Counted from the first letter of the stretch, positions 1 to 64,000 are shown. The stretch: DNA of 64,000 nt from Atopobium sp. (GCA_018363825.1 JAGZNE010000001.1:6620-70619), one strand, 5' to 3'. The notes: generated by a model not told the origin, from the sequence alone. Numbers and translations: made by a program.

Positions 1-1
1 C

Positions 2-1045
2 CTGGGCGAACGTCACAAGCGCGTTGATGAAGACCGCTATAACGCATTCATTGACAACTTTGTAACCACCGTCGAGAAGCTCTTCCCTAATCTCTATCTG
101 CACTTCGAGGATTTCGGTCGCGAGCATGCAGCAGCAATTCTGGACCGTTACAAGAACACTTACCCTGTCTTTAACGATGACGTCGAGGGCACTGGTATTG
201 TCACTCTTGCAGGCATCCTCGGCGGCCTCAATATTTCTGGCGAGAAACTCGTCGACCAGGTATATCTCTGCTTTGGCGCAGGAACTGCTGGTTGCGGCAT
301 CGCTGAGCGTGTGCTTCAGGAATTTGTGGACCAGGGAATGGACCGTGAAGAGGCTCGAAAGCGCTTCTACCTGGTAGATCGTCAGGGTCTGCTCTTCGAT
401 GATATGGACGATCTAACTCCACAGCAGAAGCCATTTGCTCGCAAACGCTCTGAATTTGAAAACGCTGGTGAGCTCACAAATCTTGCGGCTATTGTAAAAA
501 CGGTCCACCCAACAATCATGGTTGGTACCTCTACCGTTCATGGTGCCTTCACCGAGGAGATTATTCGTGAAATGGCAGCTCATTGCGAGCGTCCAATGAT
601 TTTCCCGCTTTCTAATCCAACTAAGCTTGCTGAGGCAACCGCCCAAGACCTGCTGACCTGGACCGATGGCCGTGCACTTGTTGCATGCGGAGTCCCATCA
701 GACGACGTCGAACTAAACGGTGTAACCTACCAAATTGGACAGGCTAACAACGCCTTAATTTACCCAGGTCTTGGACTTGGTACCCTTGCAGCAAAAGCTC
801 GCCTACTCACAGACCAAATGATTTCGCTTGCAGCTCACTCACTCGGTGGAATTGTTGATACCACAAAACCTGGTGCTGCAATTCTTCCTCCAGTCTCTAA
901 GATTACTGAGTTCTCCGAGCGTATTGCTGTTGGCGTTGCAGAAGAAGCAATTAGACAAGGTCTTAACCGCGAGCCAATCGCCAGTGCAAAAGAGGCAGTT
1001 GACGCCCTTAAATGGTTCCCTGTCTACAAAGAGTTAGAGGCATAG
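2..1045 (+). CDS. mleS: NAD-dependent malic enzyme family, probably malolactic enzyme; 5' end cut off by the window start
   Basis: Frame 2 is open from nt 2 and is continuous with ORF 311..1045. The translation has malic-enzyme NAD-domain motifs ([13 protein letters not shown]). It is directly followed by an AEC-family permease, as in mleS-mleP pairs. Confidence 0.75.
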
Positions 1046-1046
1046 T

Positions 1047-2021
1047 ATGTCTGTCTTTTTGACATCATTACAAAATGTACTTCCTATCATTTTGATTATT
1101 GTGCTCGGTTATGTGCTTCGTAAGATTAACTGGCTCAACGAGACATTCGCTGGTCAAGCATCAAAACTCATTATGAACGTAGCACTCCCCGCGTCCATTT
1201 TTGTAGCAGTGCTCAAGAACTTATCTCTCGATCAGCTGCTCCAGCTTGGTCCCTCGGTGCTTATTGCAGCGATTAGCTTTACTTTGTCATATGCTGCAGG
1301 ATTTTTGGTTATCAACGTTTTCCGCGTCCAACCAGGTCGCCGAGGCTTGATGCTCAATACCTTTGCAAATGCCAACACCATCTTCATTGGTATGCCGCTT
1401 AATCTTGCGCTCTTTGGCGAGCACGCCGTACCGTACTTCTTGGTGTACTACATCATGAACACTATTTCTACCTGGGCAATTGGAATCTTCTTCATTTACG
1501 GTGATCCAATTCCAACAGAAAATGATGGCGAGAAAAACAACGCAGCTGAGCACAAATTCAATATCAGCAAGTTATTACCACCACCATTGCTTGGTTTCTT
1601 GGTAGCCCTCGTTTTTCTCGTGTTCAACATCCCTGTTCCAGCAGTTGTAAACACTGGTCTTACGTATTTAGGCAACCTAGTAACGCCACTTTCGCTGATT
1701 TACATTGGCATTATTTTGCAGGAGACGGGACTCTCGAGCATTCGAATTGACCGTGACACGGCAATTGCGCTTATTGGTAAATTTGTTATTGCCCCGCTTA
1801 TTATGGTTGGCGTAATCATGGCGTTTACCGGCGTGTTTGGTACACAGAACGTACTTGAAACTAGAACGTTTATCATCCAGGCCGCAGTTCCAGCGCTAAC
1901 CGTTCTGCCAATTCTGGCAAACGAGGGTAAAGCTGACGTCAAATTTGCAACTAACGTTGTTGCGACTTCAACGGTGCTCTTTGCGATTGTCATTCCTATC
2001 GTAATGACCATCATTGGCTAA
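1047..2021 (+). CDS. mleP: AEC (auxin efflux carrier) family transporter, malate permease-like
   Basis: 324-aa polytopic membrane protein with an AEC-family N-terminus (LPIILIIVLGY...). Its start lies 2 nt after the malic-enzyme stop. Confidence 0.7.
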   Translation: MSVFLTSLQNVLPIILIIVLGYVLRKINWLNETFAGQASKLIMNVALPASIFVAVLKNLSLDQLLQLGPSVLIAAISFTLSYAAGFLVINVFRVQPGRRGLMLNTFANANTIFIGMPLNLALFGEHAVPYFLVYYIMNTISTWAIGIFFIYGDPIPTENDGEKNNAAEHKFNISKLLPPPLLGFLVALVFLVFNIPVPAVVNTGLTYLGNLVTPLSLIYIGIILQETGLSSIRIDRDTAIALIGKFVIAPLIMVGVIMAFTGVFGTQNVLETRTFIIQAAVPALTVLPILANEGKADVKFATNVVATSTVLFAIVIPIVMTIIG

Positions 2022-2055
2022 TTAACGTTACCAACCAGCACTTTTACGCACAACA

Positions 2056-2090
2056 AAGCCTCTTCTCAATGGCGAGAAGAGGCTTTTTTC
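2056..2090 (+). terminator. Rho-independent terminator after mleP
   Basis: Stem aagcctcttctc / gagaagaggctt, followed by TTTTTT. Confidence 0.6.
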
Positions 2091-2150
2091 TTGTAGGTTT
2101 TGCGGGGTTAGCGCGAGGACCTGCCTAGGTTTCACTGCCCTTGCAATACC

Positions 2151-3137
2151 CTAGTCCAGTAGCACGCCTTCAACTGCAGGGGCGGAGCCGTCGAGGACAT
2201 TGCACTTTTGGATCTGGTGGACAAACCAAGTGCGGAATGCCTTTTGGTCAACGCCAACGCATACAGTTGCATTGGGTTTCTCGCCAAGGTATCCGGCCAG
2301 GTCAACGACGGTGCAGCCAGTGGTTAAGCCTCCAGCGCACTCAACGTCCACAAACACGTCTTTGGTCTCAAACATTTGAGGTGCCAGTAGGTAGGCCACG
2401 GCCGTTGGGTCGTACATGCTGAAACCCTCCTCCTGGTAGTGAACGCGGTAGTTGAGCAGCAGCTTGACCAGCATGTCGCCGCTCTTGCCGGAGTTCTGGA
2501 TGTTATCGATGTCCTCGGGCATGACACGAGCAGCGTCGCCCACCTCAAGGCCAACCATGGCCACGTGAACGCCGGATGCGAAGACAATTTTTGCTGCCTC
2601 GGGGTCAACACCCACGTTAAACTCGGACATGACGCCAAGGTTTCCACGGGTCAGAGCGCCGCCCATCATAACAATGCGCTCGATATGCTCTTTGACCTGT
2701 GGATATGCTTTCAGCAGCAGTGCGATGTTAGTCAGAGGACCAAGCGTCACCAGCGTGGTTTTCTCGCCAGACGAAGCACCCTCCATAATGACGCGACGCT
2801 GTGCTTCAAGTGCAGTTTCTTCGAGCAGACAGTCCGGCTGAATGCCATCAAATTCGTAGCCCCTCATGCCCGAAGCGCCGTGGACGTCGCTTGCGTCCAT
2901 CGGTTTTCTGAGCAGTGGCTCGGCAGCACCACGCGCAACAGGCACATGCTGATTCCAGAATTTGAGCAGTTTAAGAGCGTTATTGGTGACGTTCTCGATG
3001 CCAACATTTCCGCTGACGGTAGTAATAAGCTTGATATCCAGCGCCTTTGCGGCCAGGGCAAATCCCAGCGCAATGGCGTCGTCAATGCCGGGATCCGTGT
3101 CAATGATGACGCGCGTCTTAGTTGAAAGCGTTGTCAT
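2151..3137 (-). CDS. Inosine-uridine preferring nucleoside hydrolase family protein
   Basis: N-terminal DTDPGIDDA motif of the IU-nucleoside hydrolase fold; 328 aa. Confidence 0.85.
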   Translation of the reverse strand: MTTLSTKTRVIIDTDPGIDDAIALGFALAAKALDIKLITTVSGNVGIENVTNNALKLLKFWNQHVPVARGAAEPLLRKPMDASDVHGASGMRGYEFDGIQPDCLLEETALEAQRRVIMEGASSGEKTTLVTLGPLTNIALLLKAYPQVKEHIERIVMMGGALTRGNLGVMSEFNVGVDPEAAKIVFASGVHVAMVGLEVGDAARVMPEDIDNIQNSGKSGDMLVKLLLNYRVHYQEEGFSMYDPTAVAYLLAPQMFETKDVFVDVECAGGLTTGCTVVDLAGYLGEKPNATVCVGVDQKAFRTWFVHQIQKCNVLDGSAPAVEGVLLD

Positions 3138-3271
3138 AAGTCTCCTTTGTGCGATTGAACTGCGTGTACGTTACGTTTGAGCTGCGTATAGACTGCGTTT
3201 GGACTTGGTTGGAGCCATTTGAACTGCGTGTAAGCTGCAAATTATGGAGCAATAATCACTGCAATTTTAAC

Positions 3272-4192
3272 CTAAAACTCAACTACCTGCTGATACGTTG
3301 GAATTGATTGCTGGGCGCCAACCTTAGTGGTGGCAAGCGCCGCGGCCTTTGCAGCCACATCAAGCGCCTGCTTGATATCGTGCCCCTCTAGCTGGCCCGA
3401 TGCCTGGAACGCAGCAAGCGTACCCATAAACGTGTCGCCCGCACAGGTAGTGTCCACGGTGTCCACGCGGTAACATTCCTGCTGGTACACGCCGTGTGAG
3501 TCGGCAGCTATGGAACCCTTGGAACCCAGCGTCAACACCGCAGTTGCCACGCCACTTGCAAGCACCTTCTGCACTGCAGCCTCGGGATCTGCCAGTGGGC
3601 TGATCTTGCCCTCGCCAAACAAGTCTGCAAACTCAATCTCGTTCAGGCAAAGCACGTCCACGCTGGCGAGAAGACCGGTGGTCATGGTAGCTGATGGCGA
3701 TGGGTTCACCATCGTATAGAGCCCCAGCTCATGCGCGTACCTGATAAGCTCAAACGTAGTCGACAACTCGCACTCAAACTGCGTCAAGAACACGTCACCT
3801 GGCTCCGCAATGCGATCGAGCACTGCTTTTACGTCGTCAACTGTACGTACGTGATTAGCGCCATGGTCCAAAATGATGCGATTATCGCCGCCAACGCGCA
3901 CGATTACGGCAACACCAGTGGAGACTCCAGACAGCTCGTCTACCTGCTCCGCATTGACTCCGTAACCAATAAGTGACTGCTTGAGGTCCTGTCCAAAAGA
4001 GTCAGCGCCAACAGCACCAATCATGTGGACATCTGCACCCATTCGAGCTGCAGCAACTGCTTGGTTGGCACCCTTTCCACCTGGACTGGTGACAAGATTT
4101 TTGCCGCCGATGGTCTCACCCTGCTGAGGCATCTTATCAGCCTCGATGGAGATATCCATGTTCAGGCTTCCAAATACAATCACTTTGCCCAT
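3272..4192 (-). CDS. rbsK: Ribokinase
   Basis: PfkB/ribokinase signatures (GGKGANQA, C-terminal DTTCAGD); 306 aa. Sits upstream of the nucleoside hydrolase, giving a ribonucleoside salvage pair. Confidence 0.85.
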   Translation of the reverse strand: MGKVIVFGSLNMDISIEADKMPQQGETIGGKNLVTSPGGKGANQAVAAARMGADVHMIGAVGADSFGQDLKQSLIGYGVNAEQVDELSGVSTGVAVIVRVGGDNRIILDHGANHVRTVDDVKAVLDRIAEPGDVFLTQFECELSTTFELIRYAHELGLYTMVNPSPSATMTTGLLASVDVLCLNEIEFADLFGEGKISPLADPEAAVQKVLASGVATAVLTLGSKGSIAADSHGVYQQECYRVDTVDTTCAGDTFMGTLAAFQASGQLEGHDIKQALDVAAKAAALATTKVGAQQSIPTYQQVVEF

Positions 4193-4714
4193 GTGAGGCT
4201 CCTTCTTTGCAGGTGCGCGGTGTGTGACGTTTCAGTTTGGCTTTTCGGTGCGGCACTAGACGTTGCTGCTCGACGTTCTTCTCGCCAGTGCAACTGAAAA
4301 ATGTCCTGTTTATAGGGTATATAGTAATAACTTGACCAATCGCGTCAACCCAACTACTCTTAGAGTGCTTGAGTGGACGGACGTTCAATTTTTCAGTTGG
4401 CGCCGCTCTTGCAAAACACCTATTTCAAGGAGGTGCTTTATATGCCTGGTCGAAGTAGCAGCTTACGTCTGACAGCAGATGCTGACCCTGTTCATTTATG
4501 TGTGACGGATATAAAGAAACCTCTTATTCAAAAGTTTTAATTTTTACTGCACCGCGAGCCTATAGGGATATAAATTTGCAGGTTTATAGAGCAATCCTGT
4601 AGATATATGAATCTATGTGGCAGGTTTTAAGTCCCACACATAACAGAACGCTTTCAGTTTGCGTCATACACCAACCAGTTAGTCACTTATTTCCACTAAT
4701 TATCGGAGGTGCAC

Positions 4715-7648
4715 ATGGCAATCATGAAGCGCACAACCCAAACAAAGACAGCTCAAACAAAGACAACTCAGACTACCTCGGGAGAGCTTGGACAGTCCTT
4801 GACCTTTGCCGCAACTCACTCGGTAAAGAGCGTCTGTCGTAAGTTCCATACCACCCCGGACGGCCTTGCCATTGACATTGCGCAGGCAAAATACGACCTC
4901 AACGGTCCAAACGTTATCACCAGTGCCGCTGAGGAGCCCTTTATCATCCGTCTGCTCAAAAGCTTTGCAAGCCCCTTTACCTTCATATTGATTGCGCTCG
5001 CAGGCATTTCTTACGTCACTAACGTGGCCCTTGCCGCAGATGGCGAGAAGGACCCGTCAACCGTCGTCATCATCACGGCAATGGTACTTATCTCCGGCAT
5101 CATTGACTTTGTCCAGAGCTCCAAGGGAGCATCGGCAGCGGCCGCGCTCTCCAAGATGGTGACCTCAACCACAAGGGTCATCCGTCGTCCCATCGACTTT
5201 GATGACACGGATGCGGATCAGGTCGTCAACCAGGACGTTAACCAGGGATCGGATGACGACGCAAATGCCGACGTGGACTTCGACGATGAATACGCCGCAG
5301 ATGAAACCGCCGACGATGCAGAAGACGCCGCCGACGAGCCCGGAGCTCCCGAAGAACCCAAACTTGCTTCCGCGCTGGGAGAAGAAATCCCCTTTGAACA
5401 GGTAGTTATTGGCGACATCATCCGCTTAGCCTCGGGCGACATGATTCCCGCGGACTGCCGCGTTCTGGACGCCAAAGACCTCTTTGTCAACGAAACCGCG
5501 CTCACCGGAGAATCAGAGCCTGTCGAGAAAACCGCTGGTGTCGTCCACGCTCGCCGCCGCGCTGATGGCACGCGCTATCCCCTCTCGCTCTCTGAGTGCA
5601 CAAACCTGCTGTTCGCCGGCACTACGGTTCAGTCAGGAAGTGCAACGGTAGTGGTGGTTGCAACCGGCAACAAATCCTACGTGGGTACCATGTCTGAGCT
5701 GCTCCAGCAGCCTGCTGGCGAGACCAGCTTTGACGAGGGCCTCAAGTCCGTCTCCAAGGTGCTTGTCTCGTTCATGCTGATCATGTGCCCCATCGTGTTC
5801 TTTGCAAACGGATTCCTCAAAGGTGACTGGTTTGACGCGCTGCTCTTCAGCGTCTCTGTTGCCGTTGGCATTACCCCTCAGATGCTGCCTGTTATTGTGA
5901 CCACTTGCCTTTCTCGCGGTGGAACGCAAATGGCCAAGCAGGACGTTATTGTTAAGAATCCAGCCGCAATCCAAAACCTGGGTGCCATGGACATCCTGTG
6001 CACCGACAAAACCGGTACTATCACCGCTGACGAGGTTGTACTTGAGCGCCATCTCAACATTCTGGGCGAAGAGGATTCTCGTGTGCTCCGCCACGCGTAT
6101 CTGAACAGCTACTTCCAGACGGGCCTTCGCAACCTCATTGACAACGCAATCATCAAGACCTCAAATGACGAGCTGCCCACCAACCTACTGAGCATTGAGT
6201 ACGAGAAAATCGACGAGGTCCCGTTTGACTTTGAGCGTCGCCGCATGAGCGTTGTGGTGAGAAACACAAAAACTGACAAGACGCAGATGATTACCAAGGG
6301 CGCCGTCGAGGAAGTCCTCAACGCTTGCTCCTTTGTTGACCTAGACTCTGAGATTAAGCCACTGACTCCCGTCCAGCGCAAGAGCGTTATGGACCGCGTC
6401 TACCAGCTCAATCAGGAGGGCATGCGCGTGGTTGGCGTTGCTCAGAAGAGCGACCCTCGTGGCGTCGGCGAGTTTGGCGTAGACGATGAGCGCGACATGG
6501 TACTTATTGGCTACCTGGCCTTCCTGGATCCGCCGAAAGAGAGCGCTCGCGAGGCAATTGCCAAGCTCAACCAGAGAGGCGTGCAGGTCAAGGTACTTAC
6601 CGGCGATAACGAAGGCGTTGCCGCTGCCGTCTGCAAGAAGGTGGGCATCCACGTTGACGAGCTCCTGCTTGGTAGTGACGTAGAAAACCTCAACGATGAG
6701 CAGCTCAAAGAGCGTGTCGAGAAGACCCAGCTCTTTGCAAAGCTTTCCCCCATGCAAAAGGCTCGTGTTGTCTCTGCGCTCAGGTCCAACAACCATGTGG
6801 TCGGCTTCATGGGCGACGGCATTAACGACGCAGCCGCCATGCGCTCCTCCGATGTTGGAATCTCCGTCGATACTGCCGTTGACGTGGCAAAAGAGTCCGC
6901 AGACATCATCTTGCTACAGAAGGACCTGCTGGTACTTGAGCACGGTGTTGAAGAGGGTCGCAGAACCTACGGCAACACCATCAAATACATCAAAGCAACC
7001 GCAAGCTCTAATTTTGGTAACGTGCTATCCGTTTTGGTGGCCAGCTTCTTCCTGCCGTTCTTGCCTATGAGCGCGCTTCAGCTGCTTCTCTTGGGTCTTG
7101 CATATACCGTTACCTGCATTGCGATTCCTTGGGACAACGTTGACGATTCGTTCCTCTCAAGCCCTCGCTCTTGGGACGCTCATTCGATTACAAACTTTAT
7201 GCTTTGGATTGGACCAATCAGTTCAATCTTTGATGTGCTGACCTTTGCCCTCATGTTCTTTGTAGTCTCTCCCGCGCTTGCCGGAGGAACCTGGGCAGAA
7301 CTTGCTGCAACTGGAAACACCGCTGCTCAAGCACTCTTTATTCTATCTTTCCAAACAGGTTGGTTCATCGAATCCATGTGGACCCAGACCTTTGTTCTCC
7401 ACGCGCTCAGAACCAATAAGATTCCGTTTATTCAGAGCATGCCATCGGCATCGCTGCTTGCTCTAACCACCGCGGGAATCATTGTGGTCAGTGCTCTTCC
7501 GTATCTGTCGGTGTTCGCCCAACCCTTGAGTCTTGTTGCTCTACCTTTATCATTCTTTGGATGGCTAACTGCACTCATGAGCGGGTATATGGTTCTTATC
7601 ACCATAATTAAGAGCCTCTACGTCAAGCGATTTGGCTCGCTACTCTAA
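4715..7648 (+). CDS. mgtA: Mg2+-importing P-type ATPase (MgtA/MgtB family)
   Basis: P-type ATPase motifs (DKTGTIT phosphorylation site, GDGINDA hinge) and MgtA-like topology. The ORF caller starts it at GTG 4709, which overlaps the GGAGG at 4705-4709. ATG 4715 is the likelier start. Confidence 0.9.
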   Translation: MAIMKRTTQTKTAQTKTTQTTSGELGQSLTFAATHSVKSVCRKFHTTPDGLAIDIAQAKYDLNGPNVITSAAEEPFIIRLLKSFASPFTFILIALAGISYVTNVALAADGEKDPSTVVIITAMVLISGIIDFVQSSKGASAAAALSKMVTSTTRVIRRPIDFDDTDADQVVNQDVNQGSDDDANADVDFDDEYAADETADDAEDAADEPGAPEEPKLASALGEEIPFEQVVIGDIIRLASGDMIPADCRVLDAKDLFVNETALTGESEPVEKTAGVVHARRRADGTRYPLSLSECTNLLFAGTTVQSGSATVVVVATGNKSYVGTMSELLQQPAGETSFDEGLKSVSKVLVSFMLIMCPIVFFANGFLKGDWFDALLFSVSVAVGITPQMLPVIVTTCLSRGGTQMAKQDVIVKNPAAIQNLGAMDILCTDKTGTITADEVVLERHLNILGEEDSRVLRHAYLNSYFQTGLRNLIDNAIIKTSNDELPTNLLSIEYEKIDEVPFDFERRRMSVVVRNTKTDKTQMITKGAVEEVLNACSFVDLDSEIKPLTPVQRKSVMDRVYQLNQEGMRVVGVAQKSDPRGVGEFGVDDERDMVLIGYLAFLDPPKESAREAIAKLNQRGVQVKVLTGDNEGVAAAVCKKVGIHVDELLLGSDVENLNDEQLKERVEKTQLFAKLSPMQKARVVSALRSNNHVVGFMGDGINDAAAMRSSDVGISVDTAVDVAKESADIILLQKDLLVLEHGVEEGRRTYGNTIKYIKATASSNFGNVLSVLVASFFLPFLPMSALQLLLLGLAYTVTCIAIPWDNVDDSFLSSPRSWDAHSITNFMLWIGPISSIFDVLTFALMFFVVSPALAGGTWAELAATGNTAAQALFILSFQTGWFIESMWTQTFVLHALRTNKIPFIQSMPSASLLALTTAGIIVVSALPYLSVFAQPLSLVALPLSFFGWLTALMSGYMVLITIIKSLYVKRFGSLL

Positions 7649-7670
7649 CCTTGCTCTAGGAAGGACCACG

Positions 7671-8441
7671 ATGGACGTAAAAGAAGCTATGGACCAGCGC
7701 ATATCTCTGCGCGCGTACGACCAAAAGCCTATTGAGCAAGAGAAACTTTCTCAACTCCAGGAAGCCATTGACGTCGCAAATGCCCAGATGGCAGAGGCAG
7801 CGCCTGATCACGCCGCAATCCTTACCATCGAGGGCCCTCACCTTGAGGATGGCACTTCCGTTCACATGAAGAACAGGTCTATTGTCGGTCCCATTTACCA
7901 CTACGTAGCAGGTTATTGTGAAGACGCAATTGCCCGTGAACTCATCGGCTACTATGGCGAGAAGATCGTTCTTCTCGCCACCCAGCTGGGCATTGGTTCA
8001 TGCTGGATTGCCGAGACCATGGACTGGAAGACCCTGGCTCGCGACGAGTACAACGGCCTTAAGCTGGGCATTATTATTTCTATCGGATACGCTCCGGAGA
8101 AGATTCCGCTCAAGCAGGAGGGCATTCGTACCGCAATTCGTCTGCGCACCAAGAAGCCTGCGCAGATTATGACGGCAAACGGTACTCCAACTGAGCCGAA
8201 GCAGATGCCCGAGTGGTTCAACCGCGGCATTGATGCGGTTTTGGCATGTCCAACTGCTATCAACAAGCTTCCCGTTGTATTTGACCTGACAGATGGCGTA
8301 GTAAGCGCGTCCATGCCTAACCAGCGCCACCTTGTCCAAGACTACGACCTGGGCATCTCCAAGCTGCACTTTGAGCTTGCCGCCGACCTCAAGGGTACGT
8401 GGGAGCTTGGACAGCCTGGTCGCTTTATCGTTTCTGAGTAG
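7671..8441 (+). CDS. Nitroreductase family protein
   Basis: Nitroreductase-fold N-terminus (RISLRAYDQKPI); RBS aggaagga precedes ATG 7671. The longer ORF from 7632 would overlap the mgtA 3' end. Confidence 0.65.
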   Translation: MDVKEAMDQRISLRAYDQKPIEQEKLSQLQEAIDVANAQMAEAAPDHAAILTIEGPHLEDGTSVHMKNRSIVGPIYHYVAGYCEDAIARELIGYYGEKIVLLATQLGIGSCWIAETMDWKTLARDEYNGLKLGIIISIGYAPEKIPLKQEGIRTAIRLRTKKPAQIMTANGTPTEPKQMPEWFNRGIDAVLACPTAINKLPVVFDLTDGVVSASMPNQRHLVQDYDLGISKLHFELAADLKGTWELGQPGRFIVSE

Positions 8442-8596
8442 CCTTCCGCACATAGCGCCTCCCAGCTCACAAACGTCATGTTCCCGAGTGTCGCATTCCT
8501 GGACAACGATCCCGGTTCACCGCACCTCCCAGCTCACCGCCGTCCAACAGCGTACCTCCAGCTCACCAGAGCACCACCAACAAGAAAGGACCACGT

Positions 8597-9304
8597 ATGG
8601 CCTGTTCCGCACAACACGTTGCAAACAAAGTTCTCTCGTCCTACCAGTGGAGACTTGCAACTAAAAAGTACGACCCTACCAAGAACGTCTCTGACGAGGA
8701 CCTTGAGGTAATCCTTGAGGCTGGTCGTTTGGCACCAAGCTCTTACGGTCTAGAGCCTTGGCGCTTCCTGGTTGTTAATCTGCGAGAGGATCAGGCCTCT
8801 GAGCAGTCACTTCGCCTTAAAGAGAAACTTTACGAGCCATGCTATGGTGCTCGCGCATCCCTTAACGGCGCTCACTACCTGGTTATTCTTCTTGCTCGCA
8901 AGAACGTCAATGCAGAGTCTGCTTACGTCAAGCACATGATGCACGACATCAAGCAGCTTCCTGCAGACTTTGAACCAACCTATGCGGCTGCTTTCAAAAA
9001 CTTCCAGGAGAACATGTTTAACCTGGTAGGTAACGAACGCGCCACCTTTGACTGGGCTTGCAAGCAGACCTACATTGCGCTTTCGAACATGCTCACTATG
9101 GCCGCTATGATTGGTGTTGATAGCTGTCCAATCGAGGGCTTCAACCGCGAGGCTGTCGATAAGATTTTGGAAGAAGAGGGTCTTCTCGACGGCGGCCAGT
9201 ACAACGACTTTGGCGTTTCCTGCATGCTTAGCCTGGGCTATCGTGATATGGATCCTGTCCAGAAGCGTCGCCAGCCAGCCGAGGATGTTATCGTCAGGTT
9301 GTAA
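8597..9304 (+). CDS. Oxygen-insensitive NAD(P)H nitroreductase (NfsB/NfnB-like)
   Basis: 235 aa with nitroreductase family motifs (RLAPSSYGLEPWRF). Confidence 0.8.
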   Translation: MACSAQHVANKVLSSYQWRLATKKYDPTKNVSDEDLEVILEAGRLAPSSYGLEPWRFLVVNLREDQASEQSLRLKEKLYEPCYGARASLNGAHYLVILLARKNVNAESAYVKHMMHDIKQLPADFEPTYAAAFKNFQENMFNLVGNERATFDWACKQTYIALSNMLTMAAMIGVDSCPIEGFNREAVDKILEEEGLLDGGQYNDFGVSCMLSLGYRDMDPVQKRRQPAEDVIVRL

Positions 9305-9546
9305 AGGCTGTAAGTGTCATTACCTTTTAAGCTGCCTCCTATTTCCCGACACCGAGGAAATGGGAGGTAGTCTGTTTAGCAGGCAATTCTTTGTTGAGTG
9401 GGAAAGTCTTTGCTATTTAGGAAGCTTATTGTTCGTGCGAAACACGGTTGCACATAGTTTGGTCGCATGCCATTTTGGCGCCAACTGGCCTTTTTGGTGC
9501 GAAATGACTTTCTCTGATCCAAAAATGGCCCATTTCAGTGCGAAGT

Positions 9547-9724
9547 GGTAAAAAATGCGTTTAGTTGGGGTATACAGGATTGACAAACTTCTATGCAAGC
9601 GTTTTACCAGCTCTTTTAATTGGACGAATTTTTCATGTGCATTCACATTATTTCTGAACTGCTTAAACGTAAATGCCAAAATGATAAAATCAAAATTTAT
9701 TTCCAACTAAACGGGTTTTTTACC
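9547..9724. repeat. MITE-like repeat, family R1, copy 1 (24-bp terminal inverted repeats, ggtaaaaaatgcgtttagttgggg ... ccaactaaacgggttttttacc)
   Basis: The same terminal inverted repeat sequences recur at 46646-46793 and 50065-50212. The interior is AT-rich. Confidence 0.6.
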
Positions 9725-9949
9725 CAAAACAGTACCCTCTAAATGACATATCAATTTTTTGATTAGTTTTTGTGAATATTAGACAGTCTTTATGCACGCC
9801 GAGGTGTCCTCGAGTATCTGTGCGCCCTGTGCGCCTCGCACACCCTGTACACCTCCCCCCCGAGCTCCGGCGCGCCACACACGCCGCCGCGTAACCACGG
9901 CGCATATGGCGCGCTCGCACGAGCAGCTCAACCAGCAGAAAATACCTAA

Positions 9950-11005
9950 TTACCTGCGGATAAACCTAAAGCCGCGGCCAGAATGGATGTACGGCAAGAA
10001 TGCTTGGTCTTCTTCGCAGATACTTCCTGCAACGTTGTCACGAGCATCAAGCTCCAAAAGACCGCGAGCAATCGAAAGCTCGCCCGCATAACGGCCATAA
10101 GCCTTGCTACTCACCAAGATGGCGCCAGTAGCAACAGTCTCCCAAGTAGAAGGCTTTGCATCGTATACGGGAGCATCTTTCCAGAGTCTGGACTCCTGTG
10201 AACGGATAATGTACGAGCTGGAATCAGGTCGATCGGTCTGCAAGCGATCATACAGATACTCAAAATCAGGTTTTAACTCGGCTTTTAACTCAATACAATT
10301 CCGCTCAAGCTGACCAATACGCTTCCACGTAGCCTCAGTAACATCTGAGTCACCAATGAGTACCACGTCAGAGTTTGCATCATAAAGCGCAAGCATTGCC
10401 TGAATGAGCGCATCACCAGAAAGCCCACGATGTTCCTCGACAGTTGACAGTCCCTCGTAAAGAGGACCGCGGAAAACCTCGCCAGGAACAAACGAGAAAA
10501 TCTGGAATCCAAGCGCAGAAAGATGTGCATTAATCTGCGTGACACGCTCAAGCGAAAGGCCTGTGTAGCTCTTGGGATAGTAATTGTGGCAGGCAGCAAA
10601 GCGAGTGAAGTCGGCACCAGCTGCTCGCCATGCGGAAATGTCGTCCTTAGTGATAGTTGAAGCGTTAAAAACTACGTGGAACTTGCGAGAAAGCTCTACG
10701 GTCTCCGCCGCGTCAAACCCAAAGTCAAGACGCACATACGTAATGCCCAGCTCCGCAAGCTCGTCAAACTTCTGAACGCCAAGTTTGGAAAGAGTAGCAG
10801 GAGAAACATCAGCAATGAGGTTAATCTCCGCCTTCCTGCAAAGCTCCAAAAGCCTACGAGCCTCAGTGCGATAATCAATTCCCTCTTCCTCGGGAATCTG
10901 GAGAGAAGTAAAGGCGTAGTGGCATCCGGCTGCCTGCGCTTTTGCTACAACCTCAGCATTAGCTTCATATCCACTGGCAAAATACAGTGAAATTCCGGTG
11001 CGCAT
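9950..11005 (-). CDS. mupG: DUF871 family protein, MupG-like 6-phospho-N-acetylmuramidase candidate
   Basis: Conserved blocks recalled from DUF871/MupG are present (GISLY, FTSLQIPEE, NASTIT, HNYYP). It lies downstream of murQ and murP. Confidence 0.6.
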   Translation of the reverse strand: MRTGISLYFASGYEANAEVVAKAQAAGCHYAFTSLQIPEEEGIDYRTEARRLLELCRKAEINLIADVSPATLSKLGVQKFDELAELGITYVRLDFGFDAAETVELSRKFHVVFNASTITKDDISAWRAAGADFTRFAACHNYYPKSYTGLSLERVTQINAHLSALGFQIFSFVPGEVFRGPLYEGLSTVEEHRGLSGDALIQAMLALYDANSDVVLIGDSDVTEATWKRIGQLERNCIELKAELKPDFEYLYDRLQTDRPDSSSYIIRSQESRLWKDAPVYDAKPSTWETVATGAILVSSKAYGRYAGELSIARGLLELDARDNVAGSICEEDQAFLPYIHSGRGFRFIRR

Positions 11006-11094
11006 AAATCCTCCAAGTAAATTGCAAACGCTTCTAGAAGACGGGTTTCTCGCCTGGCGAGAAGACCGACGGACGGCCAGCCAGAACGCCGGGC

Positions 11095-11135
11095 GAGAAA
11101 AAATCCCTCTTCCTAGGATACCTAAGAAGAGGGAT
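11095..11135 (-). terminator. Rho-independent terminator after murP (minus strand)
   Basis: Stem atccctcttc / gaagagggat, with a T-tract on the minus strand. Confidence 0.6.
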
Positions 11136-11159
11136 AAACGTTTCTAAAACGTGTGGTTT

Positions 11160-12647
11160 TTACTCGCCGAAAACGTCGTTAATACGATCCTCGTCAACGC
11201 CGAAGAACCAAGTAAGTGCAAATCCTGCAGCGTAAGCAAGAAGCATAGCAAGCAGGTAGAAGACCTGGTTACCAGGCTGGACAATTAGCAGACCAAAGAG
11301 GCCGGAGACGCCCTGGGAAACGGTACCAAGGTGGAAGAGGTAAGCAACGACGGAGCCAACACCGGAGCCAAGGCATGCGGTGATGAATGGCTTACCAAGA
11401 GGCAGGGTAACTGCGTACATAAGAGGCTCGCCAATGCCGAGCATACCAACTGGGATGGACTCGGTGAGGTACTTCTTGACGCGCTTGTTCTTGGTCTTGA
11501 AGAGGATTGCAAGACCAGCACCAACCTGGCCGCCGCCTGCCATCATCAGCAGAGGAAGCAGGTAGTTGATGCCCTGAGTTGGGCCCTCTGGGTTGTTAAG
11601 CATAACGTGGATTGGGGTAAGTGCCTGGTGAAGACCAACGGAAACCAGTGGCAGGAAGGTAGAACCAAGCAGATAAGCACCAAAGACGCCAAGCTTGTCA
11701 TAGAAGAACTGAAGGACAAAGAAGATTGCTTGAGTGAGCCATGCGCCTGCAGGCTGAAGAATCAGGACGGAGCCAATGACACCGATGATGACGGTGCAAA
11801 GTGGAGTCAGGAAGGTGTCAAGAACGCTTGGCATAACCTTGTGCAGGTTCTTCTCCAGGAATGCGAAGAAGATTGCGCAGATGATTGCACCAATCATGCC
11901 GCCTGCTGCTGCGTTGAACAGGTCAGAGGAAGCGACGATAAATGCGCCCTCCTTGAAAGCAACAGTTGGGAGGCTGAATGGAAGGTGAACCAAACGAGTT
12001 GCAACGCCATCAACAGTCTTGGAAGCAAGAAGAGGCATACCAGCGTTAGCAATGGAGAGTGCACCAGCCATAGCACCAAGAACGCGAGAACCACCAAACT
12101 CCTTGGCAGCGTTCTCGCCAGCGAGAATTGGCAGGTAAGCGAAAAGTGCCCAACCCATGGTCCAGATAGCTGCGAACCACCACTCGTTAGCAAAAGCCTT
12201 ACCAGTGGAGAAGTTGATAACGTTGATGATACCGTTAATCAGACCTGCAGAAATGATGCCAGGAAGCAGTGGAACAAAGATGTTAGCAATCTTCTTGAGG
12301 AAGCGCTGAACAGGCTTGTTCTCGTACTTAGCCTTCTGAGCTGCCTTGTTATCCTTAGCTGCGGATACAACGTCGTCCTCAGATGCGTCACCAGCAGCAA
12401 CGCCGGTAAGCTTGGAGAACTCAACAATAACCTTGTTGACAACGCCAGGACCAAGAACAACCTCGAGGTACTCTGCATCCTCGACCAGACCCATGACACC
12501 GTCGATAGCCTTGATGGCCTCGGAGTCAACCTTTGAAGGATCTGCGGTCTTAATGCGGAGCCTGGTCATGCAGACCATGTTGCTCTGAACATTTTCTTTG
12601 CCACCGACGGCAGCAAGAATCTGTTCTGAAAGCTTGGTGTAATCCAT
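11160..12647 (-). CDS. murP: PTS glucose-family EIIBC component, N-acetylmuramic acid-specific (MurP-like)
   Basis: N-terminal EIIB Cys motif (CMTRLR) followed by an EIIC domain. Adjacent to murQ and murR. Start taken at the MDYTKL Met. Confidence 0.8.
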   Translation of the reverse strand: MDYTKLSEQILAAVGGKENVQSNMVCMTRLRIKTADPSKVDSEAIKAIDGVMGLVEDAEYLEVVLGPGVVNKVIVEFSKLTGVAAGDASEDDVVSAAKDNKAAQKAKYENKPVQRFLKKIANIFVPLLPGIISAGLINGIINVINFSTGKAFANEWWFAAIWTMGWALFAYLPILAGENAAKEFGGSRVLGAMAGALSIANAGMPLLASKTVDGVATRLVHLPFSLPTVAFKEGAFIVASSDLFNAAAGGMIGAIICAIFFAFLEKNLHKVMPSVLDTFLTPLCTVIIGVIGSVLILQPAGAWLTQAIFFVLQFFYDKLGVFGAYLLGSTFLPLVSVGLHQALTPIHVMLNNPEGPTQGINYLLPLLMMAGGGQVGAGLAILFKTKNKRVKKYLTESIPVGMLGIGEPLMYAVTLPLGKPFITACLGSGVGSVVAYLFHLGTVSQGVSGLFGLLIVQPGNQVFYLLAMLLAYAAGFALTWFFGVDEDRINDVFGE

Positions 12648-12903
12648 ACTTTCCTTCTTTCTCTCGTTGCGATGTTGCAACAAATACCTATCAAGAATAC
12701 ATAAAAAATGAACTTATCGGTACAACAATCCATACCTGTGGTTCATTGTTTCATGTTTTGACCTAATTTGAGCGCCCTGTTACTGCAGGTAAACTGAGCG
12801 TTTTTCAAAACTTGCCGACCACTTGCGCGTCGTGCTGATACCACTGACCGATGTAACTGAAACAAAATGCTTACGCGTGTGTCATTTGTTACAACTGCGA
12901 TTA

Positions 12904-13746
12904 CTACAGTGCACCTCTGACATGGCCATGGGCTGCCTCAAGCTTAGCTTTTGCCTCTTCAACAGGCATCTGAGTCAGCAGCATAACAATAGCAAGCTTT
13001 GCATTACCATCAGCCTGCTCAAGCGCCTGAGCTGCCTCTTCACGGGTGCAACCAGTTGCTGCCATGGTGATGTTCTGCGCGCGAACTACCAGCTTCTTGT
13101 TGGTCTGCTGCACGTCAACCATAAGGTTCTGATATGCCTTACCCACGCCAACCATAGAACCGGTTGAAATCATGTTCAGAATCATCTTCTGAGCAGTACC
13201 AGACTTAAGGCGTGTGGAACCTGTAAGAACCTCAGGACCACAGGAAGGCTCAATAGCAAGTTCTGCCTCTTTGCCCACCTCAGAGCCCTTATTGCAGGCA
13301 ATAGCAACGGTCTTGCAGCCCAACGAACGAGCATAGCGCAGACCGCCTATAACGTAAGGTGTGCGACCACTAGCTGCAATTCCAATAGCAATGTCGTTCT
13401 TGTTCAGGCCAATCTTCTTGAACTCTTCTTCGCAAAGCTCAAGAGAATCTTCCGCGCCTTCAACTGCACGTACAAAGGCCTTCTCGCCACCGGCGATAAG
13501 ACCAACAACCACGTCTGGAGAAACGCCAAAAGTAGGCGGACACTCAACCGCGTCCAAAACGCCCAGACGGCCTGAGGTTCCAGCGCCAAAATAGACGATT
13601 CTACCGCCAGCCTCAAGCGAGGAAACTGCCCACTCAACTGCCTGTGCTACCTGCGGAAGAACCTCTTTAACGCCAGCTACCACGTTGAGGTCTTCTTGGT
13701 TCATAACGCTAACCAGCTCAAGCGGGGTCATCTGATCCAGGTCCAT
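12904..13746 (-). CDS. murQ: N-acetylmuramic acid 6-phosphate etherase
   Basis: SIS-domain etherase motifs (GAGTSGRLG, C-terminal EEA..AL). The likely start is the internal Met (MDLDQM), since the annotated ORF overlaps the murR 3' end. Confidence 0.85.
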   Translation of the reverse strand: MDLDQMTPLELVSVMNQEDLNVVAGVKEVLPQVAQAVEWAVSSLEAGGRIVYFGAGTSGRLGVLDAVECPPTFGVSPDVVVGLIAGGEKAFVRAVEGAEDSLELCEEEFKKIGLNKNDIAIGIAASGRTPYVIGGLRYARSLGCKTVAIACNKGSEVGKEAELAIEPSCGPEVLTGSTRLKSGTAQKMILNMISTGSMVGVGKAYQNLMVDVQQTNKKLVVRAQNITMAATGCTREEAAQALEQADGNAKLAIVMLLTQMPVEEAKAKLEAAHGHVRGAL

Positions 13747-13819
13747 GGTGTTGGGGTTTCTTGTTTCGGTGACAAGTTTTGTTAAATCAATCACGTTTTC
13801 ACCTTCTGTGTTGTGATTT

Positions 13820-14734
13820 TTACGCAATAACGTCGTTGGCTGTACCAGGCAAATCTTGGTCAGAAGAAAGCGTATTGACACGCTCGGCTGAATCTAACTT
13901 GCCAATATAGTTTGTCGAGAAACGCTTAACGCTCTTCTCGTAATTTCTATTTACATAGGCTGCAAAGAGCGCATCTACAACGTTGAGCTGGGCAATTCTT
14001 GAAGACATGGCGCCACTTCTCATGATGTGCTCAGTCTCTGCAACGCCTAAAACGTAGTCGGAGCGGTGAATGAGCTCTGAGTCAATACCACCGCGGGTAA
14101 TGGCAACCACCTTGGCACCGTTTGCCTTTGCAATCCATGCACACTCAATGGCTTCTCGCGTAAGGCCTGAGTAGCTGACCACAATAGCAAGATCTTCTCG
14201 CCCCATGTTTTTAGCGTAGAGCATCTGAGAGTGGTAATCGTCGCTCAAATTGCAGTTGATGTTGAGGCGCATGAGCTTGAGCTGCAGGTCTCTTGCAACC
14301 AGAAGCGAAGCTCCCATGCCAAAGAGGCAGATGGAATGAGCTTGCATCATGAGTGAAACAACTGAGTCAACAACCTGAGCGTCAAGCAATTGCCTGGTAA
14401 GCTCCAGCGAAGAAATGTTCTTTGCCGTAACTTTTTCGATGATCACATCAGTGGTGTCACCTGCGATAACGCCGCCGACAGCAATATCGTTGCTTTTGTT
14501 GCTTACTGCCAGCTCGTAAATAAGCGCTTGCTGGAACTCTTTATAGCCACCGCAGCCAAGCTTCTTGCAAAGCCTGACAACCGTTGATGCAGATGTATAC
14601 GTTTGAGCTGCTAGTTTATGGATTGATTGACCAACTGCCGCCTCTGGATCCGACAGAATATAGTCGACTATATCGCGTTCAGCTGAACTAGCATTCTTGC
14701 GATACTCTTCCAGACGTAGACGAACACCTCTCAC
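13820..14734 (-). CDS. murR: RpiR/MurR family transcriptional regulator (HTH + SIS domain)
   Basis: N-terminal HTH_6 followed by a SIS domain. It is the first gene of the murR-murQ-murP cluster. Confidence 0.8.
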   Translation of the reverse strand: MRGVRLRLEEYRKNASSAERDIVDYILSDPEAAVGQSIHKLAAQTYTSASTVVRLCKKLGCGGYKEFQQALIYELAVSNKSNDIAVGGVIAGDTTDVIIEKVTAKNISSLELTRQLLDAQVVDSVVSLMMQAHSICLFGMGASLLVARDLQLKLMRLNINCNLSDDYHSQMLYAKNMGREDLAIVVSYSGLTREAIECAWIAKANGAKVVAITRGGIDSELIHRSDYVLGVAETEHIMRSGAMSSRIAQLNVVDALFAAYVNRNYEKSVKRFSTNYIGKLDSAERVNTLSSDQDLPGTANDVIA

Positions 14735-15221
14735 GCAATCACCTCCGGCCGTCCAGTTGACTAAAACGTTTGACTATATTGTTTCACGATGCCATAAAAA
14801 TTTCATCTGTAAAGTAGGCAGTGCCGTAAACGGTAGTATTGCGTGCGCAAGTGCGAGCGCACCCCACGTGCGTTGCATGCGCGACTGCTCATGTTTTCCC
14901 AGCATAATGCGGGGACAATTGACGCAAAATCTAAGCCTTATGTTAGGTACGCTACTATCACTTCATAAAAACTTTTACTACCGAGTAGACATTTGACCAC
15001 GTAAAACCTGATTAAAATATTTCATCTTTGCCTAAAAAATTCAAATTTAGATACCATTGACAGCTTTTTTGATACCACTCGCAGTACGTTAACGTACCCA
15101 TTATTTCATCTTGGACAAACTAGCTGCAATTTTGATGAAACGCACGTCATCATAAGCGCAAATTATCTCAGCCAATTGAGATAGCAGGTGTTTCACCTAA
15201 GGCAAAACCGAAGGAGACGAT

Positions 15222-17218
15222 ATGCGCACCAACGAAGATTTGCACCAAAATCAAAACGCTCACTCTGAGCACTCATCTAACGCAGGCTCCCCTGCTGGAC
15301 AGACCAGAAGGCAATTTCTGAGCAGAAGTGCTCTTGGTCTAGCCGCTCTAGCAGGTCTTGGCCTTACCGCCTGCCAGACAAAGGGTGGCGCAACTGCTGC
15401 TAAGGGAACCGCAAAGAAGGTTGACTCTGTAGACGGAACCTTCCAGTACGAGAAGGTCTTCCCTGTTCTCAACGACAATGAGGCCTTTGACGACTCTCTT
15501 GTTACCAACCAGCTCAACAGCTTTGTTTGCTTTGCTGGTCAGGGCACCGTCTATGTAAAGAGCTCCGAGCCTCAGAGCTTTGCGCTCTTTGTAAACGGTC
15601 ACCAGGTTCCAACCGATAAGCTTGACGGCTCTTCCTGGAACCAGATTGACATCTCTGACGTAACCGTCAACGGCGATAACCGCTTGCAGGTCAGCACTGT
15701 TAAAGAGACTCAGGCAACCTTTGAGGTCAAGATTGGCTACCCAACCCTTATTGACGGCACCAAAGACTACGCCGACAACGACAACTTCAAACTGATTGAC
15801 CAGATCATCAACGCAGAGATTGCCAACGGCTTTACCTCTGCCCAGCTGGTTGTTACCAGGTACGGCAAGATTATCAAGAAGACCAACTACGGAAACGTCA
15901 ATTCTTACAACAAAGACGGCTCTCGCATCAAAGACGGTAAGGCTGTTGACGACAACACCCTCTATGACCTGGCCTCTAACACAAAGATGTATGCCACTAA
16001 CCTGGCAATTGAGAAGCTGGTTACCGACGGTCAGCTGGACGTTTCCAAGAAGGTTCAGGAGTACATTCCAGACTTCAAGGACCAGGAGGGCGATAAGATC
16101 CTGGGTAAGAACGAGCTTACCGTTCGCGAGATTCTTGAGCACCAGGCTGGATTCCCACCAGATCCTCAGTACCACAACCGCAACTACAACCCAGAGAAGC
16201 CTGACGATCACAGCCAAACGCAAACCAGAAGCTGTACTCTCAGAATCGCGACGAGATTCTGCAGAAGATCATCGAGACTCCTCTGCAGTACGTCCCAGGT
16301 ACCAAGACTGCCTATTCCGACGTAGACTACATGCTTCTTGGTTTTATCATCGAGAAGATCACCAATAAGCGCCTTGACCAGTACGTTAAGGAAGCTCTCT
16401 ACGAGCCACTGGGACTCAAGAACGTCACGTTCAACCCACTGGACAACGGCTTCAAGGCTGACGGAATCGCAGCTACCGAGCTTAACGGCAACACCCGCGA
16501 CGGCCTGATTACCTTTGACAACATGCGTACCGACACCATTCAGGGTACGGTCCATGACGAGAAGGCCTACTACGCCATGGGTGGCATCTCTGGTCACGCT
16601 GGTCTATTTGCCAACGCTTCCGACCTGGCTGTCCTTGTCCAGACCGTTATGAACCGTGGTGGTTATGGCAACACCATGCTCTTCAGCGAGGACGTTCACG
16701 ACCAGTTTATCAAGCCAAAGGACACCAGCGTTACCTACGGTTTGGGCTGGAGGCGTAAGGGTCACATTGGCTACCAGTGGGCCTTCTCGCCAATTGCAAA
16801 CGCTGCAACCGTTGGTCACACCGGCTGGACCGGCACGCTTACCGTCATCGACGTCTACAACAACACCAGCTTGGTGCTGCTCACTAACACCAAGAACTCG
16901 CCTGTCATTGACAACAAGGTCAACCCTAACGACTTTGTGGGCAACCACTTCCTGACCGGCGGCTACGGAGTTGTTTCTACGCTGGCATTTGATGGCCTTG
17001 ACGACGCAAACGTCGAGGGCAACAACGCCAAGCTCATGGACATGGTCATTGCCAAGTACAAGCTCATTCAGGCCGAGGCAGATTATCAGACTGACCCCGA
17101 TAAGGCTTCACTGAAGGCATTGCTTGAGGTCTGCGACCAGAGGAAAGACTCCAAGGTTATCAAGGACTTCCAGGCAAGCGATCTGTACAAGACCATCTCG
17201 GAGTTTGTTGGTAAGTAA
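15222..17218 (+). pseudogene. Beta-lactamase-family serine hydrolase (PBP4*/esterase-like) with Tat/lipoprotein signal, split by a single-base frameshift near 16203-16210
   Basis: ORFs 15222..16325 (frame 0) and 16331..17218 (frame 2) are two halves of one protein. Frame 2 reopens at 16205 and reads NANQKLYSQNRDEIL...YSD. The N-terminus has a twin-arginine motif (RRQFLSRS) and lipobox (LTAC). Confidence 0.6.
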
Positions 17219-17323
17219 AGCTCGTGTAAACAAGCTGCGAAGCGGGAATAAACGCAGTACACGAACAAGGTACGATACACATCTTGTCTAGCAACGGCCC
17301 TCTCCTCCGTCTAGACACACCAA

Positions 17324-17360
17324 AGCCCGGATGCTATTGCGCGGCATCCGGGCTCTTTTT
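17324..17360 (+). terminator. Rho-independent terminator after the serine hydrolase gene
   Basis: Stem agcccggatgc / gcatccgggct, followed by TTTTT. Confidence 0.6.
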
Positions 17361-17438
17361 GTGCGCACGTGCGCGCATGCTGGGATTTCGAGTGCGCGGG
17401 TTTCTCGCCAGCTACACGGCAGGCGGGCGCGCCGCGAG

Positions 17439-17555
17439 CCTGAAAAGTGCAAAGAATCTGTATTTGAGCCACCGATTCTTTGTCAAAATCAGGCAAATCC
17501 ACAGTTTCTTTAACGTTTTCAGGCAGAATTTACAGATTCTTTGCAGAAATCAGGC
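17439..17555. repeat. Intergenic repeat family R2, copy a (contains caaagaatc...gattctttg inverted repeat, aaatcagg motifs)
   Basis: Near-identical ~117-bp copies at 46914-47030 (same orientation) and 57178-57293 (reverse complement). Confidence 0.6.
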
Positions 17556-17610
17556 ACGCTTTGCGGTCACGAGCTTGCGGGCGCGTTTGCGCTGGTACGC
17601 TAGGCGCAAC

Positions 17611-18159
17611 TTACAGTGCGGCGAGAAAATCCTCTGCTTGCTGGGCGATTGCCTCGTGAACCTCGGGTTCTGGCTCCCAAGTTCCCTCAGTCCAAGCAGT
17701 AACAGGAAGCGAGAAGCCATTGAACGGCTCAACTGGCTTAGTGCGCAGAGCCAGGAACTGCTGCTTTACCACGGCGAGCGATCCTGCAGTCTTGTTTCGG
17801 CCACCAACACCGCTTGCAGTAACAACCTTGCCAGCAATGGCAGTCTCTGACTTCTTCTCATAATCGGAGGTGAGCGGACGGCTCAGCCAATCCAGGATAT
17901 TCTTAACGGTGCCAGGAATGCTGTAGTTGTACTCCGGAGTAAAGAGCCATACGCCGTCGGCGGCCATAACCGCGTCCCTGACTTTTTGGACACCTTCAGG
18001 AGCTGGGAATTCTTCGTCCTGGTTAAGCAGAGGGACATCCAACACGTCGACGACCTCAATCTCCGCCTTGCCTTCGAGTGCCTTTGCCGCAACCTGACTC
18101 AGCGTCTTATTAAACGAGTTCTTTCGGCCAGAACCGATGATAAATACAATTTTCTTCAT
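17611..18159 (-). CDS. NADPH-dependent FMN reductase family protein
   Basis: Flavodoxin-like fold N-terminus (MKKIVFIIGSGR); RBS ggagagg upstream of ATG 18159. Confidence 0.7.
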   Translation of the reverse strand: MKKIVFIIGSGRKNSFNKTLSQVAAKALEGKAEIEVVDVLDVPLLNQDEEFPAPEGVQKVRDAVMAADGVWLFTPEYNYSIPGTVKNILDWLSRPLTSDYEKKSETAIAGKVVTASGVGGRNKTAGSLAVVKQQFLALRTKPVEPFNGFSLPVTAWTEGTWEPEPEVHEAIAQQAEDFLAAL

Positions 18160-18258
18160 AAGCAGACCTCTCCGCGAATGCTGTGTAAATAAAATCATGC
18201 ACGAGCAAATCTGCCCGTACATGATTTGTGTACCCAAACGTTAGCTCTGTAGTCGTAT

Positions 18259-18816
18259 TTAACAGAAATCCGAGAAATTCGCACAGCTCTCAAGCGCTTT
18301 TACCACCTGCTCAAGACCGGTGAGATCTTCCTGGGTGAACCTTGCCACGCTCGGGCTATCAATATCCAGTACGCCAACTACCTGGTTATCCTTGACGATA
18401 GGAACGACCACCTCAGAGTTTGATGCAGAATCGCATGCAATATGTCCCGGGAACTGATGCACGTCCTCTACCAGCTGACTTGTCTTTGTTTCCGCAGCCG
18501 TGCCACACACTCCCCGACCAAAGGGAATACGCACGCAAGCAACTTTGCCCTGGAACGGCCCCAGGCGCAGCTCAGGAGTGCGCAGCTCGTGGGCACTTGG
18601 GTCCGCGCTCGGGGCCGCATCCGACTCCACGCCCAAACCCGCGCCCAGCTCCGCTCCCGACACCGTAACAGGATCTACCAGGTAGAACCCCACCCAATTG
18701 ACGTCGTCAAGCGCGTCCCACAGAAGAGCTGCAGCGTTGGACAACACCGGCAGCCAGTGAGCGTCAACCTCGGCAAGCGAGACAATCTGTTTTGCAAGTA
18801 AACCGTAGTCAGTCAT
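18259..18816 (-). CDS. GAF domain protein (free methionine-R-sulfoxide reductase / YebR-like)
   Basis: GAF-domain core and C-terminus, with a ~35-aa Gly/Ala-rich insertion. Confidence 0.6.
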   Translation of the reverse strand: MTDYGLLAKQIVSLAEVDAHWLPVLSNAAALLWDALDDVNWVGFYLVDPVTVSGAELGAGLGVESDAAPSADPSAHELRTPELRLGPFQGKVACVRIPFGRGVCGTAAETKTSQLVEDVHQFPGHIACDSASNSEVVVPIVKDNQVVGVLDIDSPSVARFTQEDLTGLEQVVKALESCANFSDFC

Positions 18817-18818
18817 GT

Positions 18819-19187
18819 TTACTTCTCTGGCAGAATCTCAATCCAGCAGCCATCAGGGTCTGCGATAAAGTAGAGACCCATCTTTGGGTTCTCTTTAACA
18901 ATGCAGCCCATCTCCTCGTGAAGCGCGTGGAACGCATCAAAATCGTCAACGCGGAACGCAATGTGAGTGTCTTTTCCGCCGTTGTCGTAAGGCTCCACCC
19001 AACCGCGGTTCCACGTGAGCTCCAGCTCAAAAGGAGACCAGTCGTTTACCAAAAACGTGTTAGTCCAAGAACCGTCCTCTGGTCCCTTAACGCGGTCAAC
19101 GCGAAATCCCAGAGCTTTCTTGTAGAACTCGACGGTTTTCTCGTTATCCAAAACGTGGGTGCAGCGGTGAACAAATCGTGCCTGCAT
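18819..19187 (-). CDS. VOC/glyoxalase family protein
   Basis: 122 aa; N-terminus with the HxxxxV...E pattern typical of a lactoylglutathione lyase fold. Confidence 0.7.
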   Translation of the reverse strand: MQARFVHRCTHVLDNEKTVEFYKKALGFRVDRVKGPEDGSWTNTFLVNDWSPFELELTWNRGWVEPYDNGGKDTHIAFRVDDFDAFHALHEEMGCIVKENPKMGLYFIADPDGCWIEILPEK

Positions 19188-19295
19188 AAATCCTCCTTTG
19201 ATATCGAGAAACCCCGCTACTAGACGGGGTTTCTCGCCATATGAACTACGTGCTGGTAGATGGACTGCCAGCGGAAATCGTGCTCGGTTACACGC

Positions 19296-21089
19296 CTAGT
19301 TGAGCTCCTGCTCAAGCTGATCGACAAGCTCGCCAAAGTACTTGAGCGCAGCGTTAACGGGGTCTGGGGTTGCCATGTCAACGCCAGCGCCGCGAAGCAG
19401 CTCGATTGGAGTCTTGGAGCATCCGCCGGACAGGTAGCCGATGTAGTCCTTGACCGCAGGCTCGCCCTCGGAAAGGATGCGCTGAGACAGGGCAATAGCT
19501 GCCGAGAAACCAATGCAGTACTGGTAGACGTAGAAGTTGTAGTAGAAGTGAGGGATGCGCGACCACTCTAGCTTGATCTCTTCGTCCAGCTCAATGCCAG
19601 GTCCAAAGTACTCGGCGCAGAGCTTGCCGTAGCGCTCAGAGAGAACCTCGGCGTTCAGAGCCACACCGTCAGCATTCATCTGGCTGATGTCGCGCTCAAA
19701 CTCGGCAAACATGCACTGGCGATAGATGGTGCCGCGGAAGCCCTCAAGGAAGTGATTGAGGATGTACGCGTGACGGACAGGATCGGTCTCGTGCTCAAGC
19801 AGGTAGTGCGAGAGCAGCGCCTCGTTGCAGGTAGATGCAACCTCTGCAACAAAGATGGAGTAGTCGGAGTAGGTAATCTCCTGGTTGTGGGACGAGAAAT
19901 ACGTGTGCAGGGAGTGGCCCATCTCGTGAATAAGGGTGTAAACGTCGTCGAGGCCGCCCTGGAAGTTGAGGAGCATAACGGGGTTCATGCCCTTGCCGCC
20001 TGCGGAATAAGCACCGGAGCGCTTACCTGGGGTTTCGTACACGTCAACCCAACGACTCTCCAGACCCTTTTTGACCAGGCTGACGTATTCCTCGCCCATA
20101 GGTGCCAGAGCCTTAACAATAAGGTCGCAAGCCTCCTCGTAGGTGAACTTCATGTCAACATCGTCAACAAGAGGAGTGTAGACGTCCCAGAAGTGCAGCT
20201 CATCCAAGCCCATAACACGCTTGCGTAGGTCAACATACTTGTAGAACGCTGGGAAATTCTGGTGAACAGCGTCAATGAGGTTGTTATAAACCTCAACAGG
20301 AATCTCGTTCTCTGCAAGAGCGGCCTCAAGGGAGCTTGCATATTTTCTAGATGACGAGAAGAACTGCAGGTTCTTAACCTGGCTGGTCAGAATTGCAGCG
20401 GAAGTGTTGCGGAACTCACCAAAGCGGCTGTAGAGTTGTTTGAATGCAGACTCGCGCAGGACGCGGTCAGCATCCATCAGCAGAGGAACAAATGAACCGC
20501 TGGTCAGCTTATGGGTCTTACCCTCAGAATCAACTGCGTCATCGAAGGTAAGGTCCGCGTCATCAAACATGGAGAAGATATTGGTTGGCTGAACAGCAAG
20601 CTCTTCAGCGCGTGCCAAAAGAGCCTCTTCCTCAGCAGAAAGGGTGTGCTCGCGCTGGTTCAAGATCTTGTTGAGCTTACGACGATAGAACTCAAGCGCT
20701 GGAACCTCTACATAGAACTTCTCGACAGATTCTGCTGGAACGGCAAGAAGCTCTGCGGCAAACCAAGAAGTTGCCTCGCCAACCTGGGTATATGCGCTGG
20801 TAGCATTTGCGACGTATGCCTGGTACTTGGCTACGCGGGTGTCCTCGTCACTCTTGCGCTCGGCGTAGTTGATAATCTTGTAGAGCAGAAGGTTCATCTG
20901 GTCCTCAAGCTGCAGAAACTCCAGAAGAGCCTGAGCAGAGGTAGAAATCTTGCCCTTGAATGCAAGCAGCTTTGGACAGTAAGCCTTGAGCTCCTCAAGC
21001 CCGGCCTCAAATGCCTCATCACTAGGGAACATTGAGGACAGATCCCACTTATATTTGCTGTCTATTTCTTCGCGAGACTCGTATGCCAT
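19296..21089 (-). CDS. pepF: Oligoendopeptidase F (M3B family)
   Basis: HEMGH zinc motif and ~600-aa M3B architecture. Strong RBS aaggaagg before the Met at 21089. Confidence 0.9.
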   Translation of the reverse strand: MAYESREEIDSKYKWDLSSMFPSDEAFEAGLEELKAYCPKLLAFKGKISTSAQALLEFLQLEDQMNLLLYKIINYAERKSDEDTRVAKYQAYVANATSAYTQVGEATSWFAAELLAVPAESVEKFYVEVPALEFYRRKLNKILNQREHTLSAEEEALLARAEELAVQPTNIFSMFDDADLTFDDAVDSEGKTHKLTSGSFVPLLMDADRVLRESAFKQLYSRFGEFRNTSAAILTSQVKNLQFFSSSRKYASSLEAALAENEIPVEVYNNLIDAVHQNFPAFYKYVDLRKRVMGLDELHFWDVYTPLVDDVDMKFTYEEACDLIVKALAPMGEEYVSLVKKGLESRWVDVYETPGKRSGAYSAGGKGMNPVMLLNFQGGLDDVYTLIHEMGHSLHTYFSSHNQEITYSDYSIFVAEVASTCNEALLSHYLLEHETDPVRHAYILNHFLEGFRGTIYRQCMFAEFERDISQMNADGVALNAEVLSERYGKLCAEYFGPGIELDEEIKLEWSRIPHFYYNFYVYQYCIGFSAAIALSQRILSEGEPAVKDYIGYLSGGCSKTPIELLRGAGVDMATPDPVNAALKYFGELVDQLEQELN

Positions 21090-21238
21090 GAGCCTTCCTT
21101 TCTTGACCGGGTCAGTAATCACTGGTATTTAGTGTCCCACATACACGTCGGTTTCATGCCGATAACAAGAAAAAATGAACCCATTTGATACAAATCAACA
21201 AACGGGCTCATCTATTTCAAAAATAAAATAAAACTACC

Positions 21239-22684
<1,446 letters not shown>

Positions 22685-23032
22685 TTAGCGCTCCTCCAAC
22701 TTCTTAATCCTGTCATCAAAGGACTTAAAAACTTGAACGAGCTGTTTAGCAGTAATGATTTCAGAATAAATAACCATAAGCGTGTCCTGGGCATGTGAGA
22801 ACAGAAGACTGTACTCCTGCTTTTCTCCCTGAAAGACACCTTGGATATGATCAGTCTGAACATGGTGAGCTTCAAGAATCTTTGCATCTGCGGCAGCAAT
22901 TTTTTCTTCTGCAAGCGCAATATCGCCAGCAGCAACAGCCTCATAAGCAAGCTTGCATTCATTGCGAGCCTCGCCAGCAGCAATAAGGATAGTCATGGCA
23001 TCCTGGGTAGTCTTATCAATTTCTTCTTCCAT
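22685..23032 (-). CDS. PTS lactose/cellobiose family EIIA component
   Basis: ~115-aa all-helical EIIA(Lac) protein with the conserved active-site His region (HHVQTDHIQ). Confidence 0.8.
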   Translation of the reverse strand: MEEEIDKTTQDAMTILIAAGEARNECKLAYEAVAAGDIALAEEKIAAADAKILEAHHVQTDHIQGVFQGEKQEYSLLFSHAQDTLMVIYSEIITAKQLVQVFKSFDDRIKKLEER

Positions 23033-23118
23033 AAGAAATTCTCCTCTAGACTCTAAACAGCGCATGAGATTACCTAAGACTACAAGTTGATATGTGGTCT
23101 TAGGCGCAGGTTATAGAT

Positions 23119-24435
23119 TTAGAACGACCAATCGTCATCTGAATCGGACTCAGTTTCTGCGGTCTCAGCATCAATAAGCTGCTTATCGTATGTTTTAAAG
23201 AATGGCATCCAAATAAGACCAGACACAACAAAAATGATAAGCATCAGAACAATACTGCCTATTGTTCCACAGGTAAGGAATGTGGCGATTGGGAATGGGC
23301 AATACCACATGTTAAAGAGCATCGAAGGAATAGCACCTAGTGGGATCACCTTAGTAAAGACGTAAGCAACAAGTGGTAAAACAATGCCCTGAAGCCACAT
23401 TGGAATCATCATGAGTGGATTCCACGCAACCACACCAAATACACAAGGCTCATTAATGTTAAAAATTGCAGGTACGAGGCAAGCACGACCAAGTGCTTTT
23501 AGCTGATTTGATTTAGCAGAGAATGCCATCAGAAGGACAAGAGATAACGTGCAGCCAATGCCACCAATCCAAAGATATCCAGAGTACACAAATGCATCGG
23601 TAAAGACTGCAAGATTTGATGCTGTTGCACTACCAGCGGCTGCTAGAACACCATTTGCCTCGGCGTTTGCAAGAAGGATTGGGGTAAATACTGGTGTTAA
23701 AACCCAGGAAGAAACGCCCATAGAATACAGGAAACAGAAAAGGAACATTGCAATTACAAGACCAACAGGTGAGTTAACAATATTCTGAAGAGGCATAAAG
23801 CAGCTAACAACCAGCTGATACAGGTTAAGGTTCAAAAACTTAGGATCGGTAAGAATCCAACCAAAAACTGTTACGATGCCAATTGGCAGCATTGAGTTAA
23901 ACCAGTCTTTTACAAAATCAGGAATTACAGAGTCTTCCTTAAAAAATGAGAAGTCTGCAAACTTATTTAGAACTGCTGCAGATATAAGACCAGCAACAAT
24001 TGCCAAAAACATTCCGCCAGCACCAAAGCCGCCAATATTAGAAATACGGAACCACGTAGATTCTCCTGCTGCAATCATGGCTGCTTGATCGGCCACAAAC
24101 TGTGGATTTAAAGAAATCAAAAACAAAATAACACCAGCAATACCCGCATTAACAGCCGAGCGCTTGTGTTCCTTAAGTATCAACAGATTGTAAGGAATCA
24201 AAAATGCAACAATCAGACCGACAATACCAAAGGTCCAACCGTAAGGTGTCCAGAAGTTTGGCCACCACTCAAAATAATTCATTGGAATTGTAAGCAAACT
24301 AAATATAGAACCTAAGAAGATAAGAGGAAGTGCCTGCAATACAGAATTCTTAATTGTAAGAATCCAAGGGTTCTGAACAATTCTGTTCATTTTTGGCGAG
24401 AAGCTCGTCTGAAGCCAGTCAATGAGCTTATTCAC
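23119..24435 (-). CDS. PTS lactose/cellobiose family EIIC permease
   Basis: 438-aa polytopic EIIC(Lac/Cel) with an acidic C-terminal tail. Confidence 0.85.
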   Translation of the reverse strand: MNKLIDWLQTSFSPKMNRIVQNPWILTIKNSVLQALPLIFLGSIFSLLTIPMNYFEWWPNFWTPYGWTFGIVGLIVAFLIPYNLLILKEHKRSAVNAGIAGVILFLISLNPQFVADQAAMIAAGESTWFRISNIGGFGAGGMFLAIVAGLISAAVLNKFADFSFFKEDSVIPDFVKDWFNSMLPIGIVTVFGWILTDPKFLNLNLYQLVVSCFMPLQNIVNSPVGLVIAMFLFCFLYSMGVSSWVLTPVFTPILLANAEANGVLAAAGSATASNLAVFTDAFVYSGYLWIGGIGCTLSLVLLMAFSAKSNQLKALGRACLVPAIFNINEPCVFGVVAWNPLMMIPMWLQGIVLPLVAYVFTKVIPLGAIPSMLFNMWYCPFPIATFLTCGTIGSIVLMLIIFVVSGLIWMPFFKTYDKQLIDAETAETESDSDDDWSF

Positions 24436-24517
24436 AGTTGTAGCCTCCTTTAGGGCATATTACTAACAAATCTTTTATGACAAATCTGAGTGTCATATGA
24501 TTTAATTCATCGTCAGA

Positions 24518-24847
24518 TTACTGAGCATTTGCTTCACGAATTGTTTTAATAAGGTGCTTGAGAGCTTTCTCGCCATTTAGGGTTGAATAATATGCGGGAT
24601 CCATAAGAATCACCTGAACGGGTTTATCAGCATATTTTTCTTTAAGCTCATCAGCAAGGTACTTAAGATGGGGACCAATCATCAAGGCATCGATTGAGTC
24701 AATATAGCTCTCAACCTCGGCCTCACTTCTTGCAGTGATGGAAATATCAAGATTGTGTTCTGCGGCAGCTTTCTTCATTTTTACCGCCATAAAACCACTA
24801 CTTGCTCCAGAACCACAAACTAAAAGAACCTCAAGGTGTTTAGACAT
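24518..24847 (-). CDS. PTS lactose/cellobiose family EIIB component
   Basis: 109 aa; N-terminal LVCGSGASSG phospho-Cys loop. Confidence 0.85.
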   Translation of the reverse strand: MSKHLEVLLVCGSGASSGFMAVKMKKAAAEHNLDISITARSEAEVESYIDSIDALMIGPHLKYLADELKEKYADKPVQVILMDPAYYSTLNGEKALKHLIKTIREANAQ

Positions 24848-25217
24848 ATCTTGCCCTTCTCTCTAGCAGAAATACAGCCAAATTACTTCTTACAACATCA
24901 ATAGTGTTCCTATGCTTTAGAGATTCCAATTATCCTATTTCCTAAGGTAAGGGAATAGGCTCGTTGAAATTTTTCTGCCTTATAAAAAAGTTTTAGAACT
25001 AAGGAAAACTGTTTTGGCTACGTACTTGCAGCTAAAAGTTCGTCTGATTTGAGGCTTTTACGTAAGATACAGAGCGCAAAAAGAATTTTCTCTTTCCTTA
25101 CGCCCTCACGTCTCCATCCCTACCGTTCGCGGAAAATGTCAGCTTTGGTGAACAAGCAGCAAATCCACACTCCAGCCAGGGATATAATCGCAGGTGAACA
25201 ACAGATGGAGGACTGTC

Positions 25218-25985
25218 ATGAAGATGCACCTCATTGAGCCCAACGTTTGCACCCAAACCACGCCTACCGTGTTGCTGATTCACCCCATGCTCTCGTCAGC
25301 AGAGGGAATGAAAACAGTTCTTGTGAGCAACATGGGTGATGACCTGCGTTATCTGATCCCAGATCTTGCGGCACACGGAGAAGAAGACGTAACGGAATAC
25401 ACCTCGGCGTCCCAAGAAGCTGCGCAGATTCATGACTGGCTGCTGGAGCACAACATAACCCATCTCTCCCTTGGCTTTGGCGCCTCTTTAGGTGGAGTGG
25501 TTCTGTCTAAACTCCTCAAGTTCCCCGATTTAGTCTTTGACCATCTCTTCTTTGAGGGAACAAGCTTCTGGACGGGCGGGCTCCTTGCCTCCGCGCTTGA
25601 GTTTGTACTCAAGAAAGTGTTTCTTGCCAAGCACCGCAAAGCTATCGCAGACCCCGAACTTTCCATACAAAAGATGGAACAACATTACGGAAAAGTTGCA
25701 GCTAAACCTATGTCAGAACACTTTATTGCGATGAGTGACCAAAGCATCCAGAACATCATTCACGACTGCAGCAACGTTGACCTCCCCACCCTTAGCCCTG
25801 AGGTACAACGTCGCTGTATCTTCACGTATGGCGAGAAGGACTTTGACTTGAAACGCGCAAGACAAGTTTTGCCTAAGGTGTATCCCGAGGCCACGTTAAC
25901 TATCTGGAAAGGCTATGACCACTGCGAGCGCATGACCAGCGACTCGACAGCGTATGGCCGGATGCTCAGAGACCTTGTGGTTTAG
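25218..25985 (+). CDS. Alpha/beta hydrolase fold protein
   Basis: GFGASLGG nucleophile-elbow-like motif; GGAGG RBS 7 nt before ATG 25218. Confidence 0.55.
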   Translation: MKMHLIEPNVCTQTTPTVLLIHPMLSSAEGMKTVLVSNMGDDLRYLIPDLAAHGEEDVTEYTSASQEAAQIHDWLLEHNITHLSLGFGASLGGVVLSKLLKFPDLVFDHLFFEGTSFWTGGLLASALEFVLKKVFLAKHRKAIADPELSIQKMEQHYGKVAAKPMSEHFIAMSDQSIQNIIHDCSNVDLPTLSPEVQRRCIFTYGEKDFDLKRARQVLPKVYPEATLTIWKGYDHCERMTSDSTAYGRMLRDLVV

Positions 25986-26071
25986 AGAGCAAAACTCGTA
26001 AAATAGAAGAAACCAAACTAATCAAATAAATCTATCAGCATAGAAGCTGCTCGTTAATACTAGGAGGCTTC

Positions 26072-26527
26072 ATGTATTACACACCCATGACTAAAGCTGC
26101 GATGAAGCTCTGCTTTGAAGCGCACAAGGATCAAGTTGACAAAGCAGGAATCCCCTACATCTTCCATCCCATCAGTCTCGCTGAGCGTTTTGGAGAAGGT
26201 CAAGAAGCCGAGACCTGTGTAGCACTTCTGCACGATGTTCTGGAAGACACAGATTACACGGTAGATGATATTCGTGCAGCTGGTATGAGTGAGGAGGTTA
26301 TTGAAGCCCTGCTTCTCTTGAACCACAATCCCAAAGTCGAGTACATGAACTATGTTCGCCATCTAAGTAAAAATAACATTGCACGACACGTGAAAATTTG
26401 CGATCTACAACACAACTCAAACCTGTCCCGCCTGGAAAAAGTTACTGAGAAGGACTTAAAACGTGTCGAGAAATACAAGGAAGCTCTCAGAATTCTTTTT
26501 GAGGTAGAAGGAAGTCCAGAAGCGTAA
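26072..26527 (+). CDS. HD-domain protein resembling the RelA/SpoT (p)ppGpp hydrolase domain (small alarmone hydrolase candidate)
   Basis: YIFHP...LLHDVLEDT HD motif with an ED pair; stand-alone 151 aa with no synthetase domain. Confidence 0.65.
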   Translation: MYYTPMTKAAMKLCFEAHKDQVDKAGIPYIFHPISLAERFGEGQEAETCVALLHDVLEDTDYTVDDIRAAGMSEEVIEALLLLNHNPKVEYMNYVRHLSKNNIARHVKICDLQHNSNLSRLEKVTEKDLKRVEKYKEALRILFEVEGSPEA

Positions 26528-26580
26528 ATAATTCCTTGCAATGAAGCACGATAGAAGCCATTTATAAAGCTACTAAGAGG

Positions 26581-26835
26581 TTAGATGCTCACTTTGCTTT
26601 CATGCTTTCCAAGCTTCCCATTCTTTTCAAGCTTCTTATCAAGCCACCAAATTGGAATTGGAAGAATTTCATCAATAGGTTGAGTGTTGTCCCAGATATC
26701 GATATATTCCTTTGTTTCCCTATCGTATAAGAACTTGCAATAAACGCGATCGTCAAGGGCTGAAAATTCTCCGCCGTAGAATCCGTCATCATACTCAATA
26801 TTATGAAAATAAAAGTTGATATAATATCCGCCCAT
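26581..26835 (-). CDS. Hypothetical small protein (84 aa from internal Met), AT-rich
   Basis: ORF with a gaggtaaaa RBS before Met22; no recognisable family. Confidence 0.3.
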   Translation of the reverse strand: MGGYYINFYFHNIEYDDGFYGGEFSALDDRVYCKFLYDRETKEYIDIWDNTQPIDEILPIPIWWLDKKLEKNGKLGKHESKVSI

Positions 26836-27069
26836 TTTTACCTCACTTAGTAGCAAATACTCTCCAAAAATGCATTTCACTAACCCTGTTCCAAGCATGT
26901 GAAAAGAAGGATAAGACCTACAGGCAATCTAAGTGGGTACTGTAATGGACAGTAAAAGGCCTATATCGTTGCTAACGAACATAACAATGAAGGGGCTTGA
27001 ATTATTCAATTACCCAATTAAATTCGAAGTCGTATAATTCAATTAACAAGCAGTTCGTTCCTGATTGGA

Positions 27070-27390
27070 GTGAATATGATGTTATATTCAGTTATATCGT
27101 GGTCTTTAACCGCAATTCTTGGCATTTGGTCTATTGTACTTCTATCTGGTCATGGTGCTATTTCAATTGCTGGATTTAACACAATGACTGAAGATGAAAA
27201 GAAAGCAATAGACGAGAAAAAGCTCTGTTTTGTAGTGGGTATTGGCACGCTTATAAGTGCGTTAGTACTCTTTTTCATGGCACTACTTGGTCCAAATATA
27301 CCAAACACAACAGCAATCATTGCGGGCAGTATTATTGCGATTGATGCGGTAGTAATGGTTTATATTGCAAACACAAAATGCAAAAAATAA
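27070..27390 (+). CDS. Small membrane protein (3 predicted TM helices), unknown function
   Basis: 106-aa hydrophobic ORF in the AT-rich segment. Confidence 0.4.
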   Translation: MNMMLYSVISWSLTAILGIWSIVLLSGHGAISIAGFNTMTEDEKKAIDEKKLCFVVGIGTLISALVLFFMALLGPNIPNTTAIIAGSIIAIDAVVMVYIANTKCKK

Positions 27391-27498
27391 TAAAAACCTG
27401 ACGACAAAATACTTGAAGTTCTCATTACCTTTAGACAATAGCTCTTGTCAAAACAAATGCAAAACATCACCTCAAACTACTCGTCTCTTTCGTCCCTC

Positions 27499-28422
27499 TT
27501 AAGACAAAGTCTGATCACGCACAAATGCAAGTAAGCGTATAAGCACAACAATACAAAGCCCTGCTGCAAGTACCGTTTCAACAGTGGCTATTCCGTCAAG
27601 CCATTGCAGAGGCTGACCAAGTCCAGCCAAGTATGCCGACGTCTGAGTGCGCGCAACGACACAAATTACAAATGGAAAAGTGAACGCGGCATGACTGGGA
27701 AAGAACGGTTTTGTAAGGCACCTGATGCACCACACAAAAGAAACTACATAAATAATTGAAGCGATTGCCAGCATAACCAAAAGAAACGGTACGGACTTTG
27801 GCGTAATAGATTGAATATATCCTGCAACACAAAGACTTGTTGGAGCTGCATAAATACAAGCGAGCGACTCAGCAGAATCAGACACAGGTCCATATTTAAC
27901 GTACCGAATGCTCACAACTATAAAAAGCACCACAAAGCAGATAAATCCAAACCAAAATGCAACCGTGCCAACACTTGTTTCAAAGTGAAACGCCGGCGCT
28001 GTAACACTTGCAACAACAATGCCTACATACACAATGAACCAGCTGGCGTGCACATTCTCCCAATTAAATTTTGTAATATATCGAGAAGTAAAGAGAGCTA
28101 TGCACAGTATGTGCAACGCAATTCCTACAAACCAAAATAATTGCGCTGCATCACCAATATCAGCCTTCGAATACACCGAAATCAGCATAACTGCCATCGG
28201 ATATGTTGCGGCAACTGAAAGTCCAATCGGATCCGAGAGCTCTCGCAATACAACTTTTGTCGACACCATAAATTTAAGGGTATAGAGAGCTAAAAGAGCA
28301 ATAGAGAGTATGCCGCAGGCGAGATAAAGACCTTCAAAAGAAGCCTTAAAAAGATTTCCAAGTGCCGCAAAACCTAATGCAACACCGCAAATAGCAACAG
28401 GAACTTTTTGGACATAGTTCAT
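27499..28422 (-). CDS. TDT (tellurite-resistance/dicarboxylate transporter, TehA/Mae1-like) family transporter
   Basis: 307-aa 10-TM protein with a TDT-family pattern. Confidence 0.7.
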   Translation of the reverse strand: MNYVQKVPVAICGVALGFAALGNLFKASFEGLYLACGILSIALLALYTLKFMVSTKVVLRELSDPIGLSVAATYPMAVMLISVYSKADIGDAAQLFWFVGIALHILCIALFTSRYITKFNWENVHASWFIVYVGIVVASVTAPAFHFETSVGTVAFWFGFICFVVLFIVVSIRYVKYGPVSDSAESLACIYAAPTSLCVAGYIQSITPKSVPFLLVMLAIASIIYVVSFVWCIRCLTKPFFPSHAAFTFPFVICVVARTQTSAYLAGLGQPLQWLDGIATVETVLAAGLCIVVLIRLLAFVRDQTLS

Positions 28423-28576
28423 AAGGACTCTTCTATCTGTTTAGGAAACTCTTTTTAACTTGAATATTCATACGATACCGTATCTCAATATCACCGTGTA
28501 ATAAAACTCAAAAAGCTCTTAGTCTTCTACTTGAGTTATAAACTCTCTTATGCTATTTCAATTATCGAGAATTTGC

Positions 28577-29209
28577 CTAGTCAAAATCGTCAATTTCCAC
28601 CACTTTTGTCCCAGCTAAATAATCATGAATTGCAAGGTGGTTTTTTGTAATTACAACCATTACCGCTGAAAACATAGTTAATAGGTACATTACTATGAAA
28701 ACATAGCTTTCAATATAAAATCCAGACACCAGCGTAAGTGCCTGAATAATATATCTCGTCGTAATAGTCGAAACACCTTCAATCAGAAGGAGACCAGGTA
28801 TTGCCCTAATAACTAGCTGCTTTAGTTCTACTTTATTTCCTAAACTAGTCTCACATTGCAATTTAAATAACTTTTTGCCTGGTGTTTGGCCTGGCCAAAT
28901 TTTCCAAGGTATTACTATGTAATAAACAATAAAAATCATCAAGGACAGTATGCAGCAAATGTAAGCAAACATATTTGAATATCCAAGCGCACTAAAGACA
29001 TACAAATCACTGAACATATCAGAGCTATGAGTTACTAAAGCAAAAATTAGAACCTCTGGAAAACCAATAAGTAGACCTGAAAGCACCCAGTCGACAGCAT
29101 ATGCATAAAATCTACGCATGGGAAATTTCCACATCATAGTTAACTTACGTTTTGACTTTAAGCTCAAAGATCTTGTTATATTTTTATGAGCCATTTTATT
29201 CCCCATCAA
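28577..29209 (-). CDS. RDD family membrane protein
   Basis: RDD-like hydrophobic core (AYAVDWVLSGLLIGFP...). It is the last gene of the PTS/peptidase operon. Confidence 0.55.
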   Translation of the reverse strand: MMGNKMAHKNITRSLSLKSKRKLTMMWKFPMRRFYAYAVDWVLSGLLIGFPEVLIFALVTHSSDMFSDLYVFSALGYSNMFAYICCILSLMIFIVYYIVIPWKIWPGQTPGKKLFKLQCETSLGNKVELKQLVIRAIPGLLLIEGVSTITTRYIIQALTLVSGFYIESYVFIVMYLLTMFSAVMVVITKNHLAIHDYLAGTKVVEIDDFD

Positions 29210-29215
29210 AATCCC

Positions 29216-30421
29216 CTATAAACTTAGACTATCAATGCCTTTTGCAAAACGGTGTAATCCATCGTTTAACTTTTCTCTAGGACATCCAACACACATACGT
29301 AAATATCCTGCTCCTGAATTACCGTATGTCTCCCCAGGCATAATCCCAACATTTCCAATATTAACCAATGCGTCTTGTAATCGTTTTGAAGATACTCCCA
29401 AAGAACTCACATCAATCCAGGCTAAATAAGTTGCTTCTGGAATTTCAAATTTTATATTCGGATAACGACCTGAAAGGAAGCTCTTTATTACCTGCATATT
29501 GCCAAGTATGTATGAACACAGATCATCAACATAAACTTCGCATTCGTTATACGCAACCATCGTTGCATATAGTCCCAAAGTACTACATGAATTAAGAAAA
29601 TCAACATGCCTAGTTATATTTAAAAATGCTTCACGAACTTTACTAGACGGAACGACCACATACGACCCAATAAGACCAGGTGTATTAAAAGTTTTTGTGG
29701 GGGATGTTGCAACGACCACTCTTTCATATTCTTTTAACTTAGAGATTAAGCTGATATTACTTCTGCCACACAAACTAATATCAGCATGAATTTCATCTGA
29801 AATGATCCAGAGATTATGGCTTCGACAAATATCGATAATCCTATTTAATTCTTCCTCTGTCCACATACGTCCAGTAGGATTATGTGGAGAACACAGTAGC
29901 ATTGCCTTACAAGAAGCAGCCAACTTATCAAGTTGCTCAAAATCAATCTCAAAAGTTTTATGTAAACAATCCACTGAAGCGTTCTCTAAATTCGGTAAAA
30001 GAATACTTCTTACGAGTGTTCGGTCATTCCCTTCTACTACTCCAGGAAAAGAATCATACATAGGGTCGAAACATAAGACTCCATCGCCTGAATCTGTTAA
30101 TAATCGAATTAACAGAGAAACTGAATACATCACAGAAGGACTGTATAAAATCCAATCCTCATCTACACTGGCGTTATATCTTCTCTCAAACCATGATGCA
30201 ATTGAGCCCTTAAAATCATGATGATTCCATCGGGTATAGCCAAACTGCCCTCGAGCTGCAACTTCAGTAACTACATTTAAAACTTCTTCAGGAGGCAAAA
30301 AATCAGTATCAGAAATTGAAAAAGGCAAAATACCGGATTTGCCAAATCTATCCTGAATAAAATCCCACTGAGTACAATATGTTCCATAGCGATTTTGAAT
30401 TTTATCGAAATCGTATCCCAT
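29216..30421 (-). CDS. MalY/PatB-type PLP-dependent C-S lyase (aminotransferase class I/II)
   Basis: 401 aa; N-terminus typical of the MalY/PatB family (DKIQNRYGTYCTQWD), SPTKTFN PLP-lysine region. Confidence 0.85.
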   Translation of the reverse strand: MGYDFDKIQNRYGTYCTQWDFIQDRFGKSGILPFSISDTDFLPPEEVLNVVTEVAARGQFGYTRWNHHDFKGSIASWFERRYNASVDEDWILYSPSVMYSVSLLIRLLTDSGDGVLCFDPMYDSFPGVVEGNDRTLVRSILLPNLENASVDCLHKTFEIDFEQLDKLAASCKAMLLCSPHNPTGRMWTEEELNRIIDICRSHNLWIISDEIHADISLCGRSNISLISKLKEYERVVVATSPTKTFNTPGLIGSYVVVPSSKVREAFLNITRHVDFLNSCSTLGLYATMVAYNECEVYVDDLCSYILGNMQVIKSFLSGRYPNIKFEIPEATYLAWIDVSSLGVSSKRLQDALVNIGNVGIMPGETYGNSGAGYLRMCVGCPREKLNDGLHRFAKGIDSLSL

Positions 30422-31504
30422 TTAAACTCCTAAGATTATTGGATCAGTTGTTGTTTTATTAAGAGATACGCCAACTCCATTAATTACAGCAACGTCATTT
30501 TCAATTCGAACTCCACCAACACCAGGAATATATATACCTGGCTCACATGACATAACCATGCCCTCTTTAAGAATAAAATGTTTTCCAGGCCTCAATAAAG
30601 GCAGTTCGGTTGAATTATCTATTCCAATTCCATGACCAAGACCATGTCCAAAATACTCTCCGTACCCAGCCCTCAAAATGACAGAACGTGCACATCTATC
30701 AACTTCTTCAGAATCAACTCCAGCTTTAATAGACGAAATACCAGCGTTCTGGGCGTCTTGAACAATGCTATAGATCTCTAGTATCTTTGTGTTAGGCTCC
30801 CCTAAAAAACAAATCCTGGTCATATCTGACTGGTAATTATCAATCTGAATTCCAAAATCAATCATCACATGCTCACCGCGTTTTAAAGCGCGCGATGTAG
30901 GCCTACAATGAGGATATGCAGTACGCTCACCAATGCCACAAATAGTGTCGAAAGACATTTTTTGTGCGCCTCTACAAATAGATTTATATTGAACTAAGGC
31001 ACTAATTTCATACTCTGTCATTCCTTCTTTAATTTGAGAAGATACTTCCTTAAAGATCTCATCTGTTATATTTACTGCTTTTCTGATTTTTTTAATCTCT
31101 TCCGATGTTTTAATCGCACGCAGTATCGTCAGCTCTTTATCAAGAAGAACAACACTTTTAAATTGCTCTGATAATTTCAAATACGTACTTGCTAAAGTTG
31201 ATTCAGATTCAACTCCCAGGCATTTCCAGTTGTACTTTTCCGATAACTCGTAAAGCTTCACATAAATAGCCTCTTCAGACTGGCTTGCTAACAATTCAAT
31301 CGTTAAATCATGTTCCTTCTCTTTTGCTTCTGCAAAATATCTTTGATCAACTAAGAGGCCTTGATATTTACGACTTACGATGATTGAGCAGCCGCTACCA
31401 TTTAGTACACCGAGCCAGTTCTTTATTGTCTTGCTTTTAAGAAGAAGGACATCAACGGCCATATCATTCAAAAGATCTTGAAGTAAATTGATATTCCCAT
31501 TCAT
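30422..31504 (-). CDS. M24 family Xaa-Pro aminopeptidase/dipeptidase
   Basis: Creatinase-like N-terminal domain plus a pita-bread C-domain with HGLGHGIG and metal ligands. The stop abuts the C-S lyase start. Confidence 0.85.
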   Translation of the reverse strand: MNGNINLLQDLLNDMAVDVLLLKSKTIKNWLGVLNGSGCSIIVSRKYQGLLVDQRYFAEAKEKEHDLTIELLASQSEEAIYVKLYELSEKYNWKCLGVESESTLASTYLKLSEQFKSVVLLDKELTILRAIKTSEEIKKIRKAVNITDEIFKEVSSQIKEGMTEYEISALVQYKSICRGAQKMSFDTICGIGERTAYPHCRPTSRALKRGEHVMIDFGIQIDNYQSDMTRICFLGEPNTKILEIYSIVQDAQNAGISSIKAGVDSEEVDRCARSVILRAGYGEYFGHGLGHGIGIDNSTELPLLRPGKHFILKEGMVMSCEPGIYIPGVGGVRIENDVAVINGVGVSLNKTTTDPIILGV

Positions 31505-31588
31505 ATATACTCCTCTTCTTAAACTGTTCTTAACTGGAAAAGATGAGACTAACTCTTCAATAGAGTTAGTCTCATCAAAGCACGCTAA

Positions 31589-32917
31589 CTAAATTCCAAG
31601 ATCCATTTCTTCAAGAAGCGCCTCATCCTCTTCAGACAAAATGCTGCTTGAATTCTCTTGTTCTTTCTCAATAAATCTCTGCTCATAAGCTTTGAAAAAC
31701 GGATACCAAAGAGCAATAGACAGTATCATCTGAACTGCGTTAACTACAATCGATCTCCAGTCAAAGTTTGTCAAGAATCCTTCAAAGAAGACTCCGACAT
31801 AAGGTGGTGTAAAGAACGATTTACCCATTAAGCCAAGCCATTGAGCCCAGCCACCGAGCGATCCAATAATTCCTCCACCAATGACATATGGAATAAAGTA
31901 GAACGGATTGAGAACAATTGGAGCGCCAAACAAAATTGGCTCGTTGATTCCAAACAAAGCTGGAATAAATGCTACTCGTCCGATTTTCTTAAGCGCATCA
32001 GACTTAGAGAGCATGCACCAAAGAACAAGACCAAAGGTAACTCCAGTACCGGTGAAATTACCAAATGCAGACTCAGGTCCAGGACAGAAGAAGTGCGTAA
32101 GTGGAAGTCCTGCTTGATAATTTGCAATATTTTCCGCCAGGAATTGAGTAGAAATTGGACTTGTAATTGGGCTGAGAACAGACGGATGGATACCAAAGAA
32201 GAACAGCAAACAATGGAGCATCTTTAAGAAAGTGTATGCCAATGGATTGTCCATCGAACCAACTAAAGGTGCAAATAGATTTGTAAAAATCAGAGGAGGC
32301 ATTACTCCAAAAACGTTTGTGCACACCAAACGTATTGCTAAAAATACACCAATAATGATGATAGAAATTGGAATCATTTCAAAGGAACGAGAAACAAAGT
32401 CTGGCACAGACTCTGGCATTTTAATGGTGAAGTTGCGCTTTTTGCACCAGCGGAACAATTCGACTGCAACAATAGCTCCAAACATAGATGCAAATAAGCC
32501 CTTAGCGCCTAAGTACTTTGTTACCAAAGTACCGTCTTTTGAAAAATCGACAGCAAGCATCAAAAATGCAATTAACGCCATACTCATGCAGCCAGGTGCA
32601 TCGAGTTCATGCGACTTCGATAGGTGGTACCCAATAAGAACCGAAGCATAAAGCGCCATCATTCCCATTCCAACAGTGTTTGCAAGTTCAATTGCAGAGG
32701 CATTCGCAACAATCCACTGAGAAAGAGGATTTTCCTCACCAATCATGTTTGGAATCGCACCAGGAATCAAACAGAAACTACCAATGATTAGTAGAGGCGT
32801 TAAGCCAACCATAGCTTTTTTAATTGCGCTTAAATGAATTTCCTTATCCATCCAATTTGCTACAGGAGTTAAATAGCGGTCAATTACCGCTGTAAATCCA
32901 TGAGTATTCTCATTCAT
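31589..32917 (-). CDS. PTS lactose/cellobiose family EIIC permease
   Basis: 442-aa EIIC(Lac/Cel) topology with an acidic C-terminus. Confidence 0.85.
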   Translation of the reverse strand: MNENTHGFTAVIDRYLTPVANWMDKEIHLSAIKKAMVGLTPLLIIGSFCLIPGAIPNMIGEENPLSQWIVANASAIELANTVGMGMMALYASVLIGYHLSKSHELDAPGCMSMALIAFLMLAVDFSKDGTLVTKYLGAKGLFASMFGAIVAVELFRWCKKRNFTIKMPESVPDFVSRSFEMIPISIIIIGVFLAIRLVCTNVFGVMPPLIFTNLFAPLVGSMDNPLAYTFLKMLHCLLFFFGIHPSVLSPITSPISTQFLAENIANYQAGLPLTHFFCPGPESAFGNFTGTGVTFGLVLWCMLSKSDALKKIGRVAFIPALFGINEPILFGAPIVLNPFYFIPYVIGGGIIGSLGGWAQWLGLMGKSFFTPPYVGVFFEGFLTNFDWRSIVVNAVQMILSIALWYPFFKAYEQRFIEKEQENSSSILSEEDEALLEEMDLGI

Positions 32918-32922
32918 AATAA

Positions 32923-33264
32923 TTACCCCCTTTCAGAGGCAAGTTCGATTTTCTTTTGTTCAACTAACACTTTTTTGAGTACTGATACGCCGTCCATCTG
33001 ACCATACGTAGCTGTATCAACAACAATTACTGGAATGTTTTTGTCACCCAATGCGTTCTTTACACTCTCAAATTTGTGAGCAATTTGAGGTCCAAGAACA
33101 ACTGCATCGGCATCACTAACCTCCGAGTCTAAAATATCAACTGGAATCGCGATAAACTGGAAGTCAGATTCATTAAGCTTTGGACTTGCTTTTACTCCAG
33201 CTTTCATGGCATCCATAAGCATCGTAGTTGATAAACCACCGGCACAGCAGAGCACAATCTTCAT
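32923..33264 (-). CDS. PTS lactose/cellobiose family EIIB
   Basis: LCCAGGLSTT phospho-Cys loop; 113 aa. Confidence 0.85.
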   Translation of the reverse strand: MKIVLCCAGGLSTTMLMDAMKAGVKASPKLNESDFQFIAIPVDILDSEVSDADAVVLGPQIAHKFESVKNALGDKNIPVIVVDTATYGQMDGVSVLKKVLVEQKKIELASERG

Positions 33265-33309
33265 TTCTTCCTCCCTTTCTTTTTTGGCATTCTTAACGAA
33301 TACACACTG

Positions 33310-33633
33310 TTATTTGCGGTTCTGAATCTCAAAAACATCAACAAGTTCTTCAATCAGATCTCTAGCGAGTTGAGCAGCCATATAGTGATCTTGTGCATGA
33401 GCCATTAAAAGCGTCATTGCAGGACGATCAGCTTCTGGAGTATTGAGCTCGGCTGATATAAGTTCTGTTTGAGCCTTGTGGGCAGCCAAGTCAATCTGTT
33501 TTGCTTGCTCAAGCAGGCTATGAGCTCCTTGGTAATCCCCCTCCTTTACTTTTCTCAATGCTTCAATTGCCTTTGATCTACTCTCCCCTGCTGAAGAAAT
33601 CATCGTGAGGATTTTGATTTCGCTTTCGTTCAT
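33310..33633 (-). CDS. PTS lactose/cellobiose family EIIA
   Basis: 107 aa; helical EIIA(Lac) with the conserved His (AHAQDH). Confidence 0.85.
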   Translation of the reverse strand: MNESEIKILTMISSAGESRSKAIEALRKVKEGDYQGAHSLLEQAKQIDLAAHKAQTELISAELNTPEADRPAMTLLMAHAQDHYMAAQLARDLIEELVDVFEIQNRK

Positions 33634-33666
33634 ACTTAAGCACTTCCCTCTTTCTTCAAATTCCCA

Positions 33667-34695
33667 TTAATTTGTAAGATCTCTTAATACTTCCTCTGTA
33701 AAATTGCTGCAAATTAGCTGAATGACGTGAGCAACAGTTTTTAAATCTTTTAACTGCACAAAAGAGCAACTTCCATGACAATACCTAAGGGGAATACCAA
33801 GTACCATTGCCAATCTTCCTGCGTTAACTAAATGACCCGTTCCAGCATCAGTACCACCACCAGCAAAAATATCTTTCTGGTAAGGAATATTTGCATCTTC
33901 TAAAAGTTTTTGTATGTAAGACAAAAGACGGCGTTTCGGAGCTAATGTTTTATCGTAATAAACCAACATTGGACCAGCGCCTAAGATTCGATGGTTTTTA
34001 AACCCGCTACCAAGTCCAGAATAATTTGCTGTATCAATTGCAACTAATAAATCTGGTTGAACGAGCTCTGTTACAGTTTTTCCTCCTCGTGCCCCTACCT
34101 CTTCACTACTTGTAAAAGCAAAGTAAATGTCACAAGGGTAAGAATCAAAAAGTTCCTTAACTGCCTGTATGAGAACAAAACAACCGGCTCGGTCATCCAT
34201 GGCTTTTCCAGAAACTATTCCGTTTTCATGAACCAATGCATCTGTCGCAAAGTAAACAAAATCACCTTCACTCACGCCTAATACTCGAACATCGTTCTCA
34301 CTAGAGCATCCAATATCCACGTAACTTTCCAAGACCTGATTAGATTTATCCCTAATTGAATTAAGTACGCCACGAACTTTTCCTTGAGAGGTATGAATGC
34401 GAACAAGCTGCATATCCTTGCTCGTATTTACAACATTTCCGATTGGCATTACATATAACAAGCCATCATCAGAAATAGATCTGACAATAAAGCCAACTTC
34501 ATCCATATGAGCCATAAACATAATTTTTGGAGATCCGCTTGGACCGGGCTTATGAAAAATAAGGCTACCAAGTCCGTCTCTAAAAGTTTCACTTAAATAC
34601 TTAGCGCACTCGACTTGTATCAATTCACGGACTTCGTCCTCATTACCGGCCAACGCATCAGAGTTACTTAGCTTTACAAGAAGATCAACATCCAT
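33667..34695 (-). CDS. M42 family aminopeptidase (FrvX/CelM-like)
   Basis: 342 aa; M42 metal-binding blocks (MAHMDEVGF, SSEEVG). Confidence 0.85.
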   Translation of the reverse strand: MDVDLLVKLSNSDALAGNEDEVRELIQVECAKYLSETFRDGLGSLIFHKPGPSGSPKIMFMAHMDEVGFIVRSISDDGLLYVMPIGNVVNTSKDMQLVRIHTSQGKVRGVLNSIRDKSNQVLESYVDIGCSSENDVRVLGVSEGDFVYFATDALVHENGIVSGKAMDDRAGCFVLIQAVKELFDSYPCDIYFAFTSSEEVGARGGKTVTELVQPDLLVAIDTANYSGLGSGFKNHRILGAGPMLVYYDKTLAPKRRLLSYIQKLLEDANIPYQKDIFAGGGTDAGTGHLVNAGRLAMVLGIPLRYCHGSCSFVQLKDLKTVAHVIQLICSNFTEEVLRDLTN

Positions 34696-36580
34696 CTTTA
34701 CTGACCTCCATCTTTTTTATCTGATTTATAAATTCTTCAGCACTTTTACAAGACTCAAGCAGTGAAATTTCTTCTTGGTTATTCATTAGTGAAAATAAAG
34801 AAGTACTAATAGCTTTATAAGCCTCAATGGATTGTTTGGTTAGACATATAAGAAAAATAACTCTAACCTCTTTTTCCTTTTTATTCCTGTTAATACGAAC
34901 CGCTATTGCATCCCGTATTCCGTGAGGCTCTACAGGATGGGGTGCGCAAATACCATTCAAAAAAATCGTGTTAGAAAACTTCTCCCGCACTTTGACAGAA
35001 TTGACGAACTCTTCATCTGCATATCCAAGGCGTACACAATCAATACACGCTTCATAGACTATATCTTGATACGTATTTTGATCAGAAACAGCAAAAAGCT
35101 CGGGTTCTATCAGAGAAGATAAAGTGTATTTTGTTCCACAATCTTGGTTTACATCATAATTACTATGTCGAACAGCATTACTAATAGCAGAAAGATCAGA
35201 GGAACTTAAAATCTCATTTATATAGATTGTTGGAGCACAAGGCTTTTCTAGCAATGGGACCATGGATATTATTAAATCTGGATTCAATTCTACAAGCACT
35301 CTTTGGTCCAAATAAGACACTGTATCAATTTGGGCATTTGGGAATATACCGCTAAGCTGCATTTTCACAAGTGTGGCAGATCCTCCGCCAGTTGCACAAA
35401 CAACAACGATATGAGCAATGCTAAAAAGACGATTCTGACGTGTTCTTTCCTCATGAGCAATAAAATGCATTGCAATCAAAAATACTTCGTCTTGTGTTGG
35501 TTCTACACCAAAATTACTATAAATTTTTTCACACAACTGAACAGCAAAATCCATGCTGAGCGAATTTCCTAATTCACTTTTTTCAGCAAATGAAATAGTA
35601 ACTGTTTTCCCAGCAAGTAATCTTTTCACAAGAAGTGCTATATGTGCTTCTAACATTTCTACGAACGTCTTATCCTCTAAAAAAGACGTTTGATACTCCT
35701 CATCAATACCTGTGAGAAATGAAATAATAACCGGGCTTACTTCTGAGATAGCTGTAGTAGGAGCATCTTCTAGACTCGGAAGCTGTCCCAACGCTTTTGC
35801 AATGCATAAAACATCTACCTTGGTAAGCTTTAGACCAAGTTTCTTATAGATCTCCTCAGAAATTAATTCTGCTAAATCAAGGAATTTAATTGGAGTAAGA
35901 CTTAACTCTCGCTCCTCGTTTGTATCTCTCACAATATTAGCTGCGCAAATAGTTACAAAGGCACAAAGAGCGCAAAAATCTTCATATCTAAGATTTCTTC
36001 CAATCTTAGAAAGGCATGAGAGAAGAATGGTCGATATTTTTTCTTCTTTATCAATAGATTCTCTAATTGCGGAAACTGTTAAAGGCGATCCTGCCAAAAG
36101 AGATCTAGCTAAAAAGAAACGAATGTCATCCGGTTTTCCGACTGCACGTGTGCCATGATGGCGAGTACGTTGAATGTCGATTCCAAAATTTGAGCCTATT
36201 CGGGATGCTTCTTGAAGAGCCATATTCACTACCGGAACACTCAAATCAAAATTGACTGCAAGATCTTCTGCACTTACAAATCCCCCCGAAAGGACCAAAG
36301 CTTGAAGAATAGTTTTTGATCGTTCAGATGGCTCTATAAACTCTGAGTGAGATAAAAAATCTAAAAAGGAAGTAAATAAATCTGAATCTTTTACTAATAG
36401 GCGTATTCCTTTGCCTCGTTCAGACACAATCTGAAAACCATGATTATGTTGGGTAGAACGTAAATCTGATAAGTCTGATTGAACAGTGCGCTCTGAGACA
36501 TTAAATTCATGAGCGAGCTGTGAGACAGAAATAGCCTCTGATGTCCTACTAAGCTGATTTAATAACCTGCTAGTACGCAC
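34685..36580 (-). CDS. PRD-containing transcriptional regulator (BglG/LicR/MtlR type: HTH, PRDs, EIIB-like and EIIA-like domains)
   Basis: 631 aa. N-terminal HTH, two PRD-like regions, and a C-terminal segment with a PTS EIIB(Gat)-like Cys region (VVCATGGGSATL). Confidence 0.8.
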   Translation of the reverse strand: MRTSRLLNQLSRTSEAISVSQLAHEFNVSERTVQSDLSDLRSTQHNHGFQIVSERGKGIRLLVKDSDLFTSFLDFLSHSEFIEPSERSKTILQALVLSGGFVSAEDLAVNFDLSVPVVNMALQEASRIGSNFGIDIQRTRHHGTRAVGKPDDIRFFLARSLLAGSPLTVSAIRESIDKEEKISTILLSCLSKIGRNLRYEDFCALCAFVTICAANIVRDTNEERELSLTPIKFLDLAELISEEIYKKLGLKLTKVDVLCIAKALGQLPSLEDAPTTAISEVSPVIISFLTGIDEEYQTSFLEDKTFVEMLEAHIALLVKRLLAGKTVTISFAEKSELGNSLSMDFAVQLCEKIYSNFGVEPTQDEVFLIAMHFIAHEERTRQNRLFSIAHIVVVCATGGGSATLVKMQLSGIFPNAQIDTVSYLDQRVLVELNPDLIISMVPLLEKPCAPTIYINEILSSSDLSAISNAVRHSNYDVNQDCGTKYTLSSLIEPELFAVSDQNTYQDIVYEACIDCVRLGYADEEFVNSVKVREKFSNTIFLNGICAPHPVEPHGIRDAIAVRINRNKKEKEVRVIFLICLTKQSIEAYKAISTSLFSLMNNQEEISLLESCKSAEEFINQIKKMEVSKDGC

Positions 36581-36682
36581 CTTTCCGCCTCCCCCAACAT
36601 TAATTGTCTTAAGCGTAAAGATTTTTATAAGGCTAGTAAAACATCAAAGTTGCACTTTATTGTGCAGAAAAGTTCATTATTC

Positions 36683-36723
36683 GGTTAAAAGAACGACTCT
36701 AGCGGTAAACGCTAGAGTCGTTC
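36683..36723 (-). terminator. Rho-independent terminator downstream of the MmeI-family gene (minus strand)
   Basis: Perfect 14-bp stem gaacgactctagcg / cgctagagtcgttc, with a T-tract on the minus strand. Confidence 0.6.
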
Positions 36724-36771
36724 CAAAATATCATTTATCTAATTAAACACTAAGTTTTGGCGGAAATCTAA

Positions 36772-39570
36772 TTACTTCTCTTTCACCTTCTCAGCATATA
36801 ATTTAAAAAGATGCGCAACTATCTTTTCTTCATCACCATTAAAGTCAACTCCATATGCAGCTTCAACTGCAGCGTCGAGCGCCTTGTGAGCGGCCAGTAG
36901 GTCCGCTGGCATCAGTTGCGGGTCATAAAGGATTGCGAGCGAATCACCGGGATGGTTCTCGCGGACATCCAGCACGTCTTGCGCACAGGCTTCGATAGTC
37001 TCACGCTGCTCGGACGTGGGGTCGGGCCAGATGAAGTTGTTGTAGACCATATCTTTTGAATAACGGTAATCGCTCTTCATGCGACCAGCGGTTTCCGAAA
37101 CCCATAGGTTGTGCATGCGACTCATCAATACCGCAAAAGTGTAGATGGTAGCATTGTCAACAAAGAAGCACGCATTCGTATAAACGCACTTGGCTGGCAT
37201 GAAGCACATCGGGATATAACGACGTCTGCTGGATGAGACAACAGGTATGACTACGCTTTTTCCAGTAGGAACTTGCGATTGGAAAAACTTGGTCGGGGTG
37301 TCCTTCAATACATTCGTCGTTGGCTTATCGCTGTTCGCCCGATAGTCACGTACGCGATGAACCCTCTCGAGAACAAAAGGCATTTGCTCAATCTTTTCGA
37401 TTGAGCACTTCTCCAGATACAAGCAGTATTTTGGTTCAGCTCCATTCAACAAATCACGAGCGTTCCAATATTGATAAACATAAGGCTCCGCATTAGGCTC
37501 GTTCGCCAAAAACATATCCCTTTCTTCCTGCGACGGTAAAACAAAACCTCCTCCGTCAATGAGCTGAGCGCCTTTCTTTATCTCCTGAACATCACACAAA
37601 GGCTCACGAGCTTTCTCGACAACAACACTTGTATTTGACTGCAAATATTGATTTATGGATGCACATTCATCCAAAGAGCCGTCCTCTCGCACCAATCGCT
37701 TTACCGCTTGCTCAGTATAAGAGAACCCAACAATGACCACATGAACATGCGCCTTGTCTTGTGCCTCACTTGTCCAATTGAAGGTCTGCTGACCGAAATT
37801 GATATGCATCTTTGCCTTATCAAGCAAATACCCCCAAATCAAAGAGGCTTGCAGACCCTGGCAAATCGAATTAGTAGAAACGAAAGCAGCTTCAATTGAC
37901 TGATTATCCCTCATGTAATTCGACGATTTGAAATACCAGCAGCTTACATAATCAAGCTGCTTATTCTTCTTAAACGGGATGACAGCATCCATGTCAGACT
38001 TGTTCGATGCAGTTAAAAACTTCATTCCTACAAATGGCGGATTACCCATAATGTAGTTGCATTCAGCTGCTGGTAATACACTATTCCAGTCAATGCGTAG
38101 AGCATTGCCTTCAACAATATGAGCCTTTTCACTTAAGGGGAAATCATCTCCACCAGCATCATAGAACATTGATGTTTCACCATTTGCTTTAAGGCGGCTA
38201 ATCCAAAGGGCGGTCTCAGCAACAGTTACAGCAAAATCATTAATCTCAATGCCATAAAACTGACTCAAAGAAACACGCTTTCCTGTCTCTTCTTCATCTC
38301 CAAGGCTAAGGCCAGTTTGTCCTTTTCTAAGCTCATTAAGAACCGTATCTTCCAACTTACGAAGGCATGTATAGGTCTCAGTAAGGAAATTACCTGAACC
38401 GCAAGCAGGGTCAAAGAAAGTAAGTGAACAAATCTTCTCGTGAAAACGCCTAAGAGCATTTTCGCGTTTACGAGGAGTTGTTCCTTCTTCAGCGCAAATA
38501 GACTTAAGTTCTTCTTTAAGGTCATCTAAAAAGAGTGGATCAATTACCTTATGAATATTTTCTGGCGAGGTATAGTGCATGCCGCCAGAACGTCTAGTCT
38601 CTGGATTCAGAGTTGACTCAAAAATACCACCAAAGATAGTCGGGCTAATCTGTGACCAATCAATATGGGAAGATACTTCATCCAACAAGAAGCTCTTTGT
38701 TTCATCTGTAAAATTAGGAACTTCAGATTCATCTCTGAAAAGCCCACCATTTACATACGGGAATGCTTTTACTTCAAGATCATACGGATCTCGATCAGAC
38801 AGATTGGTATCCAGCGCACGGAATAAATTCTTAAGTGCTGTTCTAATTCTGCTTGCTGGGACATCTTTCAGATAGTTATAAAAAGCATCTTTTCCAAAAA
38901 GACCCGCATCTTCGCAATAAAGGCAAAATACCAAGCGCACACAAAGTACGTTTAGTGCATGCATCGACTCTTCTGAATCAGGATTCATGTATCCTTCACG
39001 CAGTTTGTCATAAAGCTTTCCAATGAGCTCACCAGCTTTAATGGATACGGTCTTTTCTTTTTCAAGACGACTGTTAGTAGGGTCATTAATAAAAGCAAGG
39101 TACTCTGGATGATTTGCAAGTTCATCAAGAGTGAACTCAAATGCGTTATTAGGAAGTTGTGACCTTCCGTATGCATCGCGGTCATACACTCTAAAGGTAG
39201 AGAAATTGCACGTAATGACGAATCGAGGTTGCTCTAACCTGGGAAGCTCGTCAACATAATCAAGCGCTTGAGTTAAAGGTGTCTTTTGTTTACCTTGACG
39301 GAGCTCTTCTTTATCTAAATCAATTCCAAGAGCCTTTTGCTCAATTAAGACACCAGCATCGGGAATCCATACATCTATAAATCCGCCAGATGAGACATGG
39401 AATTCAAAGAGAACGTCATCTACTTTTGAATAGCCAATAGTGCGTAAGAGCTGTAACCAAAATTGCTGAGTATCTCCCTTTTCATACCCTCTACCTTGCC
39501 AACGGGAGACAAATTCTAGAAGCTCTTTCTTATCACAGGGCATGCTCTTACTCACTTTCAAGACTGTCAA
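36772..39570 (-). CDS. MmeI-family Type IIL/IIG restriction-modification enzyme (PD-ExK nuclease + N6-adenine methyltransferase + TRD in one chain)
   Basis: 932 aa. N-terminal PD-x6-EQK nuclease motif (IPDAGVLIEQK), MTase motif I FFDPACGSGNFL and motif IV IMGNPPFVG. Close block-wise resemblance to MmeI (919 aa) as recalled. Confidence 0.88.
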   Translation of the reverse strand: MTVLKVSKSMPCDKKELLEFVSRWQGRGYEKGDTQQFWLQLLRTIGYSKVDDVLFEFHVSSGGFIDVWIPDAGVLIEQKALGIDLDKEELRQGKQKTPLTQALDYVDELPRLEQPRFVITCNFSTFRVYDRDAYGRSQLPNNAFEFTLDELANHPEYLAFINDPTNSRLEKEKTVSIKAGELIGKLYDKLREGYMNPDSEESMHALNVLCVRLVFCLYCEDAGLFGKDAFYNYLKDVPASRIRTALKNLFRALDTNLSDRDPYDLEVKAFPYVNGGLFRDESEVPNFTDETKSFLLDEVSSHIDWSQISPTIFGGIFESTLNPETRRSGGMHYTSPENIHKVIDPLFLDDLKEELKSICAEEGTTPRKRENALRRFHEKICSLTFFDPACGSGNFLTETYTCLRKLEDTVLNELRKGQTGLSLGDEEETGKRVSLSQFYGIEINDFAVTVAETALWISRLKANGETSMFYDAGGDDFPLSEKAHIVEGNALRIDWNSVLPAAECNYIMGNPPFVGMKFLTASNKSDMDAVIPFKKNKQLDYVSCWYFKSSNYMRDNQSIEAAFVSTNSICQGLQASLIWGYLLDKAKMHINFGQQTFNWTSEAQDKAHVHVVIVGFSYTEQAVKRLVREDGSLDECASINQYLQSNTSVVVEKAREPLCDVQEIKKGAQLIDGGGFVLPSQEERDMFLANEPNAEPYVYQYWNARDLLNGAEPKYCLYLEKCSIEKIEQMPFVLERVHRVRDYRANSDKPTTNVLKDTPTKFFQSQVPTGKSVVIPVVSSSRRRYIPMCFMPAKCVYTNACFFVDNATIYTFAVLMSRMHNLWVSETAGRMKSDYRYSKDMVYNNFIWPDPTSEQRETIEACAQDVLDVRENHPGDSLAILYDPQLMPADLLAAHKALDAAVEAAYGVDFNGDEEKIVAHLFKLYAEKVKEK

Positions 39571-39636
39571 ATAACCTCTAGGTAAAATCAGGTCTAATTC
39601 GAGTTATCATTAGGTAAGCTATTTGTTCTAAATTTA

Positions 39637-40395
39637 CTAATAACCTATTACTTCACTCTCAACCTCATTAATAATTGCTTCTGGTATTTTATCAACTTCA
39701 ATACGATAAACCTTATTTAACCTTGGATTATAAAATCCTAGATACTTAAGATTATTAAATTCAAGGTGTATTGAATTTAAACCCATTCTCCAATACATAA
39801 GTAGCTGAAGTGTATGTTTTTTCTCAATTGAGCCTTTTAATACCTTAAAGTCCCAAATAGTATCTATCGTTGTAAAATCGCCGTCACCTGAATTAACAGT
39901 TTCGGTATAGCCACCCCTAAACGTAAATCCGTCCAAAACCTTTGGCCCATAAACATCAAAAAAATGAAGAGATCTATTTACCATTGTTCTTACATTTTCA
40001 ATTGTGGCGTTATCGGGTTCTATTTGCTCTACAGGTTTATAAGTAGAGAATCCTGCTCTACGACAAGTATCAAATCCTGTTAATTTCAATGCACTAACAA
40101 TGGAATTATCATCTAATCCCTTAACTTTTTTGAGAAGAGCATCTGCTTCCTTTTCTTTATCAATTAGACGAGCTCCCATTATCGAAATACGAAAAGCATT
40201 GTCAGGAGAAGCTCCTGTCATGAAATGTGTAAGGTATTCCACAGCAGTACCCACAAGATTGGGTTCAATATTTTCTTCTTTATTTAATTCTTCGATGCCG
40301 GATCCAAGAATTAGTTCATCAAAATCTTTAGGTTTAAGATATCCTCCTCTGGGCTGCTTTACTTGACCAACGCGCTGTGTTACAGAACATCCCAT
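39637..40395 (-). CDS. Hypothetical 252-aa protein with a possible PD-(D/E)xK motif (GDGDF-x7-DFK), immediately upstream of and probably co-transcribed with the MmeI-family gene
   Basis: agGAGGg RBS and ATG. No terminator in the 66-bp gap to the MmeI-like gene. AT-rich like the rest of the island. Confidence 0.5.
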   Translation of the reverse strand: MGCSVTQRVGQVKQPRGGYLKPKDFDELILGSGIEELNKEENIEPNLVGTAVEYLTHFMTGASPDNAFRISIMGARLIDKEKEADALLKKVKGLDDNSIVSALKLTGFDTCRRAGFSTYKPVEQIEPDNATIENVRTMVNRSLHFFDVYGPKVLDGFTFRGGYTETVNSGDGDFTTIDTIWDFKVLKGSIEKKHTLQLLMYWRMGLNSIHLEFNNLKYLGFYNPRLNKVYRIEVDKIPEAIINEVESEVIGY

Positions 40396-40520
40396 AATGA
40401 CCCTCCTAAACCTAAATTTTAATGATGCCCCACAATCTTACTGCGATCTTACCTGCAGTTATTAATCTTTACATACTTTTAGGTAAACGATTTATAATCA
40501 GCTCTCAAAGAACGTTTGCT

Positions 40521-40560
40521 TAAAAAAGACCAAGCAGGAAACAAAGTTCCTGCTTGGTCT
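40521..40560 (-). terminator. Rho-independent terminator downstream of the ABC substrate-binding protein gene (minus strand)
   Basis: 14-bp stem agaccaagcaggaa / ttcctgcttggtct, with an A-tract on the plus strand (T-tract on minus). Confidence 0.6.
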
Positions 40561-40601
40561 CTGCAGTACACATATTTAAATGGTACGTATGTCAAATACG
40601 T

Positions 40602-41678
40602 TTATTTCTGAGGATACAGAGCCTCAAGGATCTTCTCGGCAGAATCGAATGCACGTGGCGAGTAGTCGATGTACTCAGAATATGGAATCTCAACGATGCT
40701 CTTGTTGGCAATAGCGGGGACGTTCTGCAGGGAGCTCTCGCCCAGAAGAGTGTCTTTAGCTACAGCGTCAGTTGCTTTATTACGCTCTGCGGTGACGTAA
40801 ATAATGACGTCAGGATTGAACTTAATCAGATTCTCATACGTCAGGCCGTTTGCAGACTGGGTTGTAGCAGGAGTAGCTCCAAGCTGGTCAATGATAGTAA
40901 ACTCAAGGCTCTTCTCGCTACCACCAAAGAGACCAAACGTGCCGTCCTTGAGGTTGGTCATGACCAGAACGGTCTTCTTTGCATCTTTCTCGTGTGCTTT
41001 AACGCGCTCGTTAATGGCATCAAGGCGCTTCTGCAGGTCAGCGGTATAGGTGTCGGCATTGCTCTGAACGTCAAAGATAGATCCAAGGTTCTTAATATCA
41101 GAAATAATTCCGGCAAGCGTTGGATCGCCCTGCTCAGAAGATGCCAGCTGTGTATAGACAGAAATTCCCAGGTCAGCGTAGTCCTTTGGAGAAGTCTGGT
41201 CCTTTGAAGTAAAGAGGCGTGAGCGTCCCACAATAAGGTTTGGATTAGCGGCAACAACAACCTCGCGCGAGAGGCTCTTCTTATCGCCCAGCTGCTTGAT
41301 GTTCGCATACTCGTCAGCAATGTCTGAAGGCATTGGCGCATCAGGCTTGATTGTGCCAATAATCTTGGAGCCAAGGCCCAGGCGCAGCAGAATCTCGGCT
41401 GCAGAGTCTGTCAAGGTAACAACACTCTCAGGAGCCTTATCAAACTTTGCCTCAAACTCATTGCCGTCACCGTCATAGAGCTTGAACGATACTGGATAGC
41501 TTGTATTGGCCGATTTCTTTTCTTCTGCAGCAGGGGTAGATGGGCTAGACGTTGCATTGTTGCACGCAGTAAGACCCAGTCCAGCAGCAGTTGCAGCAAA
41601 TCCTGCCGCAATGCTCAAAAAATTCCTTCTCGTAAAGAGATTTGAACTTACACGAGGATCCATCGGATATCCTTTCAT
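40602..41678 (-). CDS. ABC transporter substrate-binding lipoprotein, iron-siderophore/cobalamin (FecB/FepB) type
   Basis: Tat-like RRNFLS motif and a LTAC lipobox. Follows FecCD permease and ATPase genes. Confidence 0.8.
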   Translation of the reverse strand: MKGYPMDPRVSSNLFTRRNFLSIAAGFAATAAGLGLTACNNATSSPSTPAAEEKKSANTSYPVSFKLYDGDGNEFEAKFDKAPESVVTLTDSAAEILLRLGLGSKIIGTIKPDAPMPSDIADEYANIKQLGDKKSLSREVVVAANPNLIVGRSRLFTSKDQTSPKDYADLGISVYTQLASSEQGDPTLAGIISDIKNLGSIFDVQSNADTYTADLQKRLDAINERVKAHEKDAKKTVLVMTNLKDGTFGLFGGSEKSLEFTIIDQLGATPATTQSANGLTYENLIKFNPDVIIYVTAERNKATDAVAKDTLLGESSLQNVPAIANKSIVEIPYSEYIDYSPRAFDSAEKILEALYPQK

Positions 41679-41703
41679 TCATCTGTTGATACTCAACAGG
41701 CGA

Positions 41704-42465
41704 TTAATACACGTAATCAATGCTGATACCGTTTCCAGCAGTTGATGGGCGGACCATGCCCTCAACGCCATACACATCAGCAAGTAACTCAGGGGTCACA
41801 ATGTCCTCAGGTGTTCCCTCGGAAACAATAGTTCCCTCTTTTAAGAAATACAGGCGGTCGACATAATGAGCTGCCATCACAATGTCATGCAAAACAGCTA
41901 GACAGCTGATACCAAGATTGCGAACAAGGCGCAAAATATCAATCTGGTACGTAATATCCAGGTGATTAGTAGGCTCATCAAGCACCAGAAACTCTGGTTC
42001 CTGAGCTAACGCACGAGCCAACATGACACGTTGTTTCTCGCCACCTGAAAGCGTGGCAAACGAGCGGTCTTCAAAGCGAGAAAGGCCAACTTTCTGAATA
42101 ACGTCAGAAACGATTGACTCGTCGTGATCGGATTCTTTTGACAGCGCCGACTGATGAGGACTGCGTCCCAGCGACACAATTTCGCGAACGGTAAAGTCAA
42201 AGGACAGCGAGTTAAACTGGCTTACAACCGCAACCTTACGCGCAAAGTCACGTCGTGATATCTCAGTGGCGTCGCGCTCGTCCCACAAAATCTGGCCGTC
42301 ATAGCGATGACCAAGGCCATAAATTGCTCGCAAAAGCGTAGATTTGCCGGATCCATTGGGACCAAGGATGCCCACAAACTCGCCATCTGCCACGTTAAGC
42401 GAGACGTCCTTTACAATCGGCTTGTTGTGAATGGTGACCGAAACATTTTGCACTTCAAGGCGCAT
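41704..42465 (-). CDS. ABC transporter ATP-binding protein (FecE/FepC type)
   Basis: Walker A GPNGSGKST and LSGGEKQR signature. The start is set at the Met just after the permease stop. Confidence 0.85.
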   Translation of the reverse strand: MRLEVQNVSVTIHNKPIVKDVSLNVADGEFVGILGPNGSGKSTLLRAIYGLGHRYDGQILWDERDATEISRRDFARKVAVVSQFNSLSFDFTVREIVSLGRSPHQSALSKESDHDESIVSDVIQKVGLSRFEDRSFATLSGGEKQRVMLARALAQEPEFLVLDEPTNHLDITYQIDILRLVRNLGISCLAVLHDIVMAAHYVDRLYFLKEGTIVSEGTPEDIVTPELLADVYGVEGMVRPSTAGNGISIDYVY

Positions 42466-42466
42466 A

Positions 42467-43528
42467 TTACTCACCATCCCTAAAGCTGTAGTTACGTGCA
42501 ACCATGATGTAGACAAAGAACGGCGCACCAACAACAGCGGTCAGAATGCCAATAGGAACTTCGGCGTTGCCTAGGATGGTTCGAGCACAGGCATCTGCCC
42601 AGAGAATGAAAATAGCTCCAAGTACCAGCGCAGTTGGCACCAGTCTTCGGTGATCAGACCCAACAAACGAGCGCGCAATATGCGGAATGATAAGACCAAC
42701 AAAACCGATGGTTCCCACTGATGAAACAAGCGTGCCTACCATGAGTGCAGAAATGGTCAAGTATGCCCACCTGCATAGATTGGTGTTGAGACCAAGCGTT
42801 GTAGCGGCCTCGTCTCCCATCAACAGCACGTTAAGGGAGCGGAACTGTGTTAAGAAAAATACACTGACGAGAAGTACTACAACAACGGAAACGCCAACGT
42901 TTCCCCAGCTTGCTCGTGCCAAGGAGCCCATGGTCCAAAACTTCAGATCCATCATGCCCTCAGCGTTAGCAGCAATAGTGATGATGAAATTAGACAGCGC
43001 CGTGAACAGAGCGTTCAAAATCATGCCCGAGAGAACAAGCTTTGACGACGTCATATGGCCGCCGGTAGATGCCAGCAACAAAACGCCAATCGTGGCAATT
43101 GTTGAGCCGATAAACGAGAACAACGGCACCGAAGAAATTCCCACAACGTGTACCGCGCCGGCTCCAAGCATGATGGCACAGGTGGCTCCGCACGAAGCAC
43201 CTGATGAAATGCCCAAAATATACGGTTCAGCCAAGGTGTTTTGAACCGATGCCTGCATGACAACACCCGCAAGCGCGAGGCCAGCTCCGGCTACCGCACC
43301 CAAGATGATGCGAGGAAAACGTAGCGACCAGACGACCTTCTCGACAGGTCCTCCTGCAGCTAGAGCCTCCGGTAGCGGCATGCCAAAAAGATGATGTGTC
43401 AGCACGGCATATGCGTCTTGCAAGGACACGCCGATGGCGCCCATCGTCGAAGTTATTACAATGCTCGCTGCCAGAATTGCAACGAGAACTCCCATGAAAA
43501 GACGGAACGGTCCGGCTTTTCTTACCAT
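42467..43528 (-). CDS. FecCD family iron-chelate ABC permease
   Basis: 353-aa FecCD/BtuC-like polytopic protein. Confidence 0.85.
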   Translation of the reverse strand: MVRKAGPFRLFMGVLVAILAASIVITSTMGAIGVSLQDAYAVLTHHLFGMPLPEALAAGGPVEKVVWSLRFPRIILGAVAGAGLALAGVVMQASVQNTLAEPYILGISSGASCGATCAIMLGAGAVHVVGISSVPLFSFIGSTIATIGVLLLASTGGHMTSSKLVLSGMILNALFTALSNFIITIAANAEGMMDLKFWTMGSLARASWGNVGVSVVVVLLVSVFFLTQFRSLNVLLMGDEAATTLGLNTNLCRWAYLTISALMVGTLVSSVGTIGFVGLIIPHIARSFVGSDHRRLVPTALVLGAIFILWADACARTILGNAEVPIGILTAVVGAPFFVYIMVARNYSFRDGE

Positions 43529-43775
43529 ACGCTACCTCTCTAAAGTGACGCTGCGTTTTTGCGCACGACGCACAACGTACAATGCGTGTTACACAGAAGC
43601 AGCGGAATTTTTCGAAAGTTAACTATATATTACTTTTTGAATTGTGAGAAGACTGTGAGTTGAGAAATGCTTAAAATACCTACACCCCTCCGTGGGATGC
43701 TCTCCGCGAGGCGGCTACTGCGAGACGACGCCGGCACCAACAGGCAATAACAGACGAGGTCAGACGAGGAACTTC

Positions 43776-44462
43776 ATGGATCTATCAGCTTTACCAGACA
43801 ACACAATCACTATCGGAGAGCGCTCCGAAGTTCCAGGTCTTCTTGTTGTTCTCCATGGCTCGCTGCTTATACCCAAGATAACTGCGCTTCTTGCTTCCGG
43901 GGAACTTGACGCGACCAAGCTCCCCCAATGCCTCACCATTACCGCACCGTCTGATCAAGCCTGCTATTCCCCTTGGCCGGCATCTAGTGTGCGCACAAAA
44001 GTTCCAAATTTTGAAGGGCTTGGAAAAGAATTTCTTTCAGATGTCGTACTTCCAGCTGTCGAGAAGTACGCTGCTCTAGCTACTCATACTGCTCAGGGGG
44101 CATGTCCTCTTACACTTTTGGGCTATTCCTTATCGGGGTTGTGCAGCCTTTTTGAAATGCAAACAACCTGCCACTTTGACCAGTATCTTCTTGCGAGCCC
44201 AAGTACGTGGTTTCCCGATTTTGTTGAAACTTTTGATACGAGCTGTGTGCGTTCGGACATTCGCTGGTGCATTGCAAGCGGAGAAAACGAAGGTAAAAAC
44301 CATCCTGAGCCCCTGCGCTCAGTGAGGCAGACAACAGATGCACTGGTTGATAAGCTGGCGGCGGCTGCTCCGAAGTATCAACGTATGTTGGATTCTTACG
44401 ATCATCACAAGGGTCTTGAGCTGAGATTGCAGCGTTTGCTGAACTTTGGCTTTGATGCGTAG
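43776..44462 (+). CDS. Esterase family protein (enterochelin/siderophore esterase Fes/IroE-like)
   Basis: GYSLSG nucleophile motif. Divergent from the Fe-siderophore ABC operon. GAGGA RBS before ATG 43776. Confidence 0.6.
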   Translation: MDLSALPDNTITIGERSEVPGLLVVLHGSLLIPKITALLASGELDATKLPQCLTITAPSDQACYSPWPASSVRTKVPNFEGLGKEFLSDVVLPAVEKYAALATHTAQGACPLTLLGYSLSGLCSLFEMQTTCHFDQYLLASPSTWFPDFVETFDTSCVRSDIRWCIASGENEGKNHPEPLRSVRQTTDALVDKLAAAAPKYQRMLDSYDHHKGLELRLQRLLNFGFDA

Positions 44463-44583
44463 AGAGCCGTTTTCCTGTGCGGATGCAGCGTTGATGGCTT
44501 GCCCAACTGCCTGCTAAAACAGCCGTCTGAGCGGTGGTGATTGCTAACAAAAAACCCGCCGAGGGCGGGCTTGAAATTCTTAT

Positions 44584-44659
<76 letters not shown>

Positions 44660-44875
44660 ATGCATGCGCTTATGCGCGAACAAGTACTATACCTCGCAGC
44701 ACTCTCTACGTCAAGCAAGATTGACGATTTTCTCGCCATAAAGGTATAAGGCTTGCGTACAAGAGCCAAGAAAGTTGCACTGTCGCCAGCACAAGTGGGG
44801 TCATACGGCTAAACTATTGATACTGTCTTTGGGGCGCTGTGCTTGCGCCAAACAGCTATCGAAGGACTTTTGAGG

Positions 44876-46420
44876 ATGACATTACACGAGCTCCTGGCGC
44901 TCTTTACCAGCAAGAACATCGAGTACACTACCGCGCATCTTGACGCGGTGGATCAAAACGCACAGCTTACCGATGTTGCAAGCGATTCTCGTGAGGTCAC
45001 CCCTGGCTCGCTGTTTGTCTGCAAGGGTGCGCACTTCTCGCCAGCGTATCTGGCAAGCGCGGTGGAGGCTGGGGCTGTTGCGTACCTCTGCCAGCAGTCG
45101 CTTGCGGAAGATCTGCAGTCAGTGGCGCCAAACGTAGCCGCTATTTGCGTGCATGACGTGCGCCTTGCCATGGCCTACGCGGCCGCAGGCGTTGCGGGAC
45201 ATCCCGACAAGAAGCTCACCACCATCGGCATTACGGGTACAAAAGGCAAGTCTACCTGCTCGTATATGCTGCGCGCTATTCTTGACGGCGACGAGCCGTA
45301 CTCCAAGTGCGGCGTGATTGGCGGTATTGAGGTGTTTGACGGCAAGGACACGCAGCCGGCGCACAACACCACGCCCGAGGCTCCTGAGCTGTGGCGCCAT
45401 CTCAAGCACGCCGCGGACGCTGGCCTCCCCTACGTTGACATGGAGATTTCCAGCCAGGGCCTCAAGTACGACCGCACGGTTGGCCTCAACCTGAGCGTCG
45501 CGGTGTTCCTAAACATTGGAACCGATCACATTTCCCCTGTTGAACACCCTACTTTTGAAGATTACTTTGAGAGCAAACTGAAGATTTTTGACCTCGCTCG
45601 CGTGGCCGTCATCAACAAGAACACCATGATGTTTGACCAGGTCATGGAGCGTGCGCAGAGATGCGAGAAGGTCCTGACCTTCTCCACAACCGATTCCGAC
45701 GCCACCGTTTGGGCGGACGACATTACCCCTCACCAGGGCATGGTCACGTTTACCGTGCATGCGCCAACCTGGACCGGCGCCGCCGCGCTGCCTATGTCCG
45801 GCCTCTTTAACGTGGAGAATGCTCTTGCGGCAATCACCGTTGCCGACTACCTGGGCATTCGCGAGAAGGACGCTGTGCTTCCACTGATGAACGTTAAGGT
45901 GCCAGGCCGAATGGAGCTGCTGAGTTCGCCTGACAACAAAGTTACGGGCTTGGTCGACTACGCCCACAACAAGCTTTCCTACCAGAAGCTTTTCTCGTCA
46001 ACGTCCAAGGAATTCCCTGGTTATGGCCGCTATGTAGTCATGGGAGCCGTAGGCGGTAAGGCGTACAACCGTCGCCAGGAGCTGCCTGAAGAAGCGGCCA
46101 AGTGGGCGGACCTGATGATTTACACCACCGAGGACTGCAACATGGAAGATCCTGCGGTGATTTGCGCGCAGATGGCCGAGGCCACGCCTGAGGGCGCCGC
46201 GCACAAGATTATCCTTGACCGCTATGACGCCATTTACGAGGCAGTTTCCGCAGCTTACGACGACCCTCGCCCGGTGCTGGTGTATCTGCTGGCTAAGGGA
46301 GACGAGCCGTTCAACATTATCGGCGGCAAGCACGTTCCGTGGATGACGGATGCTGCCGCGTTCAAGGCCGCTGTCCGCGCCAAGCTGGACGAGCGTGCTG
46401 GCCGTACGGACCGCGAGTAA
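44876..46420 (+). CDS. murE: Mur ligase family protein (MurE-like UDP-MurNAc-L-Ala-D-Glu:diamino acid ligase)
   Basis: GTKGKST P-loop, Mur ligase central and C-terminal domain order; RBS gaagga before ATG 44876. Confidence 0.75.
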   Translation: MTLHELLALFTSKNIEYTTAHLDAVDQNAQLTDVASDSREVTPGSLFVCKGAHFSPAYLASAVEAGAVAYLCQQSLAEDLQSVAPNVAAICVHDVRLAMAYAAAGVAGHPDKKLTTIGITGTKGKSTCSYMLRAILDGDEPYSKCGVIGGIEVFDGKDTQPAHNTTPEAPELWRHLKHAADAGLPYVDMEISSQGLKYDRTVGLNLSVAVFLNIGTDHISPVEHPTFEDYFESKLKIFDLARVAVINKNTMMFDQVMERAQRCEKVLTFSTTDSDATVWADDITPHQGMVTFTVHAPTWTGAAALPMSGLFNVENALAAITVADYLGIREKDAVLPLMNVKVPGRMELLSSPDNKVTGLVDYAHNKLSYQKLFSSTSKEFPGYGRYVVMGAVGGKAYNRRQELPEEAAKWADLMIYTTEDCNMEDPAVICAQMAEATPEGAAHKIILDRYDAIYEAVSAAYDDPRPVLVYLLAKGDEPFNIIGGKHVPWMTDAAAFKAAVRAKLDERAGRTDRE

Positions 46421-46502
46421 CGGCGGCGACGCGGGTGTCGCTGCAAAGGTTGACGGAGCGGGTCAGAAAAGCGCAGGTGAGTTGGTGGACGATGGTGCTT
46501 CG

Positions 46503-46793
46503 ATCCAGATAATCCTTGAGCCGCGCATGATTGAGAAGAATAGTGTGCGTTCTTTAGTTCGCTAATCAGATTTCTGCATATTTGTGTAATAAAATGCATT
46601 CTTATGAATACGTAATTTTTGACCTCAAAATTATGTGCCGAAAAAGGTAAAAAATGCGTTTAGTTGGGGATGAAAACTTAAAATTGGTCGATTTATCCCC
46701 AACTAAGACGATTTTTTACCGCCTCAAAAACTTTTATCTGGGGAAACGTTGTATGCAGAAACCTGTATTCCCCAACTAAACGCATTTTTTACC
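46503..46793. repeat. Composite ~291-bp repeat (R1 MITE-like unit 46646-46793 plus a 143-bp extension), left copy; an inverted copy lies at 50065-50355
   Basis: The reverse complement aligns at about 88% identity over its whole length with 50065-50355. Confidence 0.7.
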
Positions 46794-46913
46794 ACCTGGG
46801 TGCGCGGGCGCAGTTACGTCCCAAATTACTCAAACAAGGCGAGAGAATCAGGCTCCATGAGAGCTCTCATGAAGGGGCTTTCGAAATCAGCTTCGGACAT
46901 ACTTCAAAGCGCG

Positions 46914-47030
46914 CCTGAAAAGTGCAAAGAATCTGTATTTCAGATACAGATTCTTTGACGAAATCAGGCAAATCCACAGTTTCTTTTACGTTTTCAGGCA
47001 GAATTTACAGATTCTTTGCAGAAATCAGGC
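46914..47030. repeat. Intergenic repeat family R2, copy b
   Basis: Near-identical to 17439-17555. Confidence 0.6.
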
Positions 47031-47270
47031 GCGCGTCGGGCGCATACCCGGGCGCATTGAACGCACACCGCGCGCGCCGCCCGCCTGGCGAGAAACCCCG
47101 TCTGCTAGCAGCGCTTTTGCACAAGAAAACCCGGTACCCACACGAAGTGGATACCGGGCGGAAGGCACGTTTGCGCAGCTAGCACGCGCGGCGCTCGCGG
47201 CTCGTACGTAGCACGCACGTCGCTCGCAGCTAGCGCGGTTGCGCCGTGCGGCGCTCGCGGTCGCGACGTG

Positions 47271-49742
47271 TTACTCGTTGTCGCCAGCGGTTGCCTGAGT
47301 TGCGGAGATAGCCTGATCAGCATCGGAAGCGTCTGGCCAAGACCAGTCGGTGAATGCTGGGTGATCATAGCCCTTCTCGACAGCAAACTCGAAGGCCTCG
47401 GTGCGGAACTTCTCCCACTCGTCGATCTGATCTGCCCACTTCTGAGCGTCAATCATGCGGAGAGCGTCAGCAGCAAGTGCCCAACGGTCCATATTGTTCA
47501 GGCGCAGCATGTCGTAAGGAGTTGTGGTGGAACCCTGCTCCTCATAGCCGTGAACGTTGAAGTTGTCGTGGTTTGGACGGTTCCAAATCAGGCGACGGAC
47601 AGAACCAGCGTAAGCGTGGAATGCGAAGAGAACTGGCTTGTCTGCCGAGAAGAGCTTGGTGAACTCCTCGTCGGAGAGAGCTTCGTCGTTCTCGGAAGCG
47701 TTCTGAATCTTGAGCAGGTCAACAACGTTGACGAAGCGAGCCTTGATGCCCAGCTTGCCAAGCATGTCAAGAGCTGCAAGGAGCTCCTGAGTTGGGACGT
47801 CGCCGCAGGATGCGAGGACAATGTCCTCCTCGCCAGCCTCAGCGTTGGAAGCCCACTTCCACTCCTTAGCGCCAGTTGCAAGCTCCTCGCGAGCCTCGTC
47901 GAGGGTTACCCACGTTGGAGCAGGCTGCTTACCAGCAAAGATTGCGTTGATGCAGTTTGTGGAGGTGTAGCACTTCTCGCCAACTGCAAGCAGGAGGTTA
48001 GCGTCTGCTGGGAAGTAGATGTTGGTGATGTGGTCGTTGTTGAAGCTCTTGTTGAGCATGATGTCAACAAAACCAGGATCCTGGTGAGAGAATCCGTTGT
48101 GGTCCTGGCGCCAAACGTGGCTGGAAAGGACCAGGTTGAGAGCGGAGATAGGCTTGCGCCATGGAATGTGGCGGACGGTAGCCTCGAGCCACTTAGCGTG
48201 CTGGTTGATCATGGAGTCAACGATGTGAACGAATGACTCATAGCTGGACCAGATGCCGTGGCGGCCGGTCAGAGTGTAGCCCTCAAGCAGACCCTCGCAC
48301 TGGTGCTCGGAAAGCTGCTCGATAACGTTACCAACTGGGGAGATGTGCTCGTCGTTCTCGAAGTCGTCGTTGAAGCCGCCAAACCACTGCTTGTCGGTTA
48401 CCTGGAAGGATGGCTGCAGACGGTTGGAAGCGGTCTCGTCAGGTCCGAAGATACGGAACTCGGAGCGGTTGCTGTTGATGAGCTCAGCGGTGTACTCGCC
48501 GAGGACGCGCGTTGCCTCAGTAGCACCAAAGCCGTGGCCCTTCTCGGCAACTGGGATCTCGTACTTCTTTGCGTCAGGAAGGACGAGGTTGCGACGGATT
48601 GCGCCACCGTTTGCGTTAGGGTTAGCGCCGAGGCGCAGGTCGCCCTTAGGCATGAAGGAGGTGACTTCTGGACGGATTGCGCCCTTCTCGGTGAAGAGAG
48701 TCTCTGGCCTGTAGGAGCTCATCCAGTCGCGAAGAACCTGGAAGTGAGCCTCGGTGTCGCGAGCGGATGCCAGTGGAACCTGGTGTGCGCGCCAAGAGCC
48801 CTCGGTCTTCTTGCCGTCGATGTAAGGCGGGCAAGTCCAACCCTTAGGGGTGCGGAAGATGATCATTGGGTAGTAAGGACGGGATGCGTCACCTGCGGCT
48901 GCGCGAGTCTTGATAGCGCAGATCTCGTTGAAGACAGCCTCGAGAAGAGCTGCGAAACGACGGTGGATGGATGCGTGATCCTCGTCGTCGAAGCCTGCAA
49001 CAAAGTTGTAAGGGTGGTAGCCCATGCCGCGGAAGAACTCGTCGCGCTCACCGTCAGAAATACGAGCAAGGATGGTTGGGTTAGCAATCTTGTAGCCGTT
49101 GAGGTGCAGGATTGGGAGAACGATACCATCGGTCAGTGGGTCCATGAACTTGTTGGTCTGCCAAGAAGTTGCAAGTGGGCCGGTCTCTGCCTCGCCGTCG
49201 CCGACAACAGCGACTGCCAGCAGGGATGGATTGTCCAGGACGGCGCCGTAAGCGTGGGACAGGGTGTAGCCCAGCTCGCCGCCCTCGTGGATGGAGCCTG
49301 GAGTCTCAGGTGCGTAGTGGGAAGGAATTCCGCCTGGGTAAGAGAAGCGGCGGAAGAACTTCTGGAGGCCCTCTTCATCGTCGGTGATGAATGGGTAGGT
49401 CTCGCGATAAGTGCCGTCGAGCAGGGACTGCGCGGTACCTGCAGGTCCACCGTGACCAGGGCCCATGAGGAAGATGGTGTTCTGGTTATGGTCGCGGATG
49501 AAGCGGTTGACGTGGCCAAACAGGAAGTTTAGGCCTGGGGTGGTTCCCCAGTGGCCAACCAGGCGATGCTTAACGTCCTCGCGAGAGAAACCGTCCTTCA
49601 TAAGAGGGTTGCTGCGAAGATAAATCTGACCAACAGACAGGTAGTTAGCTGCGCGCCAATACCTATCGACGCCGGCAAGCTCGTCCTCAGATACAGGCTG
49701 ATTCAGGGTCTGCCAAGGTGTGCCGTACACGGGCTGAGCCAT
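47271..49742 (-). CDS. xfp: Xylulose-5-phosphate/fructose-6-phosphate phosphoketolase
   Basis: 823 aa; XFP N-terminal signature ([23 protein letters not shown]) and a TPP-binding GDGE motif. Confidence 0.95.
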
Positions 49743-49908
49743 GTGCTCCTCCTTTTCTTGGGCTGCTATCTGCGCGTTTACGCAGGTTAGGCAACCTCGT
49801 TGCTTCCATCACCTGAGCGTTTGTTTTGTTCGCACTCAACTGGGCACGCATAAAACAACACATACATAACAGTATGATGCTTCGGCTATGTTTCAAATAC
49901 TACTGTAA

Positions 49909-49928
49909 GTGATAAAACGTTTTATCAC
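49909..49928. promoter_or_regulatory. Perfect 20-bp palindrome GTGATAAAACGTTTTATCAC in the xfp upstream region (LacI-family operator / cre-like)
   Basis: Exact dyad with a central CG, ~165 bp upstream of the xfp start codon. A LacI-family regulator gene lies ~360 bp further upstream on the same strand. Confidence 0.4.
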
Positions 49929-50064
49929 TGTGAGATTTCTTGAAATTTCTTTTACGGGAGACTTTTGAGATGTCTTTTGAGCAGCAAAACGATCCCCCAA
50001 CAGTACCCACAATGCCAAAATGCAACCAAAATGGTGCCCATGTAAAGCGTATACACACCAAAGT

Positions 50065-50355
50065 GGTAAAAAATGCGTTTAGTTGGAGATTTCATTTTTC
50101 TGCATACAACGTTTGCCCAGATAAAAGTTTTTGACGCGGTAAAAAATCGTCTTAGTTGGAGATAAAACAGCTAATTTTCAATTTTCATTTCCAACTAAAC
50201 GGGTTTTTTACCTTTTTCGGTACATAATTTTGAGCTCAAAAATTACGTATTCATCAGAATGAATACAGACGCACAAATATGCAGAAATCTGATTAGCAAC
50301 CCAAAAGACGCACGCTATTCTTCTCAATCATGCGCGGCTCAAGGATTATCTGGAT
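50065..50355. repeat. Composite ~291-bp repeat, right copy, inverted relative to 46503-46793 (R1 MITE-like unit 50065-50212 plus extension)
   Basis: See the left copy. Together they bracket a 3.27-kb segment that contains xfp. Confidence 0.7.
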
Positions 50356-51414
50356 TGACGCGCTGTCATCCTGCGCTTCGATGCCGTTATTTTTGCCTGT
50401 CGCAGCATCTTGCGTCGCGGCTTCTTGCGTCGCAGCTGATTGCGTCGCGGTTCTCTGCACAACATCCGCCCCATGCTCGCCCAGACGACGAAACATAATC
50501 GAAAGCGCGGCGTCAGAAAGCTCATCAACATTTTGCTCAATCGAAGTCAACGCCGGCTCAAATAGTGCGTCTGAAATGCTGTTATCGTACCCGACAACGG
50601 AATAGTCGCGCGGAACATGCAAGCCGCGCTCGTACAGATAGCGCAACAGTCCAAGCGCAATGTTGTCCGACGTTGCAACAACAGCCGTAGCGTTCACGCG
50701 AATCAGCTGCTGAGCTGCAAGATACGCATCAGGAATGTAATAATCGCTGGTCAGCACAAGCGACTGATCTAGCTCCAGGCCCTTCTCGCCAAGTGCGCGA
50801 ACGTAGCCGTTGAGACGCGCGCAGCCGGTGTTGGATGCGGTGTTGACCATGCACGCAATCCGGCGATGACCGTGGTCTAGCAGGTATTTTGTGGCCAGAT
50901 AGCCGCCGAGCTCGTTGTTGAACGTGACTTTGTCGCAGTCGAGCGCGTCGATGGTTCGGTCCACCATGACGTACGGCACGGGCAGCTGCTCCAGGTCGGC
51001 GATGAGCTGCTTCGAAGCTTCTACCTCGTCGGACGTGATGATAAAGATGCCGTCTGCGCCGCGATTAACCAGCAGGCGCACAAGGTCCGCATCGTTTGAC
51101 GTGCTGTTATCCGAGTTGGTAATGAACAGCGCGTACCCGCGGCGTCGGCACTTCATCTCCAACATCTTTGCAAACGACGAGAAAAACCGGCTCTCGATAT
51201 TCGGCACGATCAGCCCCAGCGTCTGCGTATGCTGCGTGACCAGGCTTCTTGCGATCTGGTTGGGAATGTAGTGCTCGCGTCGGGCAACGTCGAGGATGCG
51301 ACGGCGGTTCTCGTCACTCACGCGCACCGGCCGACCGTTCAGCACCAGCGAAACCGTGGCGGGCGACAGCCCCACCTCGCGCGCAATCGTTTTTAGGGTG
51401 ACTTTTTCTGCCAC
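50293..51414 (-). CDS. LacI family transcriptional regulator
   Basis: N-terminal HTH (VTLKTIAREVGLSPATVSLVLNG) plus a periplasmic-binding-fold sugar domain. The GTG start at 51414 has a cgagg RBS. The last ~20 codons and the stop are encoded by the repeat extension. Confidence 0.8.
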   Translation of the reverse strand: MAEKVTLKTIAREVGLSPATVSLVLNGRPVRVSDENRRRILDVARREHYIPNQIARSLVTQHTQTLGLIVPNIESRFFSSFAKMLEMKCRRRGYALFITNSDNSTSNDADLVRLLVNRGADGIFIITSDEVEASKQLIADLEQLPVPYVMVDRTIDALDCDKVTFNNELGGYLATKYLLDHGHRRIACMVNTASNTGCARLNGYVRALGEKGLELDQSLVLTSDYYIPDAYLAAQQLIRVNATAVVATSDNIALGLLRYLYERGLHVPRDYSVVGYDNSISDALFEPALTSIEQNVDELSDAALSIMFRRLGEHGADVVQRTATQSAATQEAATQDAATGKNNGIEAQDDSASIQIILEPRMIEKNSVRLLGC

Positions 51415-51603
51415 GTTACCTCGCAACTTGCCCCGTTTATCGTTGTTGCTTAAGTATAATAGTCGAGAAACCCCTGCGGCTGGTCGTCCGCCAAAAGCCA
51501 GACGTTGTCTCCACACGACAACCGCACCTGGACCCCGACACCGCACGCAAGCTGCACCTGCGCCCCGGCGCTCGCACGACAACCGCATTCCGAGAGGACG
51601 CGC

Positions 51604-52968
51604 ATGAACATTACTCCACAGGAAATCGCCGAAACCCTCGCCATGGTCAGCGAGCAAAACCTTGACCTGCGTACCATTACCATGGGTATCTCGCTCAATA
51701 GCTGCGCAGACGAGGACCTGGATCGCATGTGCCAGAAGGTCTACGACCGCATCACGCGCCAAGCCGAGCACCTGGTGTCCGTGGCTGAGGACCTGGAGCG
51801 CGAGTACGGCATCCCCATTGCCAACAAGCGCGTCTCCGTCACGCCAATCGCGCAGATTGCAGCATGTACCTCGGCGCAAGACCTGACCCCGCTGGCCCAC
51901 ACACTGGACCGCGCGGCCGAGACACTGGGCATCGACTTTTTGGGCGGCTTCTCGGCACTGGTCCACAAGGGCCTTGGCGACGCCGACCGCCGACTCATCG
52001 CATCTATCCCCGAGGCGCTGGCCACCACATCGCGCGTCTGTTCCTCGGTAAACGTCGCGTCCACGCGCGCGGGCATCAACATGGACGCCGTCCTGCTCAT
52101 GGCCCAGACCGTGCTCGAGGCCGCTCGCCGCACCACCGACATTCAGTGCTACGGTGCCGCTAAGCTGGTCGTTTTTGCCAACATGGTGGAGGACTCCCCC
52201 TTCATGGCCGGTGCGGTCCACGGCAGTGGAGAGGCAGACGCCGTCATTAACGTGGGCGTTTCCGGTCCTGGCGTCATGGCCGCAGCCCTCGCCGAGCTCC
52301 CCGACTCCGCAAATCTCATGGACGTTGCCGAGAAGATCAAGCAGACTGCATTCAAGATTACCCGCGCGGGCGAGCTGATGAGCCGCGAGGCTTCAAGGCG
52401 CCTGGGTGTCGAGAAGGGCATCGTAGACCTGAGTCTTGCGCCTACCCCAGCAGCTGGCGATTCCGTCGCTAAGATTCTGGAGCTCATCGGCGTCGGCGAA
52501 TGCGGTGGCCCTGGAACTACCTGCGCGCTTGCCCTGCTCAACGATGCTGTCAAAAAGGGCGGCGTCATGGCGTCGTCCAGCGTTGGCGGCCTGTCTGGCG
52601 CGTTCATCCCGGTCTCCGAAGATGCGGGCATGATTCGCGCAGCTCAAGACGGCGCGCTTTCTCTCGAGAAACTCGAGGCAATGACGTCAGTCTGCTCTGT
52701 TGGCCTGGACATGATTGCCATTCCTGGCGATTCCACTGTGGAGACCATCGCGGGCATCATCGCAGATGAGATGGCCATTGGTGTCATCAACACCAAGACC
52801 ACAGCGGTCCGCGTTATCCCAGCTATTGGTTACAACGAGGGAGACGTCCTGGAGTTTGGTGGCCTCTTTGGATCCGCACCAATTATGCCGGTCAACCAGT
52901 TTGCGGGCACGGTGCTTGCACACCGTGGCGGTCGCTTCCCCGCTCCACTCAATTCGCTCAAGAACTAG
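51604..52968 (+). CDS. UPF0210 (DUF711) family protein
   Basis: ~455 aa with the N-terminus typical of UPF0210 ([12 protein letters not shown]...[11 protein letters not shown]); RBS gagagga. Confidence 0.7.
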
Positions 52969-52972
52969 CAAG

Positions 52973-53000
52973 AGAGCCTCCACATCGGAGGCTCTTTTTA
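52973..53000 (+). terminator. Rho-independent terminator after the UPF0210 gene
   Basis: Stem agagcctcc / ggaggctct, followed by TTTTT. Confidence 0.65.
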
Positions 53001-53025
53001 GTTGCATGTTTTATGCGCTTGCGAC

Positions 53026-54222
53026 TCAGTGCTCGCCATGGTCGTGCTCGTGGCCGACGCTGTGCACGTGACCCTCGTGCTCGTGCGTGTGCTCACCGTG
53101 CGCGTGCTCGCCGTGGTCGTGCCCGTGCTCGTGGTGCTCGTGTCCCTCGTGGTCGTGGCCGTGCGCGTGATGCTCGTGTCCCTCGTGGTCGTGCTCGTGG
53201 CCCTCATGCTCGCAATGTCCATGCTCGTGGTCGCAGTGCTCATGCACGCAATGACCGTGCTCGTGGTCGCAGTGCGAGTGATCGTGCTCGTCAGCCAAGT
53301 CCGACTGCTCATGCCAGAACGCCGGCACAAACACCTCACGAAGTCCATGACGCAGCAGGTCGCGGCCGATAAACACGCACCTGGACTCTTCCTGAGGTTC
53401 GTCACCCGTAATCGCCCATGCGCGCTCTACCAGGTCAAACTTGACCCACTGATTACCACAAGGCAGCGTACCCTTTGCGCGAGCAAGCTTTCCAAAAACG
53501 CCAGCCGACGCTGCGTCCAAAAGCCAAATCAAGTGCGTTGGACTTGGAAGCTCTGCGTGAGTCAGCGCCATAGTCTCCAAGTCTGGACCTTCGTCCTCAT
53601 CACCAGCTGCATCTTTAAGAACAGAACCGTCAAGCGCGCGAGTCAGAAGACCATTCCACCACTCATCAGGAATATCAGCATATGAAGACTCCGCGATAAT
53701 CTCTGCCTGCGGATTCATCTCTGCTGCAAGCTGCTTAATAGGCTCAGCAGCATCCTCACTACCTGGAGCCAATTTAGAAACCACAACGCTCGCAGCGGCG
53801 CTCAGCTGATTATCAAAAATCTCTGGGAAATCGGTGCGCTGATTCTGCCACGAAACGGCGTCAACCACGGTAACCGGCGCCAGCAAACTAATGCGTTCCC
53901 AGGCTACCTGATTCACGTTATCAAGAATGCTCTGCAGCTTAGCCACGCCAGTTGGTTCAACAATTAAATACTCGGGGTCGATAGTGTTTGAAATGGTCAG
54001 CACCGACGTCGCAAAATCCTGCTTGCCCGAACAGCAAATGCAATTCTCGGTAGACTCCCAAACCTTGAGGTCGGAGTCCTGCCTCAGACGGCGCGCATCG
54101 ATGTCTGCCTGGCCATATTCATTCTCGTAGATAGCAAAATCACGCCCAGTCCGGCGCACGAGCTCCTGAATGAAGGTGGTTTTACCAGCTCCAAGAAAGC
54201 CTGATACAACAAGGATTTTCAT
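53026..54222 (-). CDS. COG0523 (CobW/YciC/ZigA-type) G3E GTPase metallochaperone with a ~100-aa His-rich C-terminal tail
   Basis: GFLGAGKTT P-loop and the CICC metal-binding motif. The C-terminus has HEH/HDH repeats, and the DNA is internally repetitive over 53026-53330. Confidence 0.85.
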   Translation of the reverse strand: MKILVVSGFLGAGKTTFIQELVRRTGRDFAIYENEYGQADIDARRLRQDSDLKVWESTENCICCSGKQDFATSVLTISNTIDPEYLIVEPTGVAKLQSILDNVNQVAWERISLLAPVTVVDAVSWQNQRTDFPEIFDNQLSAAASVVVSKLAPGSEDAAEPIKQLAAEMNPQAEIIAESSYADIPDEWWNGLLTRALDGSVLKDAAGDEDEGPDLETMALTHAELPSPTHLIWLLDAASAGVFGKLARAKGTLPCGNQWVKFDLVERAWAITGDEPQEESRCVFIGRDLLRHGLREVFVPAFWHEQSDLADEHDHSHCDHEHGHCVHEHCDHEHGHCEHEGHEHDHEGHEHHAHGHDHEGHEHHEHGHDHGEHAHGEHTHEHEGHVHSVGHEHDHGEH

Positions 54223-54261
54223 GAATACAACCGCTTCCTAAACTCCGTTGGCGCTCACCAG

Positions 54262-54299
54262 CGCAAAAAGCTGGCGAGAAAAACGAACTTCTCGCCAGC
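54262..54299 (-). terminator. Rho-independent terminator after the alcohol dehydrogenase gene (minus strand)
   Basis: 10-bp stem gctggcgagaa / ttctcgccagc, followed by TTTTT on the minus strand. Confidence 0.65.
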
Positions 54300-54334
54300 C
54301 TAAACGTACTAAATCACGCGACCTAGTTGATTAC

Positions 54335-55393
54335 CTAGTCGATAACAACAACTGGCTTGATGAGGTCGGATGGCTTATCACGCATGGTGAAGAGAGCCTC
54401 CTCGAGGTGATCCCAGCCGTGGTAGAGGTGGGTAACCTCTGGGTGAAGGTCCAGACGGCCAGAAGTGACCAGGCTGGAGAGCTTCTCCATGCGCAGACGG
54501 CCGCCAGGCATGAGGCCGCCACGGATGTCCTTGTGGCCCATACCAACGCCCCACTCGACGCGAGGAATGTTGACGTAGTCGCCGGAGCCCAGGTAGTTGA
54601 CGTTACCAATCTTTCCGCCAGGCTTGAGTGCCTTGACAGCGTCCTCGAAGGTCTCGCAGCCGCCGCCGTCGACGCAGACGCGGTCAACGCCCTTGCCGCC
54701 GGTGAGCTCCATGACCTGCTCCCAGATTGGGCCGTCCTTGTAGGAGATGAAGTCGGTTGCGCCGTAGCCCTTAGCTGCCTCAACGCAGACTGGACGGGTA
54801 CCAACAGCGATGATGCGAGAAGCACCGTGGAGTGCAGCACCAGCAACGGACATAAGACCGACAGGTCCAATGCCGATGACCAGGACGGTGTCGCCGAACT
54901 CAACGCCAGCCAGCTCAACTGCGTGGAAGCCGGTTGGAACCATGTCGGAAAGGATGCAGGCGTCTGCTGGATCCATGCCCTCTGGCATGTGAGCGAGGTT
55001 GCCGTCAGCGTCGTTTACGTGGAAGTACTCGGAGAAGACGCCGTCCTTGAAGTTGGAGAACTTCCAGCCAGCCAGCATGCCACCGGAGTGCATGGAGTAG
55101 CCAGCCTGTGCCTCAAGGGAGTTCCAGTCTGGAGTAATTGCAGGAACGAGGACGCGGTCGCCAGGCTTGAAGTCCTTGACGAGCTCGCCGACCTCGACAA
55201 CCTCTGCGGAGCACTCATGACCAAGAATCATGTTGTGGCGGTCGCCAATTGCGCCCTCCCACAGAGTGTGAATGTCAGATGTACAAATTGCGACCGCAAG
55301 TGGCTTGCAGATTGCGTCCAGAGGACCACACTTTGGTGTCTCCTTCTCAATCCAGCCGGACTCGCCGATCTTGAGCATTGCATAACCCTTCAT
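54335..55393 (-). CDS. adh: NADP-dependent Zn-containing secondary-alcohol dehydrogenase (TbADH/CbADH-like medium-chain dehydrogenase)
   Basis: 352 aa with catalytic zinc ligands (C37, H59, D150 pattern) and a GIGPVG Rossmann motif. High similarity to the Thermoanaerobacter/Clostridium secondary ADH family as recalled. Confidence 0.9.
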   Translation of the reverse strand: MKGYAMLKIGESGWIEKETPKCGPLDAICKPLAVAICTSDIHTLWEGAIGDRHNMILGHECSAEVVEVGELVKDFKPGDRVLVPAITPDWNSLEAQAGYSMHSGGMLAGWKFSNFKDGVFSEYFHVNDADGNLAHMPEGMDPADACILSDMVPTGFHAVELAGVEFGDTVLVIGIGPVGLMSVAGAALHGASRIIAVGTRPVCVEAAKGYGATDFISYKDGPIWEQVMELTGGKGVDRVCVDGGGCETFEDAVKALKPGGKIGNVNYLGSGDYVNIPRVEWGVGMGHKDIRGGLMPGGRLRMEKLSSLVTSGRLDLHPEVTHLYHGWDHLEEALFTMRDKPSDLIKPVVVID

Positions 55394-55952
55394 AAAACCC
55401 TCCTAAAATCTGTGTTTCTGCAGTTGAAACACTACCTACCTCGTGGAGGAGCACGCCTTTTGCGTGACACTGACGAGGCTTATAAACGTTTTTGCGAAAG
55501 CTCGCTGCTTTGTTGCAGCCACAATTGGGTCCTCTCCACAACAAAACTGCGAACACTCGCGAAGTACATTTTCAAGCACTTTTTTACGTAAATCTAGAAC
55601 GAAACCGTGAAAGGTTGAGCAGACTTTCATGAATTTTAGGCTGGCGAGAAATGCGGTTTACAAATATCCGATATTTGCGCACGTAGACAATGTGTACGCT
55701 AACATACCGCTCGCCAAACCTCCGACCGACGAGAAACAACGCTTATCGGCGAACGGTAACCGTTCACCGAATCAAAAGGGCAGATGTCCACTTTTCTGTT
55801 GTAAGCAAACGATGCCGAGTGGTATAAGTCGGCGCTTTGTGATGAAACAACGAATTAAAATTCAGCTTCTTAAGCTGATTGTTATAATTCTAGTAAATGG
55901 GTTTCTCGCCAACTGGTGACTGAAAAAACTCAGTTCTTATGAAGGAGACTGA

Positions 55953-57119
55953 ATGATTCTTGATAGCATACTTAGGGATTTCGGAGTTCACCTTGACTGG
56001 CAATATGTGCTCTCATACACACTCTTACTAGCTCCAGCTGTTGTTCCAGGTGTGCTGTTTATTTACTCTTTTATCAAAGAACCTCGTCAATTCAGAAATG
56101 CGCTTTTTCTATTTGCAGCCCTTACATGGACCTCTGTTCTTTTAGTTTTTAAGCTTAATAGCTATATTCTAGGATTAGTTTTAGTTATCATAGTAGTTGC
56201 AACACCGTTTTTGACCATAGGTTTTCTACTTATTAATACGATAATTGTGGTAAAAAATAACGGATTTTCGCTGACTTCAATGCTGCCATTTTTGATGGCC
56301 GGATTTATCGTTTTACTGCTTTGTGCCCCATCACTTCTAAATTCTTTTGATCCAGATTCTCGCCACATTGTTGTTTTCTTGCTTGGACTCTTTACACTCG
56401 AAGGTATGTGGTTCTCATTTACCTTTGTGTCTTTGCTGTTCTACTCGTGGATTTATCGAATTCTTCCCCGCCGACGCAAATACGATTACATCATTATTCA
56501 CGGCGCCGGGCTTGATGGCACGCGACCAACTCCGCTGCTCGCAGGAAGGATTGATAAGGCACTTGAACTGTGGAACAAGCAGCATCAGCAAGGAAAGTTT
56601 GTTGCTTCTGGCGGTCAGGGTGCTGACGAAGTAGTCTCCGAAGCTCAGGCCATGCGGGACTATCTTCTGGAGAAGGGTGTTCCGGCCGACGCGATTCTCA
56701 TGGAAGACAAGTCGACCACTACCTGGGAAAACTTGAAGAACTCGATAGCCGTAATCCGCACCGACCATACCTCTGCCGCAAGCAATGACGCTGCGAGCGG
56801 CAGCTCGTCAGCAAGCAACGGTACTGCGGCAAGCGGCGACGTGACGGCAAGCGACAGCACGGGAGCCTGCGGCGACTTCACCACAGCAGTTGTAAGCAGC
56901 GACTTTCACGTTTTCAGGTGCGCCGAATACGCCCACAACCTGGGCATCAAGGCAGACGGCATCGGCTCGCACACCAAAGGTTGGTACTGGCCCACGGCGT
57001 TCATTCGCGAGTTTATCGCAATCACCAAAGCACACCTCTGGCCCTACCTGGTCATTGGCGGCATATACACGCTGATCAACGCGCTCAACTATGCGTTCTT
57101 CTACCTGGGAATTGTGTAA
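55953..57119 (+). CDS. Membrane protein with a C-terminal DUF218 (ElyC/SanA/YdcF-like) domain
   Basis: Multi-TM N-terminus, then a DUF218 core (IIIHGAG...SGGQG...TTWENL). A Ser/Ala-rich low-complexity insert is present. Confidence 0.6.
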   Translation: MILDSILRDFGVHLDWQYVLSYTLLLAPAVVPGVLFIYSFIKEPRQFRNALFLFAALTWTSVLLVFKLNSYILGLVLVIIVVATPFLTIGFLLINTIIVVKNNGFSLTSMLPFLMAGFIVLLLCAPSLLNSFDPDSRHIVVFLLGLFTLEGMWFSFTFVSLLFYSWIYRILPRRRKYDYIIIHGAGLDGTRPTPLLAGRIDKALELWNKQHQQGKFVASGGQGADEVVSEAQAMRDYLLEKGVPADAILMEDKSTTTWENLKNSIAVIRTDHTSAASNDAASGSSSASNGTAASGDVTASDSTGACGDFTTAVVSSDFHVFRCAEYAHNLGIKADGIGSHTKGWYWPTAFIREFIAITKAHLWPYLVIGGIYTLINALNYAFFYLGIV

Positions 57120-57177
57120 CTGCAGAGCATGGCGCCCAAGGTGTAACTGGAAGATTTTTACTCCTGGCTACAACGTG

Positions 57178-57293
57178 CCTGATTTCTGCAAAGAATCTGT
57201 AGATTTTGCCTAAAAGCATCAAAGAATCTGTGGATTTGCCTGATTTTGTTAAAGAATCGGTGGCTCAAATACAGATTCTTTGCACTTTTTAGG
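57178..57293. repeat. Intergenic repeat family R2, copy c (reverse-complement orientation)
   Basis: The reverse complement matches 17439-17555 almost base for base. Confidence 0.6.
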
Positions 57294-57623
57294 CGGACTT
57301 TGAAGCGTACCCAAAGTTGGTTTCGCAAGCCCTTTCATGAACGCTCGCGCGGAGCCTGATTTTCTCGCTAAGTCTGTACGATTTTCCGGAAAAGTGCACC
57401 AAGTCTGAGTTATTTGCCGGTTTTTCTCGCCATGTCTGAGCTGTTTTACTCAGACTTCATGCACTTTCCAGGCTCGTAATTCCAAGACACCGACGAAATC
57501 CGTAGTTTCAGCCCGCCGATGGAGCCACGACTCATCGCAGAAACCATGTGTTATCTGCGCTGGTACAAGCTAGAGCTGCAAAACCGTATATACTCGAATG
57601 AAACGTTATCTGGCGAGAAACCC

Positions 57624-59987
57624 ATGGGCTCGGAACCCTCGCGGACTCGCTGCGCGCTGCTCACCGCGAGCCCGGCGCTCGCTGCACAGTCGCCGCTCGC
57701 CGCTGCCACCTACGACCAGAAAGGAAGCCTGGTGGAGACATTTCAGTTTGTGCTCATCGTCTTGACCTGCGTCGCGGCTTCCTCGGTAATCGACAAGTTT
57801 GTGGACGTCTCCATCCCCGTAATCCAGGTGGTCATCGGTCTGCTGGTCGCGCTCATTTTGCCCAGCGTCCAGGAGGTGCACCTGGAATCTGAGCTCTTTA
57901 TGCTGGTCTTCATTGCTCCGCTCCTCTTCAACGAGACGAGAGAAACCAACATTCGTGCACTTCTCCTTAACCTAAACAGCATTTTGTCGCTGGCGATTGC
58001 GCTGGTAATTGTCAGCGTGCTTTCGGTCGGCTACGCCCTCCATCTGATGGTCCCGTCAATCCCTCTAGCTGCGGCTTTTGCGCTTGCCTCAGCCCTGGGG
58101 CCAACCGATGCGGCAACCGTCACCGCACTTAAGTCCAACATCCACCTGACCCATCGCCAGCAGACGCTTCTCTCCGGAGAGTCCCTGATCAACGACGCGT
58201 CCGGTGTTGTTGCATTCCAGTTTTCCGTTGCGGCAGCGGTTACGGGCGCGTTCTCGCTGGTAGATGCCGCGGGATCGTTTGCAGTGCTCTTTGTGGGCGG
58301 CATAGCCATGGGTGTTGTCACGGGCTTTGCGTTTTCTGCCGTAAACGCCATGCTTGGCAGGTTGGGCTACGAGGACACCGTCGCAAACGTGCTGTACGAG
58401 GTACTCACGCCGTTCCTTGTCTATCTTCTTGCCGAAACCTTCCACGTTTCTGGCGTTTTGGCTGTTGTTGCGGCGGGTTTGGTGATTGCCCTTCCTCGTA
58501 GGCAGAACAATAAAGCGCTGTTCGCACGGCAAAAACTGGTCTCGGATTCTACGTGGAAAGTCATCAGCTTCCTCATCAACGGCACGCTTTTTGTGTTCTT
58601 GGGAATGGAGCTTCCGCTGGCCGTACTTCCGGGCACGAACGGCGGCCTGAACATCCTGCAAATTTTGGGCATCGTGGTCGCAATTACCCTGTTCATGCAC
58701 ACAGTTCGCTTCGCGTGGCTCTACGCACTGGAAACCCGCAAGCTCCACAAGGGCGGCCGACTTTGCACCGGCAAAGACGACATGGATGACGAGAATGACT
58801 CTGCAGGTAGCGGCCTTGCCGACGGCGAGAAACCCGACGAGCAGCTCAAACCCATGTGCGCCATAAAGCCCATCTCCATCACGTCGGCCGAGCTCGTCAA
58901 GAACGTGCTGGTCACCACCATTGCAGGCGCAAAAGGCGCGGTAACGTTGTCGATCATCCTCACCCTGCCGATGATGACCCAGTCTGGAGCAGTGTTTCCG
59001 CAGAGGGATCTGCTAATCACTATCGCCGCCGGCGTTATTCTTGCCACGTTGCTCTTGGCGGACAATCTGTTGCCAGTGCTGTCCAAGTCCCCTGATGCAG
59101 ACTCTGACCTGCCCGAACGTCTCCACAAGGGAGAGATTGCCATTCTTGAGGCAACCCTTGCCGAGCTCAGGAGCATGCTGCAGTCAGAGAACGCCATATC
59201 AAAGTATCTACCTGCGCTTCGTTTGACTATCACGCGCTACACCAACCGACTGTTTGCCGCTCGCATCACCGCGCCTGACTCGGGCAAGCTGGTCAAAGAG
59301 CTGGTGCTTCACGAGACAGATGTCCAGCAGAAACGCCTCGAGGAACTTCGCGAGCGTCACATTAAGACCAACAACCCCATTCCATGGGACCAAATTGTTG
59401 ACGACATTACTTCAATCCGCAGGTCAGTGGGCTACCACGGGTCCGTTGCAAATATTGCCGCAAAAACAAACCACCGCTCGCGAATTGCCGTGGGTCTCCA
59501 CGAGCTCAAACTAGCAGCTCAGCGCATCATCGACGGCGGAATCAGGCACCTGGAAGACGCCGATCAGTCCTACTACCAGGCGTGCCTTTACGCGCTTGAG
59601 ATGGAGTACGCGGAGCTCGATGACCTGGAGCGCATTGCAAACGGCGACGATGAAGAGCTAGCGGTCATCACATCTAACCTGATGATTGACCACGAGTCGG
59701 CAATCGAGTCAATTTGGAGCCGCATCAACATCAACGATGAGCACGGCTCCAGCACTACACAGCTCTCCTACCTGCTGCCTTACAACCTGAGCTCGCACAA
59801 GATGTCGCCACACTTTAGACAGCAGATCGCGGACGCTCGCAAATACGCCGATGACGTGGCCGAAAACGCGCTCCGCATTGAGCTGGACCAGATTTCTCGC
59901 CTGCAGTTCGAGGGCGTTATCGACCGCGAAGTTGCCTCTCACCTGCGCGAAAACGTCTACTACCTGCAGATGGCTCTAGGCGAGTAG
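57624..59987 (+). CDS. CPA1-family Na+(K+)/H+ antiporter (NhaP-type) with a long cytoplasmic C-terminal domain
   Basis: The GESLINDASGVV exchanger motif sits in a 10-12 TM core. The start is uncertain and is taken at ATG 57624. Confidence 0.75.
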   Translation: MGSEPSRTRCALLTASPALAAQSPLAAATYDQKGSLVETFQFVLIVLTCVAASSVIDKFVDVSIPVIQVVIGLLVALILPSVQEVHLESELFMLVFIAPLLFNETRETNIRALLLNLNSILSLAIALVIVSVLSVGYALHLMVPSIPLAAAFALASALGPTDAATVTALKSNIHLTHRQQTLLSGESLINDASGVVAFQFSVAAAVTGAFSLVDAAGSFAVLFVGGIAMGVVTGFAFSAVNAMLGRLGYEDTVANVLYEVLTPFLVYLLAETFHVSGVLAVVAAGLVIALPRRQNNKALFARQKLVSDSTWKVISFLINGTLFVFLGMELPLAVLPGTNGGLNILQILGIVVAITLFMHTVRFAWLYALETRKLHKGGRLCTGKDDMDDENDSAGSGLADGEKPDEQLKPMCAIKPISITSAELVKNVLVTTIAGAKGAVTLSIILTLPMMTQSGAVFPQRDLLITIAAGVILATLLLADNLLPVLSKSPDADSDLPERLHKGEIAILEATLAELRSMLQSENAISKYLPALRLTITRYTNRLFAARITAPDSGKLVKELVLHETDVQQKRLEELRERHIKTNNPIPWDQIVDDITSIRRSVGYHGSVANIAAKTNHRSRIAVGLHELKLAAQRIIDGGIRHLEDADQSYYQACLYALEMEYAELDDLERIANGDDEELAVITSNLMIDHESAIESIWSRININDEHGSSTTQLSYLLPYNLSSHKMSPHFRQQIADARKYADDVAENALRIELDQISRLQFEGVIDREVASHLRENVYYLQMALGE

Positions 59988-59988
59988 T

Positions 59989-60768
59989 ATGAGCACCGCA
60001 CCAGACACACGACCCGACGCCGCCGGAGCCTCGCATCCCGACAACCCCATGGCGAGAAAAACGATCATCTCCGGACTTTCTATCTACACACAGATGTCCT
60101 CTGTAGCTGGAGCGCCTGTTGTCTACCTCTTGGGAGACATGGCCGACAACTCCCCCGTTCAGGTACCGGTAGGCGTCAGCCTAGTGCACATTGGCGTTGA
60201 CCTGTGGGAAGAGAACTTCTCGCCCTGGTGTGCTCCGCGCGTTTTTGCTAAGGGACCCAACTTTGGTGATGGCGCCCAGAAAACGCTCGACACCCTCATC
60301 AACCATGTCATCCCCTGGACGGAGTCGGAGCTCACCGATCCGCCAACGTATAGGGTGCTTGTGGGATACTCACTTGCGGGCCTGTTCAGCCTCTGGGCCG
60401 GCGTGTCACAGCAGGTCGCACGCGGCTGCCAGCACGACGCCACCGCTCCGCACGTCGACGCCCCTGCTGCAACTTTCCAACGCATCGGAGCTGTCTCGGG
60501 ATCGTTCTGGTTCCCGGGCCTTCTGGACTACGTTGACCAGCAGCTCAGCGGAGGGGTGGTCGGCCTCACACACGCCTATCTTTCGCTGGGCGACCGAGAA
60601 GCACGAACCCCCAATCCACAGATAATGCACGTGCGAGAAAACGCCGAACTTCTCGCCAGCAAGCTAGAGAGTGTGGGAATAACCTCAACGTTTGAGCTGA
60701 ACCGCGGAAATCACTTCCAAAACGTTGAAGGAAGAATGCAGAAAGCCCTGGACTGGCTGGTCAAATAG
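59989..60768 (+). CDS. Esterase family protein (Fes/IroE-like), paralogue of the 43776..44462 gene
   Basis: GYSLAG nucleophile motif; overall similarity to the upstream esterase. Confidence 0.55.
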   Translation: MSTAPDTRPDAAGASHPDNPMARKTIISGLSIYTQMSSVAGAPVVYLLGDMADNSPVQVPVGVSLVHIGVDLWEENFSPWCAPRVFAKGPNFGDGAQKTLDTLINHVIPWTESELTDPPTYRVLVGYSLAGLFSLWAGVSQQVARGCQHDATAPHVDAPAATFQRIGAVSGSFWFPGLLDYVDQQLSGGVVGLTHAYLSLGDREARTPNPQIMHVRENAELLASKLESVGITSTFELNRGNHFQNVEGRMQKALDWLVK

Positions 60769-60807
60769 GGTAAGATTCTTCAGAACGCACGTGTCCAGAG
60801 AGGTTTT

Positions 60808-62169
60808 ATGCCCAACCAAAAGCAATTTGACAGCAAAACTGAATCACCCGGTACATCCTCCGGCAAGCAGTCTGACTACTTATTTGCGCTCATTCTTTCC
60901 TTGGTATTTGGCATTTTTGGTATTCCGCAGTTTTATCTTAAAGGCTGGAAATCGGGACTTACCAGGCTTGCTATAAACGCAGCGCTGATTGTTGGCGCAT
61001 TTGCCCTGGCGCAAACACTTGCCTCGCCGTCGATGCTTTCTTACCTTCTACCAGCAATTTTTTCGCTTCCGGTTATCGAAAGCGCTCTGAACCTCATCTA
61101 CGAGGATGCCAGTGCTCCCAAAAAGCTCATAAAAGGCAAGCTCAAACCACATAAACGATACGCCGGAAAACAGAAAGCTGGAATTGCACTAGCCACGCTA
61201 ACAGTAGTACTCTACTTTAGCGCAGCGCTCACGCAACCGCTTCCAACCACCCTATCTACTGCGGGGTCCTCGGGCCAACAAACCGCAGTTCAAGCGCCTG
61301 GCGGGTCCTCGCAATCAGGCTCCAGCGCGCCGTCTGATACCGCACAGGCCAGCGCAAACGTAACTATCAAGTTTATCGACGTTGGCCAGGGAGAAGCCAT
61401 CCTCATTGCACTTCCCGAGAAAACCATGCTCATCGACGCAGGCCCCACAGGATCTGCTCCAAAAATTGCCCAGGTGCTCCAAGAACTTGGTCGAAACAAG
61501 ATTGATTACCTGGTAGCCACCCATCCCGACGAAGATCACATCGGCGGCATGGCGGACGTCATTTCCAACACCCAAATTGGGACCATTTACGCACCAAATA
61601 AAACAAACAACACGGCAACATACAGAAAGTTTCTGGCCGCTATCCAGAACAATAACCTGCAGATAACCCTTGCCGAGGCGGGCACCATCATCGACCAAAT
61701 TGACAGCTACAAGCTAGAAATTCTCTGGCCCAAAAAAGACGCAAATTTCCCCGAAACCAACGATTACTCGATAATCATCAAGCTGACCGTTGGCAACAAA
61801 ACGTTCCTCTTCACGGGAGACGCGCCCACAAATGCCATCTTGAACTCCAATCCAGGTCACATTGACGTGCTCAAACTTTCGCATCACGGCTCCCGAACAG
61901 GCACTACCGAGGTGCTGATTCACAAGCTCTCGCCCACCTACGCCGTCCTCTCGTACGCCGTGAACAACCCCTACGGCCACCCCATGCAGTCGGTCCTGAA
62001 CGCCCTCCGCAAACATTCCGTTGAAGTCTGGGGAACGGGCGCCAATGGAACCATTACCATTACCTGCGATGGTACAAACATTGATATATCTGGCGAGAAA
62101 CCCGGCACAGTGGTAGCTCCAACCTCACAAGATAAATCTGGCACGTCGTCGAAATCGAGGACCAAGTAA
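60808..62169 (+). CDS. TM2-domain / metallo-beta-lactamase-fold (ComEC C-terminal-like) fusion protein
   Basis: N-terminal TM2 motif (FGIFGIPQFYLKGW). A Ser/Gly-rich linker follows, then an MBL motif HPDEDHIGG with downstream His/Asp ligands. Confidence 0.65.
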   Translation: MPNQKQFDSKTESPGTSSGKQSDYLFALILSLVFGIFGIPQFYLKGWKSGLTRLAINAALIVGAFALAQTLASPSMLSYLLPAIFSLPVIESALNLIYEDASAPKKLIKGKLKPHKRYAGKQKAGIALATLTVVLYFSAALTQPLPTTLSTAGSSGQQTAVQAPGGSSQSGSSAPSDTAQASANVTIKFIDVGQGEAILIALPEKTMLIDAGPTGSAPKIAQVLQELGRNKIDYLVATHPDEDHIGGMADVISNTQIGTIYAPNKTNNTATYRKFLAAIQNNNLQITLAEAGTIIDQIDSYKLEILWPKKDANFPETNDYSIIIKLTVGNKTFLFTGDAPTNAILNSNPGHIDVLKLSHHGSRTGTTEVLIHKLSPTYAVLSYAVNNPYGHPMQSVLNALRKHSVEVWGTGANGTITITCDGTNIDISGEKPGTVVAPTSQDKSGTSSKSRTK

Positions 62170-62414
62170 TGAAAGCAATCATTGATCGATTTGAAGACAA
62201 CAATCTTGCCGTGCTTGAACTAGACGATCAACCAGGCAATATGCTTACCGTTTCTGTCGACGAGCTTCCAAGCAATGCTTGTCAGGGTGACGTTCTTTAC
62301 TATCAAGACGGCTCCTGGACGCTAGCCGAGGAAGAAACTGCCCAGCATCAAGCCGATATCGACGAGCTGTTCAACTCTCTGCTTGCGCACGACGATGACG
62401 CGTCAACCGAATAA
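62169..62414 (+). CDS. DUF3006-like small protein
   Basis: 81 aa (MKAIIDRFEDNNLAVLEL...). Its start overlaps the MBL gene stop (ATGA). This pairing is recalled for DUF3006 proteins. Confidence 0.45.
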   Translation: MKAIIDRFEDNNLAVLELDDQPGNMLTVSVDELPSNACQGDVLYYQDGSWTLAEEETAQHQADIDELFNSLLAHDDDASTE

Positions 62415-62691
62415 TCCCAGATAAAAGCAAAAATATGCGATTTTAGAATATTTATAAAACTGCACGTCAACCTATAAATATGCGATTTTCGCATATTTTG
62501 TAATATACCCATCTACCTGCATAAATAAAAAAGACGTCTTGTCGAGAAAGACGTCTGTGTAGAGCACTTTTATCCAAGACAAAATGTGATATATTAAAGA
62601 TTGCTGGTGGCGCAGTTTCGCTCTGCATAGAGGGAGGACACGCCACCCGTTTTATAGAGCCACGATAGCCGCAGCCATTCTCTTCTCATCT

Positions 62692-63177
62692 TCAGCTAGA
62701 AGTACTCGCATCGTCCAACCCCATTGACTCCAGCCATTTTTGCACTTCACCAAAAGTATACGTGCCTTTTGCCGCCAACCCCGGTATCACACGAGAAGCG
62801 CCACATTCTCTCTGATACTCCTCAATCATATTGCCAAATCCTCCGCCACCGTGCGTGCAGAACGGAATGACCGTCTTTCCGCTCAAATCCGTTGCCCGTA
62901 AGAACGAAAGCACTGGAGGAGCAAATGTTTTAAGCCAGTTGGGCGATCCTATAAAGACAGTATCAAAGTCAGCAACATCTATATCGTATTGCATCAGAGC
63001 AGGACAAACGCCTTTTTCTATTTGAGCCCTGACCTCTTTTACCGCCGTGTTATACGAGAAAGAATATGGCTCTTGAGGCTTAAGCTCCAGCAGCTCGGCA
63101 TCGGTAATCAGCGCAATATCCTCCGCAAGCCTTCTTGTGATGCCGGAATACGAATAGTACACAATCAAAGACTTCAT
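62692..63177 (-). CDS. Flavodoxin family protein
   Basis: 161 aa; flavodoxin-like fold N-terminus (LIVYYSYSGIT). Confidence 0.75.
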   Translation of the reverse strand: MKSLIVYYSYSGITRRLAEDIALITDAELLELKPQEPYSFSYNTAVKEVRAQIEKGVCPALMQYDIDVADFDTVFIGSPNWLKTFAPPVLSFLRATDLSGKTVIPFCTHGGGGFGNMIEEYQRECGASRVIPGLAAKGTYTFGEVQKWLESMGLDDASTSS

Positions 63178-63273
63178 GTAAGAATCTCCACCATCAGTCG
63201 AGAAGAACGTGCCGTTGAGGCATTACGTCAAATTATTTGCCACAAGCATACAATGTGATGTCAACAAAATTAG

Positions 63274-64000
63274 TTATGACCAGCGCTTTCCATCTGGATC
63301 TAAATTAGACAACCAATCTATATCCTCTTGAATACGTTGTTTTGATTCTTCACTCTGATCCCAATAGCCGCGTCCAACTGAAATTGGTGCCATGTGGGTA
63401 AATGCCCAGATGTTACCAGGATTTTGAAGTGCAGTTACAATTTCCGGATCACTCACTTTCTCTAATGCAAAATGTTCAAGTTTTCTGACATCCATAACAA
63501 CGCGTATATATTTATCTGTATAACGAGGGATACCTATTGCAGGGACACGTTCGTCCCAATTTGGTGGATGAAGAAAAACTTTTGTACCTGGTAAAAAATG
63601 ACGTGTTCCATGGACTATACGTTTATCCTCACCAATCTTATTTTCATCTCTAACTTCCGCAGTAAGGCACCATACCCATTCTGGAATTTGAGGTGCCTTT
63701 TTAATACATCTAGCAAGTGTTGTATAGAATTTTTTAGTGTCTTCACCAATCGGGACCTGAGACATCTGTCCGTCAAAAAACCTATTACATTTCCAAACAC
63801 CTTCTTTTAATAAGATAAAATCGCAAGCATAAAACAAGTTCCAGGCAATATCCTGAAACTCCCTAATAAGCTTTTTAGGTGGTTTGGGTAAATTAGGGAA
63901 AATAGTTAAGGCTTCTGGCGCTATTGGACTTTTAGAAAATGCTTTACCCTCAAAATAAAAAACTCTCCAAGTCACAGGGATATCATTGTATGAAAGTTGT
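63274..64000 (-). CDS. Hypothetical protein, AT-rich, probably 5'-truncated by the window end
   Basis: The frame stays open to nt 64000, and the annotated GTG start at 63975 may be internal. No family was recognised. Confidence 0.35.
   Translation of the reverse strand, partial: QLSYNDIPVTWRVFYFEGKAFSKSPIAPEALTIFPNLPKPPKKLIREFQDIAWNLFYACDFILLKEGVWKCNRFFDGQMSQVPIGEDTKKFYTTLARCIKKAPQIPEWVWCLTAEVRDENKIGEDKRIVHGTRHFLPGTKVFLHPPNWDERVPAIGIPRYTDKYIRVVMDVRKLEHFALEKVSDPEIVTALQNPGNIWAFTHMAPISVGRGYWDQSEESKQRIQEDIDWLSNLDPDGKRWS

What the first reader, a model, noticed from the sequence alone, without database searches (positions are those of the whole stretch)
28577..36580. Unusual PTS operon: LicR-type regulator - M42 peptidase - EIIA - EIIB - EIIC - M24 Xaa-Pro peptidase - MalY-type C-S lyase - RDD protein
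A lactose/cellobiose-family PTS transporter is embedded between two different metallo-aminopeptidases (M42 FrvX-like, M24) and a PLP-dependent C-S lyase. All lie in one tightly packed co-directional operon with overlapping or abutting stops and starts, under a PRD regulator. PTS loci with a single M42 gene are known (frv/cel types). I do not recall this combination with an M24 peptidase and a C-S beta-lyase as characterised. It suggests uptake and phosphorylation of a glycosylated amino acid, peptide or thio-conjugate. Examples would be Amadori products, glycopeptides or S-glycosyl/cysteinyl conjugates. The peptide and C-S bonds would then be removed intracellularly. This is the strongest candidate in the window for an undescribed catabolic system.
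Basis: partly seen in the sequence, partly recalled or inferred. Interest (0 to 1): 0.7.

Follow-up and report, generated by a model that had tools for sequence, protein, structure and literature searches.

The report
Sugar transporter operon with peptidases and lyase
A tightly conserved, horizontally mobile eight-gene cluster pairs a sugar-phosphorylating transporter with two aminopeptidases and a C-S lyase but has no sugar-cleaving enzyme, so it probably breaks down an unidentified sugar-linked peptide or amino acid; the cluster has been drawn once in the literature, but its function was never explained.

Summary
Eight co-directional minus-strand genes lie at 28577-36580: a PRD regulator, a YpdE-like M42 peptidase, Lac-family EIIA/EIIB/EIIC, a YpdF-like M24 peptidase, a MalY-like PLP C-S lyase and an RDD membrane protein. 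The host is Lancefieldella/Atopobium, and the genes sit in a low-GC island.

The synteny is very strong. In 60 loci with enough flanking sequence, all 60 carry M42, IIA, IIB, IIC, M24 and a PatB-family lyase, and 54 carry all eight families. The loci span Coriobacteriia, Erysipelotrichales and Lactobacillales, and their flanks are unrelated. No glycosidase is ever present. Occasional added genes (RidA, alanine dehydrogenase, LDH-like) point to 2-aminoacrylate/pyruvate as a product.

E. coli fryA-ypdE-ypdF-fryCB has M42+M24+PTS. malXY has PTS+MalY. The identical cluster was drawn for Latilactobacillus sakei LT-13 in 2018, where only MalY was assayed and showed weak activities.

The physiological substrate remains unknown. 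The best reading is PTS uptake of a glycosylated peptide or amino acid, exopeptidase trimming, then PLP beta-elimination. This is inferred, not shown. A conserved hairpin after EIIC probably attenuates expression of the downstream enzyme genes rather than separating them.

The parts
36687..36722 (-). Intrinsic terminator of the upstream MmeI-type restriction-modification gene (GAACGACTCTAGCG-TTTAC-CGCTAGAGTCGTTC-TTTT). It marks the upstream boundary of the cluster.
   Evidence: Sequence read directly.
36581..36686 (-). Leader and promoter region of the cluster. It contains the inverted repeat TGCACAATAAAGTGCA (36651-36666), a candidate operator or activator site, and the ribosome-binding site GGGGGAGG before the GTG start.
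   Evidence: Function is inferred only.
34685..36580 (-). PRD-containing transcriptional regulator of the LicR/MtlR type (HTH_11, Mga HTH, PRD, PTS EIIA_2 domain), 631 aa. Its end overlaps the M42 start by 11 bp.
   Evidence: A homologous regulator is present in most related loci.
33667..34695 (-). M42 metallo-aminopeptidase, YpdE-like, 342 aa. The metal and catalytic residues H63, D65, D167, E198, E199, D221 and H307 are invariant.
   Evidence: Pfam PF05343 at 253 bits and the NCBIfam YpdE model at 391 bits. It is 39% identical to E. coli YpdE. The best PDB hit is Shigella SF2450. Alignment A3.
33310..33633 (-). PTS EIIA, lactose/cellobiose family, 107 aa.
32923..33264 (-). PTS EIIB, lactose/cellobiose family, 113 aa.
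31589..32917 (-). PTS EIIC permease, 442 aa, a distinct subfamily of the Lac family. It is 60-75% identical across phyla. H244 and E326 are invariant and align with the GIH and NE motifs of B. cereus ChbC.
31542..31576 (-). Perfect 15-bp stem-loop starting 13 nt after the EIIC stop codon and followed by TTTT. It is terminator-like and probably acts as an intra-operon attenuator or mRNA stabiliser. An equivalent hairpin is present at the same position in almost all related loci.
   Evidence: (dG -26.9 kcal/mol, z -3.2).
30422..31504 (-). M24 (pita-bread fold) Xaa-Pro-type peptidase, YpdF/PepQ-like, 360 aa. The metal ligands D216, D227, H291, E321 and E335 are invariant.
   Evidence: (38% identical to YpdF).
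29216..30421 (-). MalY/PatB-family PLP-dependent C-S (beta) lyase, 401 aa, abutting the M24 stop. K243 (the PLP lysine), Y122, N181, D209 and R375 are invariant.
   Evidence: (37% identical to E. coli MalY, which is the best PDB hit at 312 bits). The counterpart gene of the L. sakei LT-13 cluster (not compared by sequence here) was assayed in PMC5845896.
28577..29209 (-). RDD-family small membrane protein, 209-210 aa. The gene caller prefers the ATG at 29206. R33, D40 and D196 are invariant.
   Evidence: It is present in most related loci. In lactobacilli it lies directly after EIIC.

Best explanation
This is a self-contained, horizontally transferred PTS catabolic module for a compound that carries both a phosphorylatable sugar and an amino-acid or peptide part with a free N-terminus.

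Proposed sequence of events:
1. The Lac-family EIIABC imports the conjugate and phosphorylates its sugar.
2. The YpdE-like M42 aminopeptidase and the YpdF-like M24 Xaa-Pro peptidase trim the peptide from the N-terminus.
3. The MalY-type PLP enzyme removes the remaining beta-substituted alanine (an S- or O-linked Cys/Ser conjugate) by alpha,beta-elimination. This gives 2-aminoacrylate, which becomes pyruvate + NH4+, and releases the (thio)sugar phosphate. That would explain why no glycosidase is needed.
4. The PRD regulator couples expression to transporter activity.
5. The hairpin after EIIC tunes the ratio of transporter to downstream enzymes.
6. The RDD protein is an accessory membrane component of unknown role.

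What is shown: the gene content, the conserved synteny, intact catalytic residues, and the beta-lyase activity of the L. sakei counterpart in vitro (published). What is inferred: the nature of the substrate, the order of steps, and the identity of the leaving group.
For: - Synteny. All of M42, IIA, IIB, IIC, M24 and a PatB-family lyase are present in 60/60 loci with enough flank, and all eight families in 54/60. The loci come from Coriobacteriia, Erysipelotrichales and Lactobacillales.
- Only these eight families recur. Flanks are unrelated between genera. The cluster lies in a 37-39% GC island within a 48-56% GC window. It is strain-specific in L. sakei (PMC5845896). A variant lies on Enterococcus megaplasmids.
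- No glycoside hydrolase, kinase or deglycase is ever in the module. An ordinary Lac-PTS+GH1 operon lies about 7 kb away in the same window.
- The lyase function is selected for. O. uli and C. tanakaei replace it with a different, divergently transcribed PatB-family lyase (348 bits, above the cutoff).
- Added genes point to the product. RidA (a 2-aminoacrylate deaminase; role from established knowledge) follows the lyase in three Lacticaseibacillus loci, followed by LDH-like or PanE-like genes. Alanine dehydrogenase is inserted between M24 and the lyase in two loci.
- Catalytic residues are invariant in all three enzymes and in EIIC.
- The same enzyme families are PTS-linked elsewhere with other PTS families: YpdE/YpdF with Fru-type Fry in E. 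coli, and MalY with Glc-type MalX in E. coli, Klebsiella, Photobacterium, Cetobacterium and C. difficile. A PatB at 35% identity in Priestia is not PTS-linked.
- Ls-MalY has only weak activity on free amino acids (Km 11.5 mM for L-Cys, 169 mM for L-Ala). This suggests the true substrate was not tested.
Against: - No substrate, induction or phenotype data exist for any member.
- No Lac-family PTS is known to carry glycopeptides or glyco-amino acids (my knowledge).
- S-glycosyl-cysteine compounds are rare in nature, and a PLP O-glycosyl-serine lyase has no precedent (my knowledge).
- Wild-type Ls-MalY showed no beta-elimination on L-Ser.
- The E. coli counterparts (fry, malXY) are cryptic after decades of study.
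- If the leaving group were a 1-thio-sugar phosphate, no enzyme to use it is encoded.
- AlaDH adjacency is also compatible with a racemase or alanine route.
- The conserved hairpin could allow partly independent expression of the enzyme genes.
Confidence: 0.45

Rival explanations
1. The substrate is an aminoacyl- or peptidyl-sugar in which the amino acid is joined to an amino sugar or sugar hydroxyl by an amide or ester bond (for example a Cys-GlcN-type compound). The two metallopeptidases cleave that bond and release a sugar phosphate that housekeeping enzymes use. The lyase only degrades the liberated cysteine, cystine or cystathionine to pyruvate, NH3 and H2S.
For: - No glycosidase is needed in this scheme.
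- Ls-MalY does desulfhydrate free L-Cys, L-cystine and L-cystathionine.
- RidA, LDH-like and AlaDH genes fit pyruvate formation.
- Intact M42 and M24 active sites require a free alpha-amino group (plus family knowledge).
Against: - Km for L-Cys is 11.5 mM, which is poor.
- Such compounds are not known to be abundant in gut, oral or food habitats (my knowledge).
- This scheme does not explain why two complementary exopeptidases, one of them Xaa-Pro type, are universally retained.
Confidence: 0.2
2. The PTS takes up an ordinary beta-glycoside that is hydrolysed by an enzyme encoded elsewhere. The peptidases, the lyase and RDD are merely co-regulated, for nitrogen or sulfur supply. Alternatively the MalY-like protein acts as a regulator by protein-protein contact, as E. 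coli MalY does with MalT.
For: - The EIIC scores best on cellobiose-type models (248 bits, TIGR00359).
- Its His/Glu motifs match a sugar-phosphorylating EIIC.
- The same genome has a GH1 enzyme nearby.
- E. coli MalY has a regulatory role independent of catalysis (PMC11203769).
- A terminator-like hairpin separates the PTS genes from the M24, lyase and RDD genes.
Against: - The gene set is invariant in 60/60 loci across phyla, with unrelated flanks.
- The EIIC is below every equivalog cutoff.
- Catalytic residues of the lyase are invariant, and RidA is appended next to it.
- The lyase is replaced by another lyase of the same family in two genera.
- No MalT is present in L. sakei (PMC5845896).
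- The hairpin-to-start gap is too short for a promoter (48 nt in L011 and L014).
Confidence: 0.15
3. The module salvages D-amino-acid-containing material, such as cell-wall-derived glycopeptides. The MalY-like enzyme works mainly as a broad amino-acid racemase (D-Ala to L-Ala), and the L-alanine goes on to pyruvate.
For: - Ls-MalY racemises many amino acids, Ala best.
- Alanine dehydrogenase is inserted next to the lyase in two loci.
- Lac-family transporters take beta-linked GlcNAc disaccharides (family knowledge).
Against: - Racemase specific activities are only nmol/min/mg, with a Km of 150-169 mM.
- Muropeptide stems have a blocked N-terminus, and no amidase, etherase or NagZ is in the module.
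- RidA adjacency points to beta-elimination rather than racemisation.
- The EIIC scores lowest on the chitobiose model (118 bits against a cutoff of 760).
Confidence: 0.1

Closest known systems
Latilactobacillus sakei LT-13 cluster LACBS_00568-00576 with Ls-MalY (Kato & Oikawa 2018, PMC5845896)
   Same: - It has the same eight gene families: PRD protein(s), aminopeptidase, Lac/Cel IIA, IIB and IIC, RDD, aminopeptidase and MalY.
- Its gene order matches that found here in L. fuchuensis and Lacticaseibacillus.
- It is an 8-kb strain-specific insertion.
- The L. fuchuensis lyase has the published Y123/K233 numbering and the published 42% identity to E. coli MalY.
   Different: - In lactobacilli RDD lies directly after EIIC; in the window it lies at the end.
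- The window proteins are only about 31-67% identical to those of L. fuchuensis, the stand-in for L. sakei.
- The paper assayed only MalY in vitro (weak racemase plus beta-lyase) and gave the cluster no physiological role.
E. coli K-12 fryA-ypdE-ypdF-fryC-fryB
   Same: - A PTS is encoded together with an M42 and an M24 aminopeptidase.
- The window M42 is 39% identical to YpdE and the window M24 is 38% identical to YpdF, both over full length.
- The best NCBIfam models for the window proteins are the YpdE and YpdF equivalogs.
   Different: - The PTS is fructose-type, with a fused EI-HPr-EIIA (FryA). Its EIIC is unrelated to the window EIIC.
- There is no C-S lyase, no RDD protein and no PRD regulator.
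- Its function is also unknown.
E. coli malI-malXY (also found in Klebsiella, Photobacterium, Cetobacterium and C. difficile)
   Same: - A MalY-type PLP C-S lyase is encoded immediately after a PTS permease.
- The window lyase is 37% identical to MalY, which is its best PDB match.
   Different: - MalX is a glucose-family EIICB.
- There are no peptidases and no RDD protein.
- E. coli MalY additionally binds MalT, which is absent from the hosts of this cluster.
Classical Lac-family operons (cel/chb/lic types with a LicR-type regulator)
   Same: - The transporter family is the same (separate IIA, IIB and IIC).
- The regulator is a PRD-containing activator.
   Different: - Those operons carry a phospho-beta-glycosidase (GH1 or GH4), as the neighbouring operon in this window does. 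This cluster never does.
- The EIIC is below all equivalog cutoffs.
Peptide-conjugate routes that end in a PatB lyase (Staphylococcus hominis Cys-Gly-3M3SH pathway, PMC7385124) and glyco-amino-acid routes (L. casei alf2 fucosyl-GlcNAc-Asn pathway; Frl/Gfr Amadori systems). The second group is from my own knowledge.
   Same: The logic is the same: transporter, then peptidase(s), then a final enzyme that acts on a single conjugated amino acid.
   Different: - The S. hominis and alf2 routes use a peptide transporter or a permease rather than a PTS. Gfr is a mannose-family PTS, not a Lac-family one.
- Their final enzymes (glycosylasparaginase, deglycase) are absent here.
- None of them combines M42, M24 and MalY.

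Membership tests
PTS lactose/cellobiose (Lac) family, TC 4.A.3 | Separate IIA, IIB and IIC proteins that match the family profiles. | tested here: met
   PF02255 at 92.7 bits, PF02302 at 48.1 bits, PF02378 at 146.7 bits. TIGR00410 at 248 bits against a cutoff of 236.
PTS lactose/cellobiose (Lac) family, TC 4.A.3 | Conserved His and Glu at the sugar-phosphorylation site of EIIC (H250 and E334 of B. cereus ChbC; residue roles are from my knowledge of the 3QNQ paper). | tested here: met
   H244 (GIH) and E326 (NE) are invariant in 13 sequences and align with the ChbC motifs.
Cellobiose-, lactose- or chitobiose-specific EIIC (NCBIfam equivalogs) | Score above the curated equivalog cutoff. | tested here: not met
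   TIGR00359 at 248 bits against 434; TIGR00394 at 189 against 614; NF007157 at 171 against 503; NF007634 at 118 against 760.
Beta-glucoside/cellobiose utilisation operon | A phospho-beta-glycosidase (GH1 or GH4) encoded with the transporter. | tested here: not met
   No such gene is in the window cluster. None was found as a recurring family in the related loci surveyed.
M42 (TET/YpdE) aminopeptidases | Family profile plus the His/Asp/Glu-Glu/Asp/His metal and catalytic residues. | tested here: met
   PF05343 at 253 bits. H63, D65, D167, E198, E199, D221 and H307 are invariant together with E. coli YpdE.
YpdE equivalog (NF007421) | Score above the curated cutoff. | tested here: not met
   390.8 bits against a cutoff of 412. 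E. coli YpdE itself scores 681. The window protein is therefore YpdE-like but not a certified equivalog.
M24 pita-bread peptidases (YpdF/PepQ type) | Family profile, the Creatinase_N domain and the Asp/Asp/His/Glu/Glu metal ligands. | tested here: met
   PF00557 at 213 bits and PF01321. D216, D227, H291, E321 and E335 are invariant together with YpdF. The YpdF equivalog cutoff is not reached (230 against 393).
MalY/PatB C-S lyases (TIGR04350) | Family profile above the cutoff. | tested here: inconclusive
   331.3 bits against a cutoff of 340. E. coli MalY scores 377.5. The L. fuchuensis cluster lyase scores 304.6.
MalY/PatB C-S lyases (TIGR04350) | The PLP-binding Lys and the catalytic Tyr (K233 and Y121 of MalY). 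| tested here: met
   K243 and Y122 are invariant across the cluster lyases and MalY.
MalY/PatB C-S lyases (TIGR04350) | Beta C-S lyase activity. | not testable with these tools
   Activity has been shown only for the L. sakei counterpart: L-Cys at 95 nmol/min/mg, plus cystine and cystathionine (PMC5845896).
LicR/MtlR-type PRD transcriptional activators | N-terminal HTH domains, two PRDs, an EIIB-like domain and an EIIA-like domain. | tested here: inconclusive
   HTH_11, Mga, one PRD and EIIA_2 were detected. A second PRD and the EIIB-like domain were not detected by Pfam in the window protein. The Enterococcus homologue shows two PRD stretches and PTS_IIB.
RDD family (PF06271) | Family profile and the conserved Arg-Asp-Asp residues. 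| tested here: met
   58.8 bits against a cutoff of 24.1. R33, D40 and D196 are invariant in 11 sequences.

The most novel reading that the evidence does not exclude
The module is the first PTS pathway for glycopeptides or glyco-amino acids. In it a MalY-type PLP enzyme replaces the glycosidase. After import and sugar phosphorylation, and after trimming by M42 and M24, the enzyme beta-eliminates the (6-phospho)glycosyl group from O-glycosyl-serine or S-glycosyl-cysteine, giving sugar phosphate + pyruvate + NH4+. The same logic would finally explain why MalY sits behind MalX, and why YpdE and YpdF sit inside the fry PTS operon of E. coli.
Probability: 0.15. Interest if true: 0.85.

Novelty: new variant of a known kind. 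Interest (0 to 1): 0.6.

Why it matters
- PTS operons are normally read as transporter plus phospho-glycosidase. Here a widely spread module of gut, oral and food-fermentation bacteria keeps a PTS with two exopeptidases and a beta-lyase, and never a glycosidase. That implies a class of PTS substrates (sugar-amino acid or sugar-peptide conjugates) and possibly a bond-breaking chemistry that have not been described.
- It also joins three long-standing orphan gene sets of E. coli (MalX-MalY, Fry-YpdE-YpdF and the M42 genes of PTS operons) into one testable hypothesis.
- The hosts are practical. L. sakei strains exist with and without the cluster, and Lancefieldella parvula is culturable.
- Lancefieldella/Atopobium is linked to H2S production and oral malodour (my knowledge). 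A substrate-specific cysteine-conjugate lyase route could therefore be of clinical and food-flavour interest.

Tried and rejected
- Riboswitch or T-box clue to the substrate. An Rfam search at the E-value threshold over 27000-37500 found only a sub-threshold PyrR-site hit on the MmeI terminator. I treat it as chance.
- A conserved extra gene that would reveal the sugar (glycosidase, kinase, deglycase, NagA/NagB). I clustered all flanking ORFs of 16 genome loci and then about 100 loci. Only the eight module families recur. Other recurring flanks are species-specific, at more than 80% identity. A 'second lyase' seen in 8 loci is an unrelated aminotransferase 3.5-4 kb away.
- Literature. Nine full-text searches were run. 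Only PMC5845896 shows the cluster. No paper assigns it a substrate. The 2024 beta-C-S-lyase review does not discuss its PTS context.
- Plasmid carriage. tblastn against PLSDB found the Enterococcus megaplasmid variant and malXY copies, but no close copy of the window cluster.
- M42 as a 'cellulase'. I rejected this because it is an old mis-annotation (my knowledge) that still appears in PDB names. The active site is that of a YpdE-type aminopeptidase.
- SLAC1/TehA-like gene downstream (27499-28422). I rejected it as a cluster member because it is linked only within Lancefieldella.
- Not attempted: structure prediction, because the tool returns no coordinates to inspect a ligand pocket; and the 1.84-billion-protein scan, because it gives no genomic context.

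Full report
**1. What is in the sequence**

The ORF list shows eight consecutive minus-strand ORFs whose outer limits are exactly the reported 28577 and 36580. Profile searches assign them as follows:
- a PRD-containing regulator (HTH_11, Mga, PRD, EIIA_2);
- an M42 peptidase;
- Lac-family EIIA, EIIB and EIIC;
- an M24 peptidase with a Creatinase_N domain;
- a PatB/MalY-family PLP enzyme;
- an RDD membrane protein.

The junctions are an 11-bp overlap and gaps of 33, 45, 5, 84, 0 and 6 bp. A strong terminator of the upstream MmeI-type gene ends about 100 bp before the regulator's start.

Identical or near-identical copies occur in MAGs named Lancefieldella parvula or Atopobium sp.. The cluster has 37-39% GC, inside a 37-44% GC stretch (20-40 kb) of a window that is otherwise 48-56% GC. 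This suggests acquisition from a low-GC donor.

**2. Is the synteny conserved?**

I anchored on the EIIC and fetched 22 genome loci and 80 metagenome loci.
- tblastn with the window proteins shows the order Reg-M42-IIA-IIB-IIC-M24-lyase-RDD in Olsenella, Olegusella, Collinsella, Massilimicrobiota and Coprobacillus.
- Lacticaseibacillus spp. and Latilactobacillus fuchuensis have the order Reg-M42-IIA-IIB-IIC-RDD-M24-lyase. Bavariicoccus, Lactococcus and Tetragenococcus keep M24 directly after EIIC; Bavariicoccus has no RDD and the Tetragenococcus contig is too short to tell.
- Of 60 loci with enough flank, 60 contain M42, IIA, IIB, IIC, M24 and a PatB-family lyase, and 54 contain all eight families.
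- Only these families recur. Flanking genes differ between genera.
- In Olsenella uli and Collinsella tanakaei the lyase is replaced by a different, divergently transcribed gene that is itself a bona fide PatB-family lyase (348 bits against a cutoff of 340). This is a same-family replacement, which argues that the lyase function is required.
- Enterococcus raffinosus and E. gilvus megaplasmids carry a more distant variant, Reg-IIA-IIB-IIC-M24-M42-lyase, without RDD and with an EIIC 44% identical to the window's.
- Decayed copies exist in L. thailandensis and some metagenome contigs.

**3. The parts**

*EIIC.* It passes only the broad Lac-family model and fails every specificity equivalog.
- It is 60-75% identical across phyla.
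- It is 27% identical to the EIIC of the ordinary Lac-PTS+GH1 operon about 7 kb away in this window.
- It is distant from the solved ChbC (129 bits).
- Its His and Glu, which align with the ChbC GIH and NE motifs, are invariant. A sugar-phosphorylating function is therefore likely.

*M42.* It is YpdE-like, not FrvX-like.
- It scores 391 bits on the YpdE model and 148 bits on NF007367/PRK09864, which I take to be the FrvX model from memory. The YpdE and YpdF model identities were checked with the E. coli proteins.
- It is 39% identical to YpdE.

*M24.* It is 38% identical to YpdF. Its PDB neighbours are prolidases, aminopeptidase P and YpdF.

*Lyase.* Its best solved relative is E. coli MalY (312 bits, 37% identity).

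Metal ligands and catalytic residues are invariant in all three enzymes. The RDD protein keeps the family's Arg/Asp/Asp residues.

**4. What is already known**

E. coli K-12 encodes fryA-ypdE-ypdF-fryC-fryB, a fructose-type PTS with the M42/M24 pair. It also encodes malI-malX-malY, a glucose-type PTS permease followed by MalY.

MalY-like lyases at 38% identity or more to the window protein are likewise PTS-linked in Klebsiella, Photobacterium, Cetobacterium and C. difficile (PMC4026244). A 35%-identical PatB in Priestia is not PTS-linked.

Most importantly, Kato & Oikawa 2018 (PMC5845896) drew the same cluster in L. sakei LT-13: PRD proteins, aminopeptidase, Lac/Cel IIA, IIB and IIC, RDD, aminopeptidase and MalY. 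They described it as an 8-kb strain-specific insertion.
- Purified Ls-MalY showed L-Cys beta-lyase activity (95 nmol/min/mg; Km 11.5 mM).
- It also showed a broad but very weak racemase activity (Km for Ala 150-169 mM).
- The authors stated that the physiological role was under investigation.
- The L. fuchuensis lyase found here has the same Y123/K233 numbering and the same 42% identity to E. coli MalY as published for Ls-MalY. This supports, without direct sequence comparison, that the two clusters are the same family.

Later papers and a 2024 review add nothing on the cluster. The combination is documented but unexplained.

**5. Clues to mechanism**

- No glycosidase, kinase or deglycase is ever part of the module.
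- In three Lacticaseibacillus species a RidA gene follows the lyase, followed by an LDH-like or PanE-like dehydrogenase gene. In two Lactococcus-like loci an alanine dehydrogenase gene sits between M24 and the lyase.
- RidA hydrolyses 2-aminoacrylate made by PLP beta-eliminases (established knowledge). These additions therefore indicate that the lyase works as a beta-eliminase yielding pyruvate.
- YpdE has been described as a broad aminopeptidase blocked by proline, and YpdF as an Xaa-Pro/Met-Xaa aminopeptidase (Zheng et al. 2005, from my memory, not re-read). Together they would digest a peptide from its free N-terminus.
- The simplest scheme that uses every conserved part is:
  1. PTS import and phosphorylation of a sugar that carries a peptide or amino acid.
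  2. N-terminal trimming by the two peptidases.
  3. Beta-elimination of the last, beta-substituted residue.
- Whether the leaving group is the sugar itself (an S- or O-glycoside) or an unrelated thiol is unknown.
- The poor kinetics of Ls-MalY on free amino acids fit an untested natural substrate.

**6. One operon or two?**

A perfect 15-bp hairpin followed by TTTT starts 13 nt after the EIIC stop codon (31576-31542; dG -26.9 kcal/mol, z = -3.2). A stable hairpin at the same place, often with a U-tract, is present in nearly all related loci even though the sequences differ.

The remaining spacer holds only a ribosome-binding site, and the whole gap is just 48 nt in L011 and L014. A separate promoter there is therefore unlikely. 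I read the hairpin as an intra-operon attenuator or 3'-end stabiliser that sets the ratio of transporter to enzymes. This is inferred and should be tested by Term-seq. No known RNA family was found.

**7. Rival explanations**

- An aminoacyl-sugar substrate whose amide or ester bond is cut by the peptidases, with the lyase only degrading the released cysteine (0.2).
- An ordinary beta-glycoside PTS with merely co-regulated enzymes, or a regulatory MalY (0.15). This is disfavoured by the invariant gene set, the same-family lyase replacement and the RidA linkage.
- A route for D-amino-acid or cell-wall material that uses the racemase activity (0.1). This is disfavoured by the feeble racemase kinetics and the lack of an amidase or etherase.

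**8. Verdict**

- The claim of novelty is reduced by the E. coli loci and by the 2018 L. sakei map.
- It remains a widespread, mobile, functionally unexplained PTS module with an unusual enzyme complement. I class it as a new variant of a known kind, with interest 0.6.

Noticed in passing
window 36772-39570 (-): An MmeI-type (type IIL) restriction-modification enzyme gene lies directly upstream. It has all five MmeI domains and a strong terminator. Between Atopobium/Lancefieldella strains it is only about 73% identical, while the neighbouring genes are 92-100% identical. This suggests a swap of specificity or allele.
   Followed up: partly
window about 20000-41000: This is a low-GC island (37-44% GC against 48-56% elsewhere in the window). 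It contains the PTS-peptidase-lyase cluster, the MmeI gene and a second PTS operon.
   Followed up: partly
window about 21240-24847 (-); L001 18071-21329: An ordinary lactose/cellobiose-family PTS operon (IIB, IIC, IIA) followed by a GH1 phospho-beta-glycosidase. Its EIIC is only about 27% identical to the cluster's EIIC. It is a useful internal contrast.
   Followed up: partly
window 27499-28422 (-): A SLAC1/TehA-family anion-channel-like gene lies 154 bp downstream of the RDD gene, with no obvious terminator between them. It is linked to the cluster only in Lancefieldella/Atopobium loci, so it is not part of the conserved module.
   Followed up: partly
window 36651-36666 (-): The inverted repeat TGCAC-AATAAA-GTGCA lies about 70-85 bp upstream of the regulator's start codon. 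It could be an operator or activator-binding site.
   Followed up: no
window 36686-36813 (-): A sub-threshold Rfam hit to the PyrR binding site (36.6 bits against a gathering score of 54; E = 0.038). It overlaps the MmeI terminator hairpin and is probably chance.
   Followed up: no
L025 (Lacticaseibacillus thailandensis) 7100-14300; L026 9989-11304; L063, L101, L103: These are decayed copies of the module, with M42, EIIC or the lyase fragmented. The cluster is being lost in some lineages, or these are assembly frameshifts.
   Followed up: no
L019 7386-8117 (Lactococcus sp. MAG): In this locus the PRD regulator is apparently replaced by an RpiR-type (HTH_6 + SIS) regulator gene upstream of M42. 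An alanine dehydrogenase gene is inserted between M24 and the lyase.
   Followed up: partly
C. difficile 630 CD630_30270-30310 (from PMC4026244): An antiterminator-malX-malY-SIS 'phosphosugar isomerase'-EIIA operon is repressed 14- to 25-fold as a block in a fliC mutant in vivo. This is another PTS-MalY linkage, here with a SIS-domain enzyme.
   Followed up: no
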